Assembly: GCA_025060135.1 (NCBI GenBank)
Contig: JANXCY010000013.1
Location: 2,203 to 66,202, forward strand
Direction of reading: 5' to 3'
Length of the DNA stretch: 64,000 bases
Source: Anaerolineae bacterium
Lineage (GTDB): Bacteria > Chloroflexota > Anaerolineae > B4-G1 > DUEL01
The notes under the pieces were generated by a model. The model had not been told where the DNA came from. It did not search any database and was given only the letters and a program-made list of their open reading frames with translations. Positions 1 to 64,000 of this stretch are shown piece by piece (within the stretch, counting starts at the first letter, position 1; each line of letters opens with the position of its first letter). A program made the position numbers and the translations under genes.

Positions 1-1411
1 TCCGCTTCGGGTTGCCCCCGGTCTGCTCCACCGCCTCCACGGCCAGCGCGAAGGCGCGCACTTCCTCGGAGGGGGGCGACTGGGCCCAGCGGACGACGAC
101 CAGCAGGCCACCCTCGGCCAGGCGGCGCATCGCGGCGACGAAGCCCTCCACCGTGTAGCGGTAATTCTCCGCCAGACTGTAGGCGCCGGAGGTAACGGGG
201 TGGTAGGGAGACGGGAGGGCCAGAAGGACGACGTCGTACTCCGGGCCAGCCCGGGCCAGAAAGGCCCGCCCGTCCTCTATAAACAGAGCGACATCCGGGC
301 GGTCATAGAGGTTTCCGGCCCAGGCCCCCTGCGCGCGGACAGCGGCAACGACCAGCGGGTTCGGTTCCACCGCCGTTACCGAACGGGCCCCCTCCGCCAG
401 CGCGACCCAGAGGTCCCAACCGCCGCGCGGGTCCAGGACCAGCGCCCGGGCCCCGGGCCGCAGGCGGTATGGCAGCGCGGTCAGCAGACAATCGGTCAGC
501 GGGGCCAGTTCCGCCGGGTCGGAGACGTGCGTGATCGGGCTGAGGTCGTCCCCGTCCACGAAGAGCGCGCGCTGGGGCGGCGGCTGTCCCCGGCAGGCGA
601 TCCCCTGCCCGGGGAGACTGCGGATGAGGGAGGATTCCACCACGTCCACCCGGGAGATACCGTTCCAGGCGCGCAGGAGCAGACGGCTATCCGGGTACTG
701 GAGGGCATAGGAGAGACCTTTATAGGGGGAAAGGCGGATTTCCAGGACGGGGGGAAGCCGGAAGGCGGTCAGCACCAGGCCCCCGGCCACGAGCCATTGG
801 ACCAGAGCGCCGGGCCAGCGGGGGCGGTAGAAGAGGAGTGCCGAGAGTCCCCCCAGCGCAGCGGTCAGGAAGACCATGCCCTCGGCGCCGGTGCGGGACG
901 GTACGACCACGGCCAGCAGGCACCCCAGCGCCGACCCGGCCAGATTGGCCGCGTAGGTCCGTCCCACCTGGCCCCGACGGATGGCCAGGAGCAACCCGGT
1001 CGCCGCCCCCGCGCAGAAGAAGGGGAGCGAAAGCGCCACGTAGTGGAGGGTCAGGATGCCCCACTGCCCGGGGTCCAGCGTAACGCGGAAGGAATCAAAG
1101 GGGAGCGCCTGAGTGAGCCCGTAGGCGCCGACAGCGCTGAGAGCAAACCCCCAGGCCAGGAGCGCCAGGGCCCGCTCCGGACGGCGGATCCGTCCCCCGG
1201 CCAGGCTCAGAAACGTCCCGCTGGCGCCAAAGCCCAGGAGTGCCAGGCTGACGGTCATAAAGGCGAAATGGTAGAACTGGGAGACGGAGAAGAGGCGGAC
1301 CAGGTTGACCTCAAAAGCCAACGTGGCGGCGGAGAGGAGGAAGAGGCCCAGCAGGGAGCAGGGCATATGTCGCCGGGACCGGGAAACCCATCGCCTCATA
1401 CCGGTATCCAT
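1..1411 (-). CDS. Spermidine synthase-like protein (polyamine aminopropyltransferase family) with an N-terminal multi-TM domain. The C-terminus runs off the window start, so the gene is partial.
   Basis: Manual minus-strand translation gives MDTGMRRWVSRSRRHMPCSLLGLFLLSAATLAFEVNLVRLFSVSQFYHFAFMTVSLALLGFGASG, then several TM helices, then a methyltransferase-like Rossmann region (VLDPRGGWDLWVALAEGARSVTAVEPNPLVV ... DVVLLALPSPYHPVTSGAYSLAENYRYTVEGF). It is absent from the ORF track because there is no stop inside the window. An alternative start is at 1366 (MPCSLL...). Confidence 0.55.
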   Translation of the reverse strand, partial: MDTGMRRWVSRSRRHMPCSLLGLFLLSAATLAFEVNLVRLFSVSQFYHFAFMTVSLALLGFGASGTFLSLAGGRIRRPERALALLAWGFALSAVGAYGLTQALPFDSFRVTLDPGQWGILTLHYVALSLPFFCAGAATGLLLAIRRGQVGRTYAANLAGSALGCLLAVVVPSRTGAEGMVFLTAALGGLSALLFYRPRWPGALVQWLVAGGLVLTAFRLPPVLEIRLSPYKGLSYALQYPDSRLLLRAWNGISRVDVVESSLIRSLPGQGIACRGQPPPQRALFVDGDDLSPITHVSDPAELAPLTDCLLTALPYRLRPGARALVLDPRGGWDLWVALAEGARSVTAVEPNPLVVAAVRAQGAWAGNLYDRPDVALFIEDGRAFLARAGPEYDVVLLALPSPYHPVTSGAYSLAENYRYTVEGFVAAMRRLAEGGLLVVVRWAQSPPSEEVRAFALAVEAVEQTGGNPKR

Positions 1412-1775
1412 TTTATCTCCATCCCAGCCGGGCCCGCTACGAGAGAAGCCGGATGGCCCGCCCGGCCAAGCGGGCCGCCGGGTGGTCCATCGGGCCGTTC
1501 CCGTAGATGGCGGCCTGGTACCGGTTCAGCAGGGGCCCCACCCAGGGTTTCGCCTGGAGAAGCCACTCTATCCGCTGGGGCGCCCGCTCAGCAGGCGTTT
1601 CCGCCGGGGAGGGCGGGAGGTTCAGCCAGGCCGGGGCCAGGTTGATCTCCCCTTTCTCCGGGCCGTCCCACCCGCGCATGGAAGTCGGAGGCACCGACAA
1701 CGGACAGGAGAAATTTCCCGGGTTCCCCATCATCCAGGCCGCTTCTCACCGACCATTGTATCACACTGCATCCTC

Positions 1776-1804
1776 TTGACAACCTCCTCACTCTGCCGTA
1801 CCAT
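1776..1804 (+). promoter_or_regulatory. Sigma70-like promoter: TTGACA, 17 nt, TACCAT.
   Basis: A -35 at 1776-1781 (TTGACA) and a -10 at 1799-1804 lie in a low-GC intergenic patch. The only plausible downstream gene is the GT4 gene, about 280 nt away, so the match may be chance. Confidence 0.3.
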
Positions 1805-2086
1805 GAAAACTGCCTGGACCCAAGCGTCAATCGCCGAATGGCAAGAACCTTTTCCGGCCTCGCTGTCGCGCAGATGGGAAATCCGCCTTCCTGGGTGTGC
1901 TCACACCAGGCGTCCATTCGTTGACGCTTTCGGTATGGGACGGCCAGGCCGTCCCCTGGCCGCCGACCGGAGGAAGTTCGCCAGCATAGGGCAGACGTGG
2001 GGGCGCTATTCCTTACCCCCTCAGCAAGGCCTGATAACCTGCATACAGATGTTCCGCAAACCCTGCAGGGATCCCGGAGGTGAGCG

Positions 2087-3247
2087 ATTCGCGTCCTCAT
2101 CGTTCTCACATACTACCGTCCCCATACCAGTGGATTAACCATTTACGCCGAGCGACTGGCTCGGGGGCTGGCCCGGCGCGGCCACGCGGTTACCGTGATG
2201 ACCTCCCGTTATGATCGTTCCCTTCCGTTGACGGAGGAGCATGAGGGGGTCCGCGTCGTCCGGGTGCCGGTGGCGTTCCGGGTCAGTAAGGGGGTTATCA
2301 TGCCCACTTTCGGCTTCATCGCCACCCGGCTGGTCCGCCGCCACGACGTGGTCAGCCTTCACCTGCCCCAGTTTGATGCCGCTGGGGTAGCGGCCCGGGC
2401 CCGCCTGATGGGCAAGCCCTGCACCCTCACCTATCACTGCGACCTGAAACTTCCGGCCGGTCCCTTTAACGGCTTTGTCAACCGGGTCGTGGATGTGATG
2501 AACTATCTGGCGGGCCTGCTGGCCGACCGGGTAGTGGCCTACACCGAGGACTTCGCGATCCACTCCCCTTATCTGTCCCGATTCGCCCACAAAATGGTGG
2601 TGATCCCGCCCCCGGTAGAACTGCCTTCGGCTACCCCGGAGGAGGTGGCCAGGTTTGCCCGTCGGGTCGGGCTGGACGGACGGGGGCCAGTCATCGGTAT
2701 GGCGGCGCGGCTGGCGACAGAAAAGGGGGTGGAAGTCCTGCTGGAGGCCCTCCCGCGCGTCCTGGAAGTCTACCCGACCGCGCGGGTGCTCTTCGCCGGA
2801 CAATACCAGAACGTCCTGGGTGAGGAAGCGTACGCCCGGCGGCTGGCCCCGCTCCTGGAACGGCACCGGGACCGCTGGACCTTTCTGGGCGTCCTTTCCC
2901 CCCGAGAGATGGCCGCCTTTTACCCCAACCTGGACGTTATTGTGGTCCCCAGCCTGAATTCCACCGAGTCCTTCGGACTGGTTCAGGTGGAGGCCATGCT
3001 CTGCGGCACCCCGTCTATCGCCAGCGACCTGCCAGGCGTCCGCCAGCCGGTCCTCCAGACCGGGATGGGCGAAATTGTGCCGGTGGGAGACCCCCGCGCG
3101 CTGGCGGAAGCCATCCTGCGGGTCGTGAGCCGCCGGGAGCGATACGTCCGTCCCCGGGAGGAAATCGCCCAGCGCTGGAGCACCGAACAGACCGCCGCCG
3201 CGTACGAAGCGCTGTTTGAGCAGTTGCTGGCCCGCGCGGTCAGTTGA
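2087..3247 (+). CDS. GT4 (Glycos_transf_1) glycosyltransferase. The first canonical start is GTG/ATG at 2195/2198. The conserved N-terminus is encoded in-frame from 2084 and lacks an ATG/GTG/TTG.
   Basis: The protein has GT4 hallmarks (GMAARLATEKGVEVLLEALPRV, ESFGLVQVEAMLCGTPSIASD). The in-frame upstream peptide IRVLIVLTYYRPHTSGLTIYAERLARGLARRGHAVTV is the canonical GT4 beta1/Gly-loop N-terminus. GGAGGTGA sits 5 nt upstream of ATT(2087). An in-frame TGA lies at 2081. Confidence 0.8.
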   Translation: MRVLIVLTYYRPHTSGLTIYAERLARGLARRGHAVTVMTSRYDRSLPLTEEHEGVRVVRVPVAFRVSKGVIMPTFGFIATRLVRRHDVVSLHLPQFDAAGVAARARLMGKPCTLTYHCDLKLPAGPFNGFVNRVVDVMNYLAGLLADRVVAYTEDFAIHSPYLSRFAHKMVVIPPPVELPSATPEEVARFARRVGLDGRGPVIGMAARLATEKGVEVLLEALPRVLEVYPTARVLFAGQYQNVLGEEAYARRLAPLLERHRDRWTFLGVLSPREMAAFYPNLDVIVVPSLNSTESFGLVQVEAMLCGTPSIASDLPGVRQPVLQTGMGEIVPVGDPRALAEAILRVVSRRERYVRPREEIAQRWSTEQTAAAYEALFEQLLARAVS

Positions 3248-3271
3248 CATTCCCTTCAGCCCGAATATAAT
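3244..3271 (+). promoter_or_regulatory. Promoter of the encapsulin operon: TTGACA, 16 nt, TATAAT.
   Basis: The -35 is at 3244-3249 and the -10 at 3266-3271. A GGAGGTGA SD and the EncFtn ATG at 3305 follow. Confidence 0.55.
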
Positions 3272-3304
3272 GAAACCAGTCCCAAATCATTCTGGAGGTG
3301 ACCC

Positions 3305-3667
3305 ATGCCGGAATTCGTCAATCCATTCAGCGGGAAAGTCCCCGAGCGGAAACTGACCCTGGAGGAACTGATCCGGGCCATCCGCCTGAACATTGCGGCC
3401 GAACACGAGGCCGTCCACCTCTATATGGCCCACGCCAATGCCACCGACCACCCTCTGGCCAAGAAGGTTCTCATTGACATTGCCAACGAGGAGCGGGTCC
3501 ACATCGGTGAGTTTGAGCGCCTGCTGGAGATTCTCACCGGCGACGAGGCGAAATGGCTGGCGGAGGGGAAGGCAGAAGTGGACGAGATGGCCGCCGAACT
3601 GGTCGGTTTCTCCCCCGCGAAGGGCGCGGGCGAAGAGCCGACGATCGGCGCTTTGCGCGAGTCGTGA
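3305..3667 (+). CDS. Encapsulated ferritin-like protein (EncFtn/Flp cargo) with a C-terminal encapsulin cargo-loading peptide.
   Basis: The motifs EHEAVHLY and IANEERVHIGEFERLL are ferritin-like di-iron ligands as in EncFtn. The C-terminus ...EEPTIGALRES resembles the Family-1 cargo-loading peptide (TVGSLR-like). It sits immediately upstream of the shell gene. Confidence 0.75.
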   Translation: MPEFVNPFSGKVPERKLTLEELIRAIRLNIAAEHEAVHLYMAHANATDHPLAKKVLIDIANEERVHIGEFERLLEILTGDEAKWLAEGKAEVDEMAAELVGFSPAKGAGEEPTIGALRES

Positions 3668-3679
3668 GAGGAGGCCCCA

Positions 3680-4468
3680 ATGGCGAACAAGTATCTGGGT
3701 CGCGAAGGTGCTCCGTTTGGAGAGGAGGTTTGGGCCGCGCTGGACGCAGCGATGATAGAGGCGGCGAAAAGCCAACTGGCGGGCCGCCGGCTTCTGCCCC
3801 TGGAAGGACCCTACGGCCTGGGCCTGAAAGCGATCTTCTTGCCCGAGGAAGAGGTAGCCTCAGGGGTGTTCGTGAGCAAAACCCTCCCTCTGGTCTTCCT
3901 GGTGGAGGAATTTGTAATACCCCTGCGCGATATCGCGGCCTATGAGCGGGAAGGCCTGGCCCTTAACCTACAGCCAGTGGCTCAGGCCGCCCTTGCCGTG
4001 GCCTGTCGGGAGGACGAATGGATCTTCCACGGTGCGGCGGGTGTGCCTGGCCTCCTGAACGCTTCGGGCGTCCAGAAGATGAAACTCTCCGACTGGAGCC
4101 CGGTCGGCGCAGCGATGGATGATCTTATCCGAGCCGTTACCATATTGGACGAGACGGGCTTTCACGGCCCTTACGCCCTGGGCCTGGCTCCTGCCCGCTA
4201 CAACCTCCTCTTCCGTCGCTATCCCGATGGCCCGATGACCGAACTGGATCACGTCCGGACCCTGGTAACCGGCGGTATCGTCAAAGTCCCCATCCTGAAA
4301 GATGGCGGCGTCCTGCTGGCTGTGGGTCGCCAGTACGCCTCCATCATCCTGGGCCAGGACATGCATGTCGGCTTCATTGGGCCGGATGATGAGGGACTGG
4401 AATTCACCGTCTCCGAGAGCCTGGCTCTGCACCTCAGAGTGCCAGCCTCGGTGTGCGTGCTGGAATAA
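3680..4468 (+). CDS. Family 1 encapsulin nanocompartment shell protein (HK97 fold, linocin M18-like).
   Basis: GRRLLPLEGPYGLG and IILGQDMHVGFIGPDDEGLEFTVSESLAL align with the T. maritima encapsulin motifs GRKFVDVEGPYGWEY and LILGQDLSIGY. It lies 13 nt after EncFtn. Confidence 0.85.
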   Translation: MANKYLGREGAPFGEEVWAALDAAMIEAAKSQLAGRRLLPLEGPYGLGLKAIFLPEEEVASGVFVSKTLPLVFLVEEFVIPLRDIAAYEREGLALNLQPVAQAALAVACREDEWIFHGAAGVPGLLNASGVQKMKLSDWSPVGAAMDDLIRAVTILDETGFHGPYALGLAPARYNLLFRRYPDGPMTELDHVRTLVTGGIVKVPILKDGGVLLAVGRQYASIILGQDMHVGFIGPDDEGLEFTVSESLALHLRVPASVCVLE

Positions 4469-4527
4469 AAACAAAAAGGTGGCCGTTACCCTCAGAGGAC
4501 AGCCACCTGGCTTCCGGAGATCGGAGG

Positions 4528-4567
4528 GCGGGCGGCGGCCCAAAGGGTTGCCGCCCGCTTTCTCTCT
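4528..4567 (+). terminator. Intrinsic terminator after the encapsulin gene. It sits between convergent genes.
   Basis: GCGGGCGGC, a 13-nt loop and GCCGCCCGC form a perfect 9-bp stem, followed by TTTCTCTCT. Confidence 0.5.
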
Positions 4568-5324
4568 ACCGCTTCCGGGCCGTAACCAGAGCCGAGAACA
4601 CCGTCCCTTCGGGAAGCGCGCTCAGAGGAGGCGTATTCACAGTCCGAATTTCCACCTCGGTGAAGCCAGCCTCCTCCAGATAGCGAGCATACTCCTCCAT
4701 CTCCAGCGCGCCCCCGATACAGGCATTCCAGGCCTCCGGGTTTTCCCGCAGGGACGGGGGCAGGGAGCCTTTGGCAACCATATCGGCGATAGAGACCCGA
4801 CCGCCGGGCCTGAGCACGCGGAACATCTCCCGGAAGACGCGCGGCTTATCCGGCGAGAGATTGATAACGCAGTTGGAAATCACCCCATCCACGCTCTCGT
4901 CCTCCACCGGCAGGTCCTCCAGGTACCCCAGGCGGAACTCCACGTTGGAAAGCCCCAGTTGACGGGCCACCGCGCGGGCGCGCTCCACCATCTCCGGCGT
5001 CATATCCACGCCGATCACCCGACCTGTGGGGCCGACCCGCTGCGCGGCCAGAAAGCAATCCAACCCGCCGCCGGAGCCCAGATCCAGCACCGTCTCGCCC
5101 GGCCTGAGATCAACGCCCACGAACGGATTCCCGCAGCCTAGGCTCAGGAGTGCCTCCTCTGGCAGCCCCGCCAGCAAGTCCGCCGGATAGAGGGCCTCCG
5201 GCCCGCAGCAGGGGATAGCCGCTGGCCCGCAACAGGAAGGGGCCACTGGCCCGCAGCAGGACGTGGATGTGCGGCCCCGTTCGGCGTAGTAACGGCGAAC
5301 GTTTTCCCGAACGGAATCGGTCAT
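4566..5324 (-). CDS. arsM: Arsenite S-adenosylmethionine methyltransferase ArsM.
   Basis: It has the Class I SAM-MTase motif VLDLGSGGGLDC and the ArsM-typical NCVINLSPDK. There is an N-terminal Cys-rich region (CCGP x3) and a conserved Cys in GSLPPSLREN...C. Confidence 0.7.
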   Translation of the reverse strand: MTDSVRENVRRYYAERGRTSTSCCGPVAPSCCGPAAIPCCGPEALYPADLLAGLPEEALLSLGCGNPFVGVDLRPGETVLDLGSGGGLDCFLAAQRVGPTGRVIGVDMTPEMVERARAVARQLGLSNVEFRLGYLEDLPVEDESVDGVISNCVINLSPDKPRVFREMFRVLRPGGRVSIADMVAKGSLPPSLRENPEAWNACIGGALEMEEYARYLEEAGFTEVEIRTVNTPPLSALPEGTVFSALVTARKR

Positions 5325-5381
5325 CGGATCCTCCTTCCAGAATCCCTCTGCGTTCTCATCACCTCGGCGGTGAGAACGATC

Positions 5382-6821
5382 TCACCACTCCCTCTGGCCA
5401 TCGGCCAGGAAGCGGTTGATGTCGGCGGCGGCCCGCTTGCCGGCGCCCATCGCGCTCACTACCGTCGCCGCGCCGGTTACCACGTCCCCACCCGCCCAGA
5501 CCCGGGGCATCGTCGTCCGGCCCGTTTCCTCGTCCTTCACCACCACCGTCCCGTGCTTCGTCCGCTGTAACCCCTCCGCGTCCACGAAGACCAGCGGGTT
5601 CGGGCTGGTGCCCAGGGCGAAGATCACCATGTCCACATCCATTTCAAACTCCGAGCCGGGGATCGGGATCGGAGAGCGCCGACCAGAGGCGTCTGGCTCG
5701 CCCAGCGTCATCCGGATGCAGCGCATCCCCGCCACATTCCCCTTCGCATCCCCCAGAATCTCCACCGGATTGGTCAAAAAGTCAAAGATGACCCCTTCCT
5801 CTTCGGCGTGATGGACCTCTTCGGCTCGCGCCGGGACCTCGTCGCGGGAACGGCGGTAGACGATGTGGACTTCGCCGTCCTTCCCTCGCAGGGTCTGGAG
5901 ACGGAGCGCGCAGCGGGCGGCGTCCATTGCCACGTTCCCCGCGCCGATGACGGCGACTTTCCGCCCCACCTTCACCGGCGTGTCGTACTCTGGGAAGAGG
6001 TAGCCCTTCATCAGGTTGACGCGCGTGAGGAACTCGTTGGCGCTCATGACGCCGTTGTAGTTGATGCCCGGGATGCGCATGAACGAGGGGAGCCCGGCGC
6101 CCGTCCCCAGGAAGACCGCGTCGTACTCCGCCAGGAGTTCGGTCAGCGTGAGCGTCCGCCCAATGACGTGGTCAGTGCGAATCTGGATGCCCAGGCACTC
6201 CACCGCGTAGTCAATCTCCGCCTGGACGACGCTCTTGGGCAGACGGAACTCCGGGATGCCATAGACCAGGACGCCGCCGGGGGCATGCAGCGATTCAAAC
6301 ATCACCACCTCATGGCCCTCCCGGGCCACGTCCACCGCGCAGGTGAGCCCCGCCGGGCCGGTGCCGACGACGGCGACCTTCCGGCCGGTGGAGGGCTTGC
6401 GCTCCAGCGGGCAGGTCCGTCGGGCCAGTTCGTAGTCGCCCACGTACCGCTCCAGGCGTCCGATGGCAACGGGCTCGCCCTTCCTGGCCAGAACACAACG
6501 AACCTCACACTGGGTCTCCTGGGGGCAGACCCGCCCGCAGATGGCGGGAAGGCTGTTCTTGACCTTCATCGTCGCCACCGCGCCGACCATGTCCCCCTCC
6601 CGCAGCGCGCGGATAAACTCGGGGATCAAAACGCCCACGGGGCACCCATCCACACAGGGAGGGCGTGCGCACTGAAGGCATCGGTTCGCTTCCGCCACAG
6701 CCAGTTCTTCGGTCAATCCCAGCGCGACCTCGCGGAAGTTGCCCCGCCGGACGACCGGGTCCTGTTCGGGCATCTTCTGGCGGGGGATGCGGAGCCGTTC
6801 TCGTTGGGTAAGAGGGGTCAT
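5382..6821 (-). CDS. nfnB: NfnB/SudA-like large subunit: NADPH-dependent oxidoreductase, GltD family, with two [4Fe-4S] clusters and FAD.
   Basis: CLQCARPPCVDGCP and CGRVCPQ...C are cluster motifs. VAVVGTGPAGLTCA and VAVIGAGNVAMDAA are the two Rossmann motifs. The ATG overlaps the nfnA stop by 1 nt (ATGA at 6819-6823). Confidence 0.8.
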   Translation of the reverse strand: MTPLTQRERLRIPRQKMPEQDPVVRRGNFREVALGLTEELAVAEANRCLQCARPPCVDGCPVGVLIPEFIRALREGDMVGAVATMKVKNSLPAICGRVCPQETQCEVRCVLARKGEPVAIGRLERYVGDYELARRTCPLERKPSTGRKVAVVGTGPAGLTCAVDVAREGHEVVMFESLHAPGGVLVYGIPEFRLPKSVVQAEIDYAVECLGIQIRTDHVIGRTLTLTELLAEYDAVFLGTGAGLPSFMRIPGINYNGVMSANEFLTRVNLMKGYLFPEYDTPVKVGRKVAVIGAGNVAMDAARCALRLQTLRGKDGEVHIVYRRSRDEVPARAEEVHHAEEEGVIFDFLTNPVEILGDAKGNVAGMRCIRMTLGEPDASGRRSPIPIPGSEFEMDVDMVIFALGTSPNPLVFVDAEGLQRTKHGTVVVKDEETGRTTMPRVWAGGDVVTGAATVVSAMGAGKRAAADINRFLADGQREW

Positions 6822-7693
6822 CAGGTCGCCTCCTGCTCCTTCAGTATGCCCTCCAGGCGGCACTCGTGCTCCCAGCGTTCCACGGCCAGCCGCTCCTCGT
6901 CCCGGTAGAAGGAGAGACGAGCCAGGAGGTTGTCCCAGTCCACCTTGTGGCCGTCAAACTCCGGGCCGTCTACACAGACGAACTGTGCGCCCTCTTCCAG
7001 CAGGACGCGGCACCCGCCGCACATCCCCGTCCCGTCAATCATAATCGTGTTCAGACTGACGATGGTGGGGACGCCGAAGGGCTTCGTTGTTAGCGAGACG
7101 AATTTCATCATAATGGCGGGGCCGATAGCCCAGACGCGGGCAATCTCCTTCGCGCGCGCCTCCATCAGTTCTTTCAGAGGTTCGGTCACCAGCGCCTTGC
7201 GCCCGTAGGAGCCGTCGTCGGTGCAAACGATCAGTTCGTCCGAGACGGCGCGCATCCGCTCCTCCCAGAAGAGGAGACGCTTATTACGGGCACCGATAAT
7301 GGAGATGACAGAGTTCCCAGCCCCTTTGAGCGCGCGGGCGATGGGGAAGATGGGCGCGATCCCCACGCCGCCGCCCACACAGACGACTTTGCCGTAATGG
7401 GCGATTTCGGTGGGGTGGCCCAGAGGGCCGGCCAGCGTGGCCAGCGTATCGCCTACTCGCAGGGTGCCCAAATGCATGGTGGACTTGCCCACCTCCTGAA
7501 AGATGAGAGTGATGGTGCCAGCCTCCCGGTCATAGTCGGCAATGGTCAGGGGGATGCGTTCGCCCTGCTCGTCTATCCGGACAATGACAAACTGCCCGGC
7601 CTGCGCTTTGCGCGCCACATGGGGGGCTTCCACCACTATCAGTTTGGTTACATCGCTGAGAACCTGTTTTTCCAGAATCCGGTACACAGCCAC
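6821..7693 (-). CDS. nfnA: NfnA/SudB-like small subunit (PyrK-like FAD/[2Fe-2S] ferredoxin-NADP+ reductase).
   Basis: The fold is PyrK-like (VCVGGGVGIAPIF). The C-terminal Cys cluster is GMCGGCRV...CVDGPEF. It is translationally coupled to nfnB. Confidence 0.8.
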   Translation of the reverse strand: MAVYRILEKQVLSDVTKLIVVEAPHVARKAQAGQFVIVRIDEQGERIPLTIADYDREAGTITLIFQEVGKSTMHLGTLRVGDTLATLAGPLGHPTEIAHYGKVVCVGGGVGIAPIFPIARALKGAGNSVISIIGARNKRLLFWEERMRAVSDELIVCTDDGSYGRKALVTEPLKELMEARAKEIARVWAIGPAIMMKFVSLTTKPFGVPTIVSLNTIMIDGTGMCGGCRVLLEEGAQFVCVDGPEFDGHKVDWDNLLARLSFYRDEERLAVERWEHECRLEGILKEQEAT

Positions 7694-7750
7694 CTCCCTG
7701 AGAAACAGGTGGACCGCTCCACCTGCCCAAGCAACGCTTGACCGGATGCA

Positions 7751-7779
7751 AGGATACCCCGGAAGCGACTTCCGGTCAA
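7751..7779 (-). promoter_or_regulatory. Candidate nfnAB promoter (TTGACC, 17 nt, TATCCT) with a palindrome embedded in the spacer.
   Basis: Minus strand: TTGACC is the revcomp of 7774-7779 and TATCCT the revcomp of 7751-7756. The spacer contains the inverted repeat CCGGAAG-cga-CTTCCGG (7759-7775). This is nested in an outer 10-bp IR, CTTGACCGGA (7737-7746) / TCCGGTCAAG (7771-7780). Confidence 0.4.
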
Positions 7780-7861
7780 GTGAAATTGCTCCCGATTTTC
7801 CCCTGTCTCCTGTCGCAGTATGGCCCTGTTCTTTCAGATGGAGTGAAGGGCCTGGCCGAAG

Positions 7862-10603
7862 TTACCGTCCCTGCGCGGCCCGCAGGAGCAGACTCCCAAT
7901 CCGGGCCGCATCCTCCGGGATAGAGGCATGCTCCAGGAGGACGGCGACCGCATAGCGGGGCGCGTTCGCCGGCGCGACGCCCAAAAACCAGGCATGGGGC
8001 GGTCGGCCTGCCCCTGCCATCGCCGTCCCCAGGTGGCCAAGGGCATCCGGCGAGAAAGACTCCCAGGCCGCCAGCAGGACGCGCGCTGCATCCGGGGGCA
8101 GGACTTCCCGGGGGCGGCCCGGGACCTCTGGCGTCTGCCATGTCCCATCCGGCGCCTGGACCTCCAGCACCCGGCGCGGCACCGGCATCACCCCGTTGTT
8201 GGCCAGCGTCGCCGCCACCAGCGCCATCCGTAGCGGGGAGACGGTCAGGTCGCCCTGACCGATCGCCTCCCGCGCCGCATCAGCGGACATCCCCGCCACC
8301 CGGGGGGGAGGGGTCGGAAGAGCCGGCGACATGCCCTCCGGAGGTCGCGCCCGGGTTTCAGGAGGCCGTTCTGCGGGCACGGCCTCCATCAACCCCCAGC
8401 GAAGGAAGCCTTCCTCCAGCCTCTCTGGGCCCAGTTGCTCCCCCAGGACGGCGAAAGGGCCCGGGCAGGCGGCCCGCAGCGCGCCGATCATCCAATCTTC
8501 CGGTGAGACCTCCCCCCGGCAGGTTACCGTTACGCCGTTGATGAACAGGGTCGCAGTCAGGTTAGGAGCAGGGTTGTAGAGAGTGGTCAGGCCGCGCCGG
8601 AGGGCCTCCGCCAGGACCACCGTCTCCAGCGCCGCCCCGGGCTGGTAGGGCTGAAGGGCCCGGTTCAGCAACGGGCCGCCCGGGTCCTCCCGTAATTGCT
8701 CCCATTCCTCTTCCAGACGGTTGGGATCAAAGGTCGGCGAGGAGGCCATCGCCAGCACCTCGCCGCTGGAAGCGTCCAGCAGCACCACTGCGCCCGTCCG
8801 GCCCGCCAGGGATTGCGCGGCCAGCCGCTGGAGGACAACGTCCAGTGTCAGCCGCACATCCTGGCCATGGGAAGGGCGATGAAGGAGCGCATCCCATGCC
8901 GTCTCCCAGGCGGAACGGTCGGCCTCGCCGCGCAGGACCCGGTCCCATTCCGCCTCGATCCCGCTGGTGCCGTGGCGCAGACTGGCGTAGCCGACCACCG
9001 GCGCCGCCGTCGGTTCCGGATAGACGCGGGTAACCCACCCGTCTGGACTCACCGTCGCGTCGGCCAGGACAACTCCGTTTCGGTCCAGAATCTGGCCCCG
9101 GACGATGCGTTGCTCGTATTCCACCCGGCGGGGGTTATCCTCCCGCGCTACCAGCCATCCGGCCCGCAGAACCGACCAGTAGCCGCAGGCCAAAGCCAGG
9201 ATGGCCAGGGCGGCGCTCAGTCCCAGGGCCAGGTGGCGAACGGGCCGGACCCACTCGCGATCGCGGGGAGCCGGGGTGGTTCCCCCAGAGACCACCAGGA
9301 GCAGGCCCAGGGCGATGAACGTCGCCAGCAAGGAAGAGCCTCCGTACGAGAGGAAGGGCAGGGTTACCCCGGCAATGGGCACCAGTTTGACGTTCGCGGC
9401 CATGATGATCCAGGCCTGGACTCCCCAACCAGCGGTCAACCCAGCAGCCAGGAATCGCTCAAAGGGGCGGGGGGCCCGCAGGGCGACCCGCAGTCCCCGC
9501 AGCAGGAGAACCCCGTAGAGGGCAATGAGGGCCAGCGTTCCCAGGAGGCCAAACTCTTCGGCAACGGCAGCGAAAACGAAGTCAGTGTGAACGGCAGGGA
9601 TATAGGTAGGGCGGCCCAGGCCCAGGCCCTGGCCGAAAATCCCCCCGGCCCCGAAGGCCAGCAGGCTCTGGACGATCTGAAAGGCTTGGTCAGGGGCAGC
9701 AGGCCAGGGGAAGAGCCATATCTGAATCCGCAGCGCCACTCGCTCGGAGCCATAGTATCCCGCCATCCCGACCAGGAGGAAGAGCGCCAGTCCCCCGATC
9801 AGATACCCCCACTGGCTGGTGGCCAGGTAGAGCATGGCCAGGAAGGTGAAGAAGAGGAGCATCGCGGCGCCCAGGTCCTGCTGCGCGGCCAGGAGGAGAA
9901 GGGTGAGGCCGAACATCACCAGCAACGGGCCGACGTAGGCCAGCGGGGGAAGGTTGAGAGGACCAATGCGGTGTCCCGTCGCCTTCAGGAGTTCCCGCCG
10001 CTCAGCCAGATAGGAGGCCAGGAAGACGACCAGGAGAAGTTTCAGAGGCTCTGAGGGCTGGAAGTACGCGCCGCCGATGCCCAGCCAGAGACGGGGGCCG
10101 GCTCCACCGGGGTTGACGCCCAGGACCAGGGTGGCGGCCAAGAGGAGCAAACCCGCAAAGAGCCAGGTGTAGCGGTAACGGCGCAGCCAGCGCAGGGGAA
10201 CCGGCTCCCGCACCCCGATCTGGACGACGGCGATCATCGCTAGAGTGGAGAGGAGAAGCCAGGTCGCCTGGCGGGGGAGGAAATTGGGTGCCAGACGGGC
10301 CACCATGAGCAGGCCCCAACCGCTCAGGAAAGCGGCCACTGGAAGGAGCAACGGGTCTCGGTGGGGCAGGCAACGGGAGAAAGTGGCGTGGGCAGCGGCA
10401 AAGGAGAGGATGAAAGAAAGGAGCAGGCCAATGGCCCGCGCGAGACCCAGAGCGGGAGAGGCCATCAGCAGGGTGGCCGTGCCTGCCGCCACGAAGAGGA
10501 GGGCCAGCAGGAGCAACCCTCGCTCTCGTCGGACAACGAAGGGCGGATAAGGTTCAGTAGGATCCAACATAGGCGTCAGCCGATCCAGGTATCGCAGACG
10601 CAA
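7862..10603 (-). CDS. SEDS (FtsW/RodA/SpoVE) peptidoglycan polymerase fused to a class-B PBP-like domain whose catalytic motifs are degenerate.
   Basis: The N-terminal ~450 aa is polytopic with the SEDS signature GVTLPFLSYGGSSLL. The C-terminal region aligns with bPBP transpeptidases (NRALQPYQPGAALETVV vs NRAV..EPGSTVKP; IGQGDLTVSPLRMA..ATLANNG; GHLGTA..HAWFLGVAP vs GKSGTA..HAWF.GFAP). SxxK reads AALE, SxN reads AAC and KTG reads HLG. Confidence 0.8.
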   Translation of the reverse strand: MRLRYLDRLTPMLDPTEPYPPFVVRRERGLLLLALLFVAAGTATLLMASPALGLARAIGLLLSFILSFAAAHATFSRCLPHRDPLLLPVAAFLSGWGLLMVARLAPNFLPRQATWLLLSTLAMIAVVQIGVREPVPLRWLRRYRYTWLFAGLLLLAATLVLGVNPGGAGPRLWLGIGGAYFQPSEPLKLLLVVFLASYLAERRELLKATGHRIGPLNLPPLAYVGPLLVMFGLTLLLLAAQQDLGAAMLLFFTFLAMLYLATSQWGYLIGGLALFLLVGMAGYYGSERVALRIQIWLFPWPAAPDQAFQIVQSLLAFGAGGIFGQGLGLGRPTYIPAVHTDFVFAAVAEEFGLLGTLALIALYGVLLLRGLRVALRAPRPFERFLAAGLTAGWGVQAWIIMAANVKLVPIAGVTLPFLSYGGSSLLATFIALGLLLVVSGGTTPAPRDREWVRPVRHLALGLSAALAILALACGYWSVLRAGWLVAREDNPRRVEYEQRIVRGQILDRNGVVLADATVSPDGWVTRVYPEPTAAPVVGYASLRHGTSGIEAEWDRVLRGEADRSAWETAWDALLHRPSHGQDVRLTLDVVLQRLAAQSLAGRTGAVVLLDASSGEVLAMASSPTFDPNRLEEEWEQLREDPGGPLLNRALQPYQPGAALETVVLAEALRRGLTTLYNPAPNLTATLFINGVTVTCRGEVSPEDWMIGALRAACPGPFAVLGEQLGPERLEEGFLRWGLMEAVPAERPPETRARPPEGMSPALPTPPPRVAGMSADAAREAIGQGDLTVSPLRMALVAATLANNGVMPVPRRVLEVQAPDGTWQTPEVPGRPREVLPPDAARVLLAAWESFSPDALGHLGTAMAGAGRPPHAWFLGVAPANAPRYAVAVLLEHASIPEDAARIGSLLLRAAQGR

Positions 10604-10621
10604 TGAGTGTCCATCGGTGTC

Positions 10622-13588
10622 CTACCTCCAGAGCGGGACGGCCTCCCACCTCCGGTCGTCCATCGGGGGGAGCGGGGTCATCCGGAAGCGCTCATAGGCG
10701 ACCAGCGTGGCCCGCACTCTGCCGCCCGTCCAGTCCGCCGGAATCAGGATGAGGTGGCGATCCCGGACCCGGGAGCCTGCAATCCATTTCAGTGTGGGGA
10801 CGGTGCCCAGTGCGGGCTGGCAATCATGCGCGCCCAGGAAGCGGCCCGTCTCGTCCGTCAGTCGAACACTGGTGGCGTCGTCGGTCGTCAGCGCGCGCAG
10901 CCCCACCAGCATCACGTCCACCGTCATCCCCGCGCCTGGAGCGACGGGGGAGGCCCGCACGCCCACCACCGCCATCTCGTCCCCCAGGGGCACAAAGCGG
11001 AGGTCGCCTGGCGGGATGACCAGCGATATCCGCTGCAGGGGCCAGCCCCACGGGCCCGCTGCCGTTCGCACCTGGCCGGGTCCGTCGGTTAGGGAAAGGA
11101 GAAGCAGGCCGCGCACCGTCCCGGGGAGGTCCACCGCGACGGTCTGATATGCGCCCGGGGCGAGGGCCGGGAGGGTGGCAGTCCCCTCCGCCCCGCCGGA
11201 AGCCCGGAGATGCAGAGTCCCGCCCGCCGTCGGGCCGCGCCAGTGGAGATAAACCCGCAAGGTGTCCGGCGCCGTCCGGTCGTAGTCGGCGCCGACCAGG
11301 ACGGGCCCTCCCGCATAGGGAACGCGCTGGGGATGGAGGGTGAAAGGCATACGGGTCGCAGACTCCACGTCCAGTTCGGTCAGAAGGGTGAACGACTCCC
11401 CGCCAGCCGTGAGCAGCGGTTCAAATCCGGCTGCGGAGACGGTGTACGCGCCCAGGAGCAGCCGGTAACGACCGGGCCGGAGAGTAGGGTAGAGAGGAAG
11501 CACCAGCCGCTCCCAGCGAATTTCGCCCGGAGCGACGTCCGTGCCCAGGTAACGGTCGGCCTGGGCCACCTCGCGCCCGTCGGCATCGGCCAGGCGCAGG
11601 GTGAAGGACGGCGCGCGGTCGGAGGGGGCCGTCCGTCTCCAGGCCAGGACAACCTCCAGGGCCTGCCCAGCCCGGAACGGCGGGGCAGGCAAGCGGTATC
11701 CCAGCAACTGGACGCCCTCGGCAAAGGCGATGTCCGTCCGGAAAATGGGCGCAGTGATTTCCCGAGCGGGTCGCCGGTGGAGGCGAAAGCCCCAGCCCAC
11801 CGGCTCAGCGCTGTAACCGGGGAAGTCGTAGAAGTGGGTCAGCAGGAGAGGACGGTCGGTGCCGATCTCTTCCACCCACCGCAGCCAGGTGGCCCCGTAG
11901 TCCTCCCCGACGACGGGATAGACGTACTCCACCCGCACATCGGGACGCCGTCCTTCCACTTGCTGGAGGTACCAGAGCGGGGTCGCCCAGTGCCAGTCGG
12001 CCAGGATGACGGCGCCCGGAGGAGCGGCCTCCAGAAGCGGCCCGACCGTCTGGCGGGTAGATGTATCGGCGGCCAGTTCGGTGATGCTCCAGTGTGCCTG
12101 GAGGTTCAGGACCCCTCCCCAGAGAGCCAGCGCCGCCAGAGGAAGTTGGAGTTTCACCACGAAGACGCGAAGACACGAAGTAAATTGATTATATTTTCTT
12201 TGTGTCTTTGTGTCTTCCTGGTTTGTACGATTTCTCCACCCGGCGGGGAGGAGGCCGACGGAGAGGGCAATCGGGAGGTATGCGGGCATCAGATATTCCA
12301 CCGTTTGAGGGGCCCGGTAGGTCAGGGTAACGTAGGTGTGGAGGAGGAAACTGCCCGCCAGCAGGAGGAAGAGCCGCCAATCTCGCCGGAGGACAGCCAG
12401 CAAGCCCAGAGCCGCCAGGGCCAGGAGGAGGCCGTTGAACTGGAAGGTGAGGAGCGTTGGGAGCAGCGCCAGACGGTGAGGGAAGTCCTGGGGATTGGCA
12501 AAGGCGAACATGTCCCCGGCGAACCCTTTCGCCAGGACGTGCCAGAGGAAGCCCTGGAGGGTATCCAGGTCGGGCGGGGCCAGGGGCGCGCCGGCCGCGC
12601 CGCGAATGGGCAGGTAGGCCAGCGGCACGAGCAGCGCGGCCAGAAAGACCAGGACAGGGCGCCACCACCGGCAGGGTTGCAGGAGCAGGCGGGGGTCCAC
12701 GTTCAGCAGATAGAGGATAAAGAAGACGCCGACGAAGGCCAGGGAGGGATGATGCCCGATACCCAGTCCCAGCGCCAGCGCCAGGAGGAGCAGCGCCTGG
12801 TCCCGCCCACCCATTCCCCATGGGCTCTCCGTTGCGAAGCGGGCTAGGGCGTAAAAGGCCAGGGCGGCGAAGAAGAGGGTGGGCATACGGATGTTGGCGA
12901 TAGCGGCCTGGGCCCAGAAGGTAGTGGCGGAGCCCAGCGTCAGTGCGGCAGCGAGGCCCCCCATGCGGGCCAGGAGGGGGGAGGCGCCCAGGTGGCGGGC
13001 CCAAAGGCGGGTCGCTCGGGCCAGCCAGAGCAGGGTAACGACCGCCATCGGCACGCTCATCAGGTTTAGCCGCAGCGCCGGGGGGCCGATGGGGACCAGT
13101 CGGATGAAGAGATGCCCGGCCATCGTATAGAGGGGGTAACCGGGCGGGTGGGCCACACCCAGGAGCGCGGCGGCCAACTGGAACTCGCCGCTATCGGCGG
13201 GGAGGACGTCCCGGGAAAGCGTGGCCAGGTAGAGGGCCGAAAACAGGACGCAGACTCCCGCGTCGGCCAGATGGTCGGCCTGGCGGTCGGAGAGGAGGGG
13301 CAGGCGAGCGCTCTCCCGCAACGATTCTATGGCCCAGACCAGGCAGGCAATGTTTGCCCATGCCAGAGGCAAAAGCCGCCAGGGCCAGAGGACGGCGACC
13401 AGGAGCACCAGCGCGGACCACCCGGTGATCGGAGCCCGGCGGCGGGTTAGGAGAAATCCCCCCGCCCCTCCGGCCAGTGCCAGTGCCAGGATGAAGCAAA
13501 CCGGCAGGGGAATGTCCGGGATCTCCAGCAGGAAGCGAGCCACTACCAGGCCCAGGAGGATGCCGTAGCCGACGGTGAGCCGACGCAT
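10622..13588 (-). CDS. DUF2723/TMEM260-like GT-C-fold glycosyltransferase (988 aa). The C-terminus carries repeated beta-rich modules.
   Basis: DSGEFQLAAALLGVAHPPGYPLY is the DUF2723 signature. It has more than 10 TM helices. The C-terminus carries about three modules similar to those ending the GT-C array proteins (LLGY...LEVVLAWRR...DGREVAQADRYLG...RPGRYRLLLGAY). An 18-nt gap separates it from the downstream SEDS-PBP gene. Confidence 0.7.
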   Translation of the reverse strand: MRRLTVGYGILLGLVVARFLLEIPDIPLPVCFILALALAGGAGGFLLTRRRAPITGWSALVLLVAVLWPWRLLPLAWANIACLVWAIESLRESARLPLLSDRQADHLADAGVCVLFSALYLATLSRDVLPADSGEFQLAAALLGVAHPPGYPLYTMAGHLFIRLVPIGPPALRLNLMSVPMAVVTLLWLARATRLWARHLGASPLLARMGGLAAALTLGSATTFWAQAAIANIRMPTLFFAALAFYALARFATESPWGMGGRDQALLLLALALGLGIGHHPSLAFVGVFFILYLLNVDPRLLLQPCRWWRPVLVFLAALLVPLAYLPIRGAAGAPLAPPDLDTLQGFLWHVLAKGFAGDMFAFANPQDFPHRLALLPTLLTFQFNGLLLALAALGLLAVLRRDWRLFLLLAGSFLLHTYVTLTYRAPQTVEYLMPAYLPIALSVGLLPAGWRNRTNQEDTKTQRKYNQFTSCLRVFVVKLQLPLAALALWGGVLNLQAHWSITELAADTSTRQTVGPLLEAAPPGAVILADWHWATPLWYLQQVEGRRPDVRVEYVYPVVGEDYGATWLRWVEEIGTDRPLLLTHFYDFPGYSAEPVGWGFRLHRRPAREITAPIFRTDIAFAEGVQLLGYRLPAPPFRAGQALEVVLAWRRTAPSDRAPSFTLRLADADGREVAQADRYLGTDVAPGEIRWERLVLPLYPTLRPGRYRLLLGAYTVSAAGFEPLLTAGGESFTLLTELDVESATRMPFTLHPQRVPYAGGPVLVGADYDRTAPDTLRVYLHWRGPTAGGTLHLRASGGAEGTATLPALAPGAYQTVAVDLPGTVRGLLLLSLTDGPGQVRTAAGPWGWPLQRISLVIPPGDLRFVPLGDEMAVVGVRASPVAPGAGMTVDVMLVGLRALTTDDATSVRLTDETGRFLGAHDCQPALGTVPTLKWIAGSRVRDRHLILIPADWTGGRVRATLVAYERFRMTPLPPMDDRRWEAVPLWR
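12160..12218. repeat. Low-GC palindromic (MITE-like) element inserted in-frame inside the DUF2723 gene.
   Basis: Left arm CGAAGACGCGAAGACACGAAG, an 18-nt AT-rich loop TAAATTGATTATATTTTC, and right arm TTTGTGTCTTTGTGTCTTCC. The arms match at 17/20 as an inverted repeat, and each arm contains a duplicated AAGACAC. The element is about 35% GC in a roughly 68% GC gene. It encodes the hydrophilic peptide RNRTNQEDTKTQRKYNQFTSCLRVFVVK between hydrophobic helices. Confidence 0.4.
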
Positions 13589-13807
13589 CGGGGGAGGTTA
13601 TACCATGATTCCCGCTACGTGCAACTGGAAGCAAGAGGGCCATCTGGCTCCCTCACTTCCGATGAACGGATGAAATCGACAGACACCTCTGGACTTCGCC
13701 TGGGAGGTTGTTGTACAATCATGTTGCCTGTGCAGGGGCGCACCGTTCGAAGAAAGGATCAGCCTTGAGGCCTGATCCGAAGTCGGCCTAATGGTCGGGA
13801 GGGACCG

Positions 13808-14302
13808 ATGAATCACCATTCAGTGATCCTGGTCAGCGCGTGTCTGTTGGGGCTTCCCACTGCGTATCACGGAGGCGGGCACCCGGTGGCGGACCTTATT
13901 CGGCTGGCCGCGCTGGGAGCGGTCATCCCCATCTGTCCGGAGGTCGCGGGCGGACTTCCCATCCCCCGCCCGCCGATGGAGATTGTCGGCGGGAGCGGCG
14001 GCGACGTCCTGGATGGGCAGGCGCGCGTCCTCACAGCGAAGGGAGAGGATGTTACCGATGCCTTCCTGCGAGGGGCCGAGCGGGCGCTGGCGCTGGTCCG
14101 GCGGTACGGCATTCGGCTCGCCGTGATGAAAGCCCGGAGTCCCTCCTGTGGTTCCTTGGCAATTTACGATGGCAGCCACAGGGGACGACTCATCCCTGGA
14201 GAGGGAGTTACCGTGGCCCTTCTGCGACGAGCAGGGGTCCGGGTAGTTTCTGAGGAGGAAGACCGGATAGGGCATCTATTTTCGGCCTCGCTGCTGGAGT
14301 GA
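13808..14302 (+). CDS. DUF523 (YbbK-like) family protein.
   Basis: ILVSACLLG...YHGG...CPEV...KARSPSCG matches the DUF523 / 2-thiouracil desulfurase family pattern. Confidence 0.6.
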   Translation: MNHHSVILVSACLLGLPTAYHGGGHPVADLIRLAALGAVIPICPEVAGGLPIPRPPMEIVGGSGGDVLDGQARVLTAKGEDVTDAFLRGAERALALVRRYGIRLAVMKARSPSCGSLAIYDGSHRGRLIPGEGVTVALLRRAGVRVVSEEEDRIGHLFSASLLE

Positions 14303-14390
14303 ACCGCCTTTCACTGGCCCCAGCGGACATCTATCCGATGGCTTGTGGGGTTGGAGGGGTTATGCTATACTTGTGCAAGCAGCAAGGCCT

Positions 14391-15734
14391 ATGGACCTCT
14401 TTGAACACTTCGGGCAGAAGCGGATTCGGGAAGAGGCACCTCTGGCAGCGCGCATGCGTCCCCGTACCCTGGATGAGTTCATTGGCCAGGAGCACATTCT
14501 GGGGGAAGGGCGGCTGCTGCGCCGGGCCATTGAGGCCGACCGGCTCTTTTCCTCCCTGATTTTCTGGGGGCCGCCTGGCACCGGGAAGACCTCGCTGGCC
14601 ATGATCATCGCCCACACCACCCGCTCCCACTTTGAGACGCTCAGCGCGGTCATGGCGGGTGTGGCCGACATCCGGCGCGTCGTGCAGGAAGCCAAGGAGC
14701 GGCGCGGGATGCACGGGCGGCGAACCCTCCTCCTGATTGACGAAATCCATCGTTTCAACCGCGCCCAGCAGGATGCACTGCTCCCCCACGTGGAGGACGG
14801 AACCATCACCCTGATCGGTTCCACCACCGAGAATCCCTACTTTACAGTCGTTGGGCCCCTCCTCTCTCGCTCTCGGGTTTTCCCGTTCAAGCCCCTGACC
14901 GATGACGAGGTTCGGCTGATCATAGAACGGGCCCTAAGCGACCCGGAGCGCGGCTATGGCCGCCGTGCGGTCCGCGTGGACCCGGAGGCGATGGACCACC
15001 TGGTCCGCATTGCGGGCGGAGATGCCCGGGCTGCGCTGAACGCCCTGGAACTGGCGGTGGAGAGCACCCCACCGGACGAGAGCGGAACGGTTCACATCAC
15101 CCTGGCAGTGGCGGAGGATTCCATCCAGCGGCGTGCCCTGCTCTACGATCGGGCCGGAGACGAGCACTATGACACCATCTCCGCCTTCATAAAGTCTGTT
15201 CGGGGTTCCGACCCGGATGCGGCGCTCTACTGGCTGGCGAAAATGGTCGCCGCGGGAGAGGACCCCCGTTTCATCCTCCGGCGACTGTACATCTTAGCGG
15301 CAGAGGATGTGGGACTGGCGGACCCTCAGGCCGTCGGGGTGGTCAACGCCTGCGCTCAGGCTTTTGAGTGGGTAGGGTGGCCAGAGGGCCAATACCACCT
15401 GGCCCTGGCGACGCTCTACCTGGCCACGGCGCCCAAATCCAACGCCGTCGGCGCATACTGGCAGGCCCTGGCCCACATTGAGGAACATGGCTCGGGTCCG
15501 GTGCCCCTCCACCTGCGGGATAAGTCCGACCTGTTTCATGGCCCGCTGCGGGAGCACTACCGGCAGACCATGGGCCCGAACTTCGGTTATCGCTACCCCC
15601 ACGACGACCCTCGGGGGTGGGTGGAGCAGTCGTACCTCCCCGATGGAGTGGAGGGTGGGTGGTTTCGCCTGAAAGGTCACGGCTACGAACGGGTTATCCT
15701 CCGCCGCCTGCAACGGATGAAGAGACCCCGATAG
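14391..15734 (+). CDS. rarA: Replication-associated recombination protein A (RarA/MgsA AAA+ ATPase).
   Basis: Walker A GPPGTGKTS and Walker B LLIDEIHRFN are present, with the RarA C-terminal domain. The probable start is MDLFEHF at 14391; the ORF track begins at 14343. Confidence 0.85.
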   Translation: MDLFEHFGQKRIREEAPLAARMRPRTLDEFIGQEHILGEGRLLRRAIEADRLFSSLIFWGPPGTGKTSLAMIIAHTTRSHFETLSAVMAGVADIRRVVQEAKERRGMHGRRTLLLIDEIHRFNRAQQDALLPHVEDGTITLIGSTTENPYFTVVGPLLSRSRVFPFKPLTDDEVRLIIERALSDPERGYGRRAVRVDPEAMDHLVRIAGGDARAALNALELAVESTPPDESGTVHITLAVAEDSIQRRALLYDRAGDEHYDTISAFIKSVRGSDPDAALYWLAKMVAAGEDPRFILRRLYILAAEDVGLADPQAVGVVNACAQAFEWVGWPEGQYHLALATLYLATAPKSNAVGAYWQALAHIEEHGSGPVPLHLRDKSDLFHGPLREHYRQTMGPNFGYRYPHDDPRGWVEQSYLPDGVEGGWFRLKGHGYERVILRRLQRMKRPR

Positions 15735-15758
15735 CCATAACGGGAACCAGGAGGTTCT

Positions 15759-16334
15759 ATGAGTGCAATCGCTGTCCCCGCCCTTTACTTTTCCCAACCC
15801 GGCCCCCAGAACACGGATCGGACACTGGAAGCAGCCCATCGGCGGGCTGAAGAACTGGGCATCCGAACCGTTCTGGTCGCCAGCACCACCGGGGAGACGG
15901 GCGCAAAGGCCGTCCAGGTCTTCCAGGGATACAACGTAGTGGTGGTTACCCACTCCACCGGCTTCCGGGCGCCGAACAACCAGGAATTGCGGCCGGAATA
16001 CCGCGCGGCCATTGAGGCTGGTGGTGGACGCATCCTTACTTGCCAGCATGCCTTCGGCGGCATCAACCGGGCCGTGCGCCGGAAACTGAACACCTACCTG
16101 ACCGACGAGATCATCGCCTTTACCCTCCGGAACTTTGGAGAAGGGACCAAAGTCTGCATAGAGATTGCGCTGATGGCGGCCGACGCCGGATTGGTCCGAG
16201 TAGATGAACCCTGCATTGCCATCGCAGGAACGGGTCATGGGGCGGATACGGCCCTGGTCCTGAAGCCCGCTAACGCCCAGGCGTTTTTTGACCTCCGGGT
16301 GATGGAAATCATCGCCAAGCCCCGCCTGGGATAA
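15759..16334 (+). CDS. Pyruvate-kinase C-terminal (alpha/beta) domain-like protein.
   Basis: It is 191 aa. The pattern LVASTTGETGAKAV...VVVVTHS...IALMAADAG resembles stand-alone PK_C-domain proteins. The assignment rests on family recall only. Confidence 0.45.
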   Translation: MSAIAVPALYFSQPGPQNTDRTLEAAHRRAEELGIRTVLVASTTGETGAKAVQVFQGYNVVVVTHSTGFRAPNNQELRPEYRAAIEAGGGRILTCQHAFGGINRAVRRKLNTYLTDEIIAFTLRNFGEGTKVCIEIALMAADAGLVRVDEPCIAIAGTGHGADTALVLKPANAQAFFDLRVMEIIAKPRLG

Positions 16335-16386
16335 ACCCATATGCGCAGACCGCCCGGCCGGAATGTCCGAGGGGAGGAGTGCACCC

Positions 16387-16608
16387 ATGAAGCCGGTTTC
16401 CGAGATGACCTTTGAGGAAGCGTTGACAGAACTGGAAGAGGTCGTCCGAAGGCTGGAAGCAGGCGGGTTAACCCTGGAAGAGAGCCTGGCCCTCTATGAA
16501 CGGGGGCAGGCACTGGCCGCCTATTGCAACCGGCAACTGGACCAGGCGGAACTGAAAGTCAGTCAACTCTCGCCGGACGGCACCCTGCTTCCTTTGGAAC
16601 TGGGATAA
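16387..16608 (+). CDS. xseB: Exodeoxyribonuclease VII small subunit.
   Basis: MTFEEALTELEEVVRRLEAGGLTLEESLALYERG is the canonical XseB sequence. No xseA is adjacent. Confidence 0.75.
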   Translation: MKPVSEMTFEEALTELEEVVRRLEAGGLTLEESLALYERGQALAAYCNRQLDQAELKVSQLSPDGTLLPLELG

Positions 16609-16767
16609 CCTGATAGGGGATCCCACAGACCCGGTAACGGAAAACCAGGCGTGTCAAGCCCTCGGTATGGAGGGGGACTCGTCATACCTTTCTCTTCGGA
16701 AGGCAACCCCCTCTCCCACCACCACTCACTGACCCATCGTGCCGAGCCCGCGCCGGCGCGCGATCGC

Positions 16768-16797
16768 TTGACAAGAGCCCGTACTTCGGTGTATAAT
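16768..16797 (+). promoter_or_regulatory. Strong sigma70 promoter upstream of AOR: TTGACA, 18 nt, TATAAT.
   Basis: -35 at 16768-16773 and -10 at 16792-16797. Immediately upstream lie two adjacent perfect palindromes, CGCGCCGGCGCG (16749-16760) and CGATCG. Confidence 0.6.
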
Positions 16798-16990
16798 AAT
16801 TTCTGAAGTTTGATCTAACGCCACACCCGGCACATTACAGAAAACGCCATACCGGGTTCTCCGACCCACCGCGCTCCCTCCGGGACGAGTGGGCGATACG
16901 GTGTGGGGAGCAATCTCCACGCCCGCCGTGCTTGCAAAGGAGACGCTGAAAGGCGGGCATGTCCCGCCAAAGGGTCTCCTTTTTTATTTA
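16798..16990 (+). promoter_or_regulatory. Structured leader RNA of about 235 nt. It is a candidate riboswitch/attenuator, possibly of the Moco/W-cofactor class, controlling AOR.
   Basis: The leader runs from the promoter to the ATG at 17034. It contains hairpins, including CCCAC...GTGGG. The segment CGCCCGCC (16920-16927) can pair with the 5' half of the terminator stem, giving alternative antiterminator and terminator folds. An SD AGGAGG follows the terminator. Confidence 0.45.
16939..16989 (+). terminator. Intrinsic terminator/attenuator inside the AOR 5' leader.
   Basis: GGAGAC(gcugaaa)GGCGGG(caugu)CCCGCC(aaagg)GUCUCC is followed by TTTTTTATTT. It lies 45 nt upstream of the AOR start codon. 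Confidence 0.55.
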
Positions 16991-17033
16991 ACACTGTTTC
17001 CCCCAACCATCCCCCAATCATAGGAGGTGCACA

Positions 17034-18773
17034 ATGTCCAGGATGCTACGGGTCAACATGACTGACCGGACAGTCAAGTACGAAGATGTCCCCGAGCAGT
17101 ACCGCTTACTGGGCGGGCGCGGCCTGACCTCCTCCATCATCTGCGACGAAGTGGACCCCACCTGCCATCCTCTGGGCCCCAACAACAAACTGGTTTTCGC
17201 CCCGGGCATCATCACCGGCACCAATGCGCCTACCTCTGGTCGCGTCTCGGTGGGCGGGAAATCCCCCCTCACCGGCGGCATCAAAGAGTCCAACGCCGGT
17301 AGCGGCTGGCCCCAGTCGGTGGCCAAACTGGGGATCAAGGCCATCATCGTGGAGGGCTACCCCAAGGACGGCGGCTGGTGGGGGCTGCACATCACCAAAG
17401 ACGGTGCCACCTTCTTCCCCGCCAACGAGTACGCCGGTCGGAGCCTCTACGAGGTCTACCCGCTTCTCTTTGAGCGCTTCGGCAAGAAAGTAGACATCTG
17501 CTCCATCGGCGTCGCCGGAGAGATGAAGATGGCCATGGCCGGGGTCTGCTTTAACGACGCGCATGGGCGGCCCAGCCGTTACTCCGGGCGCGGGGGCCTC
17601 GGCGCAGTGATGGGCTCCAAAGGGCTCAAGTTCATCGTCGTGGACGCCACCGGTGGGCCCGGGGTGGAGATCGCCAACCCCGACCTCTTTGAGCAGGGCC
17701 GCAAGAAGATGCTGGAAGCGCTCCGCCAGCACGACATCACCAAGCCCAAAGGCGGCCTGAACACCTACGGTACCGCGATCCTGGTCAACATCCTCAACGA
17801 GGCCGGCGCCTACCCCACCCGTAACTTCCGGGAGGGCCGCTTCGAGGGCGCAGCGGCCACCTCCGGTGAGGCCATCTTTGAGAACAACAAGAAGCGCCTG
17901 GGCAAGGAACTCTACAACCACGCCTGCCACCCCGGCTGCGTGATCCAGTGCTCCAACACCTATTACGACGAGCAGGGGAAGGAACTCGTTTCCTGCATTG
18001 AGTACGAGTCCACCTGGGCGCTGGGAGCCAACTGTGGTATTGACAACCTGGATGCCATCGGCAAACTCATCTGGCTCTGTAACGACTTGGGCATTGACAC
18101 GATTGAAACCGGTGGCACCCTGGGGGTGGCGATGGACGCGGGACTTCTGCCCTTCGGCGACTGGCAGGGAGCCATTCGCTTGCTGGATGAGGACATCCGC
18201 AAGGGCACTCCGCTGGGTCGCATCCTGGGCAACGGCGCTGCCTTCACTGGCCAGGCCTTCGGCTGGCACCGGGTCCCTGGCGTGAAGGGACAGAATATGC
18301 CCGCCTACGAGCCGCGCGCCATCAAGGGCATCGGCGTTACCTACGCCACCTCCACCATGGGCGCTGACCACACCGCTGGCTACACCATCGCGCCGGAGAT
18401 CCTGGGCGTGAGCGGTAAGGCCGATCCGCGCGATGTCAAGAAGGCCGACCTCTCCCGCAACTTCCAGGTCGCCACCGCCTTCATTGACTCCACCGGCCAC
18501 TGCCTCTTCATCGCTTTCGCCATCCTGGACATCCCCAGCGGCTTTGAGGGCATGGTGGAAGAGTGCGCGGGCGTCCTGGGCGTGGACTGGACACCGGATG
18601 ACGTAACCCGGATCGGCAAAGAGATAATGGAAAAGGAACTGGCCTTCAACCGGGCCGCGGGCTTCACCAAAGCCCACGACCGGATGCCCGAATTCATGAA
18701 GTACGAGCCGCTCCCTCCCCACAACGTCGTCTGGGACGTGCCCGATGAGGAACTGAACGCCGTGTGGTGGTAA
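17034..18773 (+). CDS. aor: Tungsten-containing aldehyde:ferredoxin oxidoreductase (AOR family).
   Basis: A 579-aa protein with an N-terminal AFOR_N domain (RVNMTDRTVKYEDVP...GGRGL) and an AFOR_C domain with conserved Cys residues. It is full length with a good SD. Confidence 0.9.
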   Translation: MSRMLRVNMTDRTVKYEDVPEQYRLLGGRGLTSSIICDEVDPTCHPLGPNNKLVFAPGIITGTNAPTSGRVSVGGKSPLTGGIKESNAGSGWPQSVAKLGIKAIIVEGYPKDGGWWGLHITKDGATFFPANEYAGRSLYEVYPLLFERFGKKVDICSIGVAGEMKMAMAGVCFNDAHGRPSRYSGRGGLGAVMGSKGLKFIVVDATGGPGVEIANPDLFEQGRKKMLEALRQHDITKPKGGLNTYGTAILVNILNEAGAYPTRNFREGRFEGAAATSGEAIFENNKKRLGKELYNHACHPGCVIQCSNTYYDEQGKELVSCIEYESTWALGANCGIDNLDAIGKLIWLCNDLGIDTIETGGTLGVAMDAGLLPFGDWQGAIRLLDEDIRKGTPLGRILGNGAAFTGQAFGWHRVPGVKGQNMPAYEPRAIKGIGVTYATSTMGADHTAGYTIAPEILGVSGKADPRDVKKADLSRNFQVATAFIDSTGHCLFIAFAILDIPSGFEGMVEECAGVLGVDWTPDDVTRIGKEIMEKELAFNRAAGFTKAHDRMPEFMKYEPLPPHNVVWDVPDEELNAVWW

Positions 18774-18828
18774 ACCCAGTACCCCCAGCGCCGGGTGCTG
18801 GCCCCATAGCCAGCATCAAAGCCATACC

Positions 18829-18875
18829 TTTTCCCTGCGGCGGCGGTGCCGTTGCAGGGAAAATGTTTTCTTTAC
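18829..18875 (+). terminator. Intrinsic terminator after AOR.
   Basis: TTTTCCCTGC, a 15-nt loop and GCAGGGAAAA form a perfect 10-bp inverted repeat, followed by TGTTTTCTTT. Confidence 0.6.
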
Positions 18876-18939
18876 ATACCCCTATCCCCTGCTGAGATAG
18901 ATGTCCCCACCGAATCCAACCTAGGATCAGGAGCACCTG

Positions 18940-18967
18940 TTGCGGTTTCCGGTACGTGTGGTAAAAT
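18940..18967 (+). promoter_or_regulatory. Promoter: TTGCGG, 16 nt, TGgTAAAAT (extended -10).
   Basis: -35 at 18940-18945 and -10 at 18962-18967 with TG at -15/-14. It lies upstream of the DksA-like gene. Confidence 0.45.
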
Positions 18968-19009
18968 ATATGATTGCCAGATGGACGGGTACGATACACG
19001 GAGGGCCCA

Positions 19010-19354
19010 ATGCCGGTCTCAAACGAGGAACTGAGAAACTGCCTGCTTCAAGAACGGGCATACCTGCTGGAACAGGTAACCCGACCTGGCGACCATGAGT
19101 ATCGCAGCGCCGGATACGGCAACCACATCGCCGATGATGCCACCGAGACCTTTGAACAGGCCAAAGAGGTCTCCCTTCACCGGAATGAGACCTCTTTACT
19201 CTGGCTGGTAGAGCATGCCCTGGCGAAGTTTGAACTGGGCACCTATGGCATCTGCGAGGCATGTGGCGCCCCGATTGACCGGGCCCGCTTGAAAGCCCTC
19301 CCCTACGCGCTGTACTGTCTGGACTGTCAGGCTCAGATGGAGCAGCGGCGGTAG
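19010..19354 (+). CDS. DksA/TraR-family C4 zinc-finger protein.
   Basis: The C-terminal motif CEACGAPIDRARLKALPYALYCLDC is a four-Cys finger. The start at 19010 has an SD GGAGGG; the ORF track start at 18974 would be leaderless. Confidence 0.7.
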   Translation: MPVSNEELRNCLLQERAYLLEQVTRPGDHEYRSAGYGNHIADDATETFEQAKEVSLHRNETSLLWLVEHALAKFELGTYGICEACGAPIDRARLKALPYALYCLDCQAQMEQRR

Positions 19355-19367
19355 GCGCGCTGTCGGG

Positions 19368-19889
19368 GTGGCCTCCAGAGGTGCTTCGTTGTCCGGCCTC
19401 AAAAACCTGATTCTGATCACCATCGCCGCGCTGACCGTGGCCCTGGACCAGGCCACCAAATCCTGGATTGTGGCTCACATGAGCCTGGGAGAATCCAGAG
19501 AAGTGGCCCCATGGCTGAACGCCATTTTCTCCCTGACCTATGTCACCAACACCGGTATCGCCTTCGGCCTGTTCCAGGGTCTGGGTGATGTCCTCCTGAT
19601 CGTCGCCCTGCTCGCTGTCGGCGCGATGTTTATCTACTACCGCCACCTCCCCCCCGGTCCTCTTCTGCTCCCTATCGCCCTGGGCCTTCAACTGGGTGGC
19701 GCCCTGGGCAATCTGATAGACCGTCTGACCCGAGGGGCCGTAGTGGATTTCATTGACCTGAATTTCTGGCCCCTCCATCACTGGCCGATTTTCAACCTGG
19801 CGGATGCCAGCATCGTAACCGGCGTGGCCCTTCTGGTGTTAATGATACTGAGCAAGAAAGACCGCCGGGAGCCGCTGGCTCCAACATGA
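19368..19889 (+). CDS. lspA: Lipoprotein signal peptidase (signal peptidase II).
   Basis: The protein has four TM helices and the LspA motifs NTGIAFG and VVDFID...FNLADASI. Confidence 0.8.
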   Translation: MASRGASLSGLKNLILITIAALTVALDQATKSWIVAHMSLGESREVAPWLNAIFSLTYVTNTGIAFGLFQGLGDVLLIVALLAVGAMFIYYRHLPPGPLLLPIALGLQLGGALGNLIDRLTRGAVVDFIDLNFWPLHHWPIFNLADASIVTGVALLVLMILSKKDRREPLAPT

Positions 19890-20818
19890 CTATGGCAACG
19901 CCCTCCTGCGGAGAGGTCTCTTTCGTCGTCTCTTCCGAAGAAGCGGGAGAACGGCTGGACCGGGCCTTGGTCGCCCGGTTCCCGGACCTCAGTCGCGCCC
20001 AACTCCAGCGGCTGGTCCGCTCCGGCGCCGTTACCGTCAACGACTCCACCGTCCGGCCGGCTCACCGGCTCACGCTCGGCGACCGGGTCGCCATCACCTT
20101 CCCGGAGGAACCGACGGTCCGCCCCGAAGCCCTCCCGCTGACCATCGTCTACGAGGACGACTACCTGCTGGTAGTGGACAAACCGGCGGGAATGGTAGTT
20201 CACCCGGCTGCCCGGCTGGTCAGCGGCACCCTGGTCAATGCCTTGCTGGCCCACTGCCCCCAACTCGCCAGCGTGGGTGGACCGGACCGGGCAGGCATCG
20301 TCCATCGCCTGGACCGGGAGACCTCGGGGCTCATCGTGGTGGCCAAACATCCGGAGATCCACGCGGCCCTCCAGCGACAGTTCCAACGCCGCCGGGTGCG
20401 TAAAACCTACGTGGCCCTGGTAGAGGGACAAGTCCACCCCCGCGAAGGCATCATTGACGTCCCCATCGGCCGGGACCCGAGAGATCGGACCCGGATGATG
20501 GCCTCCCGAACAGGCCGCCCGGCTATCACTCAGTACCGGGGGGTGGAATTCTTCCCCCACTACACCCTGCTGGAAGTACGTCCGCACACCGGTCGGACCC
20601 ATCAGATTCGGGTGCACCTGGCCTGGCTGGGCTACCCGGTGGTCGGCGATCGGGTCTACGGGCGGCGACACCAGCCGTTGCTCCCGGACCGTCATTTCCT
20701 GCATGCCCGCGACCTGGCCTTTACCCATCCGGTTACGGGGAAGCCCCTCTCCCTTTCCGCGCCCCTGCCCCCCGAATTGACCGCGATCCTGACCCGGCTG
20801 CGGCGAGAGAAGTCATAG
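19886..20818 (+). CDS. rluD: RluA-family 23S rRNA pseudouridine synthase (RluD-like).
   Basis: It has an S4 domain plus the catalytic motif HRLDRETSGLIVVAK. It overlaps lspA by 4 nt (ATGA). lspA-rluD linkage is typical. Confidence 0.85.
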   Translation: MTMATPSCGEVSFVVSSEEAGERLDRALVARFPDLSRAQLQRLVRSGAVTVNDSTVRPAHRLTLGDRVAITFPEEPTVRPEALPLTIVYEDDYLLVVDKPAGMVVHPAARLVSGTLVNALLAHCPQLASVGGPDRAGIVHRLDRETSGLIVVAKHPEIHAALQRQFQRRRVRKTYVALVEGQVHPREGIIDVPIGRDPRDRTRMMASRTGRPAITQYRGVEFFPHYTLLEVRPHTGRTHQIRVHLAWLGYPVVGDRVYGRRHQPLLPDRHFLHARDLAFTHPVTGKPLSLSAPLPPELTAILTRLRREKS

Positions 20819-20850
20819 CACCCCGCGCGGCAAGAAAGGAGAATCCGCCC

Positions 20851-21732
20851 ATGTCCGAAGACCTACTCCAACGGGTTGCTCCGCCTCCCGAGCCCGCCAG
20901 CCCGGGCCTGCGGCTGCGGACCGCCCGGGAGGCCCGGGGGCTATCACTGCAGGAGGTGGAAGCCGCCACCCGCATTCGCGCCCGCTACCTGGAAGCCCTG
21001 GAGACGGGGCAGTACAACGTGATGCCCGGCGGAGAGGCCCAGGTGCGTGGATTCCTGCGCCGCTACGCCACCTTTCTGAACATCCCCCCGGAAGAAATCA
21101 TCGCCCTCTATGACCGGGAACATCAGCGGGAACCCGCCCCCTCCGCGCCTCCTCCAGCCCGACCCGGAGCCCCCTGGGGCCCCCGGATGGCTTCAACCCG
21201 CCAGCCGGTCCAACGGCCGCGTCCGGAAACGGCGGGGCGCCAGCCCCGAATGGTGGTCTTGCTAAGCCTGATAGCGTTGATCGGAGCCATCGCCCTGGGA
21301 GGGACATGGCTGATGACCCACCCGGGGCGATTTTTTTCCGGCTCCCGGGCCACACCGACCGTCGGCGCCTTCCGTCCCCCCGCATTCCCCTCTCCTATGG
21401 CCACGGCCCCCCTGGCCTCGCCGACCCCTGTTCCCACCCCCGCGCCGCCCCCTACCTTCCCCGTCTCCACCGACGCCGTAACCGTTACTCTGGAAGCGCG
21501 CGAGCACGTCTGGGTCCGGGTGACGGTGGACGGCTTCACTGCTTTTGAGGGCATGCTCTCCCCCGACAACCCCCGGACATGGATAGGACAGGAAATGGTG
21601 GTGGTGGAGACCGGCAACGGGGCCGGGGTGGTCGCCGTGGTGAACGGCCAGTCCCAGGGCCCCCTCTGCGGGCGCGGCGAGGTCTGCACCCGGGGGTGGG
21701 AACCCACCGGGGAAATCCCGCTCCAGAGATGA
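20851..21732 (+). CDS. rodZ: RodZ-like cytoskeleton protein (XRE HTH, single TM, Pro-rich linker, C-terminal DUF4115).
   Basis: The N-terminal HTH is LRTAREARGLSLQEVEAATRIRARYLEALE. A TM helix LLSLIALIGAIALGG and a P/T/A-rich linker follow. The C-terminus reads VWVRVTVDG...VNG. Confidence 0.6.
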   Translation: MSEDLLQRVAPPPEPASPGLRLRTAREARGLSLQEVEAATRIRARYLEALETGQYNVMPGGEAQVRGFLRRYATFLNIPPEEIIALYDREHQREPAPSAPPPARPGAPWGPRMASTRQPVQRPRPETAGRQPRMVVLLSLIALIGAIALGGTWLMTHPGRFFSGSRATPTVGAFRPPAFPSPMATAPLASPTPVPTPAPPPTFPVSTDAVTVTLEAREHVWVRVTVDGFTAFEGMLSPDNPRTWIGQEMVVVETGNGAGVVAVVNGQSQGPLCGRGEVCTRGWEPTGEIPLQR

Positions 21733-21759
21733 GCCGCCCCCAACCCACCTGGAGGCCCT

Positions 21760-22017
21760 ATGACCGCAAAGGGAATGGTCATCATAGACGAAAACCGATG
21801 TAAAGGATGCGGGCTCTGCCTTGCCGTCTGCCCGGTCCACATCCTGAAACTGGCCGACGGTCGGTTCAACACCCGGGGCTACCGGCCTGTAGAAATAACG
21901 GACCCCGAAGCCTGTACCGGTTGCGCCATGTGCGCCATCATCTGCCCCGACGTGGTCTTTACCGTCTACCGCCGCAGGGCCCGTCGTGGGCAACCCGCTC
22001 CCCCCCCGACCGGTTGA
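21760..22017 (+). CDS. korD: 2-oxoacid:ferredoxin oxidoreductase delta subunit (2x[4Fe-4S] ferredoxin).
   Basis: The protein contains the two ferredoxin cluster motifs [12 protein letters not shown] and [12 protein letters not shown]. Confidence 0.7.
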
Positions 22018-22048
22018 CAGGCTGGACACCTCCTTGGAGCGAGTACCT

Positions 22049-23110
22049 ATGGCCAGAGAACTGTGGGAAGGGAATATGGCCATCGCGGAGGCCGCCGTTC
22101 GGGCAGGATTGGAGGCCTTCTTTGGTTACCCCATTACCCCTCAAACCGAGATCTTAGAGTATCTCTCTCGCCGTCTACCCGAACTGGGACGGGTCTTTCT
22201 GCAGGCCGAGAGCGAGGTGGCTTCCATCAATATGGTCTACGGCGCCGCCTGTGCCGGTGCCCGGGTGATGACTTCTTCCTCCAGCCCCGGCATCAGCCTG
22301 ATGCAGGAGGGGTTCTCGTATATCGCCTGCTCCGAAGTCCCCGCCGTTGTGGTGAACCTGATGCGGGGCGGGCCCGGCCTGGGGAATGTGGCCCCCTCTC
22401 AGGGAGACTACTTTCAAGCCGTGAAGATGGCCGGACATGGCGACTTCCACCCCATCGTCCTGGCCCCGGGCAGCATCCAGGAAGCGATTGACCTGACCAT
22501 CCTGGCCTTTGACCTGGCGGATCGGTATCGCACCCTGGCAATGATTGTCGCGGACGGGTCCCTGGGCCAGATGATGGAACCCGCCGAGATGCCCCCGATG
22601 CGCCCCGTCCGTCCGCCCGGTGAGCGCCCCCCCTGGGCGCTCACCGGGGCTCGGGGCCGCCTGCCCAATGTGATTACTTCCCTCTACCTGGCGGAAGAAG
22701 ACCTGGAACAGGTCAATCTGCGCCTGCAGGCCAAACTGCGTCGAATTGCGGCGAACGAAGTCCGCTGGAAGGAGTACGCCACCGACGACGCCGAACTGCT
22801 CATAGTGGCCTTCGGCACAGTGGGGCGGATCTGCCAGACGGTGGTGCGGGAAGCCCGGGCTAAAGGCTTGAAAGCCGGCCTCCTGCGCCCGGTTACCCTC
22901 TGGCCCTTCCCCTCGACCCGTATCGCCGAACTGGCTGCGCGAGTGCGAGGAATGCTGGTCGTGGAGATGAACGCCGGGCAGATGCTGGAGGACGTCCGAC
23001 TGGCAGTGGAGGCCCGCTGCCCCGTCCGCTTCTACGGCCGGCTGGGCGGCATGATCCCCCTGCCGGATGAGATTCTGCCCCAACTGGAAGCAATGGACGC
23101 GGAGGTATGA
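22049..23110 (+). CDS. korA: 2-oxoacid:ferredoxin oxidoreductase alpha subunit.
   Basis: The POR/KOR alpha fold is present ([10 protein letters not shown]...[10 protein letters not shown]...[12 protein letters not shown]). The start is taken at MARELWEG; the ORF track begins at 21986. Confidence 0.85.
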
Positions 23111-23905
23111 ATGGCCACCGGACAGGACATCCCTCCCGATATGGAACCGGTCTACCAGTACCCGGAAAGTTTGACCTCCCGGTTCACCCACTACTGCCCC
23201 GGCTGTACCCATGGGGTTATCCATCGGCTCATCGCCGAAGTGATTGACGAACTGGGCATCCGGGAGCGGACGGTCGGCGTGGCGCCGGTGGGGTGCGCGG
23301 TGCTGGCGTACGATTACTTCAACCTGGACTTCTGCGAGGCAGCCCACGGACGGGCTCCAGCAATGGCGACCGGCATCAAACGAGTCAGTCCGGATACGGT
23401 GGTCTTCACCTACCAGGGGGACGGCGACCTGGCGGCCATCGGCACCGCGGAGATCATCCATGCCGCCAACCGGGGAGAACTCATCACCACCATCTTCGTC
23501 AACAACGCCATCTACGGGATGACCGGCGGGCAAATGGCCCCCACCACCCTACCCGGCCAGGTTACCACCTCTTCCCCCGGTGGGCGGGACGTCCGGATGG
23601 CCGGCTGGCCCATCAAAATGGCCGAACTGATCGGGGTGCTCCCCGGCGCTGCCTACGTTACCCGACAGGCTGTGTTAGACGTACCCGGAATCCGACGCGC
23701 CAAACAGGCCATCCGACTGGCTTTCCGAGTCCAACTGGCCGGCCTGGGTTTCTCTATGGTGGAAATCCTTTCCACCTGCAACACCAACTGGGGACTCTCG
23801 CCGCTGGAGGCGCTGGAATGGGCAAAGGCCCACATGGTCCCCTATTACCCCCTGGGGGACACCAAGGTGGCCGACGCAGTACGCGCGCTGATGGAGCAAG
23901 CATAG
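23111..23905 (+). CDS. korB: 2-oxoacid:ferredoxin oxidoreductase beta subunit (TPP-binding).
   Basis: The TPP-binding motif GDGD reads GDGDLAAIG...[11 protein letters not shown]. It starts 1 nt after the korA stop. Confidence 0.85.
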
Positions 23906-23947
23906 CCCAGGCCGTCAGGCCTGTATCCTCCCCCAACGGAGACGCAC

Positions 23948-24487
23948 ATGCAGGAAGAAATCCTTATCTCCGGCTTTGGCGGTCAGGGAACCCTTTTTGC
24001 CGGACAGATGCTGGCCTACGCGGCTATGGACGCGGGATTCCACGTTACCTGGATTCCCTCCTACGGCCCGGAAATTCGCGGTGGCCGGTCCCGCTGTACC
24101 GTGATCATCTCGGACCAAGAAATCGGTTCCCCCCTGGTCCGCCACCCCAGCGCGGCCATTGTGATGAGCATCCCCTCCATGGAAGCCTTTGAGCCCGCTG
24201 TCCGACCCGGAGGAGTGCTGGTGGTCAACGCTTCCCTGATCCCTATGCGGAGCCAGCGCCCGGACCTCCGCGTCCTCTACGTCCCGGCGCTGGAAATGGC
24301 AATGGAACTGGGGAGCACCCGGGTGGCCAATATGATCTGTCTGGGCGCGCTGGTACAAGCCATGAGCATCCTGCCGCTGGAAACCATAGAACAGGCCATG
24401 GATCGTTACCTGGGAGAACCACATCGGCAGTGGCTTTCGCTGAACAAGGAGGCTCTGCGGCGAGGAGCATCCCTGGCGATGCAGTAG
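23948..24487 (+). CDS. korC: 2-oxoacid:ferredoxin oxidoreductase gamma subunit.
   Basis: ILISGFGGQGTLFAGQMLA is the canonical gamma-subunit N-terminus. Confidence 0.8.
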   Translation: MQEEILISGFGGQGTLFAGQMLAYAAMDAGFHVTWIPSYGPEIRGGRSRCTVIISDQEIGSPLVRHPSAAIVMSIPSMEAFEPAVRPGGVLVVNASLIPMRSQRPDLRVLYVPALEMAMELGSTRVANMICLGALVQAMSILPLETIEQAMDRYLGEPHRQWLSLNKEALRRGASLAMQ

Positions 24488-24496
24488 ACACCATAG

Positions 24497-24596
24497 GGGA
24501 AAACCAGGCGGGAGTGGATGGGAGTCGAACCCACCGCGGCCCGCTCTGCGCGACCCGCCACCGGTTTTGAAGACCGGGAGGCCCACCGGGACCCAA
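24497..24596 (-). tRNA. selC: tRNA-Sec (selC), anticodon UCA.
   Basis: Minus strand reads 5'-GCGGGGGUGGUUGGGUCCCGGUGGGCCUCCCGGUCUUCAAAACCGGUGGCGGGUCGCGCAGAGCGGGCCGCGGUGGGUUCGACUCCCAUCCACUCCCGCC. The acceptor is GCGGGGGU/ACUCCCGC. The D-arm is GGGUCC-CGGU-GGGCCU, a 6-bp stem with a 4-nt loop as in E. coli selC. The anticodon arm is CCGGU-CUUCAAA-ACCGG. The variable arm is about 24 nt. The T-arm is GGUUCGACUCC. CCA is not encoded. Confidence 0.75.
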
Positions 24597-24606
24597 CCAC
24601 CCCCGC

Positions 24607-24635
24607 AGACAGTTCTATCATAATCGAAATAGCCC
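24607..24635 (-). promoter_or_regulatory. Promoter for tRNA-Sec: TTGACG, 17 nt, TATGAT.
   Basis: Minus strand: -35 is the revcomp of 24630-24635 and -10 the revcomp of 24607-24612. The predicted TSS lies within a few nt of the tRNA 5' end. Confidence 0.5.
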
Positions 24636-24657
24636 ATTCCGTCAAGGTGAACGCGCG

Positions 24658-26910
24658 ATGGCGATGAATGACCATACGCTCTCCTGGCCCACCGGCCCTG
24701 TCCTTCGGAACGTCGCCGCCCTCGTCCGCTACCGGATCGGCGAGACCTCCTCCACCCTGCGCCTGACCGAACCGAACTGCCCGATCCAGGCTCCCGGCCT
24801 CCAAGCCTTCTGGCGACAGGAACCGGCTCCCAACGGCTACCAGTTCTGGCTGGAACTGACCGCCTCCGGCGAGGCCCCCATCTATCTGGAGACCACGGAC
24901 GTCCTGACGGCTCGGGCCCCCGACCTGGGCGCGCCCCCGGCAACCTGGCGCGTCTATCAAAACGGCTGGCAATCGTGGAGCCCCACCTTCGTCCGCCACC
25001 TGGAGGGCACCCGCTACGCGGACCCGGGCACCCCGGAATACCGCGCTGCCCATCAGCCCCACTGGGAGCCCGACTACGATGGCCTGATTTCCTCTGAATG
25101 GGTGGCCGTCCTCTTCGCCCCACCCGCTACTGCCCTCCTCCTGGGCTTCCTCACCGCGAAGGACCAACTGGCGGAAATCCGCCTGCGCGCCGATGGTTCC
25201 GAACTGACCGCGCGCTGCCACCTGGACAGCGTCCTCCTGGCCCCCGGCGCCTCCCTGCGGACAGAGGTCCTGTGGGTAGCGGCCGGGCCCGACCCCCTGC
25301 GACTGCTGGAAGCGTGGGCGGAGGCCATTGCCCGGGAAATGGGAGCACGGGCCCCTCATCCCACCATCGGCGGCGAAGCCGCCACCGAAGGGGCCAGGGG
25401 GAGAGGGGAGAGCCCCCCCACCGGCTGGTGCACCTGGTACTACTTCTACGGTGAGAATACCGCCGACGATATCCTGGATAACCTGCGCGCCATCGCCAAC
25501 CACCGCCTGCCACTGGACGTCATCCTCATTGACGATGGCTACCAAACGGCCATTGGGGACTGGTTCTCCATCCAAACCGACAAATTCCCCGACGGGATGG
25601 AGCCCGTCGCCGAGGCTGTCCGCGCCGCTGGACACCGGCTGGGCATCTGGACCGCGCCCTTCGGCGCAGCAGCGACGTCTCAACTCTTCGCCACGCATCC
25701 CGATTGGGTCGTGCGGGATGAGAGCGGCGCTCCCGTCGTCGGCTGGGTCCATTGGGGCGTGCCCTGCTACGCCCTGGACTGCACCCATCCGGAAGTCCTG
25801 GCCTGGCTGGAGGAGACCTTCCGGCGGATGCGCCGGGAGTGGGGGGCGACGTTCTTTAAGATAGACTTCCTCTTCGCCGCCGCGCGGCCGGGCCGCCGGT
25901 ACGACCCCACCGCCACCCGTGCGCAGGCCCTGCGGCGAGGCGTGGAGGCCATCCGCAACGCCATCGGAGACGACGCCTTCCTCCTGGGCTGTGGCGCGCC
26001 CCTGGGCCCGTGTATCGGCCTGGTGGACGGCATGCGCATCGGCACCGACGTGGACCCAAACTGGCATCCTATCTTCCGCTACGACCTTTCAGCGGTCTCC
26101 ACCGAGAACGCGCTCCGCAACAGCATCACCCGCGCGCCGTTCCATAACCGCCTCTGGCTCAACGACCCGGATTGCCTCCTGGTCCGCCAGCGGGGCCCGG
26201 ACCTGGACCTGGTCCTTAACGAAGTGCGCACCCTGACCGCTGTCATCGCCCTGCTGGGAGGGCTCACCATCAACTCGGACAACCTGGCCCTCATCCGTCC
26301 GGGACGGCTCAAATATCTCCGGCAGGCGCTCCCGCCCACGGGCATCTCCGCCCGACCGCTGGACCTCTTTGAGCACGAGATGCCCCGCTTGCTCCTCCTG
26401 CCGGTGGAGCGGGATTGGGGCCGCTGGTGGGTAGCGGGAGTCATCAACTGGGAAGACCGTACCGTGGAGACCCCTGTCCGCCTGATCGACCTGGGCCTGC
26501 CCGCCGGGCGTTACCACGTCTTCCACTACTGGCGTCGCCGCTACCTGGGGGTGACGGACGATACAGTGATTCTGCGCCGCCACCAGCCCCACGAGACCGC
26601 CGTCCTGCTCTTGAAACCGGTTTCCGACCGGCCCGACCTGCTGACCACCACCTTTCACGTCTGCCAGGGGGCGGTGGAGGTGGCAGATTGCCGCTGGGAT
26701 GAAACGCACCATCTCCTGTACATTGCACTGGAGAAAGCAGGAGTGCAGTACGGCGAGGTCTGGCTCACGGCGCCGGAACCGTGGGAGACCATAGAGGTCC
26801 GGGTGAACGGCGAACGACACCCCTGGGTCTCTCCGGCCCCGGGTATCCTGCGGATCGGCCTGACCTTGGAAGGGCGCTCGGAAGTTACCGCGAGGTTCCG
26901 GAAACGATGA
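24658..26910 (+). CDS. GH36 alpha-galactosidase (melibiase family).
   Basis: GWCTWYYFYGENT, DVILIDDGYQTAIGDW, KIDFL and GCGAPLGP are GH36 catalytic-core motifs. Confidence 0.8.
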   Translation: MAMNDHTLSWPTGPVLRNVAALVRYRIGETSSTLRLTEPNCPIQAPGLQAFWRQEPAPNGYQFWLELTASGEAPIYLETTDVLTARAPDLGAPPATWRVYQNGWQSWSPTFVRHLEGTRYADPGTPEYRAAHQPHWEPDYDGLISSEWVAVLFAPPATALLLGFLTAKDQLAEIRLRADGSELTARCHLDSVLLAPGASLRTEVLWVAAGPDPLRLLEAWAEAIAREMGARAPHPTIGGEAATEGARGRGESPPTGWCTWYYFYGENTADDILDNLRAIANHRLPLDVILIDDGYQTAIGDWFSIQTDKFPDGMEPVAEAVRAAGHRLGIWTAPFGAAATSQLFATHPDWVVRDESGAPVVGWVHWGVPCYALDCTHPEVLAWLEETFRRMRREWGATFFKIDFLFAAARPGRRYDPTATRAQALRRGVEAIRNAIGDDAFLLGCGAPLGPCIGLVDGMRIGTDVDPNWHPIFRYDLSAVSTENALRNSITRAPFHNRLWLNDPDCLLVRQRGPDLDLVLNEVRTLTAVIALLGGLTINSDNLALIRPGRLKYLRQALPPTGISARPLDLFEHEMPRLLLLPVERDWGRWWVAGVINWEDRTVETPVRLIDLGLPAGRYHVFHYWRRRYLGVTDDTVILRRHQPHETAVLLLKPVSDRPDLLTTTFHVCQGAVEVADCRWDETHHLLYIALEKAGVQYGEVWLTAPEPWETIEVRVNGERHPWVSPAPGILRIGLTLEGRSEVTARFRKR

Positions 26911-27491
26911 AACCCTGGCAGACATCGCTCCCGTCCGCCGTGAGCATCGCTCTGCTGGCAGGCGCGGCCCTGGCGCTGTTCAGCAGTGGCCTCTGCCTGG
27001 GCGCCGGGGTTACCTGGACCCTGATGCACCCGGAGCCCCGTCCGGGGCTCCCCGGTCCCGCCGGGTCTGCCCTGGACCATCCGGCCCGACCGGGTGCTGC
27101 AGTCGTGGCCGGCGACCTGGAGATTCGGGTAACCGGTGCGGTCCGCCCGGCGGATGATACTGTAATGAAAGGCAGCATGCTCAACCCCCGACCGGGTCCG
27201 GGCAACGAAATGATCTTGATCAGCCTCTCCATCACCTGCCGCCCAACAGAAGATAACGATCCCTGCAACCTCATCCCGGCGCTGGATTTTCTTCTGGCCA
27301 GCCCCGCTGGCGTGCACCGGCCAAAGTGGCTGGTTACAGGTCTGCCCAACCTGTTGCCAAGTGGTGAGGTTGCTACCGGAGAAACGGTCCTCGGAGACCT
27401 GGTGTTTGAGGTGGGAAAGGAGGAAACCAGATTGGTCTTGGTGTACACCGAGTCATGGGGCAGCCATACGGCATATCTGGCCGTTCCGTAA
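26907..27491 (+). CDS. Secreted DUF4352-like protein with a signal peptide.
   Basis: The signal peptide is MKPWQTSLPSAVSIALLAGAALALFSSGLCLGA. The remainder is beta-rich (GDLEIRVTG...GDLVFEV). The start overlaps the alpha-galactosidase stop (ATGA). Confidence 0.4.
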   Translation: MKPWQTSLPSAVSIALLAGAALALFSSGLCLGAGVTWTLMHPEPRPGLPGPAGSALDHPARPGAAVVAGDLEIRVTGAVRPADDTVMKGSMLNPRPGPGNEMILISLSITCRPTEDNDPCNLIPALDFLLASPAGVHRPKWLVTGLPNLLPSGEVATGETVLGDLVFEVGKEETRLVLVYTESWGSHTAYLAVP

Positions 27492-27521
27492 TGGTGGGGT
27501 GGTCATTCTGGGAGGTGGGAC

Positions 27522-27920
27522 ATGAAGGCATCTCGTTTACCTGCTTCGCCCGAGCGATACCCCTTAGCTCCTCCTGAGGAGACCAATGTGTTGGTATCGT
27601 GGGCCAAAGAACTGATCCGGCAACTCCGCCTGGCATGGCGGCTGTTCAAAGACCGGCGGGTACCGTGGGGGCTGAAACTGATTCCCCCGGCCGCGCTCAT
27701 CTACATCCTCTCCCCGGTGGACATTCTGCCGGACCTGGGCCTGGGCCTGGGACAACTGGACGACATCGCCATTATCCTTCTTGCCCTGAAACTCTTCATT
27801 GAACTGGCACCCGCAGAGGTCGTCCGAGAGCATCTGCGGGCCCTGGGAGCGAAAATCCGCGAATGGCCGGTAGAGGAACCTGCGCTCGTTGAGGGCGAAT
27901 TTGAAGTCCAAGAGGAATAA
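27522..27920 (+). CDS. DUF1232 (YkvA-like) membrane protein.
   Basis: ALIYILSPVDILPDLGLGLGQLDDIAIILLAL is the DUF1232 signature. Confidence 0.65.
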   Translation: MKASRLPASPERYPLAPPEETNVLVSWAKELIRQLRLAWRLFKDRRVPWGLKLIPPAALIYILSPVDILPDLGLGLGQLDDIAIILLALKLFIELAPAEVVREHLRALGAKIREWPVEEPALVEGEFEVQEE

Positions 27921-27935
27921 ACGGCTCCAACAGCG

Positions 27936-27976
27936 TCAAAAAACTTCACTGCGACGGCTTTGCCGCCGCAGTGAAG
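27936..27976 (-). terminator. Intrinsic terminator of the hsp20 operon (minus strand).
   Basis: CTTCACTGCGACGGC-ttt-GCCGCCGCAGTGAAG forms a stem of about 14 bp. It is followed on the minus strand by TTTTTT. It lies 60 nt downstream of the hsp20 stop. Confidence 0.55.
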
Positions 27977-28035
27977 CCGGACTTCCTGAGAGTTGGGATC
28001 TCGCAGCGGGGCTGGGACGCCCCCCTGCCTTTGTG

Positions 28036-28476
28036 TTACTTTGTTTTGACCTTGATGGTCTTGGGCTTGATCTCTTCCGCCTTGGGCAGCGTGAGGGTGA
28101 GCACGCCGTTCTCAAAAGTTGCCTCCGCCTTTTCCACATCCACCGGCACATTCAGCACCAGGGAGCGGGCGAAGGGACCATAGGGCCGCTCCTGGAAGAG
28201 ATATTCCACGTTGTCCAGCGGCGGTCGCAGTTCCCCCCGGATAGTCAGCGTGTCCCCCTGAATGGAGATGTCCACCTCTTCGGGCAACAACCCGGGGACC
28301 GAAGCGACCACAACGATCTCCTCCGGAGTGGTGTAAACATCCACCGGCAACCGCAGCGGCTCCTCCGGCGTGCCCCGCCGCCACGTGCTCCATGGGCGGA
28401 CAAACGACTCCTCAAACAGGCGGTCCATCGCTTCCCGCAGGCTCATGATTTCCCGAAACGGAGCGAAGAAAGCCAT
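28036..28476 (-). CDS. Hsp20/alpha-crystallin small heat-shock protein (downstream paralog).
   Basis: It has an alpha-crystallin domain (...ATFENGVLTLTLPKAEEIKPKTIKVK). It is 146 aa and about 60% identical to the upstream paralog. Confidence 0.9.
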   Translation of the reverse strand: MAFFAPFREIMSLREAMDRLFEESFVRPWSTWRRGTPEEPLRLPVDVYTTPEEIVVVASVPGLLPEEVDISIQGDTLTIRGELRPPLDNVEYLFQERPYGPFARSLVLNVPVDVEKAEATFENGVLTLTLPKAEEIKPKTIKVKTK

Positions 28477-28542
28477 CGCGCACCTCCTTTTTGTGGATTG
28501 GGAGATGGACCGGCGCCTCCGGGCGCCGGTCCGGCTCGGATT

Positions 28543-28983
28543 CTACTTTTTCGCCTTGATTTTGATGGTCTTGGGTTTGACCTCTTCGGCCTTCGGCAGC
28601 GTCAGGGTCAGCACCCCGTTCTCAAAGACGGCTTCAGCGTCGTCGGCGACGACCTTGGTGGGCAGGAGGAAGGAGCGGCAGAAGGAGCCGTAGTAGCGCT
28701 CGCGTCGGACATAGTGCTCATCCCGAATGTTCTCCTCCCGCTTGATCTCCCCCCGCAGGGTGAGCGTATCGCCAGTAACGCTGATCTCCACATCCTCCGG
28801 TTTCACCCCCGGGAGGGTGGCCTTCACCACCACAGCGTTGTCGGTCTCATACATATCTACGGCCGGACCCTCGGCCCAGCGAGAGAGGGCCCCCCAGGGG
28901 CGAACGAAGGACTCCTCAAAGAGCCGGTTCATCGCCTCCCGCAGGCTGACTAACTCCCGGAATGGCTCCCAGCGCATCAACAT
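28543..28983 (-). CDS. Hsp20/alpha-crystallin small heat-shock protein (upstream paralog).
   Basis: Same architecture (FENGVLTLTLPKAEEVKPKTIKIKAKK). The two copies form a tandem duplication. Confidence 0.9.
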   Translation of the reverse strand: MLMRWEPFRELVSLREAMNRLFEESFVRPWGALSRWAEGPAVDMYETDNAVVVKATLPGVKPEDVEISVTGDTLTLRGEIKREENIRDEHYVRRERYYGSFCRSFLLPTKVVADDAEAVFENGVLTLTLPKAEEVKPKTIKIKAKK

Positions 28984-29204
28984 GGCTCATCACCTCCTTT
29001 GCCCTCAGGGATAGAATTTAGGGAGGCATCCTCTCGGGATGCCTTCTCTCACCAATTGCGCCCTTATCATGCCACAGGCGCGTTAGAATTCCGCAAGAGA
29101 AAAATAAGAAAAGTGATAGAATTAGCAGACAGCGTGAGGGGGTGGAGCCATGCCGCCGGTGCTCTCTTTGGGGAATGAGGGAGGATAAAAATCTGACCCG
29201 GCTT

Positions 29205-29978
29205 TTATTCCCATCTCTTCATGAGGATCAGGCCCAGCAGGAATAGGCCACCCGCAACCAGAAAGGGGATGTACCCTGGATCCGACACCACCAGCAGGGT
29301 TACCATAGGCTGTCCTTCCCGAGCGGTGTACCCGGAGAGAAACACCGCCCGGCCCCCCAGGCTGAGGGGAGCGTTGGGGCGGATGGTCCCTTGCTGGGCC
29401 TCCCGACCATCCACCAGCACCGTGACCGCCACCCGATAGTCAGCGACGCTGCCATCGGGGTAGCGGTCTACGGCGATGCCGTCGTACCGGAGGGCCGGGG
29501 CACCCGGGCCCAGGGAAATGGTACCCCCCGGAGCAAGGGTCTGCTCTTCCCGCCAGCCAAGGCTGCTCAGCGCCAGAGATAGCAGTAGCAACAGAACCGA
29601 GAGGTGGATCATCAGGGTGCCCCAGTGAGGGACCGAACAGCGGTGCAGATGGAGCCGAAAGGCCGGCCAGCGGTTCAGCATACACAGGAGAGTTGCCGTG
29701 GCCAGAAAGGCTAAAACGAGGAGAAAAGGGGCCGAGGTGTACCACCGGAAAAGGCCCACCGCGGCCAGGAGATCAGTAAGGGGGCCGTAGCGGGCGCGTA
29801 CAGCCTCTTCCCAGCGGGCCAGCATCGTCGGGTCGCCCGCCGGACGCTGAGGGAAGCAGGACCCCAGAGCAGCCATCCCCAGGGCCAGCAGGAACAACCC
29901 GGCCACCCCTGTTGGGCGGCCGAAAAATCGGATCAACCTTCGCACCGGCATCCGAAACGGAGAGCCTTCACCGGACAT
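29205..29978 (-). CDS. ResB/Ccs1-like membrane protein with a very short periplasmic domain.
   Basis: The N-terminal TM ends in CFPQ, like ResB GTIFPQ. There is a second TM after a W-rich segment and a C-terminal TM (FLVAGGLFLLGLILMKRW), similar to the ResB C-terminus. No ccsA/resC partner is adjacent. Confidence 0.35.
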   Translation of the reverse strand: MSGEGSPFRMPVRRLIRFFGRPTGVAGLFLLALGMAALGSCFPQRPAGDPTMLARWEEAVRARYGPLTDLLAAVGLFRWYTSAPFLLVLAFLATATLLCMLNRWPAFRLHLHRCSVPHWGTLMIHLSVLLLLLSLALSSLGWREEQTLAPGGTISLGPGAPALRYDGIAVDRYPDGSVADYRVAVTVLVDGREAQQGTIRPNAPLSLGGRAVFLSGYTAREGQPMVTLLVVSDPGYIPFLVAGGLFLLGLILMKRWE

Positions 29979-30217
29979 CGCGCGCAGGAAAGCAGGGGGA
30001 AACCTCGGGACTTCCGCCGTTACCCGTAGCGCAGGCCGCCTGGCCTGTGGATGCAGGCGAACCGCCCGCCCCGCGGACCTAAGAAGTCAGTGCACAACCG
30101 GTTCTTAATCGCCGCAAAGCACCCGTTTCCAGGTGCCCAACGGCGCTCCACCGCGCTCCGTGCCGGATCACGAAATCTTCACGCTATCGTGGGGTTACCG
30201 CGCCAGGCCATCCGTTG

Positions 30218-31147
30218 CTATTCCAGAATTTCCCAGACCACATACAATGGGCGGTTGCGAACTTCGTCGTAGATGCGAGCCAGGTATTCGCCCATGACAC
30301 CCAGGAAGAGGAGTTGCGTGCCGCTGAGGATAAGGGCTACAGTCAACACCACCCCCTGCCCGGCCAGAGGGGCCTGCCCGGTCAGCCGCAGAATCAAGAG
30401 GATCAGTCCCAACAGGACCCCCAGTACCAGCAGGATCGCTCCGAACGTCCAGGCCAGCCGCAGGGGGAGGTCGGAGAAGCCGGTGATAGCATCCAGCGCC
30501 AAACGGAGCATCTTGCGGAAGGGGTATTTGGTCTGCCCGGCAAAGCGGGCATGGCGATGGTAGGGAACACCGATCTGCCGGTAGCCCACCCAGCAGGTCA
30601 TTCCCCGGATAAAGCGGCGGTGCTCCCGCATGCGGCGCATCTCCTCTACCACCCGCCGGTCCAGCAGCCGGAAATCCCCCGCCTCCATCGGGATACGGAT
30701 ATCGGTCAGGGCGGCAATCAGACGGTAGAAGAGGCGAGCGGTAAAGAGTTTGAACCAGGTCTCCCCCTCCCGCTCCGAACGGACACCGTAGACGATATGA
30801 TATCCTTCCCGCCAACGGGCCACCAGTTCGGGGATGACCTCCGGCGGATCCTGGAGGTCGGAGTCTATGGTGACAACCGCGTCGCCCCGGGCATGGTCCA
30901 TCCCGGCCGTGATGGCGATCTGGTGGCCGAAATTGCGGGCCAACCGTACCACCCGCACACGCGAGTCCTGCTGGTGCAGGTCCCGGCAGATCGCGAAACT
31001 CCCATCAGCGCTGCCATCGTCCACCAGCACCAGTTCCCAGGACTCTCCCAGCCCCTCCATCACCGCCTGTACCCGGCGGTAGAACTCGGGGAGGGTTTCC
31101 TCTTCATTGAAGACCGGAGCCACAATGGAGATGCGCGGACTGGCCAT
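30218..31147 (-). CDS. GT2 polyprenol-phosphate glycosyltransferase (DPM1/ArnC/GtrB-like).
   Basis: ISIVAPVFNEEETL, LVLVDDGSADGS and TIDSDLQDPPE give the DxD and GT-A fold motifs. Two C-terminal TM helices are present. This is the typical donor-forming enzyme for GT-C transferases. Confidence 0.8.
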   Translation of the reverse strand: MASPRISIVAPVFNEEETLPEFYRRVQAVMEGLGESWELVLVDDGSADGSFAICRDLHQQDSRVRVVRLARNFGHQIAITAGMDHARGDAVVTIDSDLQDPPEVIPELVARWREGYHIVYGVRSEREGETWFKLFTARLFYRLIAALTDIRIPMEAGDFRLLDRRVVEEMRRMREHRRFIRGMTCWVGYRQIGVPYHRHARFAGQTKYPFRKMLRLALDAITGFSDLPLRLAWTFGAILLVLGVLLGLILLILRLTGQAPLAGQGVVLTVALILSGTQLLFLGVMGEYLARIYDEVRNRPLYVVWEILE

Positions 31148-31171
31148 CTATCACTCCCAGAGACGAGAAGA

Positions 31172-31626
31172 TCACATTTCTCCACAATGGGTGAGAATGC
31201 CGATGCCGGCCTCTTGCGCCTTTTCCTCCACACCGAGGTAGACCCCCATGGCGAACATATCGGGCAAGTAGGGCTTGTCTACGCCGTGAAGACGCAGTTT
31301 TTCCTGGAACGAAGGGTCCCGCAGGCACTTCATCCGGTCGCCCAGTTCCGCCATCCGTAGACGGCCCTGCACCTCTATCCGCAGCCAGTAACGTTTCCCC
31401 TCGGGCATCTCCACCGGCGCGGCCAGGTCCAACTTCCGTCCATCCCGATCGGGGTCGGACGATGAAGGATACGGATGCCCTTCTTCTCCGCCAGCACCCA
31501 CAGAACCTCTTCGGTATCCGTCAACCGATTGCCCATCTGGCGTTGGGCCTCGGCCAGGGCCTGCACTGTCTCCTCCAGCCGCTCCTCCGTCCGGCGCTGG
31601 GCCTCGGCCAGGGCGTTGATCGTCAT
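31172..31626 (-). pseudogene. DUF3782-like gene (coiled-coil N-terminus plus a C-terminal domain) split by a frameshift.
   Basis: ORF 31375..31626 reads MTINALAEAQRRTEERLEETVQALAEAQRQMGNRL..., with a duplicated cgYtgggcctcggccagggc unit. It continues only in another frame (ORF 31172..31681; ...MPEGKRYWLRIEVQG...DMFAMGVYLGVEEKAQEAGIGIL). Together the two resemble Thermus/Chloroflexi DUF3782 proteins. The frames switch between about 31410 and 31480. Confidence 0.4.
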
Positions 31627-31781
31627 CCCGACCTGGCGGACCTCGCCCCACTCGGGGCCTGGACGACTCAGTTCCTGGCAAAGAGCCTCTATTTCTTCTT
31701 AGAAAGCGATCTCACGGACTCGTTCTTCGGTAAGGGTAGAAACCTGCCCACTCAAGACCCATAACGCCACCTCGGTTCCCA

Positions 31782-32708
31782 TTACGTTCCCACCATCAAC
31801 TCCACCAGGATCGCTTTCTGCGCGTGCATGCGGTTTTCCGCCTGGTCCCAGAGGACGGAGTGGGGGCCATCGGCGACGTCGTCGGTGATTTCCTGGCCCC
31901 GGTGCGCGGGCAGACAGTGCATGACGATCACATCGGGTTTGGCCTGAGCGACGAGGGCAGCATTCACCTGGTACGGCGGGAAAACCTTCGCCCGCTGGGC
32001 CGCCTCGGCCTCCTGCCCCATGGAGGTCCAGACATCGGTGTAGATAACGTCGGCCTCGCGGACGGCCTCTGCCGGATCGTGCGTGGCCAGGATATGGCTT
32101 CCACTTTCCATCGCGAACTTCCGGCCCAGTTCCCAGACCCGCGTGGGGAGTTCATAGCCGGGGGGAGTGGCAATCGCGAAGTCCATGCCCAACTTGGTTG
32201 CCCCAAAAAGCAGCGATGTCGCCACGTTGTTGCCGTCTCCGACAAAGGCCAGTTTCTTCCCCCGCAGGTCGCGGCCCTTCTTCTCTATGATGGTCAGAAA
32301 GTCGGCCAGCCCCTGGCAGGGATGGCTGTAGTCGGAGAGGCCGTTAATAACCGGGACCCGGGAGTACTCGGCCAGGGTGAGCAGGTCGGAGTGAGCAAAC
32401 ACGCGGGCCATAATCGCATCTACGTAGCGGGACAGCACCCGGGCAACGTCTGGAATGCTCTCCCGCACGCCCAACTGGATTTCGTTCGGAGATAAATACA
32501 GCGCATGGCCGCCCAGGTGCAGCATGGCCATGTCAAACGATACGCGCGTCCGCAGCGATGGCTTCTGGAAAATCATCCCCAGGGTTTTCCCCCTCAGCAG
32601 CGGGCGGTTACCGCCTCGCTTCCATTCTTCTTTTAGTTCTATGGCCAGGTCCAGGAGGTGCTCCATTTCCTGGGGAGAAAGATCGGCAAGACTGAGGAAA
32701 TGTTTCAT
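31782..32708 (-). CDS. argF: Ornithine carbamoyltransferase.
   Basis: STRTR (SLRTRVSF), HPCQ (HPCQGLAD) and HCLP ([11 protein letters not shown]) motifs are present. The start is taken at [11 protein letters not shown]. Confidence 0.9.
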
Positions 32709-32884
32709 CGAAACCTCCTTATCCATCGCAGACCGCAGGGAATAGGTTTCTGTACAGTATACCACACCTTCCGGAGACGGCCAAGTCCCCGTTCCCGCCC
32801 ACAACTTGACAGAACCTATTCTTTATGATAAAACCTCATTCGTAGCCATTCATGGTCGCTGTTCCGCCCGAGAAGGAGAACCCT

Positions 32885-33514
32885 TTGATCCAGATACTAC
32901 TGGTGGTAACCCATAACCCCGGCAAGGCACGGGAGTACCGGGCCCTGTTGGCCCCCCTCCCCGTTCGGGTGTGTTTTCCGCCCGACCTGGGGCTCCAGAT
33001 CAAGGTATCGGAAGACGGCGCGACGTACGTAGAAAATGCCATGCGTAAGGCTCGCGCCGGAGTGGAAGCCTCGGGCTTCCTCTCCCTGGCGGACGATTCC
33101 GGCCTGGAGGTGGACGCGCTGGGCGGCGCTCCGGGGGTTCACTCTGCCCGCTATGCCCCTGGCTCCGATGCCGACCGTGTCGCTACCCTGCTGACCCATC
33201 TGGAAGGTATCCCCTGGGAACGACGCACCGCACGCTTCCGCTGCGTGATCGCCATCGCGACCCCCGGGGGCGAACTTTACTTCACCGAAGGGACCTGCGA
33301 GGGCTTCATCGCCACCGCACCCGCGGGAAGCGGCGGCTTCGGCTACGACCCGATCTTCTACCTACCTGAGTTCGGCTGCACCATGGCTCAACTCCCGCCA
33401 GAGGTGAAGAACCGCATCAGCCACCGAGCACGCGCGGTGGAGGCCGCGCTGCCAATCCTGCGAGAACGGATAGCGCTCGGAAGACCCGAAACTGGCAGTG
33501 GCCATTCTGCTTGA
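32885..33514 (+). CDS. rdgB: dITP/XTP pyrophosphatase (RdgB/Ham1).
   Basis: THNPGKAREY, SGLEVDALGGAPGVHSARY and FGYDPIF are Ham1 motifs. The likely true start is TTG at 32885 (MIQILLV) with AAGGAG 6 nt upstream; the ORF track ATG is at 32852. Confidence 0.8.
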   Translation: MIQILLVVTHNPGKAREYRALLAPLPVRVCFPPDLGLQIKVSEDGATYVENAMRKARAGVEASGFLSLADDSGLEVDALGGAPGVHSARYAPGSDADRVATLLTHLEGIPWERRTARFRCVIAIATPGGELYFTEGTCEGFIATAPAGSGGFGYDPIFYLPEFGCTMAQLPPEVKNRISHRARAVEAALPILRERIALGRPETGSGHSA

Positions 33515-33609
33515 TACCTCAACCGGTGCTGCCGGCTGCAATGCGCGGCAGGATTGGACAAGCCTTCGCAGCGTCTTTGCGCCACCGTGGTTTCCGTCAG
33601 GAGGAATGA

Positions 33610-35025
33610 GTGTACGCTCTCTTTGGTACCGACGGCATTCGCGGTACGACCGAATTTACCAATGAACACCGTTCCGTGAAACTGACTCCCGAATTGGCCC
33701 TGCGTATCGGGCAGGCAGTGGGATGTACCCTCACCCCCACCCCCGTACGGGAGGGGGGGAGGGCCCTGGCCATCATTGGCCGCGACCCCCGTATCTCCGG
33801 TATGATGCTGGAAAGCGCGCTCACCGCTGGCTTGCTCGCTCAAGGGGTAGACGTTCTCCAGGCCGGGGTCATTCCTACTCCCGCCGTCGCTTATTTAACT
33901 CGCCATCTGGGGGCCAGCCTCGGAGTGGTCATCTCCGCTTCCCACAACCCGGTGGAGGACAACGGCATTAAATTCTTCGGCCCCGATGGCTACAAACTGG
34001 CCGACGCGCTGGAGGAGCGGATTCAATCCCTGGTGCTGGACCCGAAGCGTGCCTTCACCCCCCGGGATACACGCGCCCTGGGCCGTTCCCGTCTGGCCCC
34101 TGAACTGGCGGCAGCCTACGTGGACTATCTGGTGCGCTCATGGCGGGGGAAGCGGGACCTCTCCGGCATTCGGGTCGTCCTGGAATGTGCCAACGGTGCC
34201 ACGTCGTTCGTCGCGCCGGAGGCCTTCCGGCGGTTGGGCGCCGAGGTGGAAGTCCTCAACGGGGACCCCGATGGCCTCAATATTAACAAGAGTTATGAGT
34301 ACATAGAGCCCCGCACCTTGGCGGCCCGCGTGGTGGCAGCCGGTGCTCATCTGGGCGTCGCCTTTGATGGCGACGGCGACCGGGTTATCCTGGTGGACGA
34401 ACGGGGCGGGATGGTGGATGGCGATGGGATTCTGGCTCTCCTGGCCCGCCATTTCCACACCCGGGGATTGCTTCCAGTCCCCGTCATCGTGGCAACGCCG
34501 ATGAGCAACTTCGGCTTGCATGAATACCTCCGCCTCCTGGGCATTGAGGTCGTGGAGGCAAAAGTTGGAGATAAATTTGTTCTGGAGCGAATGCGAGAAC
34601 TGGGGACCGTCCTGGGCGGAGAACAATCGGGCCATATCCTGATTCTGGATCGTGACCAGACCACCGGCGACGGTATCTATACCGCACTGGTCGTTGCCGC
34701 TCTGGTAGTGGATGAGGCCGACGGATCGCTTTCCCGCCTGATGGCCGGCATTCCCCGCTACCCTCAGGCCATGGTCAGCCTGGAGGCGCCCCGCGTCTCC
34801 GTCCCGCTGACGGAGATACCGGAAATCCGCGCGATTCTGGACGACCTGCGGGCCCAGGCCGGAGAGGGAGCAGAAGTGCTCCTGCGCTACTCTGGCACGG
34901 AAGACAAACTCCGTCTCTCCGTCCGCACCCGCGCCGTCGGCGACCCGGCGATGCTGGTGGAGGGCACCCGGCGCGCGCTGGAGCAAATTGTTGCCCGGGT
35001 GCAACACGAAGCCTCCCGTCTGTAA
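33610..35025 (+). CDS. glmM: Phosphoglucosamine mutase.
   Basis: FGTDGIRG, the active-site Ser loop SASHNP and GDGDR are present. A GTG start follows AGGAGG. Confidence 0.9.
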   Translation: MYALFGTDGIRGTTEFTNEHRSVKLTPELALRIGQAVGCTLTPTPVREGGRALAIIGRDPRISGMMLESALTAGLLAQGVDVLQAGVIPTPAVAYLTRHLGASLGVVISASHNPVEDNGIKFFGPDGYKLADALEERIQSLVLDPKRAFTPRDTRALGRSRLAPELAAAYVDYLVRSWRGKRDLSGIRVVLECANGATSFVAPEAFRRLGAEVEVLNGDPDGLNINKSYEYIEPRTLAARVVAAGAHLGVAFDGDGDRVILVDERGGMVDGDGILALLARHFHTRGLLPVPVIVATPMSNFGLHEYLRLLGIEVVEAKVGDKFVLERMRELGTVLGGEQSGHILILDRDQTTGDGIYTALVVAALVVDEADGSLSRLMAGIPRYPQAMVSLEAPRVSVPLTEIPEIRAILDDLRAQAGEGAEVLLRYSGTEDKLRLSVRTRAVGDPAMLVEGTRRALEQIVARVQHEASRL

Positions 35026-35070
35026 CCGCACGCCGGTCTGGAACGGTTGGGCATAGGAGGGCCAGACGAT

Positions 35071-35098
35071 GGCAGGAGCATTGTCAGAACCCCTGATG
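35071..35098 (+). promoter_or_regulatory. Promoter: TTGTCA, 16 nt, TATAAT.
   Basis: -35 at 35071-35076 and -10 at 35093-35098. It lies upstream of the CBS/ACT gene. Confidence 0.5.
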
Positions 35099-35145
35099 CC
35101 AGGTATAATTGCAATACCAGAGGGAATCTCCACAGGAGGTGAGCC

Positions 35146-35808
35146 ATGTTAGTCGGCGAACGAATGACCCCACGCCCCATCACGGTAACCGAGGATACCT
35201 CCCTCCCCGAAGCCCTGGAACTGATGCGGAAGGAAAAAATCCGCCGCCTCCCGGTACTGGATAAACACGGGAAACTGGTGGGTATCGTTACGGAACTGGA
35301 CCTGCTTCGAGCCTCCCCCTCCCCGGCCACCACGCTGAGTATATACGAGATGCCCTATCTCCTCTCCAAAGTCAAGATGCGGGAGATTATGACCCGAGAG
35401 ATGATCACGGTCACCGAGGATACCCCGATAGAGGAAGCCGCCCGCATTATGGCCGATCACAAAATCGGCGGCCTCCCGGTGATGCGCGGGGACAAACTGG
35501 TCGGCATCATCACCGAGACGGACATCTTCAAACTGATGCTGGAACTCTTCGGCGCCCGCCGGAACGGCATCCGGATTACCCTCCAGGTACCCGATGAGAA
35601 AGGCGTCCTGGCCCGGGTGACGGGCAAAATCGCCGAAATCGGCGGCAACATCCTCTCCCTGGGTACCGCAATGGGCGAAGACCCCTCCACCAGCACTCTG
35701 ATCATCCGGGTGGCCGATGTCTCAGAAGAGGCGCTGGTGGACGCGCTGAACAGCCTGGGCGGCGGTATCCGGGTTACTCATTCCCGCACCTGCCCCCTGC
35801 CTGTCTGA
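35146..35808 (+). CDS. CBS-pair plus ACT domain protein.
   Basis: Two CBS motifs are present (ITVTEDTSLPEALELM...RRLPVLD and ITVTEDTPIEEAARIM...GGLPVMR), followed by a C-terminal ACT-like domain. Confidence 0.7.
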   Translation: MLVGERMTPRPITVTEDTSLPEALELMRKEKIRRLPVLDKHGKLVGIVTELDLLRASPSPATTLSIYEMPYLLSKVKMREIMTREMITVTEDTPIEEAARIMADHKIGGLPVMRGDKLVGIITETDIFKLMLELFGARRNGIRITLQVPDEKGVLARVTGKIAEIGGNILSLGTAMGEDPSTSTLIIRVADVSEEALVDALNSLGGGIRVTHSRTCPLPV

Positions 35809-35821
35809 CCGATTCCAAACG

Positions 35822-37510
35822 ATGGACATCCCAAATCTCCGCTGGTGGGGATGGGGCACCCTGGACCGGTCTTACTCCCTGGAAAACCGGCCGCGTTTCT
35901 GGCCCACCCTGCGGGCTTGGCTGGGACTGCCGGACGACCTGACGGAACGCCCGCCAGTCCCCCTGGAGTCCATCCAACTCCGACCGTCCCGCCTGGATGA
36001 CCCGGTCCTGGCCTCTCTGCGCCGGCTGGTCGGAGAGGAAGCAGTCCGGCTGGACCAACGTGCCCGCGTAGAGCACGCCTGCGGCAAAGGCTACCGGGAC
36101 CTGGTGCGCGTGCGGGCCGGCTATATCCCCAACCCGCCGGATGCCGTCGTCTATCCGGCCGACGAGGGACAGGTGGCCGCCATCGTCGCCTGGGCCGCCG
36201 ACCGGGATATTCTCATCATCCCTTTCGGTGGCGGGAGCACCGTCACCGGTGCCGTGGAGCCCCCTCCCGACAACCGCCCTGCCATCAGCCTGGACCTGGC
36301 CCGGCTGGACCGACTGGTCTCCATAGACCCCGTTTCCCGGACCGCCCGCATCCAGGCCGGCGCGACCGGGCCGGAAGTGGAGGCCCAACTGAACGCGCAT
36401 GGCTTCACCCTGGGCCATTTTCCCCTCTCCTTTGAGTTTTCCACTCTCGGCGGCTGGATCGCCACCCGGGGCGCGGGTCAAGCCTCTGCCGGCTACGGCA
36501 AAATAGAGCATATGACCCAGGCGGTCCAGGTCGTCACGCCGATGGGCATCATAGAGACGCGCGACGTCCCCGCCAGCGCTACCGGCCCCAGTCTGCTGGA
36601 CATCCTGGTGGGTTCGGAGGGGGCCTGTGGGGTCATCACCCAGGCGACCATGCGTATCTGCCCCCGCCCCGAGGTCCAGGACTATCGTGGGTTCCTTTTC
36701 CAACACCTGGACAATGCCATCGCCGCGCTGCGCGACCTGATGCAGGAGGGCCCCTGCCCCACCATCGCCTGCCTTTCTGACCCGGAGGAGGCCGCCGGTC
36801 TTGCCGCCCTTGCCCCTGCCTACTCCGGCCTGCAGGCCCTGATAGACCGGGCCATGGACCGATACCTGACCTGGGTGGGCCACCGCATGACCCGTGGCAG
36901 TGGCCTTCTGCTCCTGGGCTACGACGGCCGCCCAGAGGACGTCCGCTCTCGCTGGCGGCGCGCGATCCCAATCTGCCGGGACCACGGCGGTCTGCCCCTG
37001 GGCCGCGGCGTCGGTGAATCCTGGAAACGGGAACGGTTCGCCCTGCCATACCTGCGGGATACGCTCCTGAGCGTCGGGATTCTGGTGGATACCCTGGAGA
37101 CAGCCACCACCTGGTCCAACCTGCTTCACCTCTACGAGGCGATGACAGCGGCCATTCGGGCGGCCATCCGGGATACCGGCGGCGGCCCCGGATATGTGAT
37201 GACCCGGGTCACCCACAGTTCCCCATGGGGGGCCGCTCTGTGTACTACTTTCCTGGGCCGCCAGGTGCCCGGTGCAGAGATTGAACAGTGGTGGGCCGTG
37301 AAGGAAGCGGCAACGGAGGCGATTCTGACAGCCGGAGGGACGCTCAGCCATCATTATGGCAGCGGCCGCGACCATGCTCGCTGGCTCCGGGAAGAAGTCG
37401 GTCCGCTGGGCCTGAAGACTCTGCAAGCCATCAAGGCCACCCTGGACCCCACCGGCATTATGAACCCGGGCGTCCTGCTCCCGCTGCCGACCCCAGGGGA
37501 TAGATCATAG
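35822..37510 (+). CDS. FAD-linked oxidase of the alkyl-dihydroxyacetonephosphate synthase (AGPS) type.
   Basis: The N-terminal RWWGWG resembles AGPS RWNGWG. The PCMH FAD-binding domain reads ILIIPFGGGSTVTG, with HHYGSG near the C-terminus. Confidence 0.65.
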   Translation: MDIPNLRWWGWGTLDRSYSLENRPRFWPTLRAWLGLPDDLTERPPVPLESIQLRPSRLDDPVLASLRRLVGEEAVRLDQRARVEHACGKGYRDLVRVRAGYIPNPPDAVVYPADEGQVAAIVAWAADRDILIIPFGGGSTVTGAVEPPPDNRPAISLDLARLDRLVSIDPVSRTARIQAGATGPEVEAQLNAHGFTLGHFPLSFEFSTLGGWIATRGAGQASAGYGKIEHMTQAVQVVTPMGIIETRDVPASATGPSLLDILVGSEGACGVITQATMRICPRPEVQDYRGFLFQHLDNAIAALRDLMQEGPCPTIACLSDPEEAAGLAALAPAYSGLQALIDRAMDRYLTWVGHRMTRGSGLLLLGYDGRPEDVRSRWRRAIPICRDHGGLPLGRGVGESWKRERFALPYLRDTLLSVGILVDTLETATTWSNLLHLYEAMTAAIRAAIRDTGGGPGYVMTRVTHSSPWGAALCTTFLGRQVPGAEIEQWWAVKEAATEAILTAGGTLSHHYGSGRDHARWLREEVGPLGLKTLQAIKATLDPTGIMNPGVLLPLPTPGDRS

Positions 37511-37610
37511 ATCCCAGCGAAAATGTTCACTGTCGGCTGCACAGCAGCGGAGCGGCATTCAGGCTCCACGGCATTCCTCGATCATGCCTCATGCCTAACG
37601 AATTTTCCAA

Positions 37611-39173
37611 ATGTACTCTGAGACGACCCCACGGAACACGAAAAACGCAACACGGATGAAACGCCGTCGCACCGACTGGGCCGCCCTTCAGGGCTGTGCG
37701 CTCACCGGATTCGTACTGCTCTGGCTGATCGGAGCCGGACTGGTGGGGTATACGTTTGTTGCGCTGGGCCGGCAGCCGACGCCCACCCCGGTGCCGCCAC
37801 CGACTCCTCCGCCCTCTCCTACGCCGACAGCGACCCTCACTCCGACCCCTACGCCCAGCCCAACGCCGACCTTCACCCCGACACCGATGCCCAGCCCGAC
37901 CCCAACTCCAACGCGTACTGCGACGCCGACTCCCCGCCCCACTCTCCCCCTGCTCTTTCCGCCGGGCACCATGGTTATTCCTTCTCCCTTCCCGATGCCC
38001 ACGCCCGACCCCAACGCGCCCCCTGATGCAGCCATCCCGACGCCCGTGAGTCCCATCCCCGTCGCCGCCGACGCCGTCAACATCGTCGTCTTGGGCAGCG
38101 ATAAACGCCCCCATTGGACGGAATGGCACACCGACGCCATCCACATCGTCTCCATCCAGCGGAACCGGGCTGTCGTCTCCGTCATCTCCATCCCGCGCGA
38201 CCTCTATGTCTACATCCCCGGCGACGGGATGAACCGCATCAACATGGCCGACTACCACGGCGAGGCTACCGGCTACCCGGGCGGCGGGTGGGGCAACCTG
38301 CGGGATACGCTCCTCTACAACCTGGGCATCCGCGCGGACTACTACGTCCGCACCGACTTTGACGGCCTCATCGGCATCGTAGACGCGCTGGGCGGCATAG
38401 AAGTCCCCGTCCACTGCCGCCTGAGCGACCACTGGCCTTATCCCGACGCCAGCGGACAGTACCCCATCTTCACCCTGGAACCGGGCGTCCACCATCTGGA
38501 CGGCGAACAGGCCCTCTGGTACGCCCGCTCCCGGATGACGACCAGCGTCTTCTCCCGGGACCGCCGTCAGCAACAGGTCTTGCAGGCCATCTGGCACAAA
38601 ATCCGGGACGGCGGCTGGCTGGCCCAAATTCCCACCCTTTGGGACCAGTTCCAGAGCATGTTTGTGACCAACTTAGACCTGCCCACCGTCCTGGACCTGG
38701 CACGGGTGGCCTTTTTCCTGCCGGAACAGAACATCCGCTATTACAATATTGGCGCGCAGCATGTAACGCCCTGGGTAACCTCCTGGGGCGGGAACGTCTT
38801 CGTGCCCCGGTGGGAGGCGATAGAGCCACTCCTGCGGGAAGCCATGGCGCCGCCTTCCGAAGGCCGCCTGACCCGAACCTTTATGCCCGTGGAAGTCTGG
38901 AACGGGACCCCCAACCCGGACTGGGACCTGCTGGCGGTGGACCGGCTGATCCGGGCAGGCTTCCCGGCCATCCCAGGTCAACCGGATCGCCGGGATTACC
39001 CCCAGACGATGCTCATTGTCTTCCGGGAGCATGCCAAGGGGATAGGCGTGGAGGACCTGAAACGGATGTTCGGGATTCCTGAGGAGCGGGTGTCCTACGA
39101 GCCTAACTGGGGCACCGCCTACGGCTTCCGCCTGATCATCGGCGCCGATTATCAGACGTGCTATGAGAGATAG
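37611..39173 (+). CDS. LCP (LytR-CpsA-Psr) family glycopolymer transferase with a long Pro/Thr-rich linker.
   Basis: A TM anchor is followed by a PT-repeat linker of about 75 aa (37760-37990), then an LCP catalytic domain (NIVVLGSDKRP...SIPRDLYVYIPG...NRIN) and a LytR_C-like end. Confidence 0.8.
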   Translation: MYSETTPRNTKNATRMKRRRTDWAALQGCALTGFVLLWLIGAGLVGYTFVALGRQPTPTPVPPPTPPPSPTPTATLTPTPTPSPTPTFTPTPMPSPTPTPTRTATPTPRPTLPLLFPPGTMVIPSPFPMPTPDPNAPPDAAIPTPVSPIPVAADAVNIVVLGSDKRPHWTEWHTDAIHIVSIQRNRAVVSVISIPRDLYVYIPGDGMNRINMADYHGEATGYPGGGWGNLRDTLLYNLGIRADYYVRTDFDGLIGIVDALGGIEVPVHCRLSDHWPYPDASGQYPIFTLEPGVHHLDGEQALWYARSRMTTSVFSRDRRQQQVLQAIWHKIRDGGWLAQIPTLWDQFQSMFVTNLDLPTVLDLARVAFFLPEQNIRYYNIGAQHVTPWVTSWGGNVFVPRWEAIEPLLREAMAPPSEGRLTRTFMPVEVWNGTPNPDWDLLAVDRLIRAGFPAIPGQPDRRDYPQTMLIVFREHAKGIGVEDLKRMFGIPEERVSYEPNWGTAYGFRLIIGADYQTCYER

Positions 39174-40065
39174 ACCTGTGGTGGTCATAAAGGGCGGCGG
39201 TGATCTGGGCACGGGTGTCGCCTGGCGGCTCCACCGCTGCGGCTTTCGCGTCCTGGTTACCGAGATTGCCCGGCCCACGGTCATCCGCCGCGCGGTGGCC
39301 TTCGCCTCGGCGGTCTATGAGGGAACCATCACCGTAGATGGCGTTACCGCGCGGCGGGTGGAGGATGAGGCCGGTATCCGGGCCGCCTGGGCCGCCGACG
39401 AGGTCCCCGTTGTCGTGGACCCGCAGGCGGAATGGGCCGCGCGCCTCCGCCCCCTGGCGGTGATAGACGCCATCATGGCCAAGCGCAACACCGGCACCCG
39501 GATCACCGATGCACCGATTGTGGTGGCGCTGGGACCGGGATTCGTCGCCGGCGTGGATTGCCATGCGGTGGTGGAGACCCATCGGGGCCACAACCTGGGA
39601 CGGGTCATCCTGGAAGGGAGCGCCGAGCCGGATACGGGCGTCCCTGGCGAGCTGGGCGGCGAGAGCGCGCGGCGGGTCCTGCGCGCGCCCACCGACGGCA
39701 TCTTTCGGGGAATCCGCGCCATCGGCGACCAGGTACAGGCCGGAGAGGCGGTGGCCTATGTGGACAACGTCCCCGTCCTATCCCAACTGGACGGCGTCCT
39801 GCGAGGCCTCCTCCACGACGGGCTGAGAGTACGCGCGGGGATGAAGGTGGGGGATGTGGACCCCCGGGCCGTCGTCGCCCACTGCTTCACCATCTCCGAT
39901 AAGGCCCTGGCAGTCGGCGGAGGAGTGCTGGAAGCGGTCCTCTACCTGGCCCGCCGGGTTTCCCGCTCCCCAGAGGGTGCAGGAGCCATCGGAGATGATA
40001 TAGGGATGGGGCGGCAGCCTGAGACTACCGTCCCATCCCCTGGTCCTTCGCCTCTCCCAGATTAG
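39163..40065 (+). CDS. XdhC/YqeB-like Rossmann protein. It may be the EF2563-family selenium-dependent molybdenum hydroxylase maturation factor.
   Basis: VVIKGGGDLGTGVAWRLHRCGFRVLVTE...PTVIRRAVAFASAVYEG resembles the YqeB/EF2563 family. The identification is from memory and is not conclusive. The probable start is GTG at 39178. Confidence 0.4.
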   Translation: MRDRPVVVIKGGGDLGTGVAWRLHRCGFRVLVTEIARPTVIRRAVAFASAVYEGTITVDGVTARRVEDEAGIRAAWAADEVPVVVDPQAEWAARLRPLAVIDAIMAKRNTGTRITDAPIVVALGPGFVAGVDCHAVVETHRGHNLGRVILEGSAEPDTGVPGELGGESARRVLRAPTDGIFRGIRAIGDQVQAGEAVAYVDNVPVLSQLDGVLRGLLHDGLRVRAGMKVGDVDPRAVVAHCFTISDKALAVGGGVLEAVLYLARRVSRSPEGAGAIGDDIGMGRQPETTVPSPGPSPLPD

Positions 40066-40132
40066 AGCACCCAGTGGCGCGCTCCGGGACGGTGAACCGC
40101 TATGCCTGCGGGTGAATCCATCCGAAGGGCAC

Positions 40133-41068
40133 TCACCCGAGCAATCCCTGGAGCCCATACCCCGCGCCCAGCAGCAACCCCGTTAGCAGGTGGATGCGGA
40201 TGGTGAGCGCGTTGGCCGGGGTCAGTTCGCGCGGGTGGTCGTAGTGCACCCGGGCAATGCGGTAAGCCCGCACGGCCAGCGGAACCGTCAGCAGGCCGAT
40301 CAGCGCAAAGGGAGTGATCATATTCAGCAGGACCCCAACCAGGATGGAAAGATACGTAAGGGCCAGCATAATCCCGTAGGCCATGGCCGCCCGACGGCGC
40401 CCAAGCCGTACCACCAGGTGATTCTTCCCCACCGCTGCGTCGGCCCGCATATCCTGGAATTCGTTGATCCAGAGGATCAGCGTAACCAGCAGGCCAACGG
40501 GGATAGCCGCCATCACCGGCTCCCAGGCCAACTGCTGGGTCTGGACTGCGTAGGCGCCCAGGACCATCAGCGGGCCGAAGCAGAGCCCCACGGCCAGTTC
40601 TCCCAGGCCCGTCCGCGCCAGGCGGATGGGCGGCGCAGTGTAAAAGTACCCACAGAAGACGCCGATGATTCCCAGCCAGAGGATGGCCCAACTGCGGGTG
40701 AAAGCCAGGAACAGGCCAATCAGCCCACCCAGAACGAAAAAGCCAATCCCCTGCCAGAGCATCTCCTCGGGTTTGACCAGACCCATCTGGATGAGGCGGC
40801 TGCCGCCGGTGAAGGGGCTGGCAAATTCGGTATTGACCTCATCGGAGCCCCATTTGTGATCAAAGTAGTCGTTGGTCATATTGGTACCCGCATTGAGGGC
40901 AACGGCCCCGACAAGGGTGAGCAGAAAGTACCAGAGGTTAAAGGCCCCCGTCCGGGCCCAGGCCAGGGCTGTCCCCAGCACGACCGGGACAATGTCGGCC
41001 ACGAAGAACGGGGCCCGCGTCTTGACCACCCAGAGGGGCGGCATCTGGGGTTGAGCCATATCGGTCAT
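40133..41068 (-). CDS. menA: UbiA-family prenyltransferase (MenA-like).
   Basis: There are 8-9 TM helices. NDYFDHKWGSD is the aspartate-rich motif, with a second motif near INEFQDMRAD. Confidence 0.6.
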   Translation of the reverse strand: MTDMAQPQMPPLWVVKTRAPFFVADIVPVVLGTALAWARTGAFNLWYFLLTLVGAVALNAGTNMTNDYFDHKWGSDEVNTEFASPFTGGSRLIQMGLVKPEEMLWQGIGFFVLGGLIGLFLAFTRSWAILWLGIIGVFCGYFYTAPPIRLARTGLGELAVGLCFGPLMVLGAYAVQTQQLAWEPVMAAIPVGLLVTLILWINEFQDMRADAAVGKNHLVVRLGRRRAAMAYGIMLALTYLSILVGVLLNMITPFALIGLLTVPLAVRAYRIARVHYDHPRELTPANALTIRIHLLTGLLLGAGYGLQGLLG

Positions 41069-41384
41069 CGCTGATCACCTCCTGGAAAGATTGAGCCGAA
41101 CGACAAGGACCTCCGCCGGTGCCCTGTCGCCAGGCCGCCGGGCTGAGCACACAGGCCCACCGCCTGCGCTACGGATCACCGGGAAGGTGTGTCGTAACGC
41201 CCACTCATTATACCATGCCCCGCCCCCCAATTCCTCTTCGCTGGCCAGCAAGGGGAGATCTCCAAAAACACCAGGTGGAAAGACGGTCGTATCCACTGGC
41301 AACCGAGAGAGAACGATACGCCCGACTTGCCCGGTCGCAGCGCCTGTGTTATGATTGAGCAAGCCTTTATAATGTAGCAGGGGA

Positions 41385-42728
41385 GTGCCGATGATTTCTT
41401 GGGACGTTGAAATTGCCGAGGCCATTCGCCATCTCCAGGCTCTGATCCGCATCCCCACCGTCAATCCGCCAGGGAACGAGAAACCGGCAGCGGAGTACCT
41501 GGCGGATGTACTCGCCGCCGAGGGGTACGACCCAGTCGTGCTGGAATCGGCGCCGGGGCGGGGGAACGTCGTCGCCCGCTACCGGGGAAGCGGAGAGGCA
41601 CCGCCACTCTTGCTCCTTTCCCACCTGGACGTGGTGCCAGCCGAGCGGGAGAAATGGGAGCGCGACCCCTTCGGCGGCGAACTGGTGGACGGCTACGTCT
41701 GGGGGCGCGGGGCGCTGGATATGAAATTCGCCACCGCGATGCAACTGGAAACGATGCTCCTCCTGGCCCGCCAGGGACTCCCCCTGAAACGGGACGTCAT
41801 TTTCGCCGCCACTGCCGACGAAGAGGCGGGAGGCCGTTACGGCATCGGCTACCTGATAGACCACCACCCGGAGAAAATCCGCGCGGAATACGCGCTGACG
41901 GAATTCGGCGGATTCCCCCTCAACGTGGGCGGAAAGCGCATCTACCTCTGCCAGACGGCGGAGAAGGGCATCTGCTGGGTGCGGATGCGGGCCCGGGGAG
42001 CACCAGGACACGGGTCTGTTCCTCACCAGGACAACGCGGTGGTCAAACTGGCGGAGGCGGTAGCGAAACTGGGCCGGGCTACTCTCCCCTTCCACCACAC
42101 CGACACGGTGGCCGGGATGGTGGAGGGGATGGCCGCCGCGCTGGGTGGCCTGCGGGGTACGGTCCTGCGCGGCATTCTGAATCCGACGTTAAGTTCCCTG
42201 ATCCTGCGCCGGGCCATCCGGGACCCTCAGCAGGTGCGTTACTTCCACGCGCTCCTGCACAACACCGTTTCTCCTACCGTCCTGCGGGCTGGGAGCAAGA
42301 CCAACGTCATCCCGTCGGAGGCGGAGGCGGAACTGGATGGCCGGATTCTCCCCGGGCAAGACCTGAATTCCTTCCTGGCCGAAGTGCGGGCCGTTGTAGG
42401 AGACGGCTTGGAGTTTGAGCCCATTCTGGTGGCACCCCCGGTGGCGACGGACCACCGGACTCCGCTTTTTGCGGCGATGGCGGAGGGATTGCGTCGGCGC
42501 GACCCGGAGGCGGTTGCGGTGCTGCCCATGATGGTAACCGGCGGGACGGACGCGAAACACCTGGCGCGGGCTGGCATCCCCTGCTACGGCTTCACCCCGG
42601 TCCAGTTGCCGCCGGAGATGAACTTTATGCAGATGATCCACGGCCACAACGAACGAGTCCCGGTGGACGGCCTGGCCTTCGGCGTCCGGGTGCTGTATGA
42701 GGTCGTGGTGGAGTTTTGTCAGAAGTAA
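41385..42728 (+). CDS. M20-family metallopeptidase/deacylase.
   Basis: LSHLDVVPA, WGRGALDMK, the ATADEEAGG dimetal site and HGHNE are present. Confidence 0.8.
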   Translation: MPMISWDVEIAEAIRHLQALIRIPTVNPPGNEKPAAEYLADVLAAEGYDPVVLESAPGRGNVVARYRGSGEAPPLLLLSHLDVVPAEREKWERDPFGGELVDGYVWGRGALDMKFATAMQLETMLLLARQGLPLKRDVIFAATADEEAGGRYGIGYLIDHHPEKIRAEYALTEFGGFPLNVGGKRIYLCQTAEKGICWVRMRARGAPGHGSVPHQDNAVVKLAEAVAKLGRATLPFHHTDTVAGMVEGMAAALGGLRGTVLRGILNPTLSSLILRRAIRDPQQVRYFHALLHNTVSPTVLRAGSKTNVIPSEAEAELDGRILPGQDLNSFLAEVRAVVGDGLEFEPILVAPPVATDHRTPLFAAMAEGLRRRDPEAVAVLPMMVTGGTDAKHLARAGIPCYGFTPVQLPPEMNFMQMIHGHNERVPVDGLAFGVRVLYEVVVEFCQK

Positions 42729-42862
42729 ATTAGATCGCACGTCGCACGGCGCAGGTCGCAGGGCGCAAGGTCGCAAGTGGAGGATGGAGGCAAATCTACT
42801 TGCATGAAATCTTGCTTCCGGCAATCCTGCTTCTTCCAATCTCATCTTTCCGGAGGTGAACG

Positions 42863-43060
42863 ATGGAGTGCAAACAGGAACGCAATCTAACCCGCTGTAC
42901 CTGCACCTATGAACCCTGTCCCCGCAAAGGGCTCTGCTGCGAGTGTCTCTTCTACCATCTGAGCCACGACGAACTGCCCGGGTGCGTCTTCCCGCCCGAA
43001 GCGGAGCGGACTTACAACCGGTCCAAACGGTATTTTGCGCAGATTTACAGCAGAAAGTAA
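42863..43060 (+). CDS. Small cysteine-rich protein (65 aa).
   Basis: MECKQERNLTRCTCTYEPCPRKGLCCECLFYHLSHDELPGC has eight Cys. The gene has lower GC (~55%) than its surroundings. It is the first gene before the GT-C array. Family recognition is approximate. Confidence 0.45.
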   Translation: MECKQERNLTRCTCTYEPCPRKGLCCECLFYHLSHDELPGCVFPPEAERTYNRSKRYFAQIYSRK

Positions 43061-43068
43061 CTGCGCTG

Positions 43069-45339
43069 ATGGGAACGACAACCGCCACGGGGTCGGGATC
43101 AGAAACGGATCGCAGGATAACTCTCGCTGCTGTTGGTGTGGTGATCGTTTTCCTGACGATTGGCCTCTGGTATACCCTGTGGAACCCGATCGGGGAGGGA
43201 GTAGACGAGGGGGACCACTTTGAGTATGTGCGCTACATCAAAGAGCGCCGTGCGCTTCCCATTCAGCCCTGGCAAGACAACGGTCGGCCCCTGCTGGTCA
43301 GTATGGGACATCACCCTCCCCTCTACTACACCCTTCTTGCCATCGGTATAGCCTGGATCGACACCCGGGATGCACCGGATGTTCTGATTCGGAATCCTCA
43401 CTTTGTGTGGGGGGTGGATCATCCTCGCAATGGGTGGAACGTGTATCTCCACTCACCGGCGGAGAAATGGCCTTGGCGCGGGACAGTACTGGCGTTTCAT
43501 GTCGGACGAGGGTTGACCCTGCTATTCGGAGCCCTAACCCTGTGGGCCGTTTATCGGATTGGTCGCCTCCTGATTTCTGACTATCCCTGGATCGCGGTAA
43601 CCGGGATGGCCTGGCTGGCTTTCAACCCCTCGTTCATCTTTATGTGCAGTGCCATTCACCACGATGCTCTGATGGCTGCCCTGTACACGGCCGGAATGTG
43701 GTGGCTGGTACGCCTCTTTGACCAACCATGCACCCCCCGAGAAGGGATGATGGGTGGCCTCCTTCTGGGGGCGGCTATGTTGACCAAACTCTCCGGGCTC
43801 AGCCTCGCGCTGGTTTATGGATGGGGTTTTCTGCTGCTTGGCATTTCGCGCAAATCGTTTCGTCCGATTCTGCCCGGAATGATGACGACTTTCGGGGTTG
43901 CTCTTCTGGTCTCCGGCTGGTGGTATGGGCGCAACTGGGCCCTTTACGGCGACCCCCTGGGTTGGGAAATGTACCGTTCCATCTTCTGGTTCAATTTCCG
44001 CTCCACTCCCTTTACATGGGACACCTTCGTCCATGAGCTTCTCTATCAGACCGCACAAACCTTCTGGGGCGCCTTCGGGTTTATGCACATCACGCTTCCC
44101 CCAACCATCTGGTGGACGCTCTGGAAGATCGTGGCCGTCCTCACAGGGATCGCCGTAATCGCGATCCTTCGCCGACCCTATCGTTTTTTTAAGGAGAAGC
44201 GATGGGCGCCATGGTTGGGAATGGCGGGGGGATTCCTTTTTCTTTTCGGAGCGCTGATCCGAAACGCTATAGCAGTGGGCGGAGCCGGACACGCCCGATA
44301 TCTCTTTCCAGGTGTAACCGTCCTGGTCTTGCTGTGGGCCCTAGGGACGCACGCCCTGACCGCCTTTCGCTTCCAGCCCCTGCTGACAGGATTGGTCTCC
44401 CTGGGACTGGCCCTGTATGCGGTGTGGGTCCCCTACCAGTTTGTGATCCCCCTGTATCCATTACCCGAGATCGCGTCCGAAAAAGAAAGCGCATCGGCGG
44501 ATTCCCTTCATATATGCTTTGCGAGCGCAGTCTGTATCCGTTCCGGAAACCTGATCCCCCAGGATGCTCCGGGCGCTTATGTGCTGACCCTCTACTGGGA
44601 AGCATTGCCGGGGGATCGCCCGGACCTGTTTGCCCATCTGCGCGTTCAGGGGGAAGACGGAACAACTCTGATCAAGGACGCTTTCTGGCCCATTCCCAGT
44701 TTCTCCACCATAGCCTGGGAACCGGGCACCATATATCGGACTCGCCATCTCCTACAACTTCCTGGCGGTACGCCCCCGGGCACCTTTATTCTGGAAATGG
44801 CCCTGACAGTGAATCGGGATGGCGAGCCCCTCCCGGTGCGGACAGTAACCGGAGAGAAGGGGGAGGGCTTTGCTCCTATTATGCGCCTCACCCTGAATCA
44901 AGCCGTGCCCCTATCGGTATCTCCTGAGATTTCCCGAACGGAAGAATTGGAATACCGGATTCGTCTGCTGGGATATTCGCTGGGAAAGCGGACCTGGCAT
45001 CCGGGGGAGACGATAACGCTCACACTGTTCTGGCAACCCCGAGAAGCGATTCAGCCCAACCTGGTCGTCTTTGTGCATGTCCTGGACAAGCAGGGGAATC
45101 TTGTTGCCCAACACGACGGAGTGCCCGACCAGGGAAGACGTCCGACCCCCTTCTGGCAGCCAGGTGTCCTCGTGGTAGATTCCCACCCCGTGCCTCTCCC
45201 CGCAGATTTACCTCCTGGCGATTATGCGTTATGGGTAGGGATGTACCGGTGGCCTGAACTCCAACGGCTTCGGATACAGGAAGGAGCGGCTGCGGGGAAT
45301 GACCGCATTTTCCTGGAAACCATCCAGGTGAGACCGTGA
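43069..45339 (+). CDS. GT-C glycosyltransferase (ArnT/PMT GT39/GT83-like) with two C-terminal beta modules.
   Basis: More than 11 TM helices. The first periplasmic loop carries DE in GEGVDEGDHFEYVRYI. The C-terminus has two copies of the shared module (YVLTLYWEAL...FAHLRVQGEDG... and LLGY...LTLFWQP...FVHVLDKQGNLVAQHDGVP...LPPGDYALWVGMY). The start is taken at M43 of the ORF-track ORF. Confidence 0.7.
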   Translation: MGTTTATGSGSETDRRITLAAVGVVIVFLTIGLWYTLWNPIGEGVDEGDHFEYVRYIKERRALPIQPWQDNGRPLLVSMGHHPPLYYTLLAIGIAWIDTRDAPDVLIRNPHFVWGVDHPRNGWNVYLHSPAEKWPWRGTVLAFHVGRGLTLLFGALTLWAVYRIGRLLISDYPWIAVTGMAWLAFNPSFIFMCSAIHHDALMAALYTAGMWWLVRLFDQPCTPREGMMGGLLLGAAMLTKLSGLSLALVYGWGFLLLGISRKSFRPILPGMMTTFGVALLVSGWWYGRNWALYGDPLGWEMYRSIFWFNFRSTPFTWDTFVHELLYQTAQTFWGAFGFMHITLPPTIWWTLWKIVAVLTGIAVIAILRRPYRFFKEKRWAPWLGMAGGFLFLFGALIRNAIAVGGAGHARYLFPGVTVLVLLWALGTHALTAFRFQPLLTGLVSLGLALYAVWVPYQFVIPLYPLPEIASEKESASADSLHICFASAVCIRSGNLIPQDAPGAYVLTLYWEALPGDRPDLFAHLRVQGEDGTTLIKDAFWPIPSFSTIAWEPGTIYRTRHLLQLPGGTPPGTFILEMALTVNRDGEPLPVRTVTGEKGEGFAPIMRLTLNQAVPLSVSPEISRTEELEYRIRLLGYSLGKRTWHPGETITLTLFWQPREAIQPNLVVFVHVLDKQGNLVAQHDGVPDQGRRPTPFWQPGVLVVDSHPVPLPADLPPGDYALWVGMYRWPELQRLRIQEGAAAGNDRIFLETIQVRP

Positions 45340-47561
45340 GGCCCTGTTTCAGGATCGCACGCACATTTCTTCACCGCATATCTCCCGACGGGATGGCTTG
45401 CGCCTTCCTTCTCGGAGCAGCAGCCCTCTTTTTCTGGCCCCTCTGGGTCCTCGGCCATCGCTTCCCCAAAGGGAGCGGCGACCTATGGGGGCTCTGGTAT
45501 CCCGTCTGGTCCTTCGTAGCCCACTGGCTGCGCCAGGGCGTGTTCCCCCTGTGGGATCCTCTGATGATGGGAGGCGATCCCATCTTTTCGGATGTCCAGT
45601 ATGGCCTTCTGAACCCTCTCAACTGGCCCCTCTTTCTGACATCTCCCATTCCCCATTGGATGGTCCTGCTGCGGGGAGCCTTTCCTCTCTGGCTGGCTGG
45701 AGCCGGCCTGTACCTCTATCTGCGGTCCTCTTCGGTCTGGCGTTTGAAACGGGCATCCGCGCTGGTTGGGGCAACCGCATACATGTTCTCTGACCCTTTC
45801 GTTGTTCACCTGGGGAATCCTCCATTCAACGATGCGATGGCCTGGTGGCCCTGGGTTTTGCTGGGGGTAGACCGGGCTATCCACTCGGCGCGGAACATCC
45901 CCTTGGCGGCCCTGGCTGTTGCCCTGCCGATACTCTCCGGACATGGAGAGATGACTCTCTATGCAGCCTTTGCGACCGGTCTATATACTCTCTGGCAGAT
46001 GGCAGAAGGAGGTTGGCCAGAGATATTCTATCGGATGGGTCGCCTGTTACTGGCGGGTGTATTGGGCGTTGCTCTGAGTGCTCCTGCACTGCTCCCAGGC
46101 ATAGAACGGCTTCCCTTTACTGAACGAGCGGGTACTCCATGGGAACTCCGTCGCGGTTATGAATTTCCACCCTCTATGCTGGTGGACTTTTTGAGCCCTG
46201 CTTTCCATGGCCGAGGGCCAGACGAATTCTGGCCCTCATGGAATCCGGTAGAAAGCGGGTATGTGGGAGCTGTAGCGCTGTACTTGGCCGGGATAGGCCT
46301 CGTGGGAAATCACCGACACCGGCGGACCTGGTTTCTGGTGGTGCTGGGACTCCTGACCTATGCGCTGGCTCTGGGGTATCGCGGGCCTATATACCCGCTT
46401 GTGAATCGCCTTCCGCTCATAGAAGGTTCGCTCAAAACCGCTCGCAGCATTTTTCTTCTTTCCTTCGCCCTGGCCATCCTGGCTGCCCAGGGCGTGGAAT
46501 GCCTGGGCCGCCGCTGGCGAGGCACTCCCTTTTGGGCCCTCGGCCTGCTCCTGGGCGGCCTTCTCCTCGGGTGGCAGGCCCCGGCATGGGTCTCCGCCGT
46601 CCCGGAGGGCCTGCCCCGCCTGCGCGCGCTGACCGGCCTGCGGTTCGCCGCCCTCCTGGCCGGAACCACCGCCTTCCTGGGCTGGGCCGCCAACCGGGGC
46701 CACCGCTGGGGCCGGGCTGGCCTGCTCCTCCTCCTGCTGGCTGAACTGGTAGCGACCGGCGCGCTGGCGGAAACGGAGCCCACCCCGAAACCCGACTCAA
46801 CCCACACCGCCGCCCTGGCCTTCCTGCGCGCCGACCCCGGCTGGTTCCGGGTGGACGTGGACCCCACGGCGCGCGGCCTCTGGCCCCATGTCTTCCTGCA
46901 GATGGAAGGGTTTGAGGTCCCCCAAGGTATGGGCAACGCCATGGACCTGCGCAGTTTCAACATCCTCCGCTGGCGCATCCCCTCCGCGACCCACCCCGCC
47001 TACCGGATGCTCGGCGTCAAATACCTCATCGTCCCCAAGGGCGCGCCTCCAGGCGGCGAGGGCATCTGGCCCGTCTTCATAGACGATCCCACTGTGGACA
47101 TCCACCTCAACACCCTGGCGCTGCCGCGCGCCTGGCTGGTTTACCGCACGGAGGTCGTGGAAAGTTACGGAGAGGCGCTGGAAAAGGTGCTGGACGAGAA
47201 CTTCCGCCCGGAAGAGGTCGCCGTCGTCCAGAACGGGCCCCAACTGAACGGGACGGGAGAGGGAAGCATCGAAGTGGGCTATTACGGCCCCAACGACGTG
47301 GTCTTCTTCGTGGAGACGAGTGCCCCGGCTCTGCTGGTCCTCTCCGATACCTTCTATCCCGGCTGGCAGGCGACGGTAGACGGCCAGCCGGTGCCGGTCT
47401 ATCCGACCAACGCCGCTTTCCGGGGGGTACAGGTGCCGCAGGGACGCCATCGGGTGGAGATGCACTTCCGACCCCGGAGCCTGATGATGGGCCTGGGGAT
47501 GGCCGGAGCAGGAGGACTGGGATGCCTCACGCTATGGTTGATAAGGAAACGAGACCCATGA
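45336..47561 (+). CDS. yfhO: YfhO-family GT-C membrane glycosyltransferase.
   Basis: The YfhO C-terminus is LSDTFYPGWQATVDGQPVPVYPTNAAFRGVQVPQGRHRVEMHFRP, followed by a final TM. It overlaps the upstream gene by 4 nt (GTGA). Confidence 0.75.
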   Translation: MRPCFRIARTFLHRISPDGMACAFLLGAAALFFWPLWVLGHRFPKGSGDLWGLWYPVWSFVAHWLRQGVFPLWDPLMMGGDPIFSDVQYGLLNPLNWPLFLTSPIPHWMVLLRGAFPLWLAGAGLYLYLRSSSVWRLKRASALVGATAYMFSDPFVVHLGNPPFNDAMAWWPWVLLGVDRAIHSARNIPLAALAVALPILSGHGEMTLYAAFATGLYTLWQMAEGGWPEIFYRMGRLLLAGVLGVALSAPALLPGIERLPFTERAGTPWELRRGYEFPPSMLVDFLSPAFHGRGPDEFWPSWNPVESGYVGAVALYLAGIGLVGNHRHRRTWFLVVLGLLTYALALGYRGPIYPLVNRLPLIEGSLKTARSIFLLSFALAILAAQGVECLGRRWRGTPFWALGLLLGGLLLGWQAPAWVSAVPEGLPRLRALTGLRFAALLAGTTAFLGWAANRGHRWGRAGLLLLLLAELVATGALAETEPTPKPDSTHTAALAFLRADPGWFRVDVDPTARGLWPHVFLQMEGFEVPQGMGNAMDLRSFNILRWRIPSATHPAYRMLGVKYLIVPKGAPPGGEGIWPVFIDDPTVDIHLNTLALPRAWLVYRTEVVESYGEALEKVLDENFRPEEVAVVQNGPQLNGTGEGSIEVGYYGPNDVVFFVETSAPALLVLSDTFYPGWQATVDGQPVPVYPTNAAFRGVQVPQGRHRVEMHFRPRSLMMGLGMAGAGGLGCLTLWLIRKRDP

Positions 47562-49462
47562 AGGCCCACCGTCTTGTCCTTCGGACCGGCCTGCTGGCCC
47601 TGCTCTTGGTGGCCTGGGCCCTGCGGACGGCGACCCTCACCCTCCAGAGCATGTGGATTGACGAGGTGATGGCCCTCTACTTCACGCGTGGGACCTTCAC
47701 CGAAACCCTCAGTACCATCGTCCGCCCAGAGCATAACGGCCCCCTCTTCTATCTCCTGCTCTTCGGGTGGCGGCACCTGGTGGGGGATTCCGATTTCGCC
47801 GTCCGCTACCTTTCCGTCCTCTTCTCCGTCTTGACTCTCCCCCTCCTCTATCAACTGGCTCGTCGCTTGCTGACCGAGCGGGCGGCGGCGCTGGCCCTGT
47901 GGCTGGCGGCCTTCTCGCCTTTCGCCCTCTGGTTTGCCCAGGAAGCGAAAATGTACGCCCTGCATATGTGGGCCGCCACCGCCTCCACTGTGGCTCTCCT
48001 GGAAGCGTTCCGAAAAGGCCGCTGGTGGCGCTGGGCCATCTACGCTCTCCTCCTCTCCCCCACCCTCTACAGCCACTTCTTCGGGGGATTCCTGGCCCTG
48101 GCCCAGGGAGTAATGAGCGGCATCCTGGGCTGGGGACGCTGGCGGCGCTGGCTGGCCTATGGGCTGACTGTGGCCCTCCTGGCTCTGGTACATGCCCCCC
48201 TGCTCCGGGTGGCCTGGAACGTGGTCCGTTATTACCAGCATCGGGACATCTGGCGGTACTTCGTCCCACTGAAAGACATCGCCCGGGACCTATTGGGCCA
48301 GTACTTCTACCGGCTCTCCTACCTGGAGGTTACCCCCTGGCTCCTCCTGCTCCCGGCCATCCTCCTGGCCTGGGGAGTCTCAGCCCTCTTTCGTTCCCAC
48401 CGAAGGGACGCCTGGATTTTGCCCGTCCAGGCCCTGTTACCCGTGCTGGTGTTCTACCTCGTTTCCTACCGAGCCCCGGTCTACTCGGCCAAGTACCTCT
48501 CGGCGATCGCCCCGGCGGTCTGGATTCTGACGGCCTGGGGTGCCGAACGGATGGCTTGCCTCTGGCGACCGCTGGGCCTGAGCGCGGCCATCCTGGGACT
48601 CCTGACCGTCAACGGTATCGCCCGCGATCTGACCCGCCCTGCTTTCCAGCGGGGGGATTGGCGCTTCATCGCCCGCTACGTAGAGACCCACGAGGGGCCC
48701 AACGACATCGTCGTGATCTCCGCCTTCTACTGCGAGCATGCCTTCCGGCGGTACTACCGGGGCCATTCAGCCATCTTCCCCTACGAAGCCAATCCCTACG
48801 ACCCGGAGTTTATCTATCGGGGATTGCCGGAAAAGTACGACCGAATGTGGCTGGTCCTTCATCACGACCAGGCCATGGCGCCCGGGAACCGGCTCATAGA
48901 AGCCGCCGACGCGATGTTCCCCCGCCTCACCGAACAATACCCCAACGCCGGACAGATCACGCTGATCGGCTACCAGTTGCGGCCGACGATCCCAGCACTG
49001 CCAGAAGAGGCCCGTCCTCTGGAAGTCTGTTTTCAGAACGGCATCTGCCTGGCAGGCTATCAGGTGGATATGAACGCGCTCCCGGCAAGGGAAAACCTCT
49101 CCCATCCTCCCAGCAACTGGCTCCACGTGACCCTCTATTGGAGACGGACGGCGTCCTTTGACGGCGTCCCCTTCCGCCCTCTGATCCGGCTGATCGATGA
49201 GACCTTTAACGTCTGGGGAGGGAATATGAAGCGCAACCCAGACCTGCTGGACCGCTACCCGCCCCAAGAGTGGCCGACTGACCGGCTGGTGGAGGACCAT
49301 TACGACCTCAACCTGAACCCGTTCACACCTCCCGGAACCTATCGCCTGGAGGTGAGCCTGGCGGTCCACGGGGAGGAGCATCAGCGCGTCCCGCTGGCCG
49401 ACCCGCTACCGGGCATGCCACCCGACCGCTGGGTGTTTGAGAACATCCGCGTCCTCCCCTGA
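47558..49462 (+). CDS. GT-C glycosyltransferase (ArnT/PMT-like) paralog.
   Basis: The DE motif is MWIDEVMALYF. It has 11-13 TM helices and the shared C-terminal module (WLHVTLYWRR...LIRLIDE...TPPGTYRLEVSLAVHG). The start MKAHRLVL overlaps the yfhO stop (ATGA). Confidence 0.7.
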   Translation: MKAHRLVLRTGLLALLLVAWALRTATLTLQSMWIDEVMALYFTRGTFTETLSTIVRPEHNGPLFYLLLFGWRHLVGDSDFAVRYLSVLFSVLTLPLLYQLARRLLTERAAALALWLAAFSPFALWFAQEAKMYALHMWAATASTVALLEAFRKGRWWRWAIYALLLSPTLYSHFFGGFLALAQGVMSGILGWGRWRRWLAYGLTVALLALVHAPLLRVAWNVVRYYQHRDIWRYFVPLKDIARDLLGQYFYRLSYLEVTPWLLLLPAILLAWGVSALFRSHRRDAWILPVQALLPVLVFYLVSYRAPVYSAKYLSAIAPAVWILTAWGAERMACLWRPLGLSAAILGLLTVNGIARDLTRPAFQRGDWRFIARYVETHEGPNDIVVISAFYCEHAFRRYYRGHSAIFPYEANPYDPEFIYRGLPEKYDRMWLVLHHDQAMAPGNRLIEAADAMFPRLTEQYPNAGQITLIGYQLRPTIPALPEEARPLEVCFQNGICLAGYQVDMNALPARENLSHPPSNWLHVTLYWRRTASFDGVPFRPLIRLIDETFNVWGGNMKRNPDLLDRYPPQEWPTDRLVEDHYDLNLNPFTPPGTYRLEVSLAVHGEEHQRVPLADPLPGMPPDRWVFENIRVLP

Positions 49463-49551
49463 ATAGAATTGATGGAGACCAAGTCCGTTGCTGCTCTGGG
49501 GAAAATCCACTCTGTCCGCGTTCATCCGCGTCCCATCTCCGATGAGGTCTT

Positions 49552-51489
49552 ATGAACGCCGCAGACGATCATCTGGCCCGCTTCCGGGTGACTCCATATC
49601 CATACTGGGCCCTCGCGGCGATCCTGCTGCTGGGCGCATCTCTGCGCTGGCACCCTATCGGGTCGCTCTCGGATATGCTCAGTTACGATGAGGCTTACTA
49701 TGGCCTGGACACCCTTTCCCTGATAGAATCCCCTCGCCTGACCCCGTTCCTCCCGGCCAATCTGGGCCGCCAGAGCCTCTGGTGCTATATCTTGATTCCC
49801 TTCGTCGCCCTCTTCGGAGCCCACCCGTTTGCCCTGCGGGTCGCCGCAGGATTCGTGGGCATCCTGACCGCCACCGCTGTGTACCGGCTGGGGAGAGAGA
49901 CTCTCTCCCCCGGGGCAGCCCGCTGGGCCCTCCTGGCCTTCTGCGTTGCCGGATGGCCTGTCCATCAGAGCGGCCTGGGAATGCGGGCTATCCTCTGGCC
50001 CCTGGTCGGCACCCTGGCCTTCGCGGCCCTCTTGCAGGCCCGACGTACTGGCCGGACGACCCTCTGGATAGAGGCAGGCCTCTGGATCGGGATGCTCTGG
50101 TACACCTACTTCTCGGCTCTCCTCTGGCTTCTCTACGCGGTGCTTCTGCTTATCGGATGGCTGTTCGGGAAGAGGGGCCCGCGCCGGGGAGGGCTGATTG
50201 CCCTGGGAGTGAGCGCGTTGGTGTCGCTTCCCATGCTGGTGTATGGCTACCATCACCCCCAGGAAGTCCTGGGACGCCCGCAAGGAGTGCGGGTCTCCGG
50301 CCTGGCGGACCTGATGGCCACCCTGCGGGCATGGGCCCGGGTCTGGTTCTCCCCTGCCGACGACCCGGGCCGCTACAACCCCCTCTGCCCGGTGGTGGAT
50401 GCCGGGCTGGCGGCCTTCTTCGTCATCGGGCTGTTCGCTCTCAGTTGGGCCGTCCGCCAGAGATGGCAGGCCGTTTGGCTCCTGGGACTGGTCCCGGTCT
50501 CTCTCCTCCCCTCCCTCCTGAGCCGGGACGCTCCCCACTTCCTGCGCGCGGCGGGCCTGACGGTCCCCATCGCGCTGATGGTGGGAGCCGGAGCATGGGG
50601 AGTGGAGCAACTCCTGCGCCGTATCCGTCTGAAGCCCTTGGCGACCCTGTTCCCGCTCGCGCTCATGCTCCTGACGGCCCTCCTCACCGTCCTGAACACC
50701 ACTCGCTGGCTTCGCCATCCCTACGTCTTTCTCCTGATGGAACAACACGTGAACCAGGGGGCGAACTTTATCCGGTCGGCTGTTCCAGAGGATACGCCGG
50801 TGTACTTCTCGCCCTTCTATCCCTCCCATCCGGTGATCGCCTTTCGCCGGGCCGACCTGGCTCCCCGGCCCGTTGGCGCTTTTGATAGCCACCTCTGCAT
50901 GGTGGTTCCGGAGCAGCCTGCGGTCTATCTCTCCGTCATCCTCTATGAGCCCGATTTTCCGGAGAAACTCTCCCGTTGGGCCGGAACGACGGTCCTTTTC
51001 CAGGACCCCGGGGCCCGTCCCCCGCGCTACGCTGTCTTGGAGGCCGTGCCAAAACCGGAGTTCCCGCAGAACCTGGGGGTGGTTCGGGCCGTCTTCGGGG
51101 GGCAGGTGGAAGTGCGCCTCATGGAGCCGCTTCCGTCGGCCGCGCGCGTCGGGGAGACCGTTCCGATCTATCTGGCCTTGCGGGCCCAGCGGCCACTGGA
51201 TCGGGCCTACAGCCTCTTCGTCCACCTTTACGGCGACCCGACCCCCTACGAGGGCGGCCCGCTCTGGGCCCAGGCCGACGGTCCGGCCTGCGGGCCGTAT
51301 ACCTCCGACCTCTGGCGGACGGAGGAGTGGATATTGACCACTTTCTCTCTGACCCTCCCTGGAGACCTTCCTTCCGGACGCTACCAGGTCGGCATGGGCA
51401 TCTACGATAGCACCACCGGAATCCGCCTGGCCCTGCCGGGGCATACTCACGACTTCCTCTCCCTTCAGCAAGTGGAAATCCGCCGATGA
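49552..51489 (+). CDS. GT-C glycosyltransferase (ArnT/PMT-like) paralog.
   Basis: The motif is SYDEAYYG, on a polytopic protein. The C-terminal module is VPIYLALRAQ...FVHLYGDP...LPSGRYQVGMGIYD. Confidence 0.7.
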   Translation: MNAADDHLARFRVTPYPYWALAAILLLGASLRWHPIGSLSDMLSYDEAYYGLDTLSLIESPRLTPFLPANLGRQSLWCYILIPFVALFGAHPFALRVAAGFVGILTATAVYRLGRETLSPGAARWALLAFCVAGWPVHQSGLGMRAILWPLVGTLAFAALLQARRTGRTTLWIEAGLWIGMLWYTYFSALLWLLYAVLLLIGWLFGKRGPRRGGLIALGVSALVSLPMLVYGYHHPQEVLGRPQGVRVSGLADLMATLRAWARVWFSPADDPGRYNPLCPVVDAGLAAFFVIGLFALSWAVRQRWQAVWLLGLVPVSLLPSLLSRDAPHFLRAAGLTVPIALMVGAGAWGVEQLLRRIRLKPLATLFPLALMLLTALLTVLNTTRWLRHPYVFLLMEQHVNQGANFIRSAVPEDTPVYFSPFYPSHPVIAFRRADLAPRPVGAFDSHLCMVVPEQPAVYLSVILYEPDFPEKLSRWAGTTVLFQDPGARPPRYAVLEAVPKPEFPQNLGVVRAVFGGQVEVRLMEPLPSAARVGETVPIYLALRAQRPLDRAYSLFVHLYGDPTPYEGGPLWAQADGPACGPYTSDLWRTEEWILTTFSLTLPGDLPSGRYQVGMGIYDSTTGIRLALPGHTHDFLSLQQVEIRR

Positions 51490-51498
51490 AGGAGCAAA

Positions 51499-53532
51499 AT
51501 GAGAGAGAATCGGGGGGAGAAAAAAAGGATTGTGGAGATGCTCTATCCTTGCCGGCTGTCGGACCTGCTCATCCTGATCACTCTGGCCCTGGGCCTCTTC
51601 CTGCGCACCGCCTGGCCGACGCTGGCGGAGTTCAAACTGGACGAGGCCACGGTGGTCCGCCGGGCGATGGCCATCGCCTGGCAGGGCGAACTTCCCGTTC
51701 TGGGGATGGGCTCCTCTACCGGAATGGCCAACCTTCCCCTCACTCTCTACCTGACCGCCATCCCCCTCCGGATATGGAGCGACCCGGTGGCAGCGGTCGT
51801 CTTTATCGGTCTGCTCAACGGGCTGGCCGTAGCGGCCTGCTATTGGCTGGGGGAGCGGTTTTGGAACCGCTCTGTTGGTGGAATTGCCGCCTTTCTGTTT
51901 GCTCTCAATCCATGGGCGGTCCTCCTGGCCCGCAAAATCTGGCCCCGCATCCTCCCTCTGGTGACCGTTGCACTTGTGGCTGCCCTGATGGCGACGTTCG
52001 TCCGGCAACGTCGGTGGGCCCTGGTCGGCGCCTTCGCTGCGCTGGCCGCGCTGGTCGGTCTCCAACTGGAAGGCATCGCTTTTATCCCCGTGCTGGTGCT
52101 CTGCCTGCTACTGTTCTGGAAAGAAGTCCCTCTCCGCCCGCTCCTGGTCGGCATTGCAGTCTTTACCCTGGCCCTTGCCCCCTACGGGATCTACGACGCG
52201 CTGCACGGATGGCCAAATCTCCGGACATTCTGGGACTTCGTCCACACCGAAAAAAGTTCCTTCTCCTGGGACGCCCTCCGCTATGCGTTCATCCTGACCG
52301 GAAGCGCCGAAATCCACACGATGGCCGGCACCCGCTATGAGGAGTACTTGGGCGGTCTCCCCCGTCTGGGGTGGCTCAACACCGGGATGATGGGGCTCCT
52401 GGCCCTGGCCCTGATCTACGCCATTATCCGGACCTTGCGGGGGACACAGGAGGAGCGGCGGGTGTTCCTCATCCTCTTGCTGGGATTCGCGGTACCGGTC
52501 GCCCTGCGCAGCCGGGCCGTAGAACCGATTCCCTCGCATTATCTGATAGTGGTTTATCCGACCGTTTTCCTCCTGATCGCGGCGCTGATCGACGGAGGAT
52601 ACCGGGCCCTTCCACTGCGCTATCGTCCAGCCGCCCAGGTAATGGGCTTTCTGCTGGCTCTCCTCTGGGGAGCCTGGCAACTGGCCGTCCTGGGCCGTCT
52701 TTTCTGGTTTATGGACCGGTATCCCACCACCGGTGGCTACGGCATTCCCCTGAAGTATCCCCGTCAGGCCGCGCTAGAGGCCCGCCAGATAGCCCAGGGA
52801 GCGGAAATCGTCGTCCTGAGCGACGGGACGGAGCCAGCCTTTGAGGAGCGCCCGGCCGTCTTTGACGCTCTCCTCTTTCGCCACCCCCACCGCCTGGTAG
52901 ACGGCCGGATGTCCCTGCTGGTGCCAGATGCCCCCCGTGTGGTCTACATCGTCGGGCCGGTCTCCCCGAAGGGAGACAATTTCCACCCCATAGAGGGACG
53001 ATTGCGCAGGATGGCCAGCGTTCGGGAAACAACCGTCTCCATGCCGGACGGATGGCAATATCACCTTTATCTGCGAGAGCGAGCCGACCGGGAGGATGTG
53101 CTGGCTGGGCTCACCCGCCCTGCAGACCCACCGCGCTGGGCCAACGGCATCGTCCTGCTGGGCTACGATGTGCCCCAAACCATTGCCCCCGGATCTACCC
53201 TGGAGGTCTGGCTGGCCTGGTGGGTGCAGGTCGGGCCGCCGCCGGGAAGCGATTACCACTTCTTCGTCCACCTCCTGGATGGCGAAGGGCACCTGCTCAG
53301 CCAGCACGACGGCGTACCGTTTCCGACCTCCTCCTGGCGCGCCGGCGACCTGGTGCTGAGCCGCTTCACCGTTCCCATCCCTTCAGACCTTCCGCCGGGG
53401 CCCTACCCGGTACGGGCCGGCCTCTATACGTACCCCGACATCCAGGGGGTCCCGGTCGTGGACGCTATAGGCCATCCGATAGAGAGCGCCGTCCTCTTGG
53501 GAACCATTACCGTCCGTCAGGATCAGGGGTAA
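51499..53532 (+). CDS. GT-C glycosyltransferase (ArnT/PMT-like) paralog.
   Basis: The motif is FKLDEATVV. The C-terminal module is LLGYDV...LEVWLAWW...FFVHLLDGEGHLLSQHDGVPFP...LPPGPYPVRAGLYTY. The alternative start is 51538. Confidence 0.7.
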   Translation: MRENRGEKKRIVEMLYPCRLSDLLILITLALGLFLRTAWPTLAEFKLDEATVVRRAMAIAWQGELPVLGMGSSTGMANLPLTLYLTAIPLRIWSDPVAAVVFIGLLNGLAVAACYWLGERFWNRSVGGIAAFLFALNPWAVLLARKIWPRILPLVTVALVAALMATFVRQRRWALVGAFAALAALVGLQLEGIAFIPVLVLCLLLFWKEVPLRPLLVGIAVFTLALAPYGIYDALHGWPNLRTFWDFVHTEKSSFSWDALRYAFILTGSAEIHTMAGTRYEEYLGGLPRLGWLNTGMMGLLALALIYAIIRTLRGTQEERRVFLILLLGFAVPVALRSRAVEPIPSHYLIVVYPTVFLLIAALIDGGYRALPLRYRPAAQVMGFLLALLWGAWQLAVLGRLFWFMDRYPTTGGYGIPLKYPRQAALEARQIAQGAEIVVLSDGTEPAFEERPAVFDALLFRHPHRLVDGRMSLLVPDAPRVVYIVGPVSPKGDNFHPIEGRLRRMASVRETTVSMPDGWQYHLYLRERADREDVLAGLTRPADPPRWANGIVLLGYDVPQTIAPGSTLEVWLAWWVQVGPPPGSDYHFFVHLLDGEGHLLSQHDGVPFPTSSWRAGDLVLSRFTVPIPSDLPPGPYPVRAGLYTYPDIQGVPVVDAIGHPIESAVLLGTITVRQDQG

Positions 53533-53538
53533 CGACCA

Positions 53539-55491
53539 ATGAGAATTTCGCGTTCCGGCCTTGCTCTTCTGGTCGCTCTCGGGCTCATTGTCCTCTGTGG
53601 GATCACCTATGGATTTTCCCTGAGGCTACCTCTTTTTTCCGACGACATTCCCCACTTCCGGTGGATGGAAGGGCAAACCTGGCTGGGAATTTTGATCTCC
53701 TCCAGAGGAATCGGGTATTATCGGCCTCTGCCGTTTCTGGTCTGGAAACTCCTGCGCTCTCTCCAGGGCGGCCTCAACGCTCCGACGCTTCACGGAATCA
53801 ATCTGGCACTTCATCTGCTGAACGCTTTTATGGTGTGGGGCGTGGTGAACCGGCAGTTAGGGAAGAAGAGATGGGGAGTCGGAGAGGCCAGCGCACTCCT
53901 CTTCCTGACGTACCCCTTCAGTTACCAGGCAGTGCCCTGGGTGGGTGCTCTTACCCACCCTCTGGTTACGGCTATTATCCTGGGATCCCTGTACCTGAAC
54001 CTACGGGCAAAATCTCACCCTGCTGGTCTGTGGCATGCCCTTTCGGTCGGTCTGGCGTTTCTGGCGCCGCTGGCTCACGAGACCGGTATCCTGACCGCGC
54101 CGCTCCTCTGCCTGTTGCTGTTAACTGGTGAGGAAAGGTACTCGCTTTCCGGAGTCCTCCGACGGACCCGCTGCTACTGGTTGGCTGGGATGGTTGGGTT
54201 GGCCATCTGGCTGGCAGTACCCAAGGGGGTCCAGCCTCCGCGAATCTGGAATCTGGAGGCCCGCTACCAGAATGGCGTTTATCTCCTCCAGGGGCTGGCC
54301 TATCCGGTAGCACCGCTGGCCCGGAAGGTGTGGGAGGCTGGATGGGGGCTGGACGACCTCCAGTCCGTTCTATTGGTGTGCGCGCCCGTGGTGCTCCTCT
54401 GGGGATGGCTTTTAGCGATGAAAGGCCAGCAGCAGCTTCTCGTACTGGCTTCCGGGTGGTTTCTGCTGGCTGTTGCTCCGGCCGGGTTGATGTTGGGGTT
54501 TGAGTACGTGATAGATGCACCCCGGCTCCTCTATCTCTCATCCGTGGGGACAGCGCTATTCTGGACCGCACCTCTCTCCATCTGGAAAGCATCTCGGCAC
54601 GGACGGCTGGGGAGAATCGCTGCCGGGCTCGCCGTTCTCTCCATCGCCATGAGCGGTTTTGTCTTCATCCGCCAGCGGGCCGCCATCTACGAAGAAATGG
54701 GGAGGTGGATCGCCCAGTTCGTTCAGGGAGTTCGATCCGTCTCCGCACCTGGACCGGTGCTGTGTGTCAACTGCCCCGAGTTCCTGGCCCCGCGCGAACC
54801 CACCTTCGCCGTTGGGCACGAGGGAGTCCCAATTTGCGCCGGACACCAACTGGGCGACCTGTTCTGGGTCAACACACGAGAGGAGCGAAAGGTTACCGGA
54901 CTGGTCTTCCCCGACCTTCAGCGGCCCTGGAAATATCATTATGGAAGCGCGGGTGAGGCCCACACCTGGATAAGCCTCCAAGAGCCCCTTCGGAAGGCTG
55001 ACGCCGTTCTCCTGACGGAGTATTGGGGAGACAAGATCGCCGTTTATCCGGTTGGCATGCTGGCGATGAACGACGCTTCGCCTGCCGATACGTTCATCGC
55101 TGAATTTGGATCCCGGATCCGCCTGCTTTCGGCCGAGGTGGAACGGGAAGGCGAAATGGTGAGAGTGGAATTGTACTGGCAGGCAGTAACACCGGTGGAA
55201 GAGGATATGACCGTCTTCTTGCATGTGCTGGACCCGTCAGGCCGATTGGTGGCGCAGCGCGATGGATACCCCCTGATGGGACTCTCCCGACCAGTGGCCT
55301 GGCGTCAGGGGGATATCTGGCAGGACCTGCGTTGGCTGCGGCTACCAGAAGGAGGATACCAGTTCCTGGTGGGTCTATACACCGTGGAGGGAGGCATGCG
55401 CATTCCTGCGACTGATCCGGCGGGTCGTCGCTTCCCCGACAACGCTGTGCCCCTGGGAGAATTCACCTTCATCAGCACTGGCGGGATATAG
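53539..55491 (+). CDS. GT-C glycosyltransferase (ArnT/PMT-like) paralog.
   Basis: The motif is FSDDIPHF. The C-terminal module is IRLLSAEV...VELYWQAV...VFLHVLDPSGRLVAQRDGYPL...LPEGGYQFLVGLYTV. Confidence 0.7.
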   Translation: MRISRSGLALLVALGLIVLCGITYGFSLRLPLFSDDIPHFRWMEGQTWLGILISSRGIGYYRPLPFLVWKLLRSLQGGLNAPTLHGINLALHLLNAFMVWGVVNRQLGKKRWGVGEASALLFLTYPFSYQAVPWVGALTHPLVTAIILGSLYLNLRAKSHPAGLWHALSVGLAFLAPLAHETGILTAPLLCLLLLTGEERYSLSGVLRRTRCYWLAGMVGLAIWLAVPKGVQPPRIWNLEARYQNGVYLLQGLAYPVAPLARKVWEAGWGLDDLQSVLLVCAPVVLLWGWLLAMKGQQQLLVLASGWFLLAVAPAGLMLGFEYVIDAPRLLYLSSVGTALFWTAPLSIWKASRHGRLGRIAAGLAVLSIAMSGFVFIRQRAAIYEEMGRWIAQFVQGVRSVSAPGPVLCVNCPEFLAPREPTFAVGHEGVPICAGHQLGDLFWVNTREERKVTGLVFPDLQRPWKYHYGSAGEAHTWISLQEPLRKADAVLLTEYWGDKIAVYPVGMLAMNDASPADTFIAEFGSRIRLLSAEVEREGEMVRVELYWQAVTPVEEDMTVFLHVLDPSGRLVAQRDGYPLMGLSRPVAWRQGDIWQDLRWLRLPEGGYQFLVGLYTVEGGMRIPATDPAGRRFPDNAVPLGEFTFISTGGI

Positions 55492-55504
55492 CATTCGCTC
55501 ATCC

Positions 55505-55539
55505 ACGCTCTGTGCGGATGCGGGGGTTCATGGTATAAT
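55505..55539 (+). promoter_or_regulatory. Extended -10 promoter (TGgTATAAT) for the DUF1080 lipoprotein pair.
   Basis: TATAAT lies at 55534-55539 with TG at 55531-55532. The -35 is weak (TGTGCG). The ATG at 55622 has an SD AGGAGGG. Confidence 0.4.
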
Positions 55540-55621
55540 CCCCACCAGTTGGGGGCAGAACTCCGTTGCTGGAAGTCGGAGAGCGCACCGCGGTCCATTC
55601 CCACTCTACTCCCAGGAGGGA

Positions 55622-56263
55622 ATGATGGCATCCCGAAGTCCGCGCCCGATCCTGTTGATGCTGGCTCTTTGCCTGCTGGCGGCCTGTCGGGGGGAGTCCT
55701 CGGGCGTTCTTTTTTACGACCGCTTCGGCAACCCCAACAGCGGCTGGGGGAGCGAAAGCCGGGAATCCTACGACCGGGGCTATCAGGAGGGAGAATACTT
55801 CATAGAAGTCTACGACCCCGACTGGTTCGTCTGGACCGGGCCGGGGAAGCGGTTCGGGGATGTGGTCATTGCGGCCGACGCCCGTCGGGTCTCCGGTGCC
55901 CCAGGAGGACACTTCGGCCTCATCTGCCGCTACCGGGCGCCGGCCAGTTTTTACTACTTTGCCATCACCGATGATGGCTACTATGCCATCATGCGGGTCC
56001 GGGACCGCCACCCCAAAATCCTCAGCGGCGCGGGTTTCCTGCCATCCTCCGAGATCCCAATAGGCGCGGCTGTCTACCATCTCCGCGCCGTCTGCCAGGG
56101 GGAGCGCCTCCAACTGTTCGTGAATGACCAGCTCATCGCATCCGTCGCGGATCCAACCTTCCAACGGGGCGATGTGGGCCTGGGCGTCGGCTCCGGGCCC
56201 CAGGGCTCCATCCGCGTCCATTTTGATAACTTCAAGGTGATCGCGCCGGAGGAGGAACCGTGA
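55622..56263 (+). CDS. DUF1080 (LamG-like / 3-keto-disaccharide hydrolase fold) lipoprotein.
   Basis: The lipobox is LLAAC. The DUF1080 pattern is GWGSE...FGLICRYRAPASFYYFAITDDGYYAIMRV...LFVNDQLIASV...FQRGDVGLGV...VHFDNFKV. Confidence 0.6.
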   Translation: MMASRSPRPILLMLALCLLAACRGESSGVLFYDRFGNPNSGWGSESRESYDRGYQEGEYFIEVYDPDWFVWTGPGKRFGDVVIAADARRVSGAPGGHFGLICRYRAPASFYYFAITDDGYYAIMRVRDRHPKILSGAGFLPSSEIPIGAAVYHLRAVCQGERLQLFVNDQLIASVADPTFQRGDVGLGVGSGPQGSIRVHFDNFKVIAPEEEP

Positions 56264-56892
56264 AACCCACTGGCCGACCAACGACAGGATACGGGATCCT
56301 GTGCCTGCTCGGCGCGGTGCTCCTGTTCAGCGCGTGTGCCCAGGAGAGCGGCCTACCGTGGGAGGAAGACTTCTCTGCCCCCGGCCCCTGGAAACTGGAA
56401 TCAGATGCCGCCGCCCAGGTGCGAATAGAAGACGGCGCGCTGCGCATCTCCATCACGGCTTCCAATCAACTGGCCTGGGCCTCAGCAGGAAAAGATCTGC
56501 GGGACTTCCGCCTGACGGTAGAAGCCTCCCAGGTCGCCGGGCCTGACGACAATGAATACGGCGTCCTGGTGCGAATGCAGGACCCCCGCAATTTCTACGC
56601 GTTCTCTATCAGCGGGGACGGATACTTCTTGGTGAGCCGGTTCGTGGACGGTACCCGTCAGCCCCTGGGGACCGACTGGACCCCCTCCGAAGCCATCTAC
56701 TCGGGAACCGCCACCAATACCCTGGAAGTCCTCGTCCAGGGGAACCGACTGACCTTCATCGTCAACGGCCAACCGCTGGCCCGAGTGGAAGACGACCGCT
56801 TTTCCCACGGCGACATCGGCCTCTATGCGGGCAGTTTCTACGAAGGAGGCGTGGAGGTCTGCTTTGACAACCTCCGGATCACCGCTCCGTAG
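56260..56892 (+). CDS. DUF1080 lipoprotein, a tandem paralog.
   Basis: The lipobox is LFSAC. The same motifs appear (YGVLVRMQDPRNFYAFSISGDGYFLVSRF...FIVNGQPLARV...FSHGDIGLYAG...VCFDNLRI). There is an ATGA overlap with the upstream paralog. Confidence 0.6.
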   Translation: MKPTGRPTTGYGILCLLGAVLLFSACAQESGLPWEEDFSAPGPWKLESDAAAQVRIEDGALRISITASNQLAWASAGKDLRDFRLTVEASQVAGPDDNEYGVLVRMQDPRNFYAFSISGDGYFLVSRFVDGTRQPLGTDWTPSEAIYSGTATNTLEVLVQGNRLTFIVNGQPLARVEDDRFSHGDIGLYAGSFYEGGVEVCFDNLRITAP

Positions 56893-58684
56893 GCTGGATG
56901 AGAAGGCACTGGCCCCGGGCGGTCTGGAATGGTTGGTGTTGCTGTTGACCGCTGCGCTGGCCTTCTTGGGCGCCCTCGGCCTGATTCTGGCCTACGAGGC
57001 CTGGTGTGCCGACCGCATTTACCCCGGCGTTTGGGTAGGAAATGTACCGGTCGGCGGGCTACGCCTGGATGAGGCAACCCATCGGCTCCGCGAACGCCTG
57101 GTCCTGCCCCCAGTCCGCCTGGTGGGCCCGGAACGGGCATGGGACGCTCCTGCCACCGATATGGGCCTGCACCTGCAGGCAGAGGCCACGGCCCGCGCCG
57201 CCTTCCAGGTGGGGCGCGGGCCGGAAGACGGCCCGATGACCCACCTCCTGATCCTCTTCACCGGGTATTCCGTTTCCCCCATCCTCTCCTATGATGAGTC
57301 CGCGGCCCGCCTCTATCTCCAGGCGCTGGCGAAAGGGATCGACATCCCGCCAGAAGACGCTACCCTCACCCTCCAAGGCCTGACACCGGTCTCCACCCCA
57401 GCCCGCCCCGGGCGCATGCTGGATGTGGAGGGAGCGCTCCTGGCTCTCCGTCAGTCCCTGCAGAATCCCTCCGGCGCCCGAGTAGAACTGGTGGTCCGGG
57501 AAGTTTTGCCGCAGATCGCCAGCGCGGAGGCCGCCCGGGCCCGTGCAGAAGCCCTCCTTTCCGAACCGTTCACCCTGCTGCTGCCCAACCCCCGCCAGGG
57601 CGACCCCGGCCCCTGGCCCCTGAGGCCGGAAGAACTGGCCCGAATGCTTACCACCACTGTCCAGGGGGGCCATCTCGCCGTCACCCTGGACCGGGAGGCG
57701 CTGCGGGCATTTCTGGAAAGCATTGCCCCTTCCCTGGCAATAGAGCCGGTGGATGCCCGGTTCCACTTGGACCGGCAGACAGGCCAATTGGTGCCCATTG
57801 CCCCTTCGTCGCCCGGGCGGGCCCTGGATGTGGAGGCCAGCATAGCGAATATCCTGGCAGCGGTCGCGGCTGGCCAGCACACCGCGCCCCTCACTGTACG
57901 CACCGTCCCTCCCCAATTCCCCGAAACCGCCACAGCGGAGGAACTGGGGATCCGAGAACTGGTGGCCGAAGGGGATTCGTACTTCATCGGCTCCCCCTCC
58001 GGCCGGGACCACAACATCCGCCTGGCCGCCAGCAAGTTTGACGGACTGGTCATCGCCCCCGGCGAGACCTTCTCTTTCAACCGCTACCTGGGAGAAGTGA
58101 GCCGAGAGGCAGGGTACGACGAGGCCTACGTTACCCTGGGGGAGCAACTGGCTATAGAGGTCGGCGGCGGCATCTGTCAGGTCTCCACCACCGCGTTTCG
58201 GGCCGCGCTGCGCGGCGGATATCCCATCCTGGAGCGCTGGGCCCACCACCATCGGGTGGGCTACTACGAACTGCGCGGCCACGGGCCGGGCCTGGATGCC
58301 ACTGTCTATGCGCCTCTGCTGGACTTCAAATTCGTCAACGACCGCCCGACCGCGCTACTGATAGAGACAGAGATAGAAGAAACCAACCACCGGCTGATTT
58401 TCCGCTTCTACTCCACCGATGACGGACGGCGCGTGGAGATCAAAGGCCCGATCATCACCGACGAGACAGAGCCAGGCCCGCCGATTTATCAACTGGACGA
58501 GAAACTTCCCCCAGGGACAGTGGTGGAATGGCAGACGGCGCAGAAGGGGCTAACGGCCAGAGTGGAACGGTGGGTGTACGATGCGGGGGGGAATCTGCTC
58601 TATCACAACGTGTTCGTCAGCAAGTACGCGCCGCGCCGGGCCGCCTACCGCTACGGTCCGGGCTACGAGCCGCCGTCGCCGTAG
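56825..58684 (+). CDS. VanW-family protein with an N-terminal TM anchor.
   Basis: The VanW core is GETFSFNRYLGEVSREAGYDEAYV...GGGICQVSTTAFRAALRGGYPILERWAHHHRV. The ORF-track start overlaps the previous gene by 68 nt. The true start is probably a GTG/TTG near 56925 (LEWLVLLLTAALAFLG). Confidence 0.75.
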   Translation: MRAVSTKEAWRSALTTSGSPLRRLDEKALAPGGLEWLVLLLTAALAFLGALGLILAYEAWCADRIYPGVWVGNVPVGGLRLDEATHRLRERLVLPPVRLVGPERAWDAPATDMGLHLQAEATARAAFQVGRGPEDGPMTHLLILFTGYSVSPILSYDESAARLYLQALAKGIDIPPEDATLTLQGLTPVSTPARPGRMLDVEGALLALRQSLQNPSGARVELVVREVLPQIASAEAARARAEALLSEPFTLLLPNPRQGDPGPWPLRPEELARMLTTTVQGGHLAVTLDREALRAFLESIAPSLAIEPVDARFHLDRQTGQLVPIAPSSPGRALDVEASIANILAAVAAGQHTAPLTVRTVPPQFPETATAEELGIRELVAEGDSYFIGSPSGRDHNIRLAASKFDGLVIAPGETFSFNRYLGEVSREAGYDEAYVTLGEQLAIEVGGGICQVSTTAFRAALRGGYPILERWAHHHRVGYYELRGHGPGLDATVYAPLLDFKFVNDRPTALLIETEIEETNHRLIFRFYSTDDGRRVEIKGPIITDETEPGPPIYQLDEKLPPGTVVEWQTAQKGLTARVERWVYDAGGNLLYHNVFVSKYAPRRAAYRYGPGYEPPSP

Positions 58685-59511
58685 CGCTCCAGAAACTCCG
58701 CCAGCGCCTCCTCCCATGGCCGAAGGATGATGCCCAGCGCAGCCGCGGCGGTATTCGCCAGCGGCGAAAAGCGCGGCGGCGTGGAATCCCGCCGGAACTG
58801 GTCCAGAGTGATGGGCTCCACAGGGACATGCTCCCGTCCGCTGTGGCGGAGGATGACCCGGGCGAACTCATAACGGGAACAGTAGCCGCTGTTGGTCAGG
58901 TGATAGATGCCCCAGGCACCAGTGCGGATCAGCGCGACCAGCGCGGCTGCCAAGTCGGGCGCGTAGGTGGGGTTACTCACCTCATCGGCCACCACGCGCA
59001 GCGCGCCGCGTTCGTCGGCCAGTTGGAGGATGCGGTGGGGGAAGTTCCGTCCGCCCGGCGCGTAGAGCCAGGCTGTCCGCACGATATAAAAGCGGGTCAA
59101 CAGGTGGGAGACCAGCCACTCCCCCGCCGCTTTGGAGCGGCCATAGGGGTTGATGGGGCGGACGGGGTCCCATTCCCGGTACGGCTCCGTCGCCGTCCCG
59201 TCAAAGACCTCATTGGTGCTAATGTAGACCATGGCCGCGCCGACCTCTGCACAGGCCAAGGCGACGTTCTGGGTGCCCAGCGCGTTGACCCGGTAGGCCC
59301 GCTCCGGGTCCCGAGCACAGCCGTCCACGTCGGTCCAGGCGGCGGCGTGGATCACCACCTCGGGCGCGCAGGCAACAATGGCAGCCCGAATCGCCGCCCG
59401 GTCCGTGATGTCCACCTCCGGCAGGTCGCATCCGGAAACAGCCTCTCCCGCCAGCGCGGCCTGCAGTGCCCGGCCCAGTTGCCCCTTCTCCCCTGTGATG
59501 AAGACCCGCAT
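58663..59511 (-). CDS. rfbD: dTDP-4-dehydrorhamnose reductase.
   Basis: The sequence starts MRVFITGEKGQLGRAL and contains YGRSKAAGE (the Y-x3-K catalytic motif). It starts 5 nt after the lepA stop. The ORF-track N-terminal extension overlaps lepA and is rejected. Confidence 0.85.
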   Translation of the reverse strand: MRVFITGEKGQLGRALQAALAGEAVSGCDLPEVDITDRAAIRAAIVACAPEVVIHAAAWTDVDGCARDPERAYRVNALGTQNVALACAEVGAAMVYISTNEVFDGTATEPYREWDPVRPINPYGRSKAAGEWLVSHLLTRFYIVRTAWLYAPGGRNFPHRILQLADERGALRVVADEVSNPTYAPDLAAALVALIRTGAWGIYHLTNSGYCSRYEFARVILRHSGREHVPVEPITLDQFRRDSTPPRFSPLANTAAAALGIILRPWEEALAEFLERYGDGGS

Positions 59512-59516
59512 GTCTC

Positions 59517-61319
59517 CTATTCTTCTTCCAGCCGCAGAATGGCCAGAAACGCCTCTTGGGGGAGCACCACCTGCCCGAACTGCTTGAGCCGCTTCTTCCC
59601 CGCCTTCTGCTTCTCCAGCAGTTTCCGCTTCCGAGTAACGTCGCCGCCGTAGCACTTCGCCAGGACGTCCTTCCGCAGTGCCCGTACCGTCTCCCGGGCG
59701 ATAATGCGGCTCCCAATGGCGGCCTGGATGGGCACCGGGAACAACTGGCGGGGAATAACTTCTTTCATCTTCCGCACCAGTGCCGAACCCTTCTCGTAGG
59801 CCTGGTCGCGATGGACGATGAGCGCCAGCGCGTCCACCGGCTGTTCGTTGACCAGGATGTCCATCTTGACCAGGTCGCCGGGCCGGTAGCCCTCAAAGGT
59901 GTAGTCCATAGAGGCGTAGCCCCGGGTGGCCGACTTCAGCCGGTCGTGGAGGTCCACAATCATCTCGGAGAGGGGCATGTGGAACGTGAGCACCACCCGC
60001 TGGCTATCCAGATACTCCGTCGTCTCATACTGGCCCCGGCGACGGGTAACCAGTTCCATCACCGGCCCGATGTAGGCGGCAGGGGTAAAAATCTGGACTT
60101 TCATCCAGGGCTCCCGGATTTCCCGGACCACCGATGGGTCGGGCAGGTCGGCGGCGCGGGAGACCTCCAGCACCTCCCCCCGGGTAGTAACCACCTGGTA
60201 GGCGACGCTGGGAGCAGTGGCGATCAGGTCCAGGCCATACTCTCGCTCCAGCCGCTCCTGGACGATTTCCATGTGAAAAAGGCCCAGGAAACCGCAGCGA
60301 AAGCCGAATTGCAGCGCCTGAGAGGTCTCCGGCTCAAAGGTCAGGGCCGCGTCGTTGAGACGGAGTTTCTCCAGCGCCTCCCTCAAGTCCTGGTAGTCCT
60401 CCGCCTCCACCGGGTAGAGACTGGCGAAGACCATGGGCTTGGCCGGGCGGTAGCCAGGGAGGGGCTCTTCCGCCGGACGAGCGGCATCGGTCAGGGTGTC
60501 GCCCACGCGGCACTCGCGGACGGTCTTCAGGCCGGTGGCGATGTAGCCGACCTCGCCGGTCTCCAGCCGACCCGTCGGCTGCATCCCGGGGGTGAAGACG
60601 CCAATCTCCACCGGTTCGGTCTCCAGGCCGGTAGCCATAAGCATCAGCCGTCGGCCCTTCTCCACCACGCCGTCCACCACGCGCACGTAGGCAACAACGC
60701 CTTTGTAGGAGTCGTAGTGAGAGTCAAAGATGAGGGCTCGCAGGGGGGCATCGGGCCGGCCCGAGGGCGGGGGGATTTTCTGGACGACCGCCTCCAGCAC
60801 GGCCGGGACGTTGGTCCCTTCTTTGGCGGAGACCCGCAGGACCTCCTCAGTGGGGACACCCAGCAGGTCGGCCACCTCCTTCGCCACTTCGTCGGGCCGG
60901 GCAGCGGGAAGGTCGATTTTGTTGACAACGGGGATGATTTCCAGCCCGGCCTCCAGGGCCAGGTAGAGGTTGGCCATCGTCTGGGCCTCAATACCCTGAG
61001 AAGCGTCTACCACCAGCAGCGCGCCCTCGCAGGCCGCCAGCGCGCGGCTCACCTCGTAGGAGAAGTCCACATGGCCGGGGGTATCTATGAGGTTCAATTC
61101 GTAGCTCTGACCGTCGGCGGCGCGGTAGGTCATCCGCACCGCCGACGCCTTGATGGTAATCCCCCGCTCCCGCTCCAGGTCCATAGAATCCAGGACCTGC
61201 TCGGCCATCTCTCTCGGGGAGATGGTACCGGTCAGTTCCAGGAGCCGGTCGGCCAGTGTGGATTTGCCATGGTCAATGTGGGCGATGATGCAGAAATTGC
61301 GGATAGATTCCTGGCCCAT
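59517..61319 (-). CDS. lepA: Elongation factor 4 (LepA).
   Basis: [30 protein letters not shown] and NKID are the GTPase motifs. The LepA-specific C-terminal domain is present and the length is typical at 600 aa. Confidence 0.95.
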
Positions 61320-61327
61320 CGGTTCTC

Positions 61328-61355
61328 ATTTTAACAAGGGCAGGGGGATTGTCAA
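61328..61355 (-). promoter_or_regulatory. lepA promoter: TTGACA, 16 nt, TAAAAT. It predicts a leaderless or near-leaderless mRNA.
   Basis: Minus strand: -35 is the revcomp of 61350-61355 and -10 the revcomp of 61328-61333. Only 8 nt separate the -10 from the lepA ATG at 61319, and there is no SD. Confidence 0.5.
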
Positions 61356-61360
61356 GCGAT

Positions 61361-61397
61361 AAAAAAACCGCATGACCTGCGGAGGGGCCATGCGGTT
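61361..61397 (-). terminator. Intrinsic terminator of the RRM gene.
   Basis: AACCGCATG, a loop and CATGCGGTT form a 9-bp stem, followed on the minus strand by TTTTTTTAT. Confidence 0.5.
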
Positions 61398-61424
61398 GGG
61401 GTTATCGGCAGAAGCGGATCGGGT

Positions 61425-61721
61425 TTAATAGCGTCGCCGTTCCCGGCGCCGTTCTCCTCGCGGCTCCCGGGCTTCCTGCGGGCGCGCTTCGGCCACCCGA
61501 ATGGAGCGCCCGTCCACCATCCGACCATTCAACTGGTGGATGGCGTTCTGAGCCGACTGGTGATCGGCCATTTCCACGAAGCCAAAGCCCCGGGATTGGC
61601 CGGTCATCCGGTCGGTAACGATGCTCACCGAGACCACCTCCCCCACCGTCTGAAACAGACTGGCTAAGGTGGCCTCGGTCGTGGCGTAACTGAGATTCCC
61701 GACATACAGCCTGGTAGCCAT
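61425..61721 (-). CDS. RRM-type RNA-binding protein.
   Basis: RNP2 is LYVGNL and RNP1 is RGFGFVEM. The C-terminal tail is RG/RE-rich. Confidence 0.8.
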   Translation of the reverse strand: MATRLYVGNLSYATTEATLASLFQTVGEVVSVSIVTDRMTGQSRGFGFVEMADHQSAQNAIHQLNGRMVDGRSIRVAEARPQEAREPRGERRRERRRY

Positions 61722-61760
61722 CGCTCCTCCTGCGGCCCCAAGGCCGCTCTATGCATCGGC

Positions 61761-61970
61761 CTACAGGACACGCACCTGAGTGGCGTGGAGTCCCTTGGGG
61801 CCTCGCTCTACAGCGAATTCCACTCGCTGGCCTTCGCGCAGCGTGCGGAATCCGTCCCCCTGGATAGCGGTGTAGTGGACGAAGACGTCCTCACCGTTGT
61901 CCTGGGAGATAAAACCGTACCCCTTGGCATCGTTGAACCATTTCACGGTTCCGGTCACTTTACTGCTCAC
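61761..61970 (-). CDS. cspA: Cold-shock protein (CspA family).
   Basis: [15 protein letters not shown] (RNP1) and VFVHY (RNP2) are present. The probable start is GTG at 61970 ([12 protein letters not shown]) with AAGGAGG 8 nt upstream; the ORF-track start at 62042 is rejected. Confidence 0.85.
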
Positions 61971-62106
61971 GTCTGCTACCTCCTTCAGGTATGGAAACAA
62001 CAGATTTCCGGCGAAGCGTTCCGCCCATACAAAAAAGACCACCCGGCCTCCGCAAGCCTGGGTGGTCTTTTCAGACGGAACCAGAACTTACTTCGCCTTA
62101 CATACA

Positions 62107-62134
62107 AGTATATCACAGTTTGCCAGAAAGTCAA
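62107..62134 (-). promoter_or_regulatory. cspA promoter: TTGACT, 16 nt, TATACT.
   Basis: Minus strand: -35 is the revcomp of 62129-62134 and -10 the revcomp of 62107-62112. This gives a 5' UTR of about 125 nt. Confidence 0.5.
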
Positions 62135-62240
62135 ACGGCAGCAAAAACCTGAGGGATTTCATCGCCGCTGCTGGACGTTGCCGTCTCAGCGTATCGCCGC
62201 GCGGGGAGGCGGTGGGATCAGGGTGTTGGGGGATGGTTGG

Positions 62241-62498
62241 TTAATCCGGCTTTGGCCGCTTCCAGAAGCAAATCATCTGCTGGGAACGAAAGGTAACCTG
62301 GACCAGTTCCCACCCTTGCTCGCCCGGGCCGTTCAGGACGGCCTCCACGGCGCGCAGGAACGGGTCTCCAGCATCAAAGTAGCAGATACCCTCCGTGTCG
62401 CAGTAGAGCATCGGCGGCACCTGGGCCACCGGTCCTTCCAGCCAGCCCAACACCTCTTCTGCGCTATGCACCGTCACCCGATATTGCCAGCGGTTCAT
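62241..62498 (-). CDS. DUF4177-like small protein.
   Basis: MNRWQYRVTVHSAEEVLGWLEG...GEQGWELVQV resembles the DUF4177 pattern. Confidence 0.45.
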   Translation of the reverse strand: MNRWQYRVTVHSAEEVLGWLEGPVAQVPPMLYCDTEGICYFDAGDPFLRAVEAVLNGPGEQGWELVQVTFRSQQMICFWKRPKPD

Positions 62499-62552
62499 GG
62501 ACGACCTCTCTTCTATGCGACCTGCTTCCTGCACCTTATGATCCGCGAGCGG

Positions 62553-64000
62553 CTATAGCACCATCGGCTCCCGGTAGAGACCAAAGACCCCCCGGAAGAT
62601 GTCCATGATTTCCTGCAGGGTGGCGTAGGCGCGGACGGCGTTGAGGATATGTGGCATGACGTTCTCCGTCCCCTGGGCGGCGATGCGCAGCCGGTCCAGC
62701 GCCTGCCCCACCGCGCCGTTATCCCGTTCCGCCCGCACCTGAGCCAGCCGTTGGCACTGCCGCCGGTAGCCTTCAGGGTCCATTTTCAGAAGGGGCACCT
62801 GAAGGGGTTCTTCGGCCACGAATTCGTTGACTCCAACGATAATCCGCCGCCGTTCATCAATCTCCCGCTGGTAGCGGTAGGCGGCGTCGGCGATCTCTCT
62901 CTGGAAGAAACCAGCCTCAATGGCCGGGATGACACCACCCAGTGCCGCAATACGGGCGAAGTACTCGTAGGCCTGCCGCTCCAGCCGGTCGGTGAGGGCT
63001 TCTATAACGTAGGAACCACCCAGTGGGTCCACGGTGTTGACCACGCCCGATTCGTGGGCGATAATCTGCTGGGTGCGCAGTGCGATGGTCACGGCGAACT
63101 CGCTGGGCAGCGCCAGCGCCTCGTCCAGCGAGTTGGTGTGCAGCGATTGCGTCCCGCCCAAGACCGCTGCCAGGGCCTGAATGGCGACGCGGACGATGTT
63201 GATCTCCGGCTGCTGGGCAGTAAGCGTGCATCCAGCAGTCTGGGTGTGGAAACGCATCCACCAGGAGCGGGGATTCTTGGCTCCAAAAGTATGGCGCATC
63301 TCGCGCGCCCAGATGCGGCGGGCAGCCCGGAATTTGGCGATCTCTTCCAGAAAGTCGTTGTGACAGTTAAAAAAGAAAGAAAGGCGCGGAGCAAACTCAT
63401 CGATATCCAGACCACGCCGCAGGCACCACCGAACGTACTCCATCCCATCGGCCAGGGTGAAGGCCAGTTCCTGCGCGGCGGTCGCTCCGGCCTCCCGGAT
63501 GTGGTACCCGCTGATGCTGATCGGATTCCACCTGGGGAGATACCGGCTGGCGAACTCTATGGTGTCCGTCACCAGCCGCATAGAGGGCTCCGGCGGGAAG
63601 AGGTACTCTTTCTGGGCAATATACTCTTTGAGGATGTCGTTCTGGATGGTACCGCCCAGTTGGTCCATCCGGACCCCCTGCTTCTCCGCCGCCGCAATGT
63701 ACATGGCCCAGATGACCGCCGCCGGACTGTTGATGGTCATGGACGTGGTGACCTGATCCAGCGGGATACCGTCAAAGAGAATTTCCATGTCCTTCAGCGA
63801 CGAGACAGCGACGCCGCACTTGCCGAACTCCCCCTCCGCTTCCGGGGCGTCGGTGTCGTAGCCCATGAGGGTGGGCAGGTCAAAGGCTACCGAGAGGCCG
63901 GTTTCCCCGTGGGCCAGCAGGTACTTGAAGCGGGCGTTGGTCTCCTCAGCGGTGCCAAATCCAGCGAACATCCGCATCGTCCACAGCCGCCCCCGGTACA
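62553..64000 (-). CDS. Methylmalonyl-CoA mutase family catalytic (N-terminal TIM-barrel) subunit. The N-terminus runs off the window end, so the gene is partial.
   Basis: [42 protein letters not shown] is the MCM substrate-binding barrel. It ends without a B12-binding domain, so this is a split-type MCM or ICM. Confidence 0.85.

Follow-up and report, generated by a model that had tools for sequence, protein, structure and literature searches.

The window analysed here is a 64,000-nucleotide stretch of a contig from an Anaerolineae bacterium (Chloroflexota), and at positions 7862–10603 (−) it carries an open reading frame that fuses a SEDS polymerase to a PbpA-type pseudo-transpeptidase. The frame is confirmed by the list of open reading frames and stays open over 913 codons; together with the Pfam domains it supports the sequence-only reading of one 913-aa protein with a SEDS domain and a class-B-PBP-like C-terminal domain. 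The count of 913 aa, which is also the residue numbering used below, runs from a TTG codon. Because the closest homologues with full-length N termini begin at M12, an ATG at 10570, and the NCBI product from an Anaerolineae MAG, 100% identical, is 902 aa long, that ATG is probably the true start, which gives a gene of 7862–10570.

The gene upstream, in the same orientation, is TMEM260/DUF2723-like by Pfam, as had been recognised from the sequence, but the 18-nt gap reported to its stop applies only to the TTG start and widens to 51 nt from the ATG. Neither an 81% relative (L001) nor relatives at 65% and 57% (L006–L008) have a DUF2723 homologue beside the gene by tblastn. Since this adjacency is absent even from the 81%-identical relative, it offers no functional clue, and a functional tie to the neighbour was ruled out. 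Elsewhere in the window, neither tblastn nor Pfam scans of 30 further open reading frames found a second SEDS protein or PBP. A protein with PG_binding_4 and VanW domains is encoded at 56825–58684, and this is the architecture of the Clostridioides difficile L,D-transpeptidases Ldt4 and Ldt5 (PMC11348318). The window also contains a RodZ-like gene.

The SEDS (FtsW/RodA/SpoVE) glycosyltransferase domain spans residues 84–440 (9284–10354 (−)). Pfam FTSW_RODA_SPOVE (PF01098) matches residues 108–439 with an E value of 2.8e-72 (244 bits, cutoff 26.4; profile positions 37–351 of 356), and solved FtsW and RodA chains are matched at 6e-35 to 4e-33. Two extra N-terminal hydrophobic helices precede this canonical core (residues 21–78; 10370–10543 (−)); in the AlphaFold2 model they run from 21 to 48 and from 50 to 78, with Kyte–Doolittle values of 2.0–2.5, and the segment is conserved in homologues, while the alignment with Pseudomonas aeruginosa FtsW begins only at residue 84. 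Alignment to Thermus thermophilus RodA (6bar_A) sets H253-T254-D255 of that protein against H339-T340-D341, and D341, in an H-T-D-F motif, is intact (9581–9583 (−); codon verified by translation). Its counterpart, Asp255, is essential in the T. thermophilus enzyme. Q182, P183, E185 and K188 of the Q-P-x-E-x-x-K loop are invariant, as is D341, in a 64-sequence alignment of fused homologues, and across the whole protein conservation is highest in the SEDS domain (mean identity to homologues 76%, dN/dS 0.11–0.13). With the catalytic residues E185, K188 and D341 in place, the polymerase half is apparently working. All NCBIfam scores lie under their cutoffs (ftsW 268.7 against 337.5, spoVE 212.8 against 448.8, rodA 199.9 against 336.7); the fhaAB...SEDS–pbpA loci of relatives described below, together with the window's RodZ-like gene, hint at a role like that of RodA.

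Residues 441–486 (9146–9283 (−)) form a cytoplasmic linker and a single bPBP membrane anchor, modelled by AlphaFold2 as a helix at 449–479 with a hydropathy of 1.94. As the anchor follows 12 hydrophobic helices, we infer from the model that the chain crosses the membrane outwards at this helix and that the PBP module lies outside the membrane. A PbpA-type pedestal follows (residues 490–600; 8804–9136 (−)), in which Pfam PBP_dimer_2 (PF21922) matches residues 502–583 above its cutoff (2e-13). Mean identity to homologues is 68% here, dN/dS is 0.23–0.35 and pLDDT is mostly >90. The last part of the protein, residues 601–913 (7865–8803 (−)), is a degenerate transpeptidase-fold domain, matched by Pfam Transpeptidase (PF00905) over residues 604–827 at 9e-21, above its cutoff. 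The full-length AlphaFold2 model reaches a pLDDT of 90.8 and a pTM of 0.85. For the PBP module the best Foldseek match is Mycobacterium tuberculosis PbpA (3un7; target-normalised TM 0.78, 29% identity), and TM values of 0.76–0.80 were obtained for PbpA-type structures including the transpeptidase domains of the Eggerthella lenta and Atopobium parvulum proteins. The model keeps the transpeptidase fold at high confidence and shows the full architecture of a class B PBP of the PbpA subfamily, namely membrane anchor, PBP_dimer_2 pedestal and transpeptidase fold. A Pro-rich insertion at residues 745–775 (8279–8371 (−)) is disordered (pLDDT 46–59); it averages 24% identity among homologues and is a poor, gapped region of the alignments to solved PbpA structures.

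Within this retained fold all three catalytic motifs have been lost. They were placed by residue-level alignments to the structures from E. lenta (4mnr), M. tuberculosis (3un7) and A. parvulum (4n1x, 4ra7), with coordinates verified by translation. Opposite STFK or SSFK, the former SxxK reads A657-A-L-E660 (8624–8635 (−)), with the serine replaced by alanine and the general-base lysine by glutamate, and the former KTG reads H857-L-G859 (8027–8035 (−)), with both lysine and threonine replaced. The initial assignments of AALE, opposite all four structures, and of HLG, opposite solved PbpA-type transpeptidases, are borne out. The third motif, SxN, was rightly called dead, but its reading as AAC (711–713) is one residue out of register; the correct placement is A712-C713-P714 (8462–8470 (−)), to which S-C-N of M. 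tuberculosis PbpA and S-S-N of the E. lenta protein align. All five catalytic residues are replaced, namely the Ser and Lys of SxxK, the Ser and Asn of SxN and the Lys of KTG. A sequence scan found neither S-x-x-K nor K[TS]G anywhere in the protein, whose three lysines (K188, K207 and K406) all belong to the SEDS domain. With no lysine in residues 481–913, neither motif is possible in the PBP module whatever the alignment, and an intact Ser-x-x-Lys is absent from the rest of the domain. Because the catalytic residues are lost, the module is predicted to be incapable of forming an acyl-enzyme, and it should neither cross-link peptidoglycan nor bind β-lactams.

The cysteine in the middle of the former SxN motif is an inherited one, as C713 corresponds to the ancestral 'x' in S-C-N of M. 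tuberculosis PbpA, with the change from Asn to Pro falling at 714. Its sole partner cysteine within the PBP module is C695 (8519–8521 (−)), marked out by conservation: each of the two is present in 121/121 close sequences and in 151/157 members of the broad dead family, and M. tuberculosis PbpA has both. C695 and C713 probably form a structural disulfide.

Relatives share the degenerate state. Degenerate motifs were found in about 390 homologues, labelled Anaerolineae, Thermoflexales, Ardenticatenaceae and Promineifilaceae, and in about 130 among the best 150 representatives of 50%-identity clusters. Far from keeping SxxK, the close homologues carry the same substitutions in 120 cases out of 120, as do 113/113 profile matches. 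Could these substitutions be sequencing or assembly errors, or has the transpeptidase part decayed as a pseudogene under neutral drift since it was fused? Two features would fit decay: among the domains this one shows the lowest conservation (57% identity, compared with 76% for SEDS), and it contains the disordered Pro-rich insertion. However, hundreds of sequences assembled independently (NCBI, JGI, ENA and Logan) show the same substitutions; the 913-codon frame is intact; dN/dS is below 1 in every domain, and at 0.24–0.41 in the transpeptidase domain it is not about 1; the fold is confident; and family members also occur as free-standing genes of 440–490 aa. Artefact or decay is exceedingly improbable, and sequencing error and pseudogene status are both refuted by the comparative data (shared substitutions and dN/dS). 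The dead module is under purifying selection and is a pseudoenzyme, with its fold kept, its residues lost and its persistence clade-wide. The central claim of the sequence-only reading, that of a dead pseudo-transpeptidase tethered to a SEDS polymerase, is thereby supported by the motifs, the missing lysines, the retained fold, the intact SEDS domain and the relatives. Its description as a 'regulatory or scaffolding remnant' holds in part: a non-catalytic role is plausible as an inference, but 'remnant' understates an old family with such dN/dS values.

The residues that took the place of the catalytic ones are constrained near the query and looser further out. Among 121 close sequences, position 657 is A in 103, T in 9, S in 7 and V in 2, position 660 is Q in 79, E in 40 and H in 2, and H857 and P714 each occur in 117. 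Across the broad dead family (n = 157), counts at position 857, where Lys never occurs, include H 88, Y 27, Q 10, F 7 and L 5, and those at position 660 include Q 92, E 24, A 11, Y 7 and G 6; position 657 varies among G, A, S, L, T and M. P714 is the main residue whose conservation marks the dead family (140/157; the intact sequences have Asn there in 48/48). Conservation peculiar to the dead family is limited to five positions, while conservation confined to the intact clade falls on the catalytic motifs and the residues next to them. As read from these alignments, the pattern is one of loss of catalytic constraint and not of a new site.

The same pattern bears on whether the domain is an enzyme with some other chemistry, a hydrolase or an unconventional transferase working through, for example, H857 and E/Q660. 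A histidine at the position of the KTG lysine and a Glu or Gln at that of the SxxK lysine are strongly conserved in the close clade, within a domain under purifying selection. Yet positions 857 and 660 vary in the wider family, position 657 offers no conserved nucleophile, dead-specific conservation is minimal, and C713, the inward-facing 'x' of SxN, is paired with C695 in what is probably a structural disulfide. We regard new chemistry as very unlikely. A Cys–His active site made of C713 and H857 was ruled out, as C713 is inherited from PbpA and paired with C695 and H857 varies in the wider dead family.

A ligand-binding sensor, in which the dead fold would bind stem peptides or nascent strands, for example, without reaction and regulate when or where the polymerase works, fits more of the observations. 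The PBP part has 75 positions at least 97% conserved among close homologues, and framework residues around the former active site reach that level; the surroundings of the old cleft are still fairly conserved (N647-R648-A649, Y653-Q654-P655-G656, G782-Q783-G784 and H870/W872/F873), which could mean that a ligand is still bound and that the module is not a passive scaffold. The replacement residues at 660, 714 and 857 are constrained in the close clade (119/121 for Q/E660), and a full-size domain with a confident fold has been kept although activation might need no more than the pedestal; a survey reports Chloroflexota proteins that consist of the pedestal only (PMC12516126). Against this stand the variation at 657 and 857 in the broader dead family and the restriction of dead-family-specific conservation to five positions. 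We consider a sensor rather unlikely as a separate account, and it overlaps with a role as activator or scaffold rather than excluding it.

Relatives of the gene occur fused and separate, dead and intact. In a neighbour-joining tree of 205 domains, built without support values and from sampling biased towards relatives of the query, catalytic state changes once, whereas the fused and separate states interchange about 24 times. On this tree the catalytic loss falls on a single branch within the family as sampled, every member of which with a taxon label belongs to Chloroflexota. Where a dead pbpA is a separate gene, it directly follows a SEDS gene at all five loci with a readable upstream region (L004 and L010–L013), and the boundary between the two genes lies at the point homologous to the linker and anchor of the fusion (residues 441–486). 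L004, from a genome contig search with a single protein that gave four loci, one of them unrelated, is the split form of the gene pair. Intact fusions exist as well, in metagenomic Anaerolineae, Actinobacteria and Armatimonadetes. By these sequence comparisons, the gene is a fusion of an adjacent rodA–pbpA gene pair.

In M. tuberculosis the corresponding locus has the order fhaA-fhaB-pstP-rodA-pbpA-pknA-pknB. The unfused Anaerolineae homologues lie in an fhaA-fhaB-...-SEDS-pbpA locus of the same type, and two of the loci (L010 and L013) start with fhaA and fhaB, as the actinobacterial locus does. Unlike the M. tuberculosis locus, four of the five (L010–L013) place PNP_UDP_1 right ahead of the SEDS gene and lack kinase genes after pbpA. 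Among solved structures, M. tuberculosis PbpA (Rv0016c; PDB 3LO7, 3UN7 and 3UPN–3UPP) also comes closest to the PBP module (phmmer 1e-32), and it shares the PBP_dimer_2 pedestal and the cysteines at the C695 and C713 positions. However, it is a separate polypeptide that keeps STFK, SCN and KTG, and its crystals were acylated by penicillin G, imipenem and ceftriaxone according to PDB entry titles, whereas the module here is dead and fused.

The best PDB sequence matches, E. lenta 4MNR, A. parvulum 4JBF and related entries, come from intact fusion proteins that keep SxxK, SxN and KTG, and the A. parvulum domain binds β-lactams in crystals, whereas the module here has none of the catalytic residues. 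The PDB entries name both proteins 'peptidoglycan glycosyltransferase'. Fusions of a SEDS domain, a PBPA_dimer domain and a transpeptidase domain, the same three in the same order as here, are described as 'bifunctional class B' proteins from Senegalimassilia faecalis and Rhodococcus jostii in the survey mentioned above (PMC12516126). That survey takes all such fusions to be bifunctional and never examines their active-site motifs, the terms 'SXXK', 'active site' and 'catalytic serine' being absent from its text (PMC12516126); with its transpeptidase half dead, the protein here would not count as bifunctional. Compared with RodA–PBP2 (PDB 6PL5/8TJ3) and FtsW–FtsI (PDB 8BH1), the SEDS half is alike (matches at 1e-28 to 6e-35) and the catalytic Asp is conserved, but those pairs consist of separate chains with a PF03717 pedestal and an active transpeptidase.

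In SEDS–bPBP pairs, the membrane helix and pedestal of the bPBP activate the polymerase. By analogy with such pairs, in which the pedestal is of the canonical PF03717 type whereas the one here is of the PbpA type, we favour the reading that the dead module activates or scaffolds the polymerase without catalysis of its own and that other enzymes cross-link the polymerase's product (probability roughly 0.6). The SEDS polymerase would need its bPBP partner as an allosteric activator or scaffold acting through membrane helix and pedestal, and not for its chemistry; cross-linking of the strands would be delegated elsewhere, to a candidate intact PBP in the genome or to L,D-transpeptidases, for which the PG_binding_4 and VanW protein, a putative L,D-transpeptidase, is a candidate. 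The polymerase activity of FtsW is known to require its cognate bPBP (bioRxiv 10.1101/358663). Laboratory-made dead bPBPs function without transpeptidase chemistry: catalytically inactive point mutants of Bacillus subtilis PBP2B and C. difficile SpoVD are reported to support division if another bPBP is present (PMC12516126, PMC5656894 and PMC12713402). Those are single point mutants in otherwise active proteins, whereas the loss here is an ancient, natural one that extends to all three motifs and has become fixed in a large clade. More tentatively, a Chloroflexota lineage (NCBI labels Anaerolineae, Ardenticatenia and Thermoflexia) may run a RodA-type synthase with a non-cross-linking partner and leave all cross-linking of its strands to enzymes that are not cognate, which might be L,D-transpeptidases of the VanW or YkuD type. 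If so, L,D-cross-linking or an aPBP would be obligatory for elongation, and the synthase would be intrinsically β-lactam-insensitive and a natural experiment that parts the activating from the catalytic role of a bPBP.

In current models a bPBP has two roles, to cross-link peptidoglycan and to switch on the SEDS polymerase, and to our knowledge laboratory point mutants have so far been the only means of parting them. A large natural family without transpeptidase chemistry that keeps the fold, the pedestal and the link to the polymerase would be evidence from evolution that the non-catalytic role is by itself worth keeping, and the dead and intact, fused and separate versions form a comparison set for mapping what a bPBP contributes to the polymerase. 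SEDS–PBP fusions were already known; what appears to be new is the conserved dead-transpeptidase clade. The literature searched, in which subscription journals were thinly covered, yielded no description of this clade, of natural pseudo-transpeptidase bPBPs or of Anaerolineae PBPs. The hosts are filamentous bacteria that abound in sludge, sediments and hot springs, and the question raised is which enzymes cross-link their wall. Labels now in use for such proteins include 'penicillin-binding transpeptidase domain-containing protein', 'peptidoglycan glycosyltransferase' and 'bifunctional'; in Anaerolineae genomes these names are no evidence of D,D-transpeptidase capacity.

The minus strand of the window carries, at 7862-10603, an uninterrupted open reading frame of 913 codons in which three Pfam domains exceed their curated cutoffs: FTSW_RODA_SPOVE (residues 108-439, E 2.8e-72), PBP_dimer_2 (residues 502-583, 2e-13) and Transpeptidase (residues 604-827, 9e-21). 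These domains bear out the proposal, made in a sequence-only reading, that a SEDS polymerase and a penicillin-binding protein (PBP) are fused in a single 913-aa ORF. NCBIfam returns only sub-threshold matches (to ftsW, spoVE, rodA and pbp2_mrdA), which places the protein in both superfamilies with no curated orthologue. Of the solved structures, FtsW and RodA chains correspond to the N-terminal half (6e-35 to 4e-33), and the best matches of the C-terminal half are the PbpA-type transpeptidases of E. lenta (4mnr, 1e-34) and M. tuberculosis (PbpA, 3un7, 1e-32). By homology, we assign the protein to the SEDS and PbpA families.

The closest homologues with full-length N-termini begin at the position of the Met at residue 12, and the NCBI gene product is 902 aa long; translation probably begins at the ATG at 10570, which leaves 51 nt to the upstream stop and not 18 nt. 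The chain opens with twelve hydrophobic helices: ten, as expected of SEDS, together with a conserved N-terminal hairpin (residues 21-78; 10370-10543, minus strand), a pair of extra helices before the canonical SEDS core that is kept in homologues and is also present in the unfused SEDS protein of one relative (locus L004). Helix 449-479 then follows as the anchor of the class B PBP (bPBP) itself, and this total of 12 + 1 predicted membrane helices would put the PBP_dimer_2 pedestal and the transpeptidase fold outside the membrane.

Residue-level alignments with verified coordinates set A657-A-L-E660 against the STFK/SSFK of solved PbpA-type structures, at the former SxxK motif, and place H857-L-G859 at the former KTG, as the sequence-only reading had described (AALE and HLG). 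Its third call, AAC for SxN, was right about the loss and one residue out in register: A712-C713-P714 aligns to S-C-N in M. tuberculosis and S-S-N in E. lenta, with Ser replaced by Ala, Asn replaced by Pro and the middle Cys ancestral. An alignment-independent residue check found zero lysines in the PBP module (residues 481-913), so that no SxxK or K[TS]G lies elsewhere in it, including the displaced Ser-x-x-Lys that had been named as a possible refutation, and the motif loss stands whatever the alignment. The whole fusion protein has three lysines (188, 207 and 406), every one in the SEDS half. Lysine is strongly avoided (3 in 913 residues, versus 40 Arg in the PBP module alone), partly owing to a GC-rich codon bias (about 69% GC here). 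Judged on these residues, the fusion protein lacks all three catalytic motifs by which a penicillin-binding transpeptidase is defined, and the label of bifunctional synthase should not be applied to it.

The polymerase half, in turn, looks intact, and its functional signature is kept. In the alignment to T. thermophilus RodA, H339-T340-D341 falls opposite H253-T254-D255, of which D255 is the essential Asp, and Q182, P183, E185, K188 and D341 are invariant in 64 fused homologues, whether their PBP modules are dead or intact.

Among the best 120 database matches (57-100% identity), all 120 are fused and all 120 are degenerate at the three motifs; the identical protein (100%) comes from an Anaerolineae MAG, and the 81%-identical proteins from Thermoflexales and Anaerolineae MAGs. 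A phmmer search of the full library with the C-terminal 444 residues gave 751 cluster representatives below 1e-30, and the motifs are degenerate in about 130 of the best 150 of these, mostly free-standing proteins of 440-490 aa, with about 25 fusions of 850-940 aa. A profile built from free-standing dead members recovered 113 further proteins, of which none has SxxK (0/113); among the names attached to them are Ardenticatenaceae, Anaerolineaceae, Promineifilaceae and Candidatus Leptofilum, and the dead PbpA of the last sits on a 6.36-Mb contig. Other genomes with the dead PbpA include the MAGs GCA_016710325.1, GCA_020634395.1 and GCA_033764035.1. By NCBI taxonomy, the labelled members of this dead family belong to the classes Anaerolineae, Ardenticatenia and Thermoflexia of Chloroflexota.

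Purifying selection acts on every domain, with dN/dS of 0.11-0.13 for SEDS, 0.23-0.35 for the pedestal and 0.24-0.41 for the transpeptidase fold, and mean identities to close homologues of 76%, 68% and 57%, respectively. These values, and homologues with the same degenerate motifs, strongly oppose the explanation that the substitutions are sequencing errors or that the transpeptidase part is decaying, which we consider ruled out for practical purposes. The full-length AlphaFold2 model (64 homologues) has a mean pLDDT of 90.8 and a pTM of 0.85, disorder being limited to about the first 20 N-terminal residues and a Pro-rich, fast-evolving insertion within the transpeptidase fold (residues 745-775; 8279-8371, minus strand; pLDDT 46-59; 24% identity among homologues). 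Foldseek gives M. tuberculosis PbpA as the nearest structure to the model (target-normalised TM 0.78, 29% identity), with the transpeptidase domains of E. lenta and A. parvulum also close.

Of the positions in the PBP part, 75 reach a conservation of at least 97% in close homologues, and they include the framework of the old cleft: N647-R648-A649, Y653-Q654-P655-G656, G782-Q783-G784 and H870/W872/F873. Such a conserved framework is compatible with a module that serves as a non-reactive ligand sensor, an alternative that we regard as possible if somewhat doubtful. A comparison of the dead and intact groups finds 38 positions conserved in both, forming the structural core, 15 conserved only in the intact group, being catalytic residues and their neighbours, and only five whose conservation is specific to the dead group (P714, Q654, D489, R487 and L630). 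This pattern indicates that catalytic constraint was lost on a retained scaffold, without a new active site. Variation of the replacement residues across the family makes a re-tooled enzyme in the old fold unlikely.

The gene thus described covalently joins an intact-looking polymerase to a well-folded, selected bPBP module that has no catalytic residues. SEDS polymerase activity depends on a cognate bPBP (bioRxiv 10.1101/358663), and B. subtilis PBP2B and C. difficile SpoVD that have been inactivated by point mutation still support division when another bPBP cross-links (PMC12516126; PMC5656894; PMC12713402). We favour a reading in which the dead PbpA module is kept as a built-in activator and scaffold of the polymerase, with cross-linking handed to other enzymes. 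The sequence-only reading had likewise pictured a dead pseudo-transpeptidase tethered to the polymerase, which holds, and a regulatory or scaffolding role, which would agree with this proposal; its term 'remnant' does not fit a module under purifying selection.

A candidate for such an alternative cross-linking enzyme lies on the same genome fragment, at 56825-58684 on the plus strand: a putative L,D-transpeptidase of 619 aa in which two PG_binding_4 domains are combined with a VanW domain that has a GGGICQ cysteine, a domain arrangement shared with the C. difficile L,D-transpeptidases Ldt4 and Ldt5 (PMC11348318). A tblastn search and Pfam scans of 30 further ORFs found no second SEDS or PBP within the 64-kb window. 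A RodZ-like gene (HTH_25 + RodZ_C; 20851-21732, plus strand) suggests a Rod/elongasome-type system in the organism.

In every unfused locus readable with upstream sequence (L004 and L010-L013), the dead pbpA gene lies directly downstream of a SEDS gene. The two are separated by a 7-nt gap in L004, and the gene order is fhaA-fhaB-PNP_UDP_1-SEDS-dead pbpA in L010 and L013, and bactofilin-PNP_UDP_1-SEDS-dead pbpA in L011 and L012. This is the actinobacterial rodA-pbpA locus type, which makes the window gene an end-to-end fusion of a cognate pair. The PNP_UDP_1 (nucleoside phosphorylase-like) gene stands directly upstream of the pair in four unfused loci (L010 7790-8668, L011 3735-4601, L012 3794-4672 and L013 3754-4635), preceded by fhaA-fhaB or a long bactofilin gene; in the equivalent M. 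tuberculosis locus, the gene upstream of rodA is that of the PstP phosphatase.

Intact fusions also exist. P0147 and its relatives, two of them labelled Anaerolineae by NCBI, carry PGSTFK, SCN and KTG, and these motifs recur in fusions from MAGs of Actinobacteria and Armatimonadetes. The PDB entries for E. lenta and A. parvulum, which bear the molecule name 'peptidoglycan glycosyltransferase' and bind beta-lactams, appear to be transpeptidase domains of SEDS-PBP fusions. A neighbour-joining tree of 205 PBP modules, built without support values and from biased sampling, groups all 48 intact sequences in one clade, and Fitch parsimony assigns one change to the catalytic state versus about 24 to the fused or separate state, some 'separate' forms possibly being gene-calling artefacts. 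It thus seems that catalytic activity was lost once, long ago, and that fusion is labile. A few proteins keep the Ser and have lost the Lys, such as P0422 with PGSTFH. Apparent intact-dead intermediates of metagenomic origin (P0422, P0400, P0398 and P0217, with motif sets such as PGSTFH / GCP / LLG and SQ / SCN / H) could mark the order of motif loss.

The SEDS-bPBP fusion architecture is already known: a 2025 survey reported 117 chimeras, termed putative bifunctional class B synthases, and never examined their catalytic motifs (PMC12516126). Neither a naturally occurring, conserved bPBP with a pseudo-transpeptidase nor the Anaerolineae dead family is described in the full-text literature searched, which takes in few subscription journals, and this absence does not by itself prove novelty. 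That a bPBP can work without chemistry will not shock a specialist. That an entire lineage has fixed the dead state, and offers intact, dead, fused and split versions to set against one another, makes for a natural experiment that is useful and unexpected, and poses the concrete question of how these bacteria cross-link their wall.

The gene upstream of the fusion, a DUF2723/TMEM260-like gene (10622-13588, minus strand), is real, as the sequence-only reading held; the 18-nt gap given there becomes 51 nt from the probable start. It is missing beside the fusion gene in the 81%, 65% and 57% relatives, so the adjacency is treated as incidental and a link between the two genes was rejected. Six large ORFs of 645-798 aa run along 42943-55491 on the plus strand (one with a YfhO match, one with PMT_2, four with no Pfam match); their products may lie in the membrane and be related to GT-C enzymes. 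Together with the DUF2723/TMEM260-like gene, a LytR_cpsA_psr ligase (37611-39173, plus strand) and RmlD (58663-59655, minus strand), these ORFs suggest that genes for cell-envelope glycopolymers or for protein glycosylation are abundant in the window. At L007/L008 (1-9161), from a relative with 57% identity, the fusion gene adjoins Phage_GPD, GPW_gp25, Baseplate_J and Tail_P2_I, a contractile-injection or phage-baseplate-like set that is probably an unrelated neighbour. Elsewhere in the window, an encapsulin shell gene (Linocin_M18; 3680-4468, plus strand) follows a 120-aa ORF that lacks a Pfam match (3305-3667, plus strand) and possibly encodes its cargo.

Follow-up and report, generated by a model that had tools for sequence, protein, structure and literature searches.

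The window (the whole 64-kb stretch of DNA that was analysed) comes from an Anaerolineae/Thermoflexales MAG and includes a gene for a TMEM260-like membrane glycosyltransferase. Its ORF is uninterrupted over 988 amino acids and matches Pfam PF11028 (TMEM260-like, E = 8e-25). Within this gene, an inverted-repeat scan found a 67-nt imperfect palindrome (12156-12222, 39% GC) with 30-nt arms, which are complementary at 25 of 30 positions (83%), and a 7-nt loop. The features at the locus are as follows.

10622..13588, minus strand: host gene, a TMEM260-like/DUF2723 (GT-C type) membrane glycosyltransferase of 988 aa (ORF and Pfam)
12156..12222, no strand: the whole imperfect palindrome, a decayed copy of a heptad palindrome with 3+3 units and an 8-nt unit period
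12156..12185, plus strand: arm 1, with units CACGAAG (12158-12164), CGCGAAG (12166-12172), and CACGAAG (12174-12180)
12186..12192, no strand: central unpaired loop of the full palindrome
12193..12222, plus strand: arm 2, with degraded units CTTTGTG (12198-12204), CTTTGTG (12206-12212), and CTTCCTG (12214-12220)
12188..12216, minus strand: predicted sigma-70-like promoter match (AAGACA-17 nt-TATAAT), in the same direction as the gene
12222..12230, plus strand: lineage-specific 9-nt insertion TTTGTACGA, seen when the window is compared with the DNA of orthologs (position uncertain by a few nt)

A palindrome in the glycosyltransferase gene

A preliminary description of this DNA had drawn the palindrome at 12160-12218 and put its GC content at about 35%, against about 68% for its surroundings. 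We reproduced the letters of that segment exactly, and its GC content is indeed low (37%, versus 68.4% across the host gene); nowhere in the window is the GC content lower. The palindrome itself extends beyond those limits, as 12156-12185 pairs with 12193-12222, and a recount of the arms as originally drawn gave 16 matches in 20 positions instead of the 17 reported. The 9-nt insertion directly adjoins the palindrome; it contributes the residues R-T-N to the protein and makes the low-GC island longer. No other repeat families were found in the 64-kb window.

The palindrome folds far better than expected from its composition. The predicted folding energy is −28.7 kcal/mol on the mRNA strand (z = −7.0, 200 shuffles) and −37.3 kcal/mol on the plus strand (z = −7.9, 200 shuffles), and none of the 200 shuffled sequences folded as well.

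In the host protein, the insert corresponds to residues 456-478, and the peptide that was originally singled out, RNRTNQEDTKTQRKYNQFTSCLRVFVVK, is residues 452-479. It had been proposed that the insert preserves the reading frame and places a hydrophilic peptide between hydrophobic helices. Both proposals fit our results: the insert sits within an uninterrupted ORF that has a Pfam match and a confident structure model, and in this model it adds about 22 residues between two such helices. (The AlphaFold model of the host protein has a mean pLDDT of 88.9, and its lowest blocks, at 55-68, are residues 451-480.) The model has coil at residues 451-466 and then a helix at residues 467-498, which is the last membrane helix with an N-terminal extension. 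Thus, as modelled, the insert occupies a low-confidence loop before the last membrane helix; this loop is probably cytoplasmic. Read on the mRNA strand, arm 2 codes for NQEDTKTQRK and arm 1 codes for TSCLRVFVV.

The CACGAAG heptad palindrome family

The window copy belongs to a dispersed family of heptad palindromes. We defined the family by 2-4 tandem units with a CACGAAG core and an 8-10-nt period, followed by a loop and an equal number of inverted units; we also considered the end of the element, (T)TNAC, and a length of about 53-86 nt. The window copy has units at 12158, 12166, and 12174 and inverted units at 12198, 12206, and 12214, and the family detector called it at 12158-12220 as 3+3 units with a 17-nt gap. 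This gap is the AT-rich core between the heptad units (12181-12197), which is wider than the unpaired loop. The family end motif TTTCAC (12152-12157) directly precedes the units of arm 1, so that the copy begins TTTCAC/CACGAAG (12152-12164, with a slash at the element boundary). The far end, CTTCCTG/GT, is degraded: CTTCCTGGTTTG.

Pattern scans found 59 stretches of this kind in viral contigs and at least 120 in genome contigs, versus only 8 stretches (about 5 of them distinct) for a composition-matched shuffled heptamer. In all, we gathered 168 distinct copies from many phyla. Among the matches listed are Acidobacteriota, Desulfobacterota, Chloroflexota, Planctomycetota, Verrucomicrobiota, Gammaproteobacteria, Bacteroidota, Firmicutes, and others, and the family also occurs in phage-like contigs. 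The 168 elements mostly have 3+3 units with a period of 8-10 nt, a median loop of 21 nt, and a median length of 68 nt; the spacers between units within an arm vary from 1 to 3 nt, and the end consensus is ttNAC/CACGAAG. Because the family loop is AT-rich and the units of the window copy have decayed by G>A changes, the element has a low GC content. The suggestion that the palindrome is foreign DNA was borne out by these dispersed copies, by additional copies in close relatives of the host, and by orthologs that lack the element. Within the 64 kb, the window copy is the only one, which is compatible with our estimate of about one extra family copy per 123 kb in host genomes.

Most of the copies (141 of 168) are extragenic. 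Their split among the types of intergenic region is at baseline (divergent regions hold 26 of 124 copies and make up 22% of intergenic bases), and the intergenic copies show no strand preference relative to the flanking genes (28 vs 36, p = 0.16). We rejected a role as a terminator: there is no terminator-like site at the window copy, and intergenic copies are not depleted from divergent regions. The consensus flanks are T-rich before the stem and A-rich after it, so they extend the stem and do not form a U-tail. Searches of Rfam gave only sub-threshold, chance miRNA-like matches at the window site and no match at 10 loci that are rich in family copies. A BLAST search with the consensus element gave no match to cultured phages and one weak match, to Bacteroides, among plasmids. 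Searching the full-text literature for the heptad strings returned nothing relevant, and the literature on STRRs and heptanucleotide repeats was likewise uninformative. In-frame insertion of a palindrome is a known kind of event (see below), but we did not find the CACGAAG family described in the searchable literature.

The family has recently been mobile in this clade, as close relatives of the host have copies that are polymorphic for presence or absence. In particular, a type-A copy is present in L189 and L208 and absent from L190 and L187, with flanks that are 94-97% identical. These polymorphic intergenic copies are of the same 8-nt-period subtype as the window copy. Clustering of 5,363 ORFs from 179 loci gave no recurrent transposase near the copies (the recurrent clusters were phage structural genes, kinases, transporters, and spurious GC-rich ORFs only), no parent insertion sequence was found among the 179 loci, and no RAYT-like gene recurs beside the copies in the 64-kb window or in loci of up to 23 kb. 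Similarly, there is no target-site duplication at the gene site (filled site compared with the empty site of an ortholog) or at the polymorphic intergenic site, and 103 family members showed no excess of 3-9-nt flanking direct repeats. For these reasons, the preliminary label of MITE, in the classical sense, is not supported: there is no target-site duplication at the site or in the 103 members, and no parent insertion sequence was found. For contrast, one relative's copy contains a true MITE, which has the terminal inverted repeats TGAGTCCACTGCAAAAA and has duplicated TCA.

Age and fate of the insertion among orthologs

In a simple neighbour-joining tree of the orthologs, both major branches of the P0001-P0024 clade carry the element, at an identical codon position. 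The carriers are Anaerolineae/Thermoflexales orthologs with 76-85% amino acid identity; orthologs at 67% identity or below, and P0016, have no element. The empty site of P0016 reads GGGGAAAC-CCC-AAAATT, and filled sites read GAAAC-[CACGAAG...CTTCGTGGT]-CAAAAT. The insertion had been thought to be recent. Its presence at the same site in both branches, at 76-85% identity, and its 5 mismatches in 30 pairs contradict this. It had also been suggested that the element would prove to be an ancient part of the gene if it were unique in the genome and all orthologs had it at the same position; it is absent at 67% identity or below and from P0016.

The fate of the insert has varied among the carriers. 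In P0022 and P0024, only remnants are left, while P0019, P0023, and L193/L194/L199 have a palindrome of CGCAGAG units at the same site. In L006 a second element is nested within the first, and in L208 a further element is inserted in the hairpin loop. (The hairpin loop in L208 and L211 is interrupted by a larger element with the end GTAATTACCTACC; we found four end fragments and no complete copy of it.) More distantly, the ortholog L240 has an independent 3+3 palindrome of CACAGAT units in the same protein loop, and many other orthologs have direct heptamer tandem repeats there. As the loop before the last membrane helix has repeatedly taken up repeat DNA, it appears to be a structurally tolerant site.

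The stem has not been maintained by compensatory changes. In the alignment of the orthologs, 85% of the cells are paired, 13 of the 28 pairs depart from pairing only via unpaired cells, and only 2 cells are changed on both sides of a pair, so compensatory evolution of the stem across the orthologs is not supported. Nor did we see extra conservation of the arms at synonymous sites (third-codon-position identity of 0.81 and 0.69 for the arms, versus 0.746 gene-wide). The loop varies among the orthologs in both sequence and length. We conclude that the insertion is old, decaying, and dispensable.

One aspect of the decay is unexpected. Ten distinct mismatch states in the stem are A.C on the mRNA strand (G.U on the opposite strand), versus three of the reverse kind, and pure neutral decay does not predict this bias. 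We rejected mutational bias as the cause because third positions across the gene are biased the opposite way (C>T more than G>A).

Origin of the element and relation to known repeats

We think it likely that this segment began as a small, non-autonomous palindromic repeat, which inserted in frame where a loop of the protein could tolerate it, and that it has since been passed down vertically as a relic while slowly decaying. A copy would have entered the gene in the ancestor of the Anaerolineae/Thermoflexales clade, at the short loop that joins the last two membrane helices; it would have contained no stop codon and kept the frame, its length of about 60-66 nt (20-22 codons) being divisible by three. 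It would then have been transcribed and translated with the gene, one arm giving a hydrophilic, K/R/T/Q-rich loop and the other (SCLRVFVV) presumably lengthening the helix that follows. Since the protein tolerates the insert, selection has not removed it. The palindrome itself is not being kept up: point mutations disrupt its pairing with no compensating changes, and sister lineages have lost or replaced the element or acquired further elements in it. The element is best read as tolerated selfish DNA with no function of its own. As we found neither a mobilising enzyme nor a target-site duplication, nor a clean empty/filled pair for this type of element, its mechanism of insertion is something that we infer. 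The absence of target-site duplications and the insertions inside hairpin loops suggest that the family is moved in trans by a putative enzyme that acts on hairpin or single-stranded DNA.

Several other explanations can be weighed against this relic. The hairpin could be a functional nucleic-acid structure under selection, which might pause translation before the last membrane helix, affect the processing or stability of the mRNA, or act as a structure on the antisense strand or when the DNA is single-stranded. In favour of this, most orthologs of the clade retain a recognisable palindrome, the fold is strong (z of about −7 to −8), and the 10:3 bias towards A.C mismatches on the mRNA strand, which opposes the gene-wide substitution bias, leaves an unbroken 20-bp stem on the plus strand (−37.3 kcal/mol). 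Nevertheless, we consider selection on the hairpin unlikely: the changes break pairs and do not covary, third codon positions in the arms are no more conserved than in the rest of the gene, the loop is free to vary, and orthologs that are themselves intact have lost all or most of the element. Also, about 3-4 broken pairs are expected from the gene-wide divergence, roughly as seen, and a functional strand is not suggested by the intergenic members, given their lack of a strand preference. A different role, as a sigma-70-type promoter within the gene that would drive transcription of the C-terminal soluble domain or of genes further downstream, is predicted from sequence motifs and seems to us quite improbable. 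The TATAAT that was originally pointed out on the coding strand is present, with AAGACA 17 nt upstream; this one site has 10 of 12 consensus matches, versus 0.1 sites expected in shuffles, although a consensus match is not evidence of function. The −35-like hexamer derives from a repeat unit (the units give hexamers that contain GACA) and the −10-like hexamer derives from the AT-rich loop. However, the loop that bears TATAAT differs in every ortholog examined, so any promoter activity would be an accident of this lineage.

The remaining two explanations concern the origin of the palindrome. It might have arisen in place, by slippage of a short unit together with a local inverted duplication, given that distant orthologs have direct tandem heptamers in the same loop that could arise by slippage and that no target-site duplication marks an insertion. 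We find this very improbable because the core of the unit, the number of units, the length, and the terminal motif are common to 168 elements at unrelated loci in many phyla, and because the element matches the polymorphic intergenic copies in close relatives. Finally, the strong compositional contrast (37-39% versus 68% GC) might point to a recent insertion or to an assembly artefact, but this is hardly credible. The identical protein is encoded on contigs from NCBI MAG GCA_033581355.1 and from the Logan assembly of SRR15826899, which were produced separately; homologous palindromes lie at the same place in more than 10 orthologs from other metagenomes; and the low GC content is accounted for by the loop and the decay of the units. 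Annotators should keep the ORF intact, as the low-GC stretch is neither an error, a frameshift, nor a recent invasion.

As a relic, the site provides a dated series of states for a palindromic repeat trapped in coding sequence: uncompensated decay, internal deletion, replacement by another type of repeat, and use as a target by other elements. The tolerant loop of these TMEM260-like enzymes could also accept engineered insertions. Small palindromic repeats are usually lineage-specific, and here the CACGAAG core and the end motif are kept across many phyla, which prompts one to ask what enzyme or host factor recognises the heptad. A tentative idea, which may well be wrong, is that the CACGAAG palindromes are an undescribed cross-phylum family whose invariant heptad and TTNAC/C end reflect a conserved, putative trans-acting factor. 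Candidates would be a transposase specific for hairpins or single strands, able to act without duplicating its target and inserting preferentially into hairpin loops, or a host factor that binds the heptad array. If so, the copy in the glycosyltransferase gene would be a datable fossil of that system, and its strand-biased decay would be the mark either of selection against stable hairpins in translated mRNA or of a repair bias that is specific to hairpins.

One precedent in behaviour is the Rickettsia palindromic elements (RPEs), which are small palindromic repeats found in frame in unrelated protein-coding genes, where their peptide is tolerated (PMC10969869; PMC3733652). The window element likewise lies in frame in an otherwise intact, conserved ORF, but the analogy is of behaviour only. 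RPEs are about 100-150 bp long, are described from Rickettsia, and have a conserved peptide per family. In contrast, the window element is 67 bp long with tandem heptad-core units, its family occurs in many phyla with 141 of 168 copies intergenic, and its host is not Rickettsia but an Anaerolineae/Thermoflexales MAG; neither its size nor its architecture is that of an RPE.

REP/REPIN sequences are short repeats that form hairpins. They lie mainly outside genes, lack target-site duplications, and serve as targets of other insertions; occasionally they lie in ORFs, where they encode 20-30 residues (PMC3733652). The heptad family resembles them in being mostly extragenic, in lacking target-site duplications, and in being invaded by other insertions. 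REPs are also enriched where the neighbouring genes are convergent or co-directional; the heptad copies, in contrast, are split among intergenic types as at baseline. However, one end of a REP palindrome bears the tetranucleotide GTAG or CGTC as a tag (PMC3733652), and the heptad family has ttNAC/CACGAAG ends and no such tag. Furthermore, each arm is a tandem array of 2-4 units instead of a single REP, no gene like RAYT, the Y1/HUH transposase associated with REPs, recurs next to the copies at the 179 loci, and the heptad core is common to phyla, whereas REP families are usually lineage-specific.

Bacterial MITEs can fuse in frame with host ORFs (PMC10969869). Like MITEs such as Correia, ERIC, and Nezha, the heptad family is small, non-coding, multicopy, built of inverted repeats, and polymorphic for presence or absence between close relatives. 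The window element (67 nt with 30-nt inverted arms) has the small size, the terminal inverted repeats, and the lack of coding capacity of a classical MITE, but the family differs in having no target-site duplication, and no related autonomous insertion sequence was found among the 179 loci.

The heptad family also shares tandem units on the scale of a heptamer, and dispersal through the genome, with STRRs. These are cyanobacterial heptanucleotide tandem repeats, reportedly described by Mazel and colleagues in J Bacteriol in 1990. STRRs are direct arrays, whereas in each heptad element two short arrays flank a loop and together form a palindrome.

The palindrome and its host gene

The existence of the AT-rich element described previously is confirmed: the sequence quoted for 12160-12218 matches the window exactly, and it is the most AT-rich stretch in the 64 kb (37% GC, versus 68.4% for the host gene and a window mean of 64%). 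The inverted arms are real, but a repeat finder showed that the true palindrome is larger than was described. As can be seen from the + strand sequences, three tandem units of 8 nt, built around a CACGAAG core, make up each arm, and the right arm is degraded. Cleaner versions lie at the same codon position in ortholog DNA (for example, CCACGAAGACACGAAGACACAAAGA-AAAAATTTA-TCTTCGTGTCTTCGTGTCTTGGTGG in the relative's locus L195).

Features of the element and its host (residues are from the AlphaFold model)
10622-13588, minus strand: open 988-codon frame containing the element
12156-12185 paired with 12193-12222: full palindrome, 30-nt arms, 83% complementary, 7-nt loop
Left arm, + strand: TTTCAC-CACGAAG-A-CGCGAAG-A-CACGAAG
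Right arm, + strand: CTTTGTG-T-CTTTGTG-T-CTTCCTG-GT
Residues 430-450: membrane helix
Residues 451-466: coil holding the hydrophilic arm
Residues 467-498: helix starting with the hydrophobic arm

As RNA, the mRNA strand folds with −28.7 kcal/mol (z = −7.0) and the + strand with −37.3 kcal/mol (z = −7.9), including an unbroken 20-bp stem; none of 200 shuffles folded as well as the element. An assembly artefact is ruled out because contigs of the NCBI MAG GCA_033581355.1 ("Anaerolineae bacterium") and of the Logan assembly of SRR15826899 code for the identical protein.

The host product matches Pfam PF11028 (TMEM260-like protein O-mannosyltransferase, formerly DUF2723; E = 8e-25). Its AlphaFold model, for which 55 homologs were used, has high overall confidence (mean pLDDT 88.9, pTM 0.89), and its weakest blocks (pLDDT 55-68) are residues 451-480. 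As the loop is K/R-rich and the last helix leads into a large soluble domain with much beta structure, we infer that the insert loop is putatively cytoplasmic and distant from the catalytic face. This loop before the last helix is a general sink for repeat DNA and accepts many kinds. In an ortholog with about 38% identity (L240), it holds a 3+3 CACAGAT palindrome of independent origin (z = 9.6), and many other orthologs have direct tandem repeats of heptamers or longer units. (Direct repeats in loops homologous to residues 451-480 were seen in L209, L210, L212, L238, L241, L222, L232, L229, L201, and L215/L263; examples from distant orthologs are GCGAATC-type heptamers and a 24-nt repeat, present three times, encoding PVLSRVEG.)

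Several other features of the region were observed. A lineage-specific 9-nt insertion, TTTGTACGA (12222-12230), adjoins the palindrome, contributes R-T-N to the protein loop, and is missing from all orthologs examined. Five other short low-GC islands (≤35% GC over 40 nt: 16778-16825, 29079-29139, 32799-32857, 62082-62137, and 63339-63384) bear no likeness to the palindrome; they resemble normal AT-rich intergenic or promoter DNA, with motifs such as TGTATAAT and GATAGAAT. A 71-nt direct repeat (28046-28116 and 28556-28626; 87% identical, 510 nt apart) probably represents two tandem paralogous small genes. Gene neighborhoods vary (window 7862-14302 versus L003, L005, L006, L266, L267, and L269): by gene calls on L001, whose sequence is identical to the window's, the host gene is flanked in the window genome by a 2-thiouridine desulfurase-like gene on one side and an FtsW/PBP gene on the other, and in relatives by greA/aspS/serS on one side and a UPF0182 gene plus efp on the other.

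History and constraint at the glycosyltransferase site

The 23 closest of the 120 homologs listed (76-85% identity) form one clade, and in most of its members the pair of peptides HEDTKTQRK...SSCLRVFVV occupies one and the same position in the alignment. The pair is absent from orthologs at ≤67% identity, and P0016 has an empty site, as expected for an insertion; however, the shared position across most of the close clade is not what a recent insertion predicts. In a neighbor-joining tree of the clade with the loop masked, the element is on both major branches, so it was already present in their common ancestor. The preliminary description was therefore wrong to call the insertion recent. The exceptions, which are nested within the clade, all look derived.

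Variant states of the site (P, orthologous proteins; L, DNA loci of relatives)
P0022: remnant, outermost units only, CATAAAGACACGA/CCTTCGTGGTA
P0024: remnant, CAC/CGTCTT
P0016: empty site, GGGGAAAC-CCC-AAAATT
Filled sites, for comparison with P0016: GAAAC-[CACGAAG...CTTCGTGGT]-CAAAAT
P0019, P0023, L193/L194/L199: palindrome of the same design with CGCAGAG units
P0017: remnant of a CGCAGAG-type palindrome
L006: second CACGAAG palindrome, 9-10-nt period, in place of the old one's left arm and loop
L208: further element, with end GTAATTACCTACC, within the hairpin loop

L005 and L006 are two syntenic, diverged copies of the region from the same bin, GCA_017880035.1 (JAEDZT010001342.1 and JAEDZT010001333.1), with proteins that share 83% and 81% identity with the query; this bin is probably a mixture of two related populations.

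If the hairpin were functional, its pairing might be maintained by selection. In a comparison of ten distinct orthologs, 85% of the cells are paired; 13 of 28 pairs depart solely via unpaired cells, and both sides changed in just two cells. Covariation measures were indistinguishable from slid controls. Third-position identity is 0.81 and 0.69 in the arms versus 0.746 gene-wide, and the window copy has 5 of 30 pairs broken, where overall divergence leads us to expect about 3-4 per lineage. Together, these comparisons argue against selection to maintain the structure. Stem mismatches, at 12156-12222 and the orthologous sites, are biased towards A.C on the mRNA strand (10 distinct states, versus 3 G.U), so that folding is stronger on the antisense strand in most orthologs. 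At third positions across the gene, sense-strand C>T is favored over G>A, from which a bias in the other direction would be expected. This weak signal (p ~0.05 at even odds) is confounded by amino-acid constraints; it may reflect selection against stable hairpins in translated mRNA or a strand-specific repair effect.

An internal promoter had also been suggested. The coding strand does contain AAGACA-17-TATAAT (10 of 12 matches, versus 0.1 expected), but the −10-like hexamer sits in the loop, which is different in every ortholog, so that, if the site acts as a promoter at all, this would be a chance property of this lineage. A regulatory role for the element is unsupported.

A widespread family of heptad palindromes

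The finding in this gene is ordinary; the pattern at the level of the family is of greater note. We searched for CACGAAG-N1-3-CACGAAG-N5-35-CTTCGTG. In viral contigs, this pattern gave 59 stretches, many of which match on both strands, and several contigs are multicopy; a composition-matched shuffled heptamer gave 8 (~5 distinct), mostly in ordinary coding sequence. Species-representative genomes gave at least 120 matches, and those listed include Acidobacteriota, Desulfobacterota, Chloroflexota, Planctomycetota, Verrucomicrobiota, Methylobacter and other Gammaproteobacteria, Bacteroidota, Heliobacteria, Nitrospirota, Binatia, and others. Two cultured isolates with copies are Thiohalophilus thiocyanatoxydans DSM 16326 and Desulfobacter vibrioformis DSM 8776.

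Among 168 distinct elements, 3+3 units are commonest, the unit period is 8-10 nt (mostly 9), the median loop is 21 nt with 43% GC, the median length is 68 nt, and the end consensus is ttNAC/CACGAAG. The window copy (67 nt, 3+3 units, end TTTCAC/CACGAAG) thus fits on all counts. Copies on the same contig have subtype features in common, such as a loop motif, and vary in detail. Most copies (141/168) are intergenic; these are split among convergent, divergent, and co-directional spacers as in the baseline, and folding does not favor either strand with respect to the genes on either side. We found no recurrent neighboring gene. The window has no second copy, but family copies occur elsewhere in relatives. 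As additional copies around seed hits occur about once per 123 kb, one copy in 64 kb is unremarkable.

The family has recently been active in close relatives, and its hairpin loops are landing sites for other elements. This follows from loci ~830 nt upstream of the gene, where an 8-nt-period CACGAAG palindrome lies in the spacer of two co-directional genes in L189 and L208 and is missing from L190 and L187, even though the flanks are 94-97% identical. In L191 (516-643), the loop of this palindrome holds a ~126-nt MITE that has a CGCAGAG heptad-palindrome core between terminal inverted repeats TGAGTCCACTGCAAAAA and shows a TCA duplication; in L211, the other end of the GTAATTACCTACC element breaks up the palindrome. 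REPs are likewise known as insertion targets (PMC3733652).

How should the window element be classified? "MITE-like insertion in frame" was essentially right in kind, but classical MITEs create a target-site duplication, which the window element lacks and which we found in none of the family copies examined. In behavior, it is like the Rickettsia palindromic elements (RPEs) and intragenic REPs, which are in-frame palindromic repeats in conserved genes that add 20-30 tolerated residues (PMC10969869; PMC3733652). However, RPEs differ in host, size, and architecture, and REPs have a GTAG or CGTC tag, which the window element does not. It is not a member of either family. Neither Rfam nor full-text searches for the heptad strings recognized the family, and we could not find a description of its combination of inverted arrays of tandem heptad-core units with a core and end motif common to many phyla.

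The TGAGTCCACTGCAAAAA terminal repeats recur in L005 (2019-2063 and 18208-18253) and L006 (16582-16631 and 18424-18469). The element with ends GTAATTACCTACC and GGTAGGTAATTAC was seen at L208 2917-3047, L211 60-101, L005 18909-18921, and L006 19247-19259. It interrupts the hairpin loops of two CACGAAG palindromes, one of them within the glycosyltransferase gene, and a 4+4 CACAAAGG palindrome lies immediately internal to one of its ends. This element, which is known from partial copies and whose two interruptions are both at contig ends, may be related to the repeat family and autonomous. Finally, a Candidatus Binatia MAG (L139) has three family copies within 4.2 kb (1417-1472, 3978-4033, and 5535-5590), each in the spacer of consecutive co-directional genes and all with a small TTCGGA...TCCGAA loop palindrome; they exemplify a genome-specific subfamily.

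Follow-up and report, generated by a model that had tools for sequence, protein, structure and literature searches.

The locus analysed here raises the question of how the synthesis of a tungsten enzyme is controlled by the long leader in front of its gene. The gene (17034..18773, plus strand) lies in the window, the whole stretch of 64,000 nucleotides that was analysed, the G+C content of which is 64%. It encodes a protein of 579 aa, which was assigned to aldehyde:ferredoxin oxidoreductase (AOR family, tungstopterin enzyme) from Pfam and from solved relatives. The Pfam matches were AFOR_N (5.6e-61) and AFOR_C (2e-73), and the best solved relatives were 9mqx_D (1.4e-96), Pyrococcus 1aor_A (7.5e-87) and 8c0z_A (2.6e-82). 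The closest solved AOR relatives are tungsten-containing AORs. A preliminary description of this DNA had suggested that the leader contains a riboswitch of the molybdenum-cofactor or tungsten-cofactor (Moco/Wco) class with a terminator as its platform. We asked whether the leader holds such an RNA, which ligand it would sense and in which direction it would switch.

The AOR gene is followed by a terminator (18829..18873, plus strand) consisting of a 16-bp stem and then TGTTTTCTTT. The genes after AOR encode a DksA/TraR-type zinc-finger protein, signal peptidase II and a pseudouridine synthase. Given this terminator and these next genes, the AOR transcription unit appears, as read from the sequence, to be monocistronic. 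On the 5' side the nearest gene feature is that of the exonuclease VII small subunit (16363-16608; Pfam Exonuc_VII_S). Three minus-strand ORFs around the locus (18927-19781, 19778-20728 and 15294-16388) had no Pfam match and overlap Pfam-matched plus-strand genes; they are probably not genes.

Between the stop codon of the exonuclease VII small subunit gene and the ATG at 17034 lies a sigma-70-type promoter (16768..16797, plus strand), composed of TTGACA (16768-16773), a spacer of 18 nt and TATAAT (16792-16797). The promoter matches the consensus at 12 of 12 positions, in agreement with its earlier description as near-consensus, and is the sole promoter-like site within 15500-19500. Most orthologous leaders also have a TTGACA-N17/18-TATAAT-like site 30-80 nt 5' of the aptamer, and the promoter is supported by this conservation. 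Transcription is predicted to start near 16804, which would give a leader of about 230 nt up to the ATG. The fold of the whole leader is better than those of its shuffles (z = -2.4). The other elements from which the riboswitch had been proposed, namely the untranslated leader, the bulged terminator hairpin and the complementarity between CGCCCGCC and GGCGGG, were all recovered in place. A Shine-Dalgarno sequence, AGGAGG, was read at 17022..17027 (plus strand), 6 nt before the ATG. Since it lies outside both the aptamer and the terminator, the control is expected to be transcriptional.

In a sensitive scan of 16600-17100, the Rfam model of the Moco RNA family, RF01055, matched 16847-16958 with 31.0 bits (E 1.7e-5), a score below the gathering score of 36 bits, which is an operational threshold and not a structural feature. 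Model positions 1-135 are aligned except for those of P3, which are deleted, and around the central junction the window agrees with consensus positions that Rfam writes in upper case. Based on this match, on a covariance model and on RNAalifold, the P3-less Moco/tungsten-cofactor aptamer was placed at 16858..16943 on the plus strand. P1 is formed by 16858-16862 with 16939-16943. P2 occupies 16865-16893 and is short, without a receptor; a junction at 16894-16899 leads to P4 (16900-16923), which carries a GCAA tetraloop at 16910-16913. P5 is formed by 16925-16926 with 16934-16935, and a conserved AAA stands at 16936-16938. Across the whole window, the gathering mode of Rfam gave a single match, a tRNA-Sec. 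Since the score of the riboswitch is just under the Rfam threshold, routine annotation pipelines will miss the element. Sub-threshold matches of MIMT1_1, M23 and sR7 in 16600-17100 (E 0.8-10) were attributed to chance. Neither the window nor the flanks of the loci contained a second copy of the aptamer, the other matches of the model having E of 0.6-0.9.

The conservation of the element was analyzed at 80 loci encoding AOR relatives, the closest of which (82-96% identity) come from metagenome-assembled Chloroflexota (Anaerolineae, Thermoflexales or Thermoflexia), so that the window can be assigned to this lineage. The pattern CTCCGA...AAAGGAG was used as a seed and picked 31 leaders in addition to that of the window. 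The resulting MAFFT alignment (A1) holds 32 sequences in 117 columns, of which 27 are invariant, and its junction nucleotides are conserved. Since the seed pattern fixes the four inner pairs of P1, a helix of just 5 bp, the invariance of these four pairs is uninformative. RNAalifold, applied to the MAFFT alignment with no prior structure, predicted exactly the 23 Rfam-type pairs of P1, P2, P4 and P5. In A1, standard pairs are formed in 98.2% of the cells, compared with 36-51% after a shift of the 3' partners by 1-3 columns. Compensatory, double-sided changes were found in 15 of the 23 pairs, with extensive compensatory change spanning three stems, and the observed covariation score was reached by none of 500 shuffles. 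The covariation check in orthologous AOR leaders, which had been named as a way to examine the proposal, thus gave a positive result.

A covariance model built from A1 detected the element at 33 loci and in the window with scores of 69-107 bits, the window element scoring 98.1 bits. In all of these cases the element lies on the AOR strand and 5' of the gene. Two of the matches (L022 and L027) came from outside the seed and do not have the CTCCGA...AAAGGAG pattern. With Rfam's own model, 9 of 15 loci reach the cut-off (36.3-70.8 bits), and these can be aligned end to end with the window. The scores depend on the subtype: members with a GAAA tetraloop score 62-71 bits, and those with GCAA, to which the window belongs, 36-47 bits. 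A receptor-like UAUGG/CCUAUG is present in P2 of eight GAAA members and absent in members with GCAA or another GNRA loop, including the window. P2 is connected to P4 by a junction of 6 nt in 32 of 32 aligned leaders, and P3 is absent in all 34. With an RF01055 match in the window and the element at 33 related loci, a Moco/Wco-class riboswitch with a terminator platform was supported. The preliminary description would have given up this class if there were neither an Rfam hit nor conservation in related genomes; both were found, and the class assignment stands. We conclude that 16858-16943 is, with little room for doubt, a true if somewhat divergent representative of the Moco RNA family and belongs to its P3-less subtype.

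The element is absent from the close relatives L001, L005, L007 and L008, the AORs of which are 93-94% identical to that of the window and which have a different leader. This fact indicates that the riboswitch is dispensable and not universal even within the lineage. The leader of a further locus, L009, is cut by the end of its contig.

The family to which the element belongs bears on its ligand. P3 is absent in 58 of 176 Moco RNAs, and the P3-less RNAs are almost exclusively tied to MPT synthesis or to enzymes with a tungsten cofactor; this subtype was proposed to be a sensor of the tungsten cofactor (Tuco) rather than of Moco (Regulski et al. 2008, PMC2408646). AOR (COG2414) occurs 31 times in the supplementary file of that study, which comprises a gene-context table and a domain key, and a Moco RNA of Moorella thermoacetica precedes an operon including a COG2414 gene (PMC2408646 supplement). 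AOR-associated P3-less Moco RNAs have already been known since 2008, and the element in the window is a further example. The window element resembles the P3-lacking Tuco/Wco members of RF01055 in its P1-P2-P4-P5 architecture, in the junction sequences CUCCGA..., ...CCGCC... and AAAGGAG, and in the GNRA tetraloop of P4. It also shares with the subtype its place in a 5' leader, the tungsten enzyme AOR (COG2414) downstream and the intrinsic terminator (PMC2408646). The correlation between the loop and the receptor, GAAA with a P2 receptor and GCAA without one, is also found in the original family description (PMC2408646). Unlike the 2008 set, the host is a Thermoflexales-like member of the Chloroflexota, a phylum that was not listed at that time (PMC2408646). 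Moco riboswitches have been described 5' of moaA and moaC in Dehalogenimonas, another genus of the Chloroflexota (PMC13390414).

The ligand is presumed to be the tungsten cofactor, by analogy with the published P3 correlation. An RNA of the same architecture might instead bind Moco, metal-free molybdopterin or another pterin intermediate. The link between P3 and tungsten is a correlation with listed exceptions, and the E. coli RNA showed no switch in specificity once P3 had been deleted (PMC2408646). In addition, direct binding of Moco or Tuco could not be shown in vitro for any member of the family in 2008 because the cofactors are unstable (PMC2408646), and no tungstate-transport or cofactor-synthesis gene was found among the 19 window ORFs scanned. 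However, the gene under control encodes a member of the AOR family, the solved members of which are tungsten enzymes, P3 is missing in every one of the 34 leaders, and P3-less RNAs have the nearly exclusive association with MPT-synthesis and tungsten-enzyme genes described above. We consider it unlikely that one of these other compounds is the ligand, and the tungsten cofactor is taken as the candidate ligand in what follows.

The direction of the switch was analyzed on the basis of the intrinsic terminator (16939..16989, plus strand), which is a bulged hairpin (16939-16979) followed by a U-run (16980-16989). The outer stem pairs GGAGAC (16939-16944) with GUCUCC (16974-16979), and the inner stem pairs GGCGGG (16952-16957) with CCCGCC (16963-16968) across the loop CAUGU. 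The U-run UUUUUUAUUU lies directly 3' of the hairpin and 44 nt from the ATG. The energy of the terminator hairpin is -24.3 kcal/mol. A simple terminator scan missed this hairpin, probably owing to the internal loops of its stem.

The 3' strand of P1, GGAGA (16939-16943), doubles as the five bases with which the terminator stem begins. It can pair with UCUCC at 16858-16862, which forms P1, or with UCUCC at 16975-16979, which forms the base of the terminator. Since P1 and the terminator both need GGAGA, the aptamer and the full terminator cannot coexist. This arrangement is conserved. A U-tailed hairpin begins at the first or second base of the P1 3' strand in 32 of the 34 leaders, giving an overlap of 4-5 bases, and all five bases are common to both helices in 28 leaders. 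The exceptions are L029 and L025; in the latter, a hairpin base of GGAGG...CCUCC is kept and the U-run is weak. The fifth, outermost pair of P1 covaries (13 sequences have U-A, 19 have C-G), and the terminator partner tracks it: an A is always faced by U, whereas a G is faced by C or U. The three strands are altered jointly in L022 (CUUCC / GGGAG / CUUCC). The three-way covariation of the P1 and terminator strands indicates that selection acts on both helices, which exclude each other.

For the leader in the window, the fold of minimum free energy is that of the terminator (-63.0 kcal/mol), and the full-aptamer fold lies 9.1 kcal/mol higher (-53.9 kcal/mol), energies that were calculated with nearest-neighbour parameters at 37 C for an organism that is possibly a thermophile. 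In each of the 30 leaders that were folded, the terminator gave the minimum free energy, with the aptamer state 1.7-14.9 kcal/mol (median 7.0 kcal/mol) above the terminator state. For 16849-16950, the state of the transcript before the 3' arm of the terminator is transcribed, no more than 2.3 kcal/mol separate the aptamer fold from the optimum.

These results point to the following mechanism. The strong promoter would start a leader of about 230 nt, in which 16858-16943 folds as a four-stem aptamer. In the absence of the ligand, the more stable terminator would form and transcription would halt at the U-run. When a tungsten-pterin cofactor is bound, P1 would be locked and the base of the terminator stem withheld. 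Just the upper hairpin, about 5 nt off the U-run, could then form, and the polymerase would read through into AOR. The AOR apoenzyme would thus be made when its cofactor is available. Because the competition between P1 and the terminator is conserved, a P1 locked by the ligand should block termination. Judging from the architecture and the fold energies, an ON switch operating through this competition is fairly likely.

The platform logic is that of known ON riboswitches. In the pbuE/ydhL adenine, fluoride crcB and ZTP riboswitches, the 3' strand of the aptamer is the 5' arm of the terminator, and the closing helix, stabilised by the ligand, vies with the terminator stem for it. The terminator forms by default, and the switch works without a separate antiterminator. 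The aptamers and ligands of these riboswitches are unrelated to those of the window, and the likeness is one of mechanism only. In the literature searched, including queries for AOR plus riboswitch, ON polarity was not stated for the Moco/Wco family.

The preliminary description had proposed a different pair of competing helices, in which CGCCCGCC (16920..16927, plus strand) acts as an antiterminator by pairing with the GGCGGG half of the terminator stem. The complementarity itself was reproduced: CGCCCGCC can form 7 Watson-Crick pairs with GGCGGGC, and the energy of the duplex is -17.9 kcal/mol in the window. These bases, however, belong to the aptamer, in which they supply the 3' end of P4, a single base of the junction and the 5' side of P5. 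In the other 31 leaders the longest run is mostly 2-4 pairs, and the typical duplex energy is near -6.6 kcal/mol. Enforced folding and duplex energies in 32 leaders ruled out CGCCCGCC/GGCGGG as a conserved antiterminator, and its regulatory role was abandoned. Mutually exclusive folds had also been proposed, and competition between folds was indeed found, but the conserved competing pair is P1 against the terminator and not CGCCCGCC against GGCGGG.

The same complementarity could be read as a switch of the opposite direction. In such an OFF switch, binding of the ligand to the same aptamer would free GGCGGG from CGCCCGCC, and the terminator would form. The antiterminator fold, at -55.3 kcal/mol, is close in stability to the aptamer fold, and partial complementarity (-12 to -14 kcal/mol) is present in L002, L006, L012 and L026. 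The terminator-type Tuco riboswitches reported in Eubacterium limosum behave, moreover, as OFF switches (PMC11725836). On the other hand, the short and weak pairing of CGCCCGCC in most leaders shows that this helix is not conserved. The five bases common to P1 and the terminator bar a ligand-bound aptamer from standing beside a complete terminator, and the ligand-free terminator fold is already the most stable one in 30 of 30 leaders. It is therefore very unlikely that the leader works as an OFF switch of this type.

That the leader acts as an attenuator which is either constitutive or controlled by a protein, with its resemblance to Moco RNAs a relic or a coincidence, is hardly credible: the window's Rfam score under the gathering threshold and the close relatives that manage without the element would fit it, but it is contradicted by the full-length similarity to the model, the compensatory change in three stems, the conserved junction nucleotides with 27 invariant columns, the position 5' of the same gene in 34 loci and the orthologues, whose scores with the model of Rfam itself rise to 70.8 bits.

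Taken as a whole, a P3-less transcriptional riboswitch of the Moco family, in which P1, locked when Wco is bound, blocks the terminator and turns the gene on, is likely to be the correct explanation of the leader. We lean slightly towards a wider version of it, in which the Chloroflexota P3-less clade consists of cofactor-activated ON riboswitches that license the synthesis of a tungsten apoenzyme only in the presence of the tungsten cofactor.

The ON switch predicted here was compared with members of the family for which a mode of control has been described. The E. coli moaA member represses translation, unlike the window element, in which the 3' strand of P1 is the base of the terminator, an arrangement that implies activation. 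The closest counterparts are the Tuco riboswitches of E. limosum (WOR1, tupABC, fetABC1/2 and focA), which are likewise P3-less RF01055 elements; one of them precedes the operon of the tungsten aldehyde oxidoreductase WOR1 (PMC11725836). Two of the Tuco elements are followed by terminator hairpins, as in the window. For the WOR1 leader, control of translation through an RBS sequestor was proposed, whereas the leader of the window has a terminator overlapping P1 (PMC11725836 for WOR1). Expression of fetABC1 and focA is up when tungsten is limiting, which corresponds to OFF switches, in contrast to the ON switch predicted for the window (PMC11725836 for fetABC1 and focA). These two were the only terminator-type Tuco riboswitches with an interpretation from expression that were found in the literature searched.

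The window element is a further member, together with its Chloroflexota clade, of a known class and not a new kind of element, and the general understanding of riboswitches is unchanged by the finding. The alignment of 34 sequences, with its GCAA-loop subtype, could extend the RF01055 seed into the Chloroflexota. From the sharing of a strand between P1 and the terminator, ON polarity is clearly predicted, in a form that can be tested, for a family best known for repression. It is also predicted that these anaerobes couple the synthesis of AOR to the supply of tungsten cofactor at the level of transcription elongation, which bears on how tungsten limits the metabolism of aldehydes and acids by communities of hot springs and the subsurface. 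The RNAs are G+C-rich, and some come from hot-spring metagenomes; they might be suited to a direct demonstration of ligand binding.

Two smaller features of the leader region were also considered. The palindromes CGCGCCGGCGCG (16749-16760) and CGATCG (16761-16766), which together span 16749..16766 and adjoin the -35 element, are present as described, and it had been suggested that they form an operator. These palindromes were not found 5' of the -35 in L002, L003, L006 and L011, where the sequences are unrelated, and perfect 12-nt palindromes are not unusually frequent in the window, numbering 11 compared with about 25 in simulated sequences (first-order Markov, 64% G+C). An operator role was accordingly not upheld, and the two palindromes are probably non-functional. 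Two ORFs that run over the leader, at 16815-17021 on the minus strand and 16903-17061 on the plus strand, were set aside, as the conserved RNA explains this region.

Four of the closest orthologues of the gene for the tungsten-type aldehyde:ferredoxin oxidoreductase (AOR), those of loci L001, L005, L007 and L008, are 93-94% identical to it. No aptamer of the Moco type was found upstream of the AOR match in these four loci, the upstream DNA available being less than 300 nt each in L005 and L007, and their leaders are unrelated. As judged from these leader sequences, some close relatives have lost the riboswitch or others have acquired it. In another locus, L009, only the terminator is retained because the contig ends within the aptamer.

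AOR relatives at 69-72% identity were found in three bins labelled with distant taxa, namely Sphingomonadaceae (L033), Deltaproteobacteria (L046) and Bathyarchaeota (L057), and the remaining loci of the set belong to Chloroflexota, Bipolaricaulota or Thermotogota. These labels suggest either horizontal transfer of the AOR gene or mis-binning of the contigs. The riboswitch was absent from all three loci in the covariance-model search.

The stretch that separates the riboswitch terminator from the ribosome-binding site of the AOR gene contains two tandem copies of the motif UCCCCCAA (16999-17006 and 17010-17017, plus strand). A UUCCCCA(A/G) motif is conserved at the equivalent place in orthologous AOR leaders, including some without the riboswitch, and it stands immediately 5' of the AOR Shine-Dalgarno sequence in L002, L006, L009, L011, L015, L016 and L018. 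Motifs of this type were not enriched across the whole window (23 matches versus 19 expected). The motif might pair with GGAGG, or it might be a protein site or a ribosome standby site.

Repeated sequences were also found upstream of the aptamers of some relatives. In L012, the ten bases CCTCCGACTC, which comprise the 5' strand of the closing stem of the aptamer (P1) and the start of the next stem (P2), are repeated 39 nt 5' of the aptamer, the copies being located at 2778-2787 and 2817-2826 of that locus. In L006, an additional CTCCGA directly follows the -10 element, at about 2778. These extra copies could give the GGAGG strand a decoy to pair with; alternatively, they could be the scar of a duplication. 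In several close relatives (L003, L006 and L011), whose promoter spacers are about 75 nt 5' of their aptamers, the DNA between the -35 and -10 elements contains a CCGGATTCCGG-type inverted repeat. Its counterpart in the window is the spacer sequence CCCGTACTTCGG (16777-16788). The repeat could be a repressor site within the promoter, which would add a further level of regulation, or a chance occurrence.

About 3 kb 3' of the AOR gene, an ORF (21986-23110, plus strand) carries two domains typical of 2-oxoacid:ferredoxin oxidoreductases, POR_N and PFOR_II, and is thus a second ferredoxin-linked enzyme close to the ferredoxin-dependent AOR. The 452-aa ORF overlapping it on the minus strand (22175-23533) matched nothing in Pfam and is unlikely to be a real gene. 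A 913-aa ORF (7862-10603, minus strand), in which FtsW/RodA/SpoVE (SEDS), penicillin-binding-protein dimerisation and transpeptidase domains are combined in a single frame, appears to encode a fused SEDS-PBP cell-wall synthase. The sole above-threshold Rfam match in the window was a selenocysteine tRNA (24510-24604, minus strand; RF01852, 71.4 bits); the organism therefore probably makes selenoproteins.

Follow-up and report, generated by a model that had tools for sequence, protein, structure and literature searches.

The gap between two plus-strand genes of this contig raises two questions: does it hold, on the minus strand, a gene for selenocysteine tRNA (tRNA-Sec), as an earlier note made from the sequence alone had proposed, and does the organism consequently read UGA as selenocysteine (Sec)? 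The window, as it is called below, is the entire stretch of 64,000 nucleotides that was analysed, and all coordinates refer to it. The minus-strand element is, with high confidence, the organism's selC, a canonical bacterial tRNA-Sec that forms a separate transcription unit, driven by a sigma-70-type promoter of its own.

The sequence of the window is already public. Two contigs of the NCBI metagenome-assembled genome (MAG) GCA_033581355.1 are 99.97-99.98% identical to it, and a Logan assembly of SRR15826899 contains three short contigs that are 99.9-100% identical, one of which spans part of the tRNA. The locus itself is 99.98% identical in the MAG and 100% identical in the independent Logan assembly. 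The two MAG contigs cover the window as follows:

18460-41377: JAVQTM010000042.1, 99.84% identical over its last 12 kb
about 42984 onward: JAVQTM010000041.1

Identification and anatomy of the tRNA

As a check, the earlier note had proposed running a tRNA finder over the element. ARAGORN calls a tRNA-SeC(tca) at 24507..24604 on the minus strand, the sole tRNA in the 64-kb window. The Rfam family for tRNA-Sec, RF01852, matches 24510..24604 of the same strand end to end (model positions 1-91 of 91) with 71.4 bits against a gathering score of 47 (E 1.3e-12); at gathering thresholds of Rfam 15, it is the only family match in the whole window. Together with the covariation described below, these calls bear out the reading as a minus-strand selenocysteine tRNA with a UCA anticodon. 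The gene is intact, with all stems paired, and has all the sequence-level features by which a bacterial tRNA-Sec is recognized. Its parts, all on the minus strand, are:

24509..24604: mature tRNA-Sec, 96 nt from G1 (24604) to the discriminator G73 (24509) (ARAGORN, RF01852, RNAalifold on 18 sequences)
24604-24597 with 24517-24510: acceptor stem GGGGGUGG / CCACUCCC, 8 bp including one G-U (ARAGORN cloverleaf)
24596-24595: linker UU (ARAGORN cloverleaf)
24579..24594: D-arm GGGUCC-CGGU-GGGCCU, 6-bp stem and 4-nt loop (ARAGORN, RNAalifold)
24561..24577: anticodon arm CCGGU-CUUCAAA-ACCGG, 5-bp stem and 7-nt loop (sequence, ARAGORN)
24570-24568: anticodon UCA, positions 34-36 (sequence, ARAGORN)
24536..24558: long variable arm, 23 nt, with a 4+4 bp stem, a G-G mismatch and a 5-nt loop (ARAGORN, RNAalifold)
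24518..24534: T-arm GUGGG-UUCGACU-CCCAU, 5-bp stem whose first pair is G-U (ARAGORN, RNAalifold)
24509: discriminator G73 (sequence)
24507..24508: CC of the 3' CCA end, followed by T (sequence; ARAGORN includes both bases)

The 8-bp acceptor stem and the 5-bp T stem, found by both ARAGORN and RNAalifold, form an acceptor branch of 13 bp, i.e. the bacterial 8/5 arrangement; the 8/5 form with its 13-bp branch is the definition of bacterial tRNA-Sec (PMC5389517). The long variable arm, a 23-nt stem-loop, and G73 are likewise present in the sequence and in the ARAGORN cloverleaf, and this combination constitutes the identity set of seryl-tRNA synthetase (SerRS) (PMC5389517).

The D-stem GGGUCC/GGGCCU with its CGGU loop, the anticodon arm with UCA at positions 34-36 and the T-arm are present as they had been described, and the variable arm, put at about 24 nt, is a stem-loop of 23 nt. 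The acceptor stem had been set 2 nt off: the proposed register GCGGGGGU, starting at 24606, includes two bases of the precursor, C(-1) and G(-2), which pair by chance with G73 and C74, whereas the mature 5' end is G24604. These two additional pairs are not conserved in the relatives, all of which begin with GGG and finish with CCCG. The mature RNA therefore measures 96 nt to the discriminator, rather than the approximately 100 nt without CCA given previously. At the 3' end the gene reads GCC-T, and the terminal A, being unencoded, must be added post-transcriptionally; among the matches listed in the scan described next, the full GCCA is encoded in 72 of 122 tRNA-Sec sequences, and the remainder lack it.

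Relatives and covariation

One genome per GTDB species was scanned with a pattern composed of the anticodon arm, 15-32 nt and the T loop. At least 120 loci from many phyla matched, and ARAGORN calls tRNA-SeC in essentially all of them. Among the matches listed, the 17 closest tRNAs are 83-96% identical to that of the window; all belong to Chloroflexota, mostly to Anaerolineae or Anaerolineales. To judge from the tRNA, the window probably stems from a Chloroflexota bacterium of the Anaerolineae type. In the closest one, from an Anaerolineales MAG (96%), the differences sit in the D-arm and preserve base pairing.

From the alignment of the window tRNA with these 17 relatives, RNAalifold independently recovered the 8/5 cloverleaf, with compensatory changes on both sides in 15 of its 32 pairs. 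Standard pairs occupy 98.4% of the cells, compared to 45-53% after a shift of the 3' partners by 1-3 columns, and the observed pairing values were reached by none of 500 shuffles. The signal is strongest in the D stem (five of six pairs covary, 100% of cells paired) and in the variable arm (seven of eight pairs covary); the acceptor stem shows compensatory changes in three of its eight pairs, and 97-100% of the cells are paired throughout the acceptor branch (8-bp acceptor plus 5-bp T stem). The search pattern itself prescribed the anticodon and T arms, and their invariance is thus uninformative either way. In all 18 aligned sequences, the T stem consists of five regular pairs (G-U, U-A, G-C, G-C, G-C); the invariant G-U at its start would resemble the G49-U65 pair of the E. 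coli tRNA. Compensatory changes that maintain the fold across the clade argue for continuing selection on the tRNA.

Promoter and transcription

Upstream of the tRNA a single promoter-like site is found:

24617..24645, minus strand: TTGACG-17-TATGAT (consensus scan, 10/12 matches)

It is the sole sigma-70-like site in the 2 kb from 23500 to 25500, where 0.3 are expected from shuffles. Its -35 hexamer lies beyond 24635, the end coordinate given for the element in the earlier note. The note's reading that the gene has its own promoter finds support beyond the 10/12 consensus match: equivalent sites recur upstream of the gene in relatives. Counting the window's own, 12 of 18 Chloroflexota tRNA-Sec genes (relatives among the matches listed) are preceded by a promoter-like site at a distance of no more than 60 nt; the same criteria yield 0.2 expected sites in shuffles and none in downstream control regions. 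Among the 17 relatives listed, a -35/-10-like site lies directly upstream in 11. Eleven of the 12 Chloroflexota sites have a spacer of 17 nt and the remaining one has a spacer of 18 nt, and the distance from the -10 hexamer to G1 ranges from 6 to 26 nt, mostly from 6 to 13 nt. This conserved position relative to the gene supports the reading of the site as the gene's own promoter. In other phyla, such an upstream site is found in only 6 of 100 loci among the matches listed.

The transcription start had been placed at the mature 5' end. Since 12 nt separate the -10 hexamer from G1 in the window, transcription probably starts slightly further upstream, with a predicted start near 24608-24612, leaving a leader of a few nucleotides. 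This short 5' leader, roughly 4-8 nt, would be removed by RNase P; the 3' end would be trimmed and the terminal A supplied by the CCA-adding enzyme. No intrinsic terminator was found downstream of the tRNA.

Genomic neighbourhood

The genes around the tRNA are:

21986-23110 and 23111-23905, plus strand: korA and korB (Pfam POR_N and TPP_enzyme_C), with a small ferredoxin gene upstream
23948..24487, plus strand: korC, gamma subunit of 2-oxoacid:ferredoxin oxidoreductase (Pfam POR, 1.2e-40; TIGR02175, 82.1 bits against a cutoff of 81.1)
24658..26910, plus strand: glycoside hydrolase gene, divergent from the tRNA (partial, weak Melibiase/GH31 matches in Pfam)

The site had been described as lying between korC and an alpha-galactosidase gene. 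The assignment of korC on the plus strand holds (Pfam POR, TIGR02175), while alpha-galactosidase is plausible and not firm, given the weak Melibiase/GH31 matches. korC converges on the tRNA, with its stop codon 19 nt from the tRNA 3' end, and on the other side the ribosome-binding site of the hydrolase gene, AAGGTG (24642-24647), overlaps the -35 hexamer of the tRNA promoter. Both genes are context and lie outside the tRNA unit. Twelve proteins of the window were compared by tblastn with the at least 120 tRNA-Sec loci listed and gave no matches; the korC/hydrolase context is thus not conserved among these loci.

The tRNA was also considered as an insertion site of a genomic island, a role that selC has in E. 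coli. The 25 nt at its 3' end have no second copy in the window, even when 3 mismatches are allowed, and no integrase was seen among the neighbouring genes; the idea was dropped.

Selenium machinery and decoding of UGA

Genes for selA, selB and selD are absent from the 64-kb window, both in Pfam and NCBIfam scans of its open reading frames (ORFs) and in six-frame tblastn searches with SelA, SelB and SelD of Mycobacterium asiaticum; these queries come from locus L043, and their identity was confirmed with TIGR00474, TIGR00475 and TIGR00476. LepA (59517-61319) touches the selB model as a generic GTPase only. Approximately 4 kb beyond the right end of the window there are no sel genes either; this segment carries a partial epimerase gene, an AAA-family ATPase, an RmlD-like reductase, RNase III and the rest of a methylmalonyl-CoA mutase gene that is cut by the window's right end.

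Among the at least 120 loci listed, the 8-kb block around the tRNA includes selB in 39, selA in 31 and selD in 19. By tblastn, the only Chloroflexota loci listed with any sel gene are L110, L027 and L106, from which it follows that an unlinked selC is normal for the Chloroflexota clade. NCBIfam scans of 58 ORFs flanking the tRNA in the 17 Chloroflexota loci listed gave no recurrent sel family.

As a side observation, the Chloroflexota tRNA-Sec genes listed mostly stand alone with a near-consensus promoter directly upstream and seldom show linkage to selA, selB or selD; many of the loci sampled from other phyla have sel genes beside the tRNA.

In agreement with the earlier note, which had seen no obvious selenoprotein gene, two scans for in-frame TGA codons found none in the window: coding signal on both sides of a TGA occurs only at adjacent genes and at one artefact. 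The individual candidates were rejected for the following reasons: (i) korA and korB, and likewise the paralogues at 49552 and 51499, are adjacent genes that share a frame across the TGA; (ii) the gltA-like gene (5382-6863) shares a frame across a TGA with the ArsM-like gene (4566-5324), and its product is complete at the TGA; (iii) the ArsM-like methyltransferase itself uses Cys, in three CCGP motifs, and its gene terminates with TAG; (iv) the ORFs at 3305-3667 and 3680-4468, in a common frame across a TGA, are the gene for EncB, a ferritin-like cargo protein, and the family-1 encapsulin shell gene following it, with a ribosome-binding site between them; and (v) a match antisense to an FtsW-PBP gene is the artefact.

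With neither selA, selB, selD nor a selenoprotein candidate in the window, we infer decoding of UGA as Sec from the intact tRNA and its promoter, from a fold that is kept by compensatory change and from selenoproteins having been known in Chloroflexi since 2006 (PMC1794560). The pathway could then operate in the following manner: SerRS would charge the tRNA with serine, recognizing the long variable arm and G73 as identity elements. SelA would turn Ser-tRNA-Sec into Sec-tRNA-Sec using selenophosphate provided by SelD, and SelB would bring the product to in-frame UGA codons with a SECIS hairpin downstream. The acceptor branch, with its 13 bp in the 8/5 arrangement, may serve to exclude EF-Tu and to admit SelB. 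SelA, SelB, SelD and the selenoproteins would be encoded elsewhere in the genome.

A possible second selenium-related gene

The earlier note had pointed to a YqeB-like gene as a second selenium-related trait, provided that the identification was right. Its identity is confirmed at the equivalog level:

39163..40065, plus strand: yqeB, selenium-dependent molybdenum cofactor biosynthesis protein family (TIGR03309 equivalog, 375.9 bits against a cutoff of 220)

The gene lies 14.5 kb from the tRNA, flanked by a LytR-family and a UbiA-family gene; its ORF has no match in Pfam. YqeC gave no match among the window ORFs scanned with NCBIfam, and none adjoins yqeB. The selenium-cofactor trait comprises SelD, YqeB and YqeC; its accepted signature is YqeB together with YqeC (PMC5029168), and YqeB on its own is therefore no marker of this trait. 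As a second selenium trait it provides a hint, and its occurrence in the window suggests that SelD-dependent selenium metabolism is present in the genome.

Alternative readings

The alternative that survives best, although it is quite unlikely, is an orphan or relic tRNA-Sec in a genome without selA and selB, whether through loss or from the outset; the tRNA would then be unused, or would be serylated only and do no more than suppress opal codons weakly by inserting Ser. It would account for the absence of sel genes and selenoprotein candidates from the window. Linkage in relatives offers no reassurance, since the 8-kb tRNA-Sec loci of the nearest Anaerolineae relatives listed are themselves free of selA, selB and selD, and incomplete selenium traits have been reported in some genomes (PMC5029168). 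Against it stand the fully intact gene, in which every stem is paired, its promoter close to consensus, and a fold maintained across the clade by compensatory changes, which argue for continuing selection. Moreover, 64 kb amounts to a few percent of a genome, many bacteria have selC at a distance from the other sel genes, and YqeB suggests selenium metabolism that depends on SelD.

Less likely again is a genome that has an intact tRNA-Sec with its promoter, and YqeB by itself, yet neither SelA nor SelB, so that the tRNA has another role, such as low-level insertion of Ser at UGA; alternatively, unrecognised enzymes might make or deliver Sec-tRNA in this lineage. This reading is retained because no sel genes are found in the window or in the 8-kb loci of the nearest relatives.

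It is highly improbable that the element is a look-alike, i.e. a selC*-type tRNA-Cys(UCA) or an allo-tRNA through which UGA is read as Cys or Ser. A long variable arm and an extended acceptor stem are common to these classes and tRNA-Sec, as is UCA in some of them (PMC5389517). The selC* tRNA-Cys has U73 and its described forms are 8/4, while allo-tRNAs have a 12-bp branch, 8/4 or 9/3 (PMC5389517); both are contradicted by G73 and the 13-bp 8/5 branch of the window tRNA, and its score over the full Rfam tRNA-Sec model is well above the gathering threshold. In addition, selC* has been reported in Firmicutes, Thermodesulfobacteria, Nitrospirae and Proteobacteria, and not in Chloroflexota (PMC5389517).

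The element takes up most of the 170 nt that separate two plus-strand genes, and on the antisense strand it would be highly structured too, which might suggest a cloverleaf that arose by chance in GC-rich intergenic DNA, or a structured terminator or insulator in the gap from korC to the hydrolase gene. This reading is effectively refuted by the Rfam E-value, by the 83-96% identical homologues in 17 other Chloroflexota in unrelated contexts (the flanking genes occur in none of the at least 120 loci) and by covariation that follows the tRNA fold.

The preferred reading thus remains the organism's selC, and the tRNA marks the genome as that of a likely selenocysteine user. Consequently, its selenoprotein genes, such as those for formate dehydrogenase, may be cut short or broken up at UGA by gene callers. 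The practical value of the finding lies in annotation; the gene is of an already known kind, and knowledge of selenocysteine decoding is unchanged by it.

Comparison with known systems

The tRNA-Sec gene is ordinary: it is found at once by standard tools, its kind has been known for decades, and nothing in it departs from known biology. With the prototype, selC of E. coli, it has in common UCA in a 7-nt loop, a branch of 8+5 bp (13 bp), the long variable arm, G73, the 6-bp D stem with the 4-nt loop CGGU and the organization as a stand-alone gene with its own promoter. In contrast to E. coli selC, the terminal A is not encoded and no sel genes lie nearby. The primary sequences are too far apart for blastn, which gave no match of the tRNA to any complete E. 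coli genome at E 0.01, a result that is uninformative on family membership.

Variants of tRNA-Sec of the 8/4 type, with a 4-bp T stem and a bulge at 51a, have been described in Actinobacteria and Chloroflexi (PMC5389517). The window tRNA shares the anticodon and the phylum with the latter; its T stem has five regular pairs, and it is therefore not an 8/4 variant.

The closest counterparts are the tRNA-Sec genes of other Chloroflexota MAGs, in particular those of an uncultured Anaerolineales (L045, 96% identical), an Anaerolineaceae (L072, 94%) and a further Anaerolineales (L051, 92%). They differ entirely in their neighbouring genes, and in the D stem and variable arm by compensatory substitutions, whereas they have the same cloverleaf, the same GGG...CCCG ends, the same anticodon and T arms (set by the search pattern) and, at the 3' end, often only GCC or GC encoded.

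Space between the tRNA-Sec gene and the divergent hydrolase gene

Only 53 nt separate the 5' end of the tRNA-Sec gene from the first ATG (24658) of the divergent glycoside hydrolase gene, or 59 nt (24605-24663) if the hydrolase starts at the ATG at 24664, as in the public gene call; the ribosome-binding site of the hydrolase overlaps the -35 hexamer of the tRNA-Sec promoter-like site. Judging from this overlap and the short gap, the hydrolase mRNA would have to begin within or past the promoter or gene of the tRNA, unless it stems from read-through of the korABC genes, antisense to tRNA-Sec. Such an arrangement may allow transcriptional interference.

Arsenite methyltransferase-family, encapsulin and yqeB genes

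3305-4468, plus strand: two-gene encapsulin operon, cargo gene followed by shell gene
3305-3667, plus strand: cargo gene, EncB-family ferritin-like protein (NF058679, 119 bits)
3680-4468, plus strand: shell gene, family-1 encapsulin (NF041155, 215 bits; PF04454 Linocin_M18)
4566-5324, minus strand: member of the arsenite methyltransferase family (NF008823, 304.6 bits; cutoff 263)
39163-40065, plus strand: yqeB, solitary, with a gene of the LytR-CpsA-Psr family on one side and a prenyltransferase gene of the UbiA family on the other

The arsenite-methyltransferase-family product carries three N-terminal CCGP motifs. Selenoprotein (UU) variants of this family are present in NCBIfam; the copy here is the Cys-Cys form and ends in TAG, despite the presence of tRNA-Sec in the same genome. 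The two encapsulin ORFs lie in one frame with a TGA between them, and reading this TGA as part of a selenoprotein gene was rejected, the ORFs being a cargo gene and a shell gene. The start of yqeB overlaps the end of the gene upstream by 11 nt, and its neighbourhood within the window contains neither yqeC nor a molybdenum hydroxylase gene.

Probable cell-envelope glycosylation cluster, FtsW/RodA-family fusion gene and assembly contiguity

7862-10603, minus strand: fusion of an FtsW/RodA-family domain and a penicillin-binding transpeptidase domain, 913 aa
10622-13588, minus strand: gene adjoining that of the fusion, product of 988 aa containing a TMEM260-like O-mannosyltransferase domain
41385-42728: M20-family peptidase gene
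42943-45339: 798-aa ORF without match, preceding the tandem paralogues
45336-47561 and 47522-49462: two large membrane glycosyltransferase-like ORFs, between the 798-aa ORF and the paralogues
49552-55491, plus strand: three tandem paralogous ORFs (645, 677 and 650 aa)

None of the three paralogues has an NCBIfam match, and the ORFs at 42943-55491 are probably a gene cluster for glycosylation of the cell envelope, some of its members being uncharacterised. Around the peptidase gene, at 41377-42984, the two matching contigs of the public MAG GCA_033581355.1 break; this gap of ~1.6 kb is spanned by the window, which therefore derives from an assembly of that population with greater contiguity.

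Comparison with tRNA-Sec genes of other phyla

Among the matches listed, the full GCCA 3' end is encoded in 72 of the 122 tRNA-Sec sequences collected, which span many phyla, and is absent from the rest. Outside the Chloroflexota, selA, selB or selD often adjoin tRNA-Sec (among the matches listed). A promoter-like site directly upstream of the gene, again among the matches listed, is common in Chloroflexota (12/18), whereas it is rare elsewhere (6/100).
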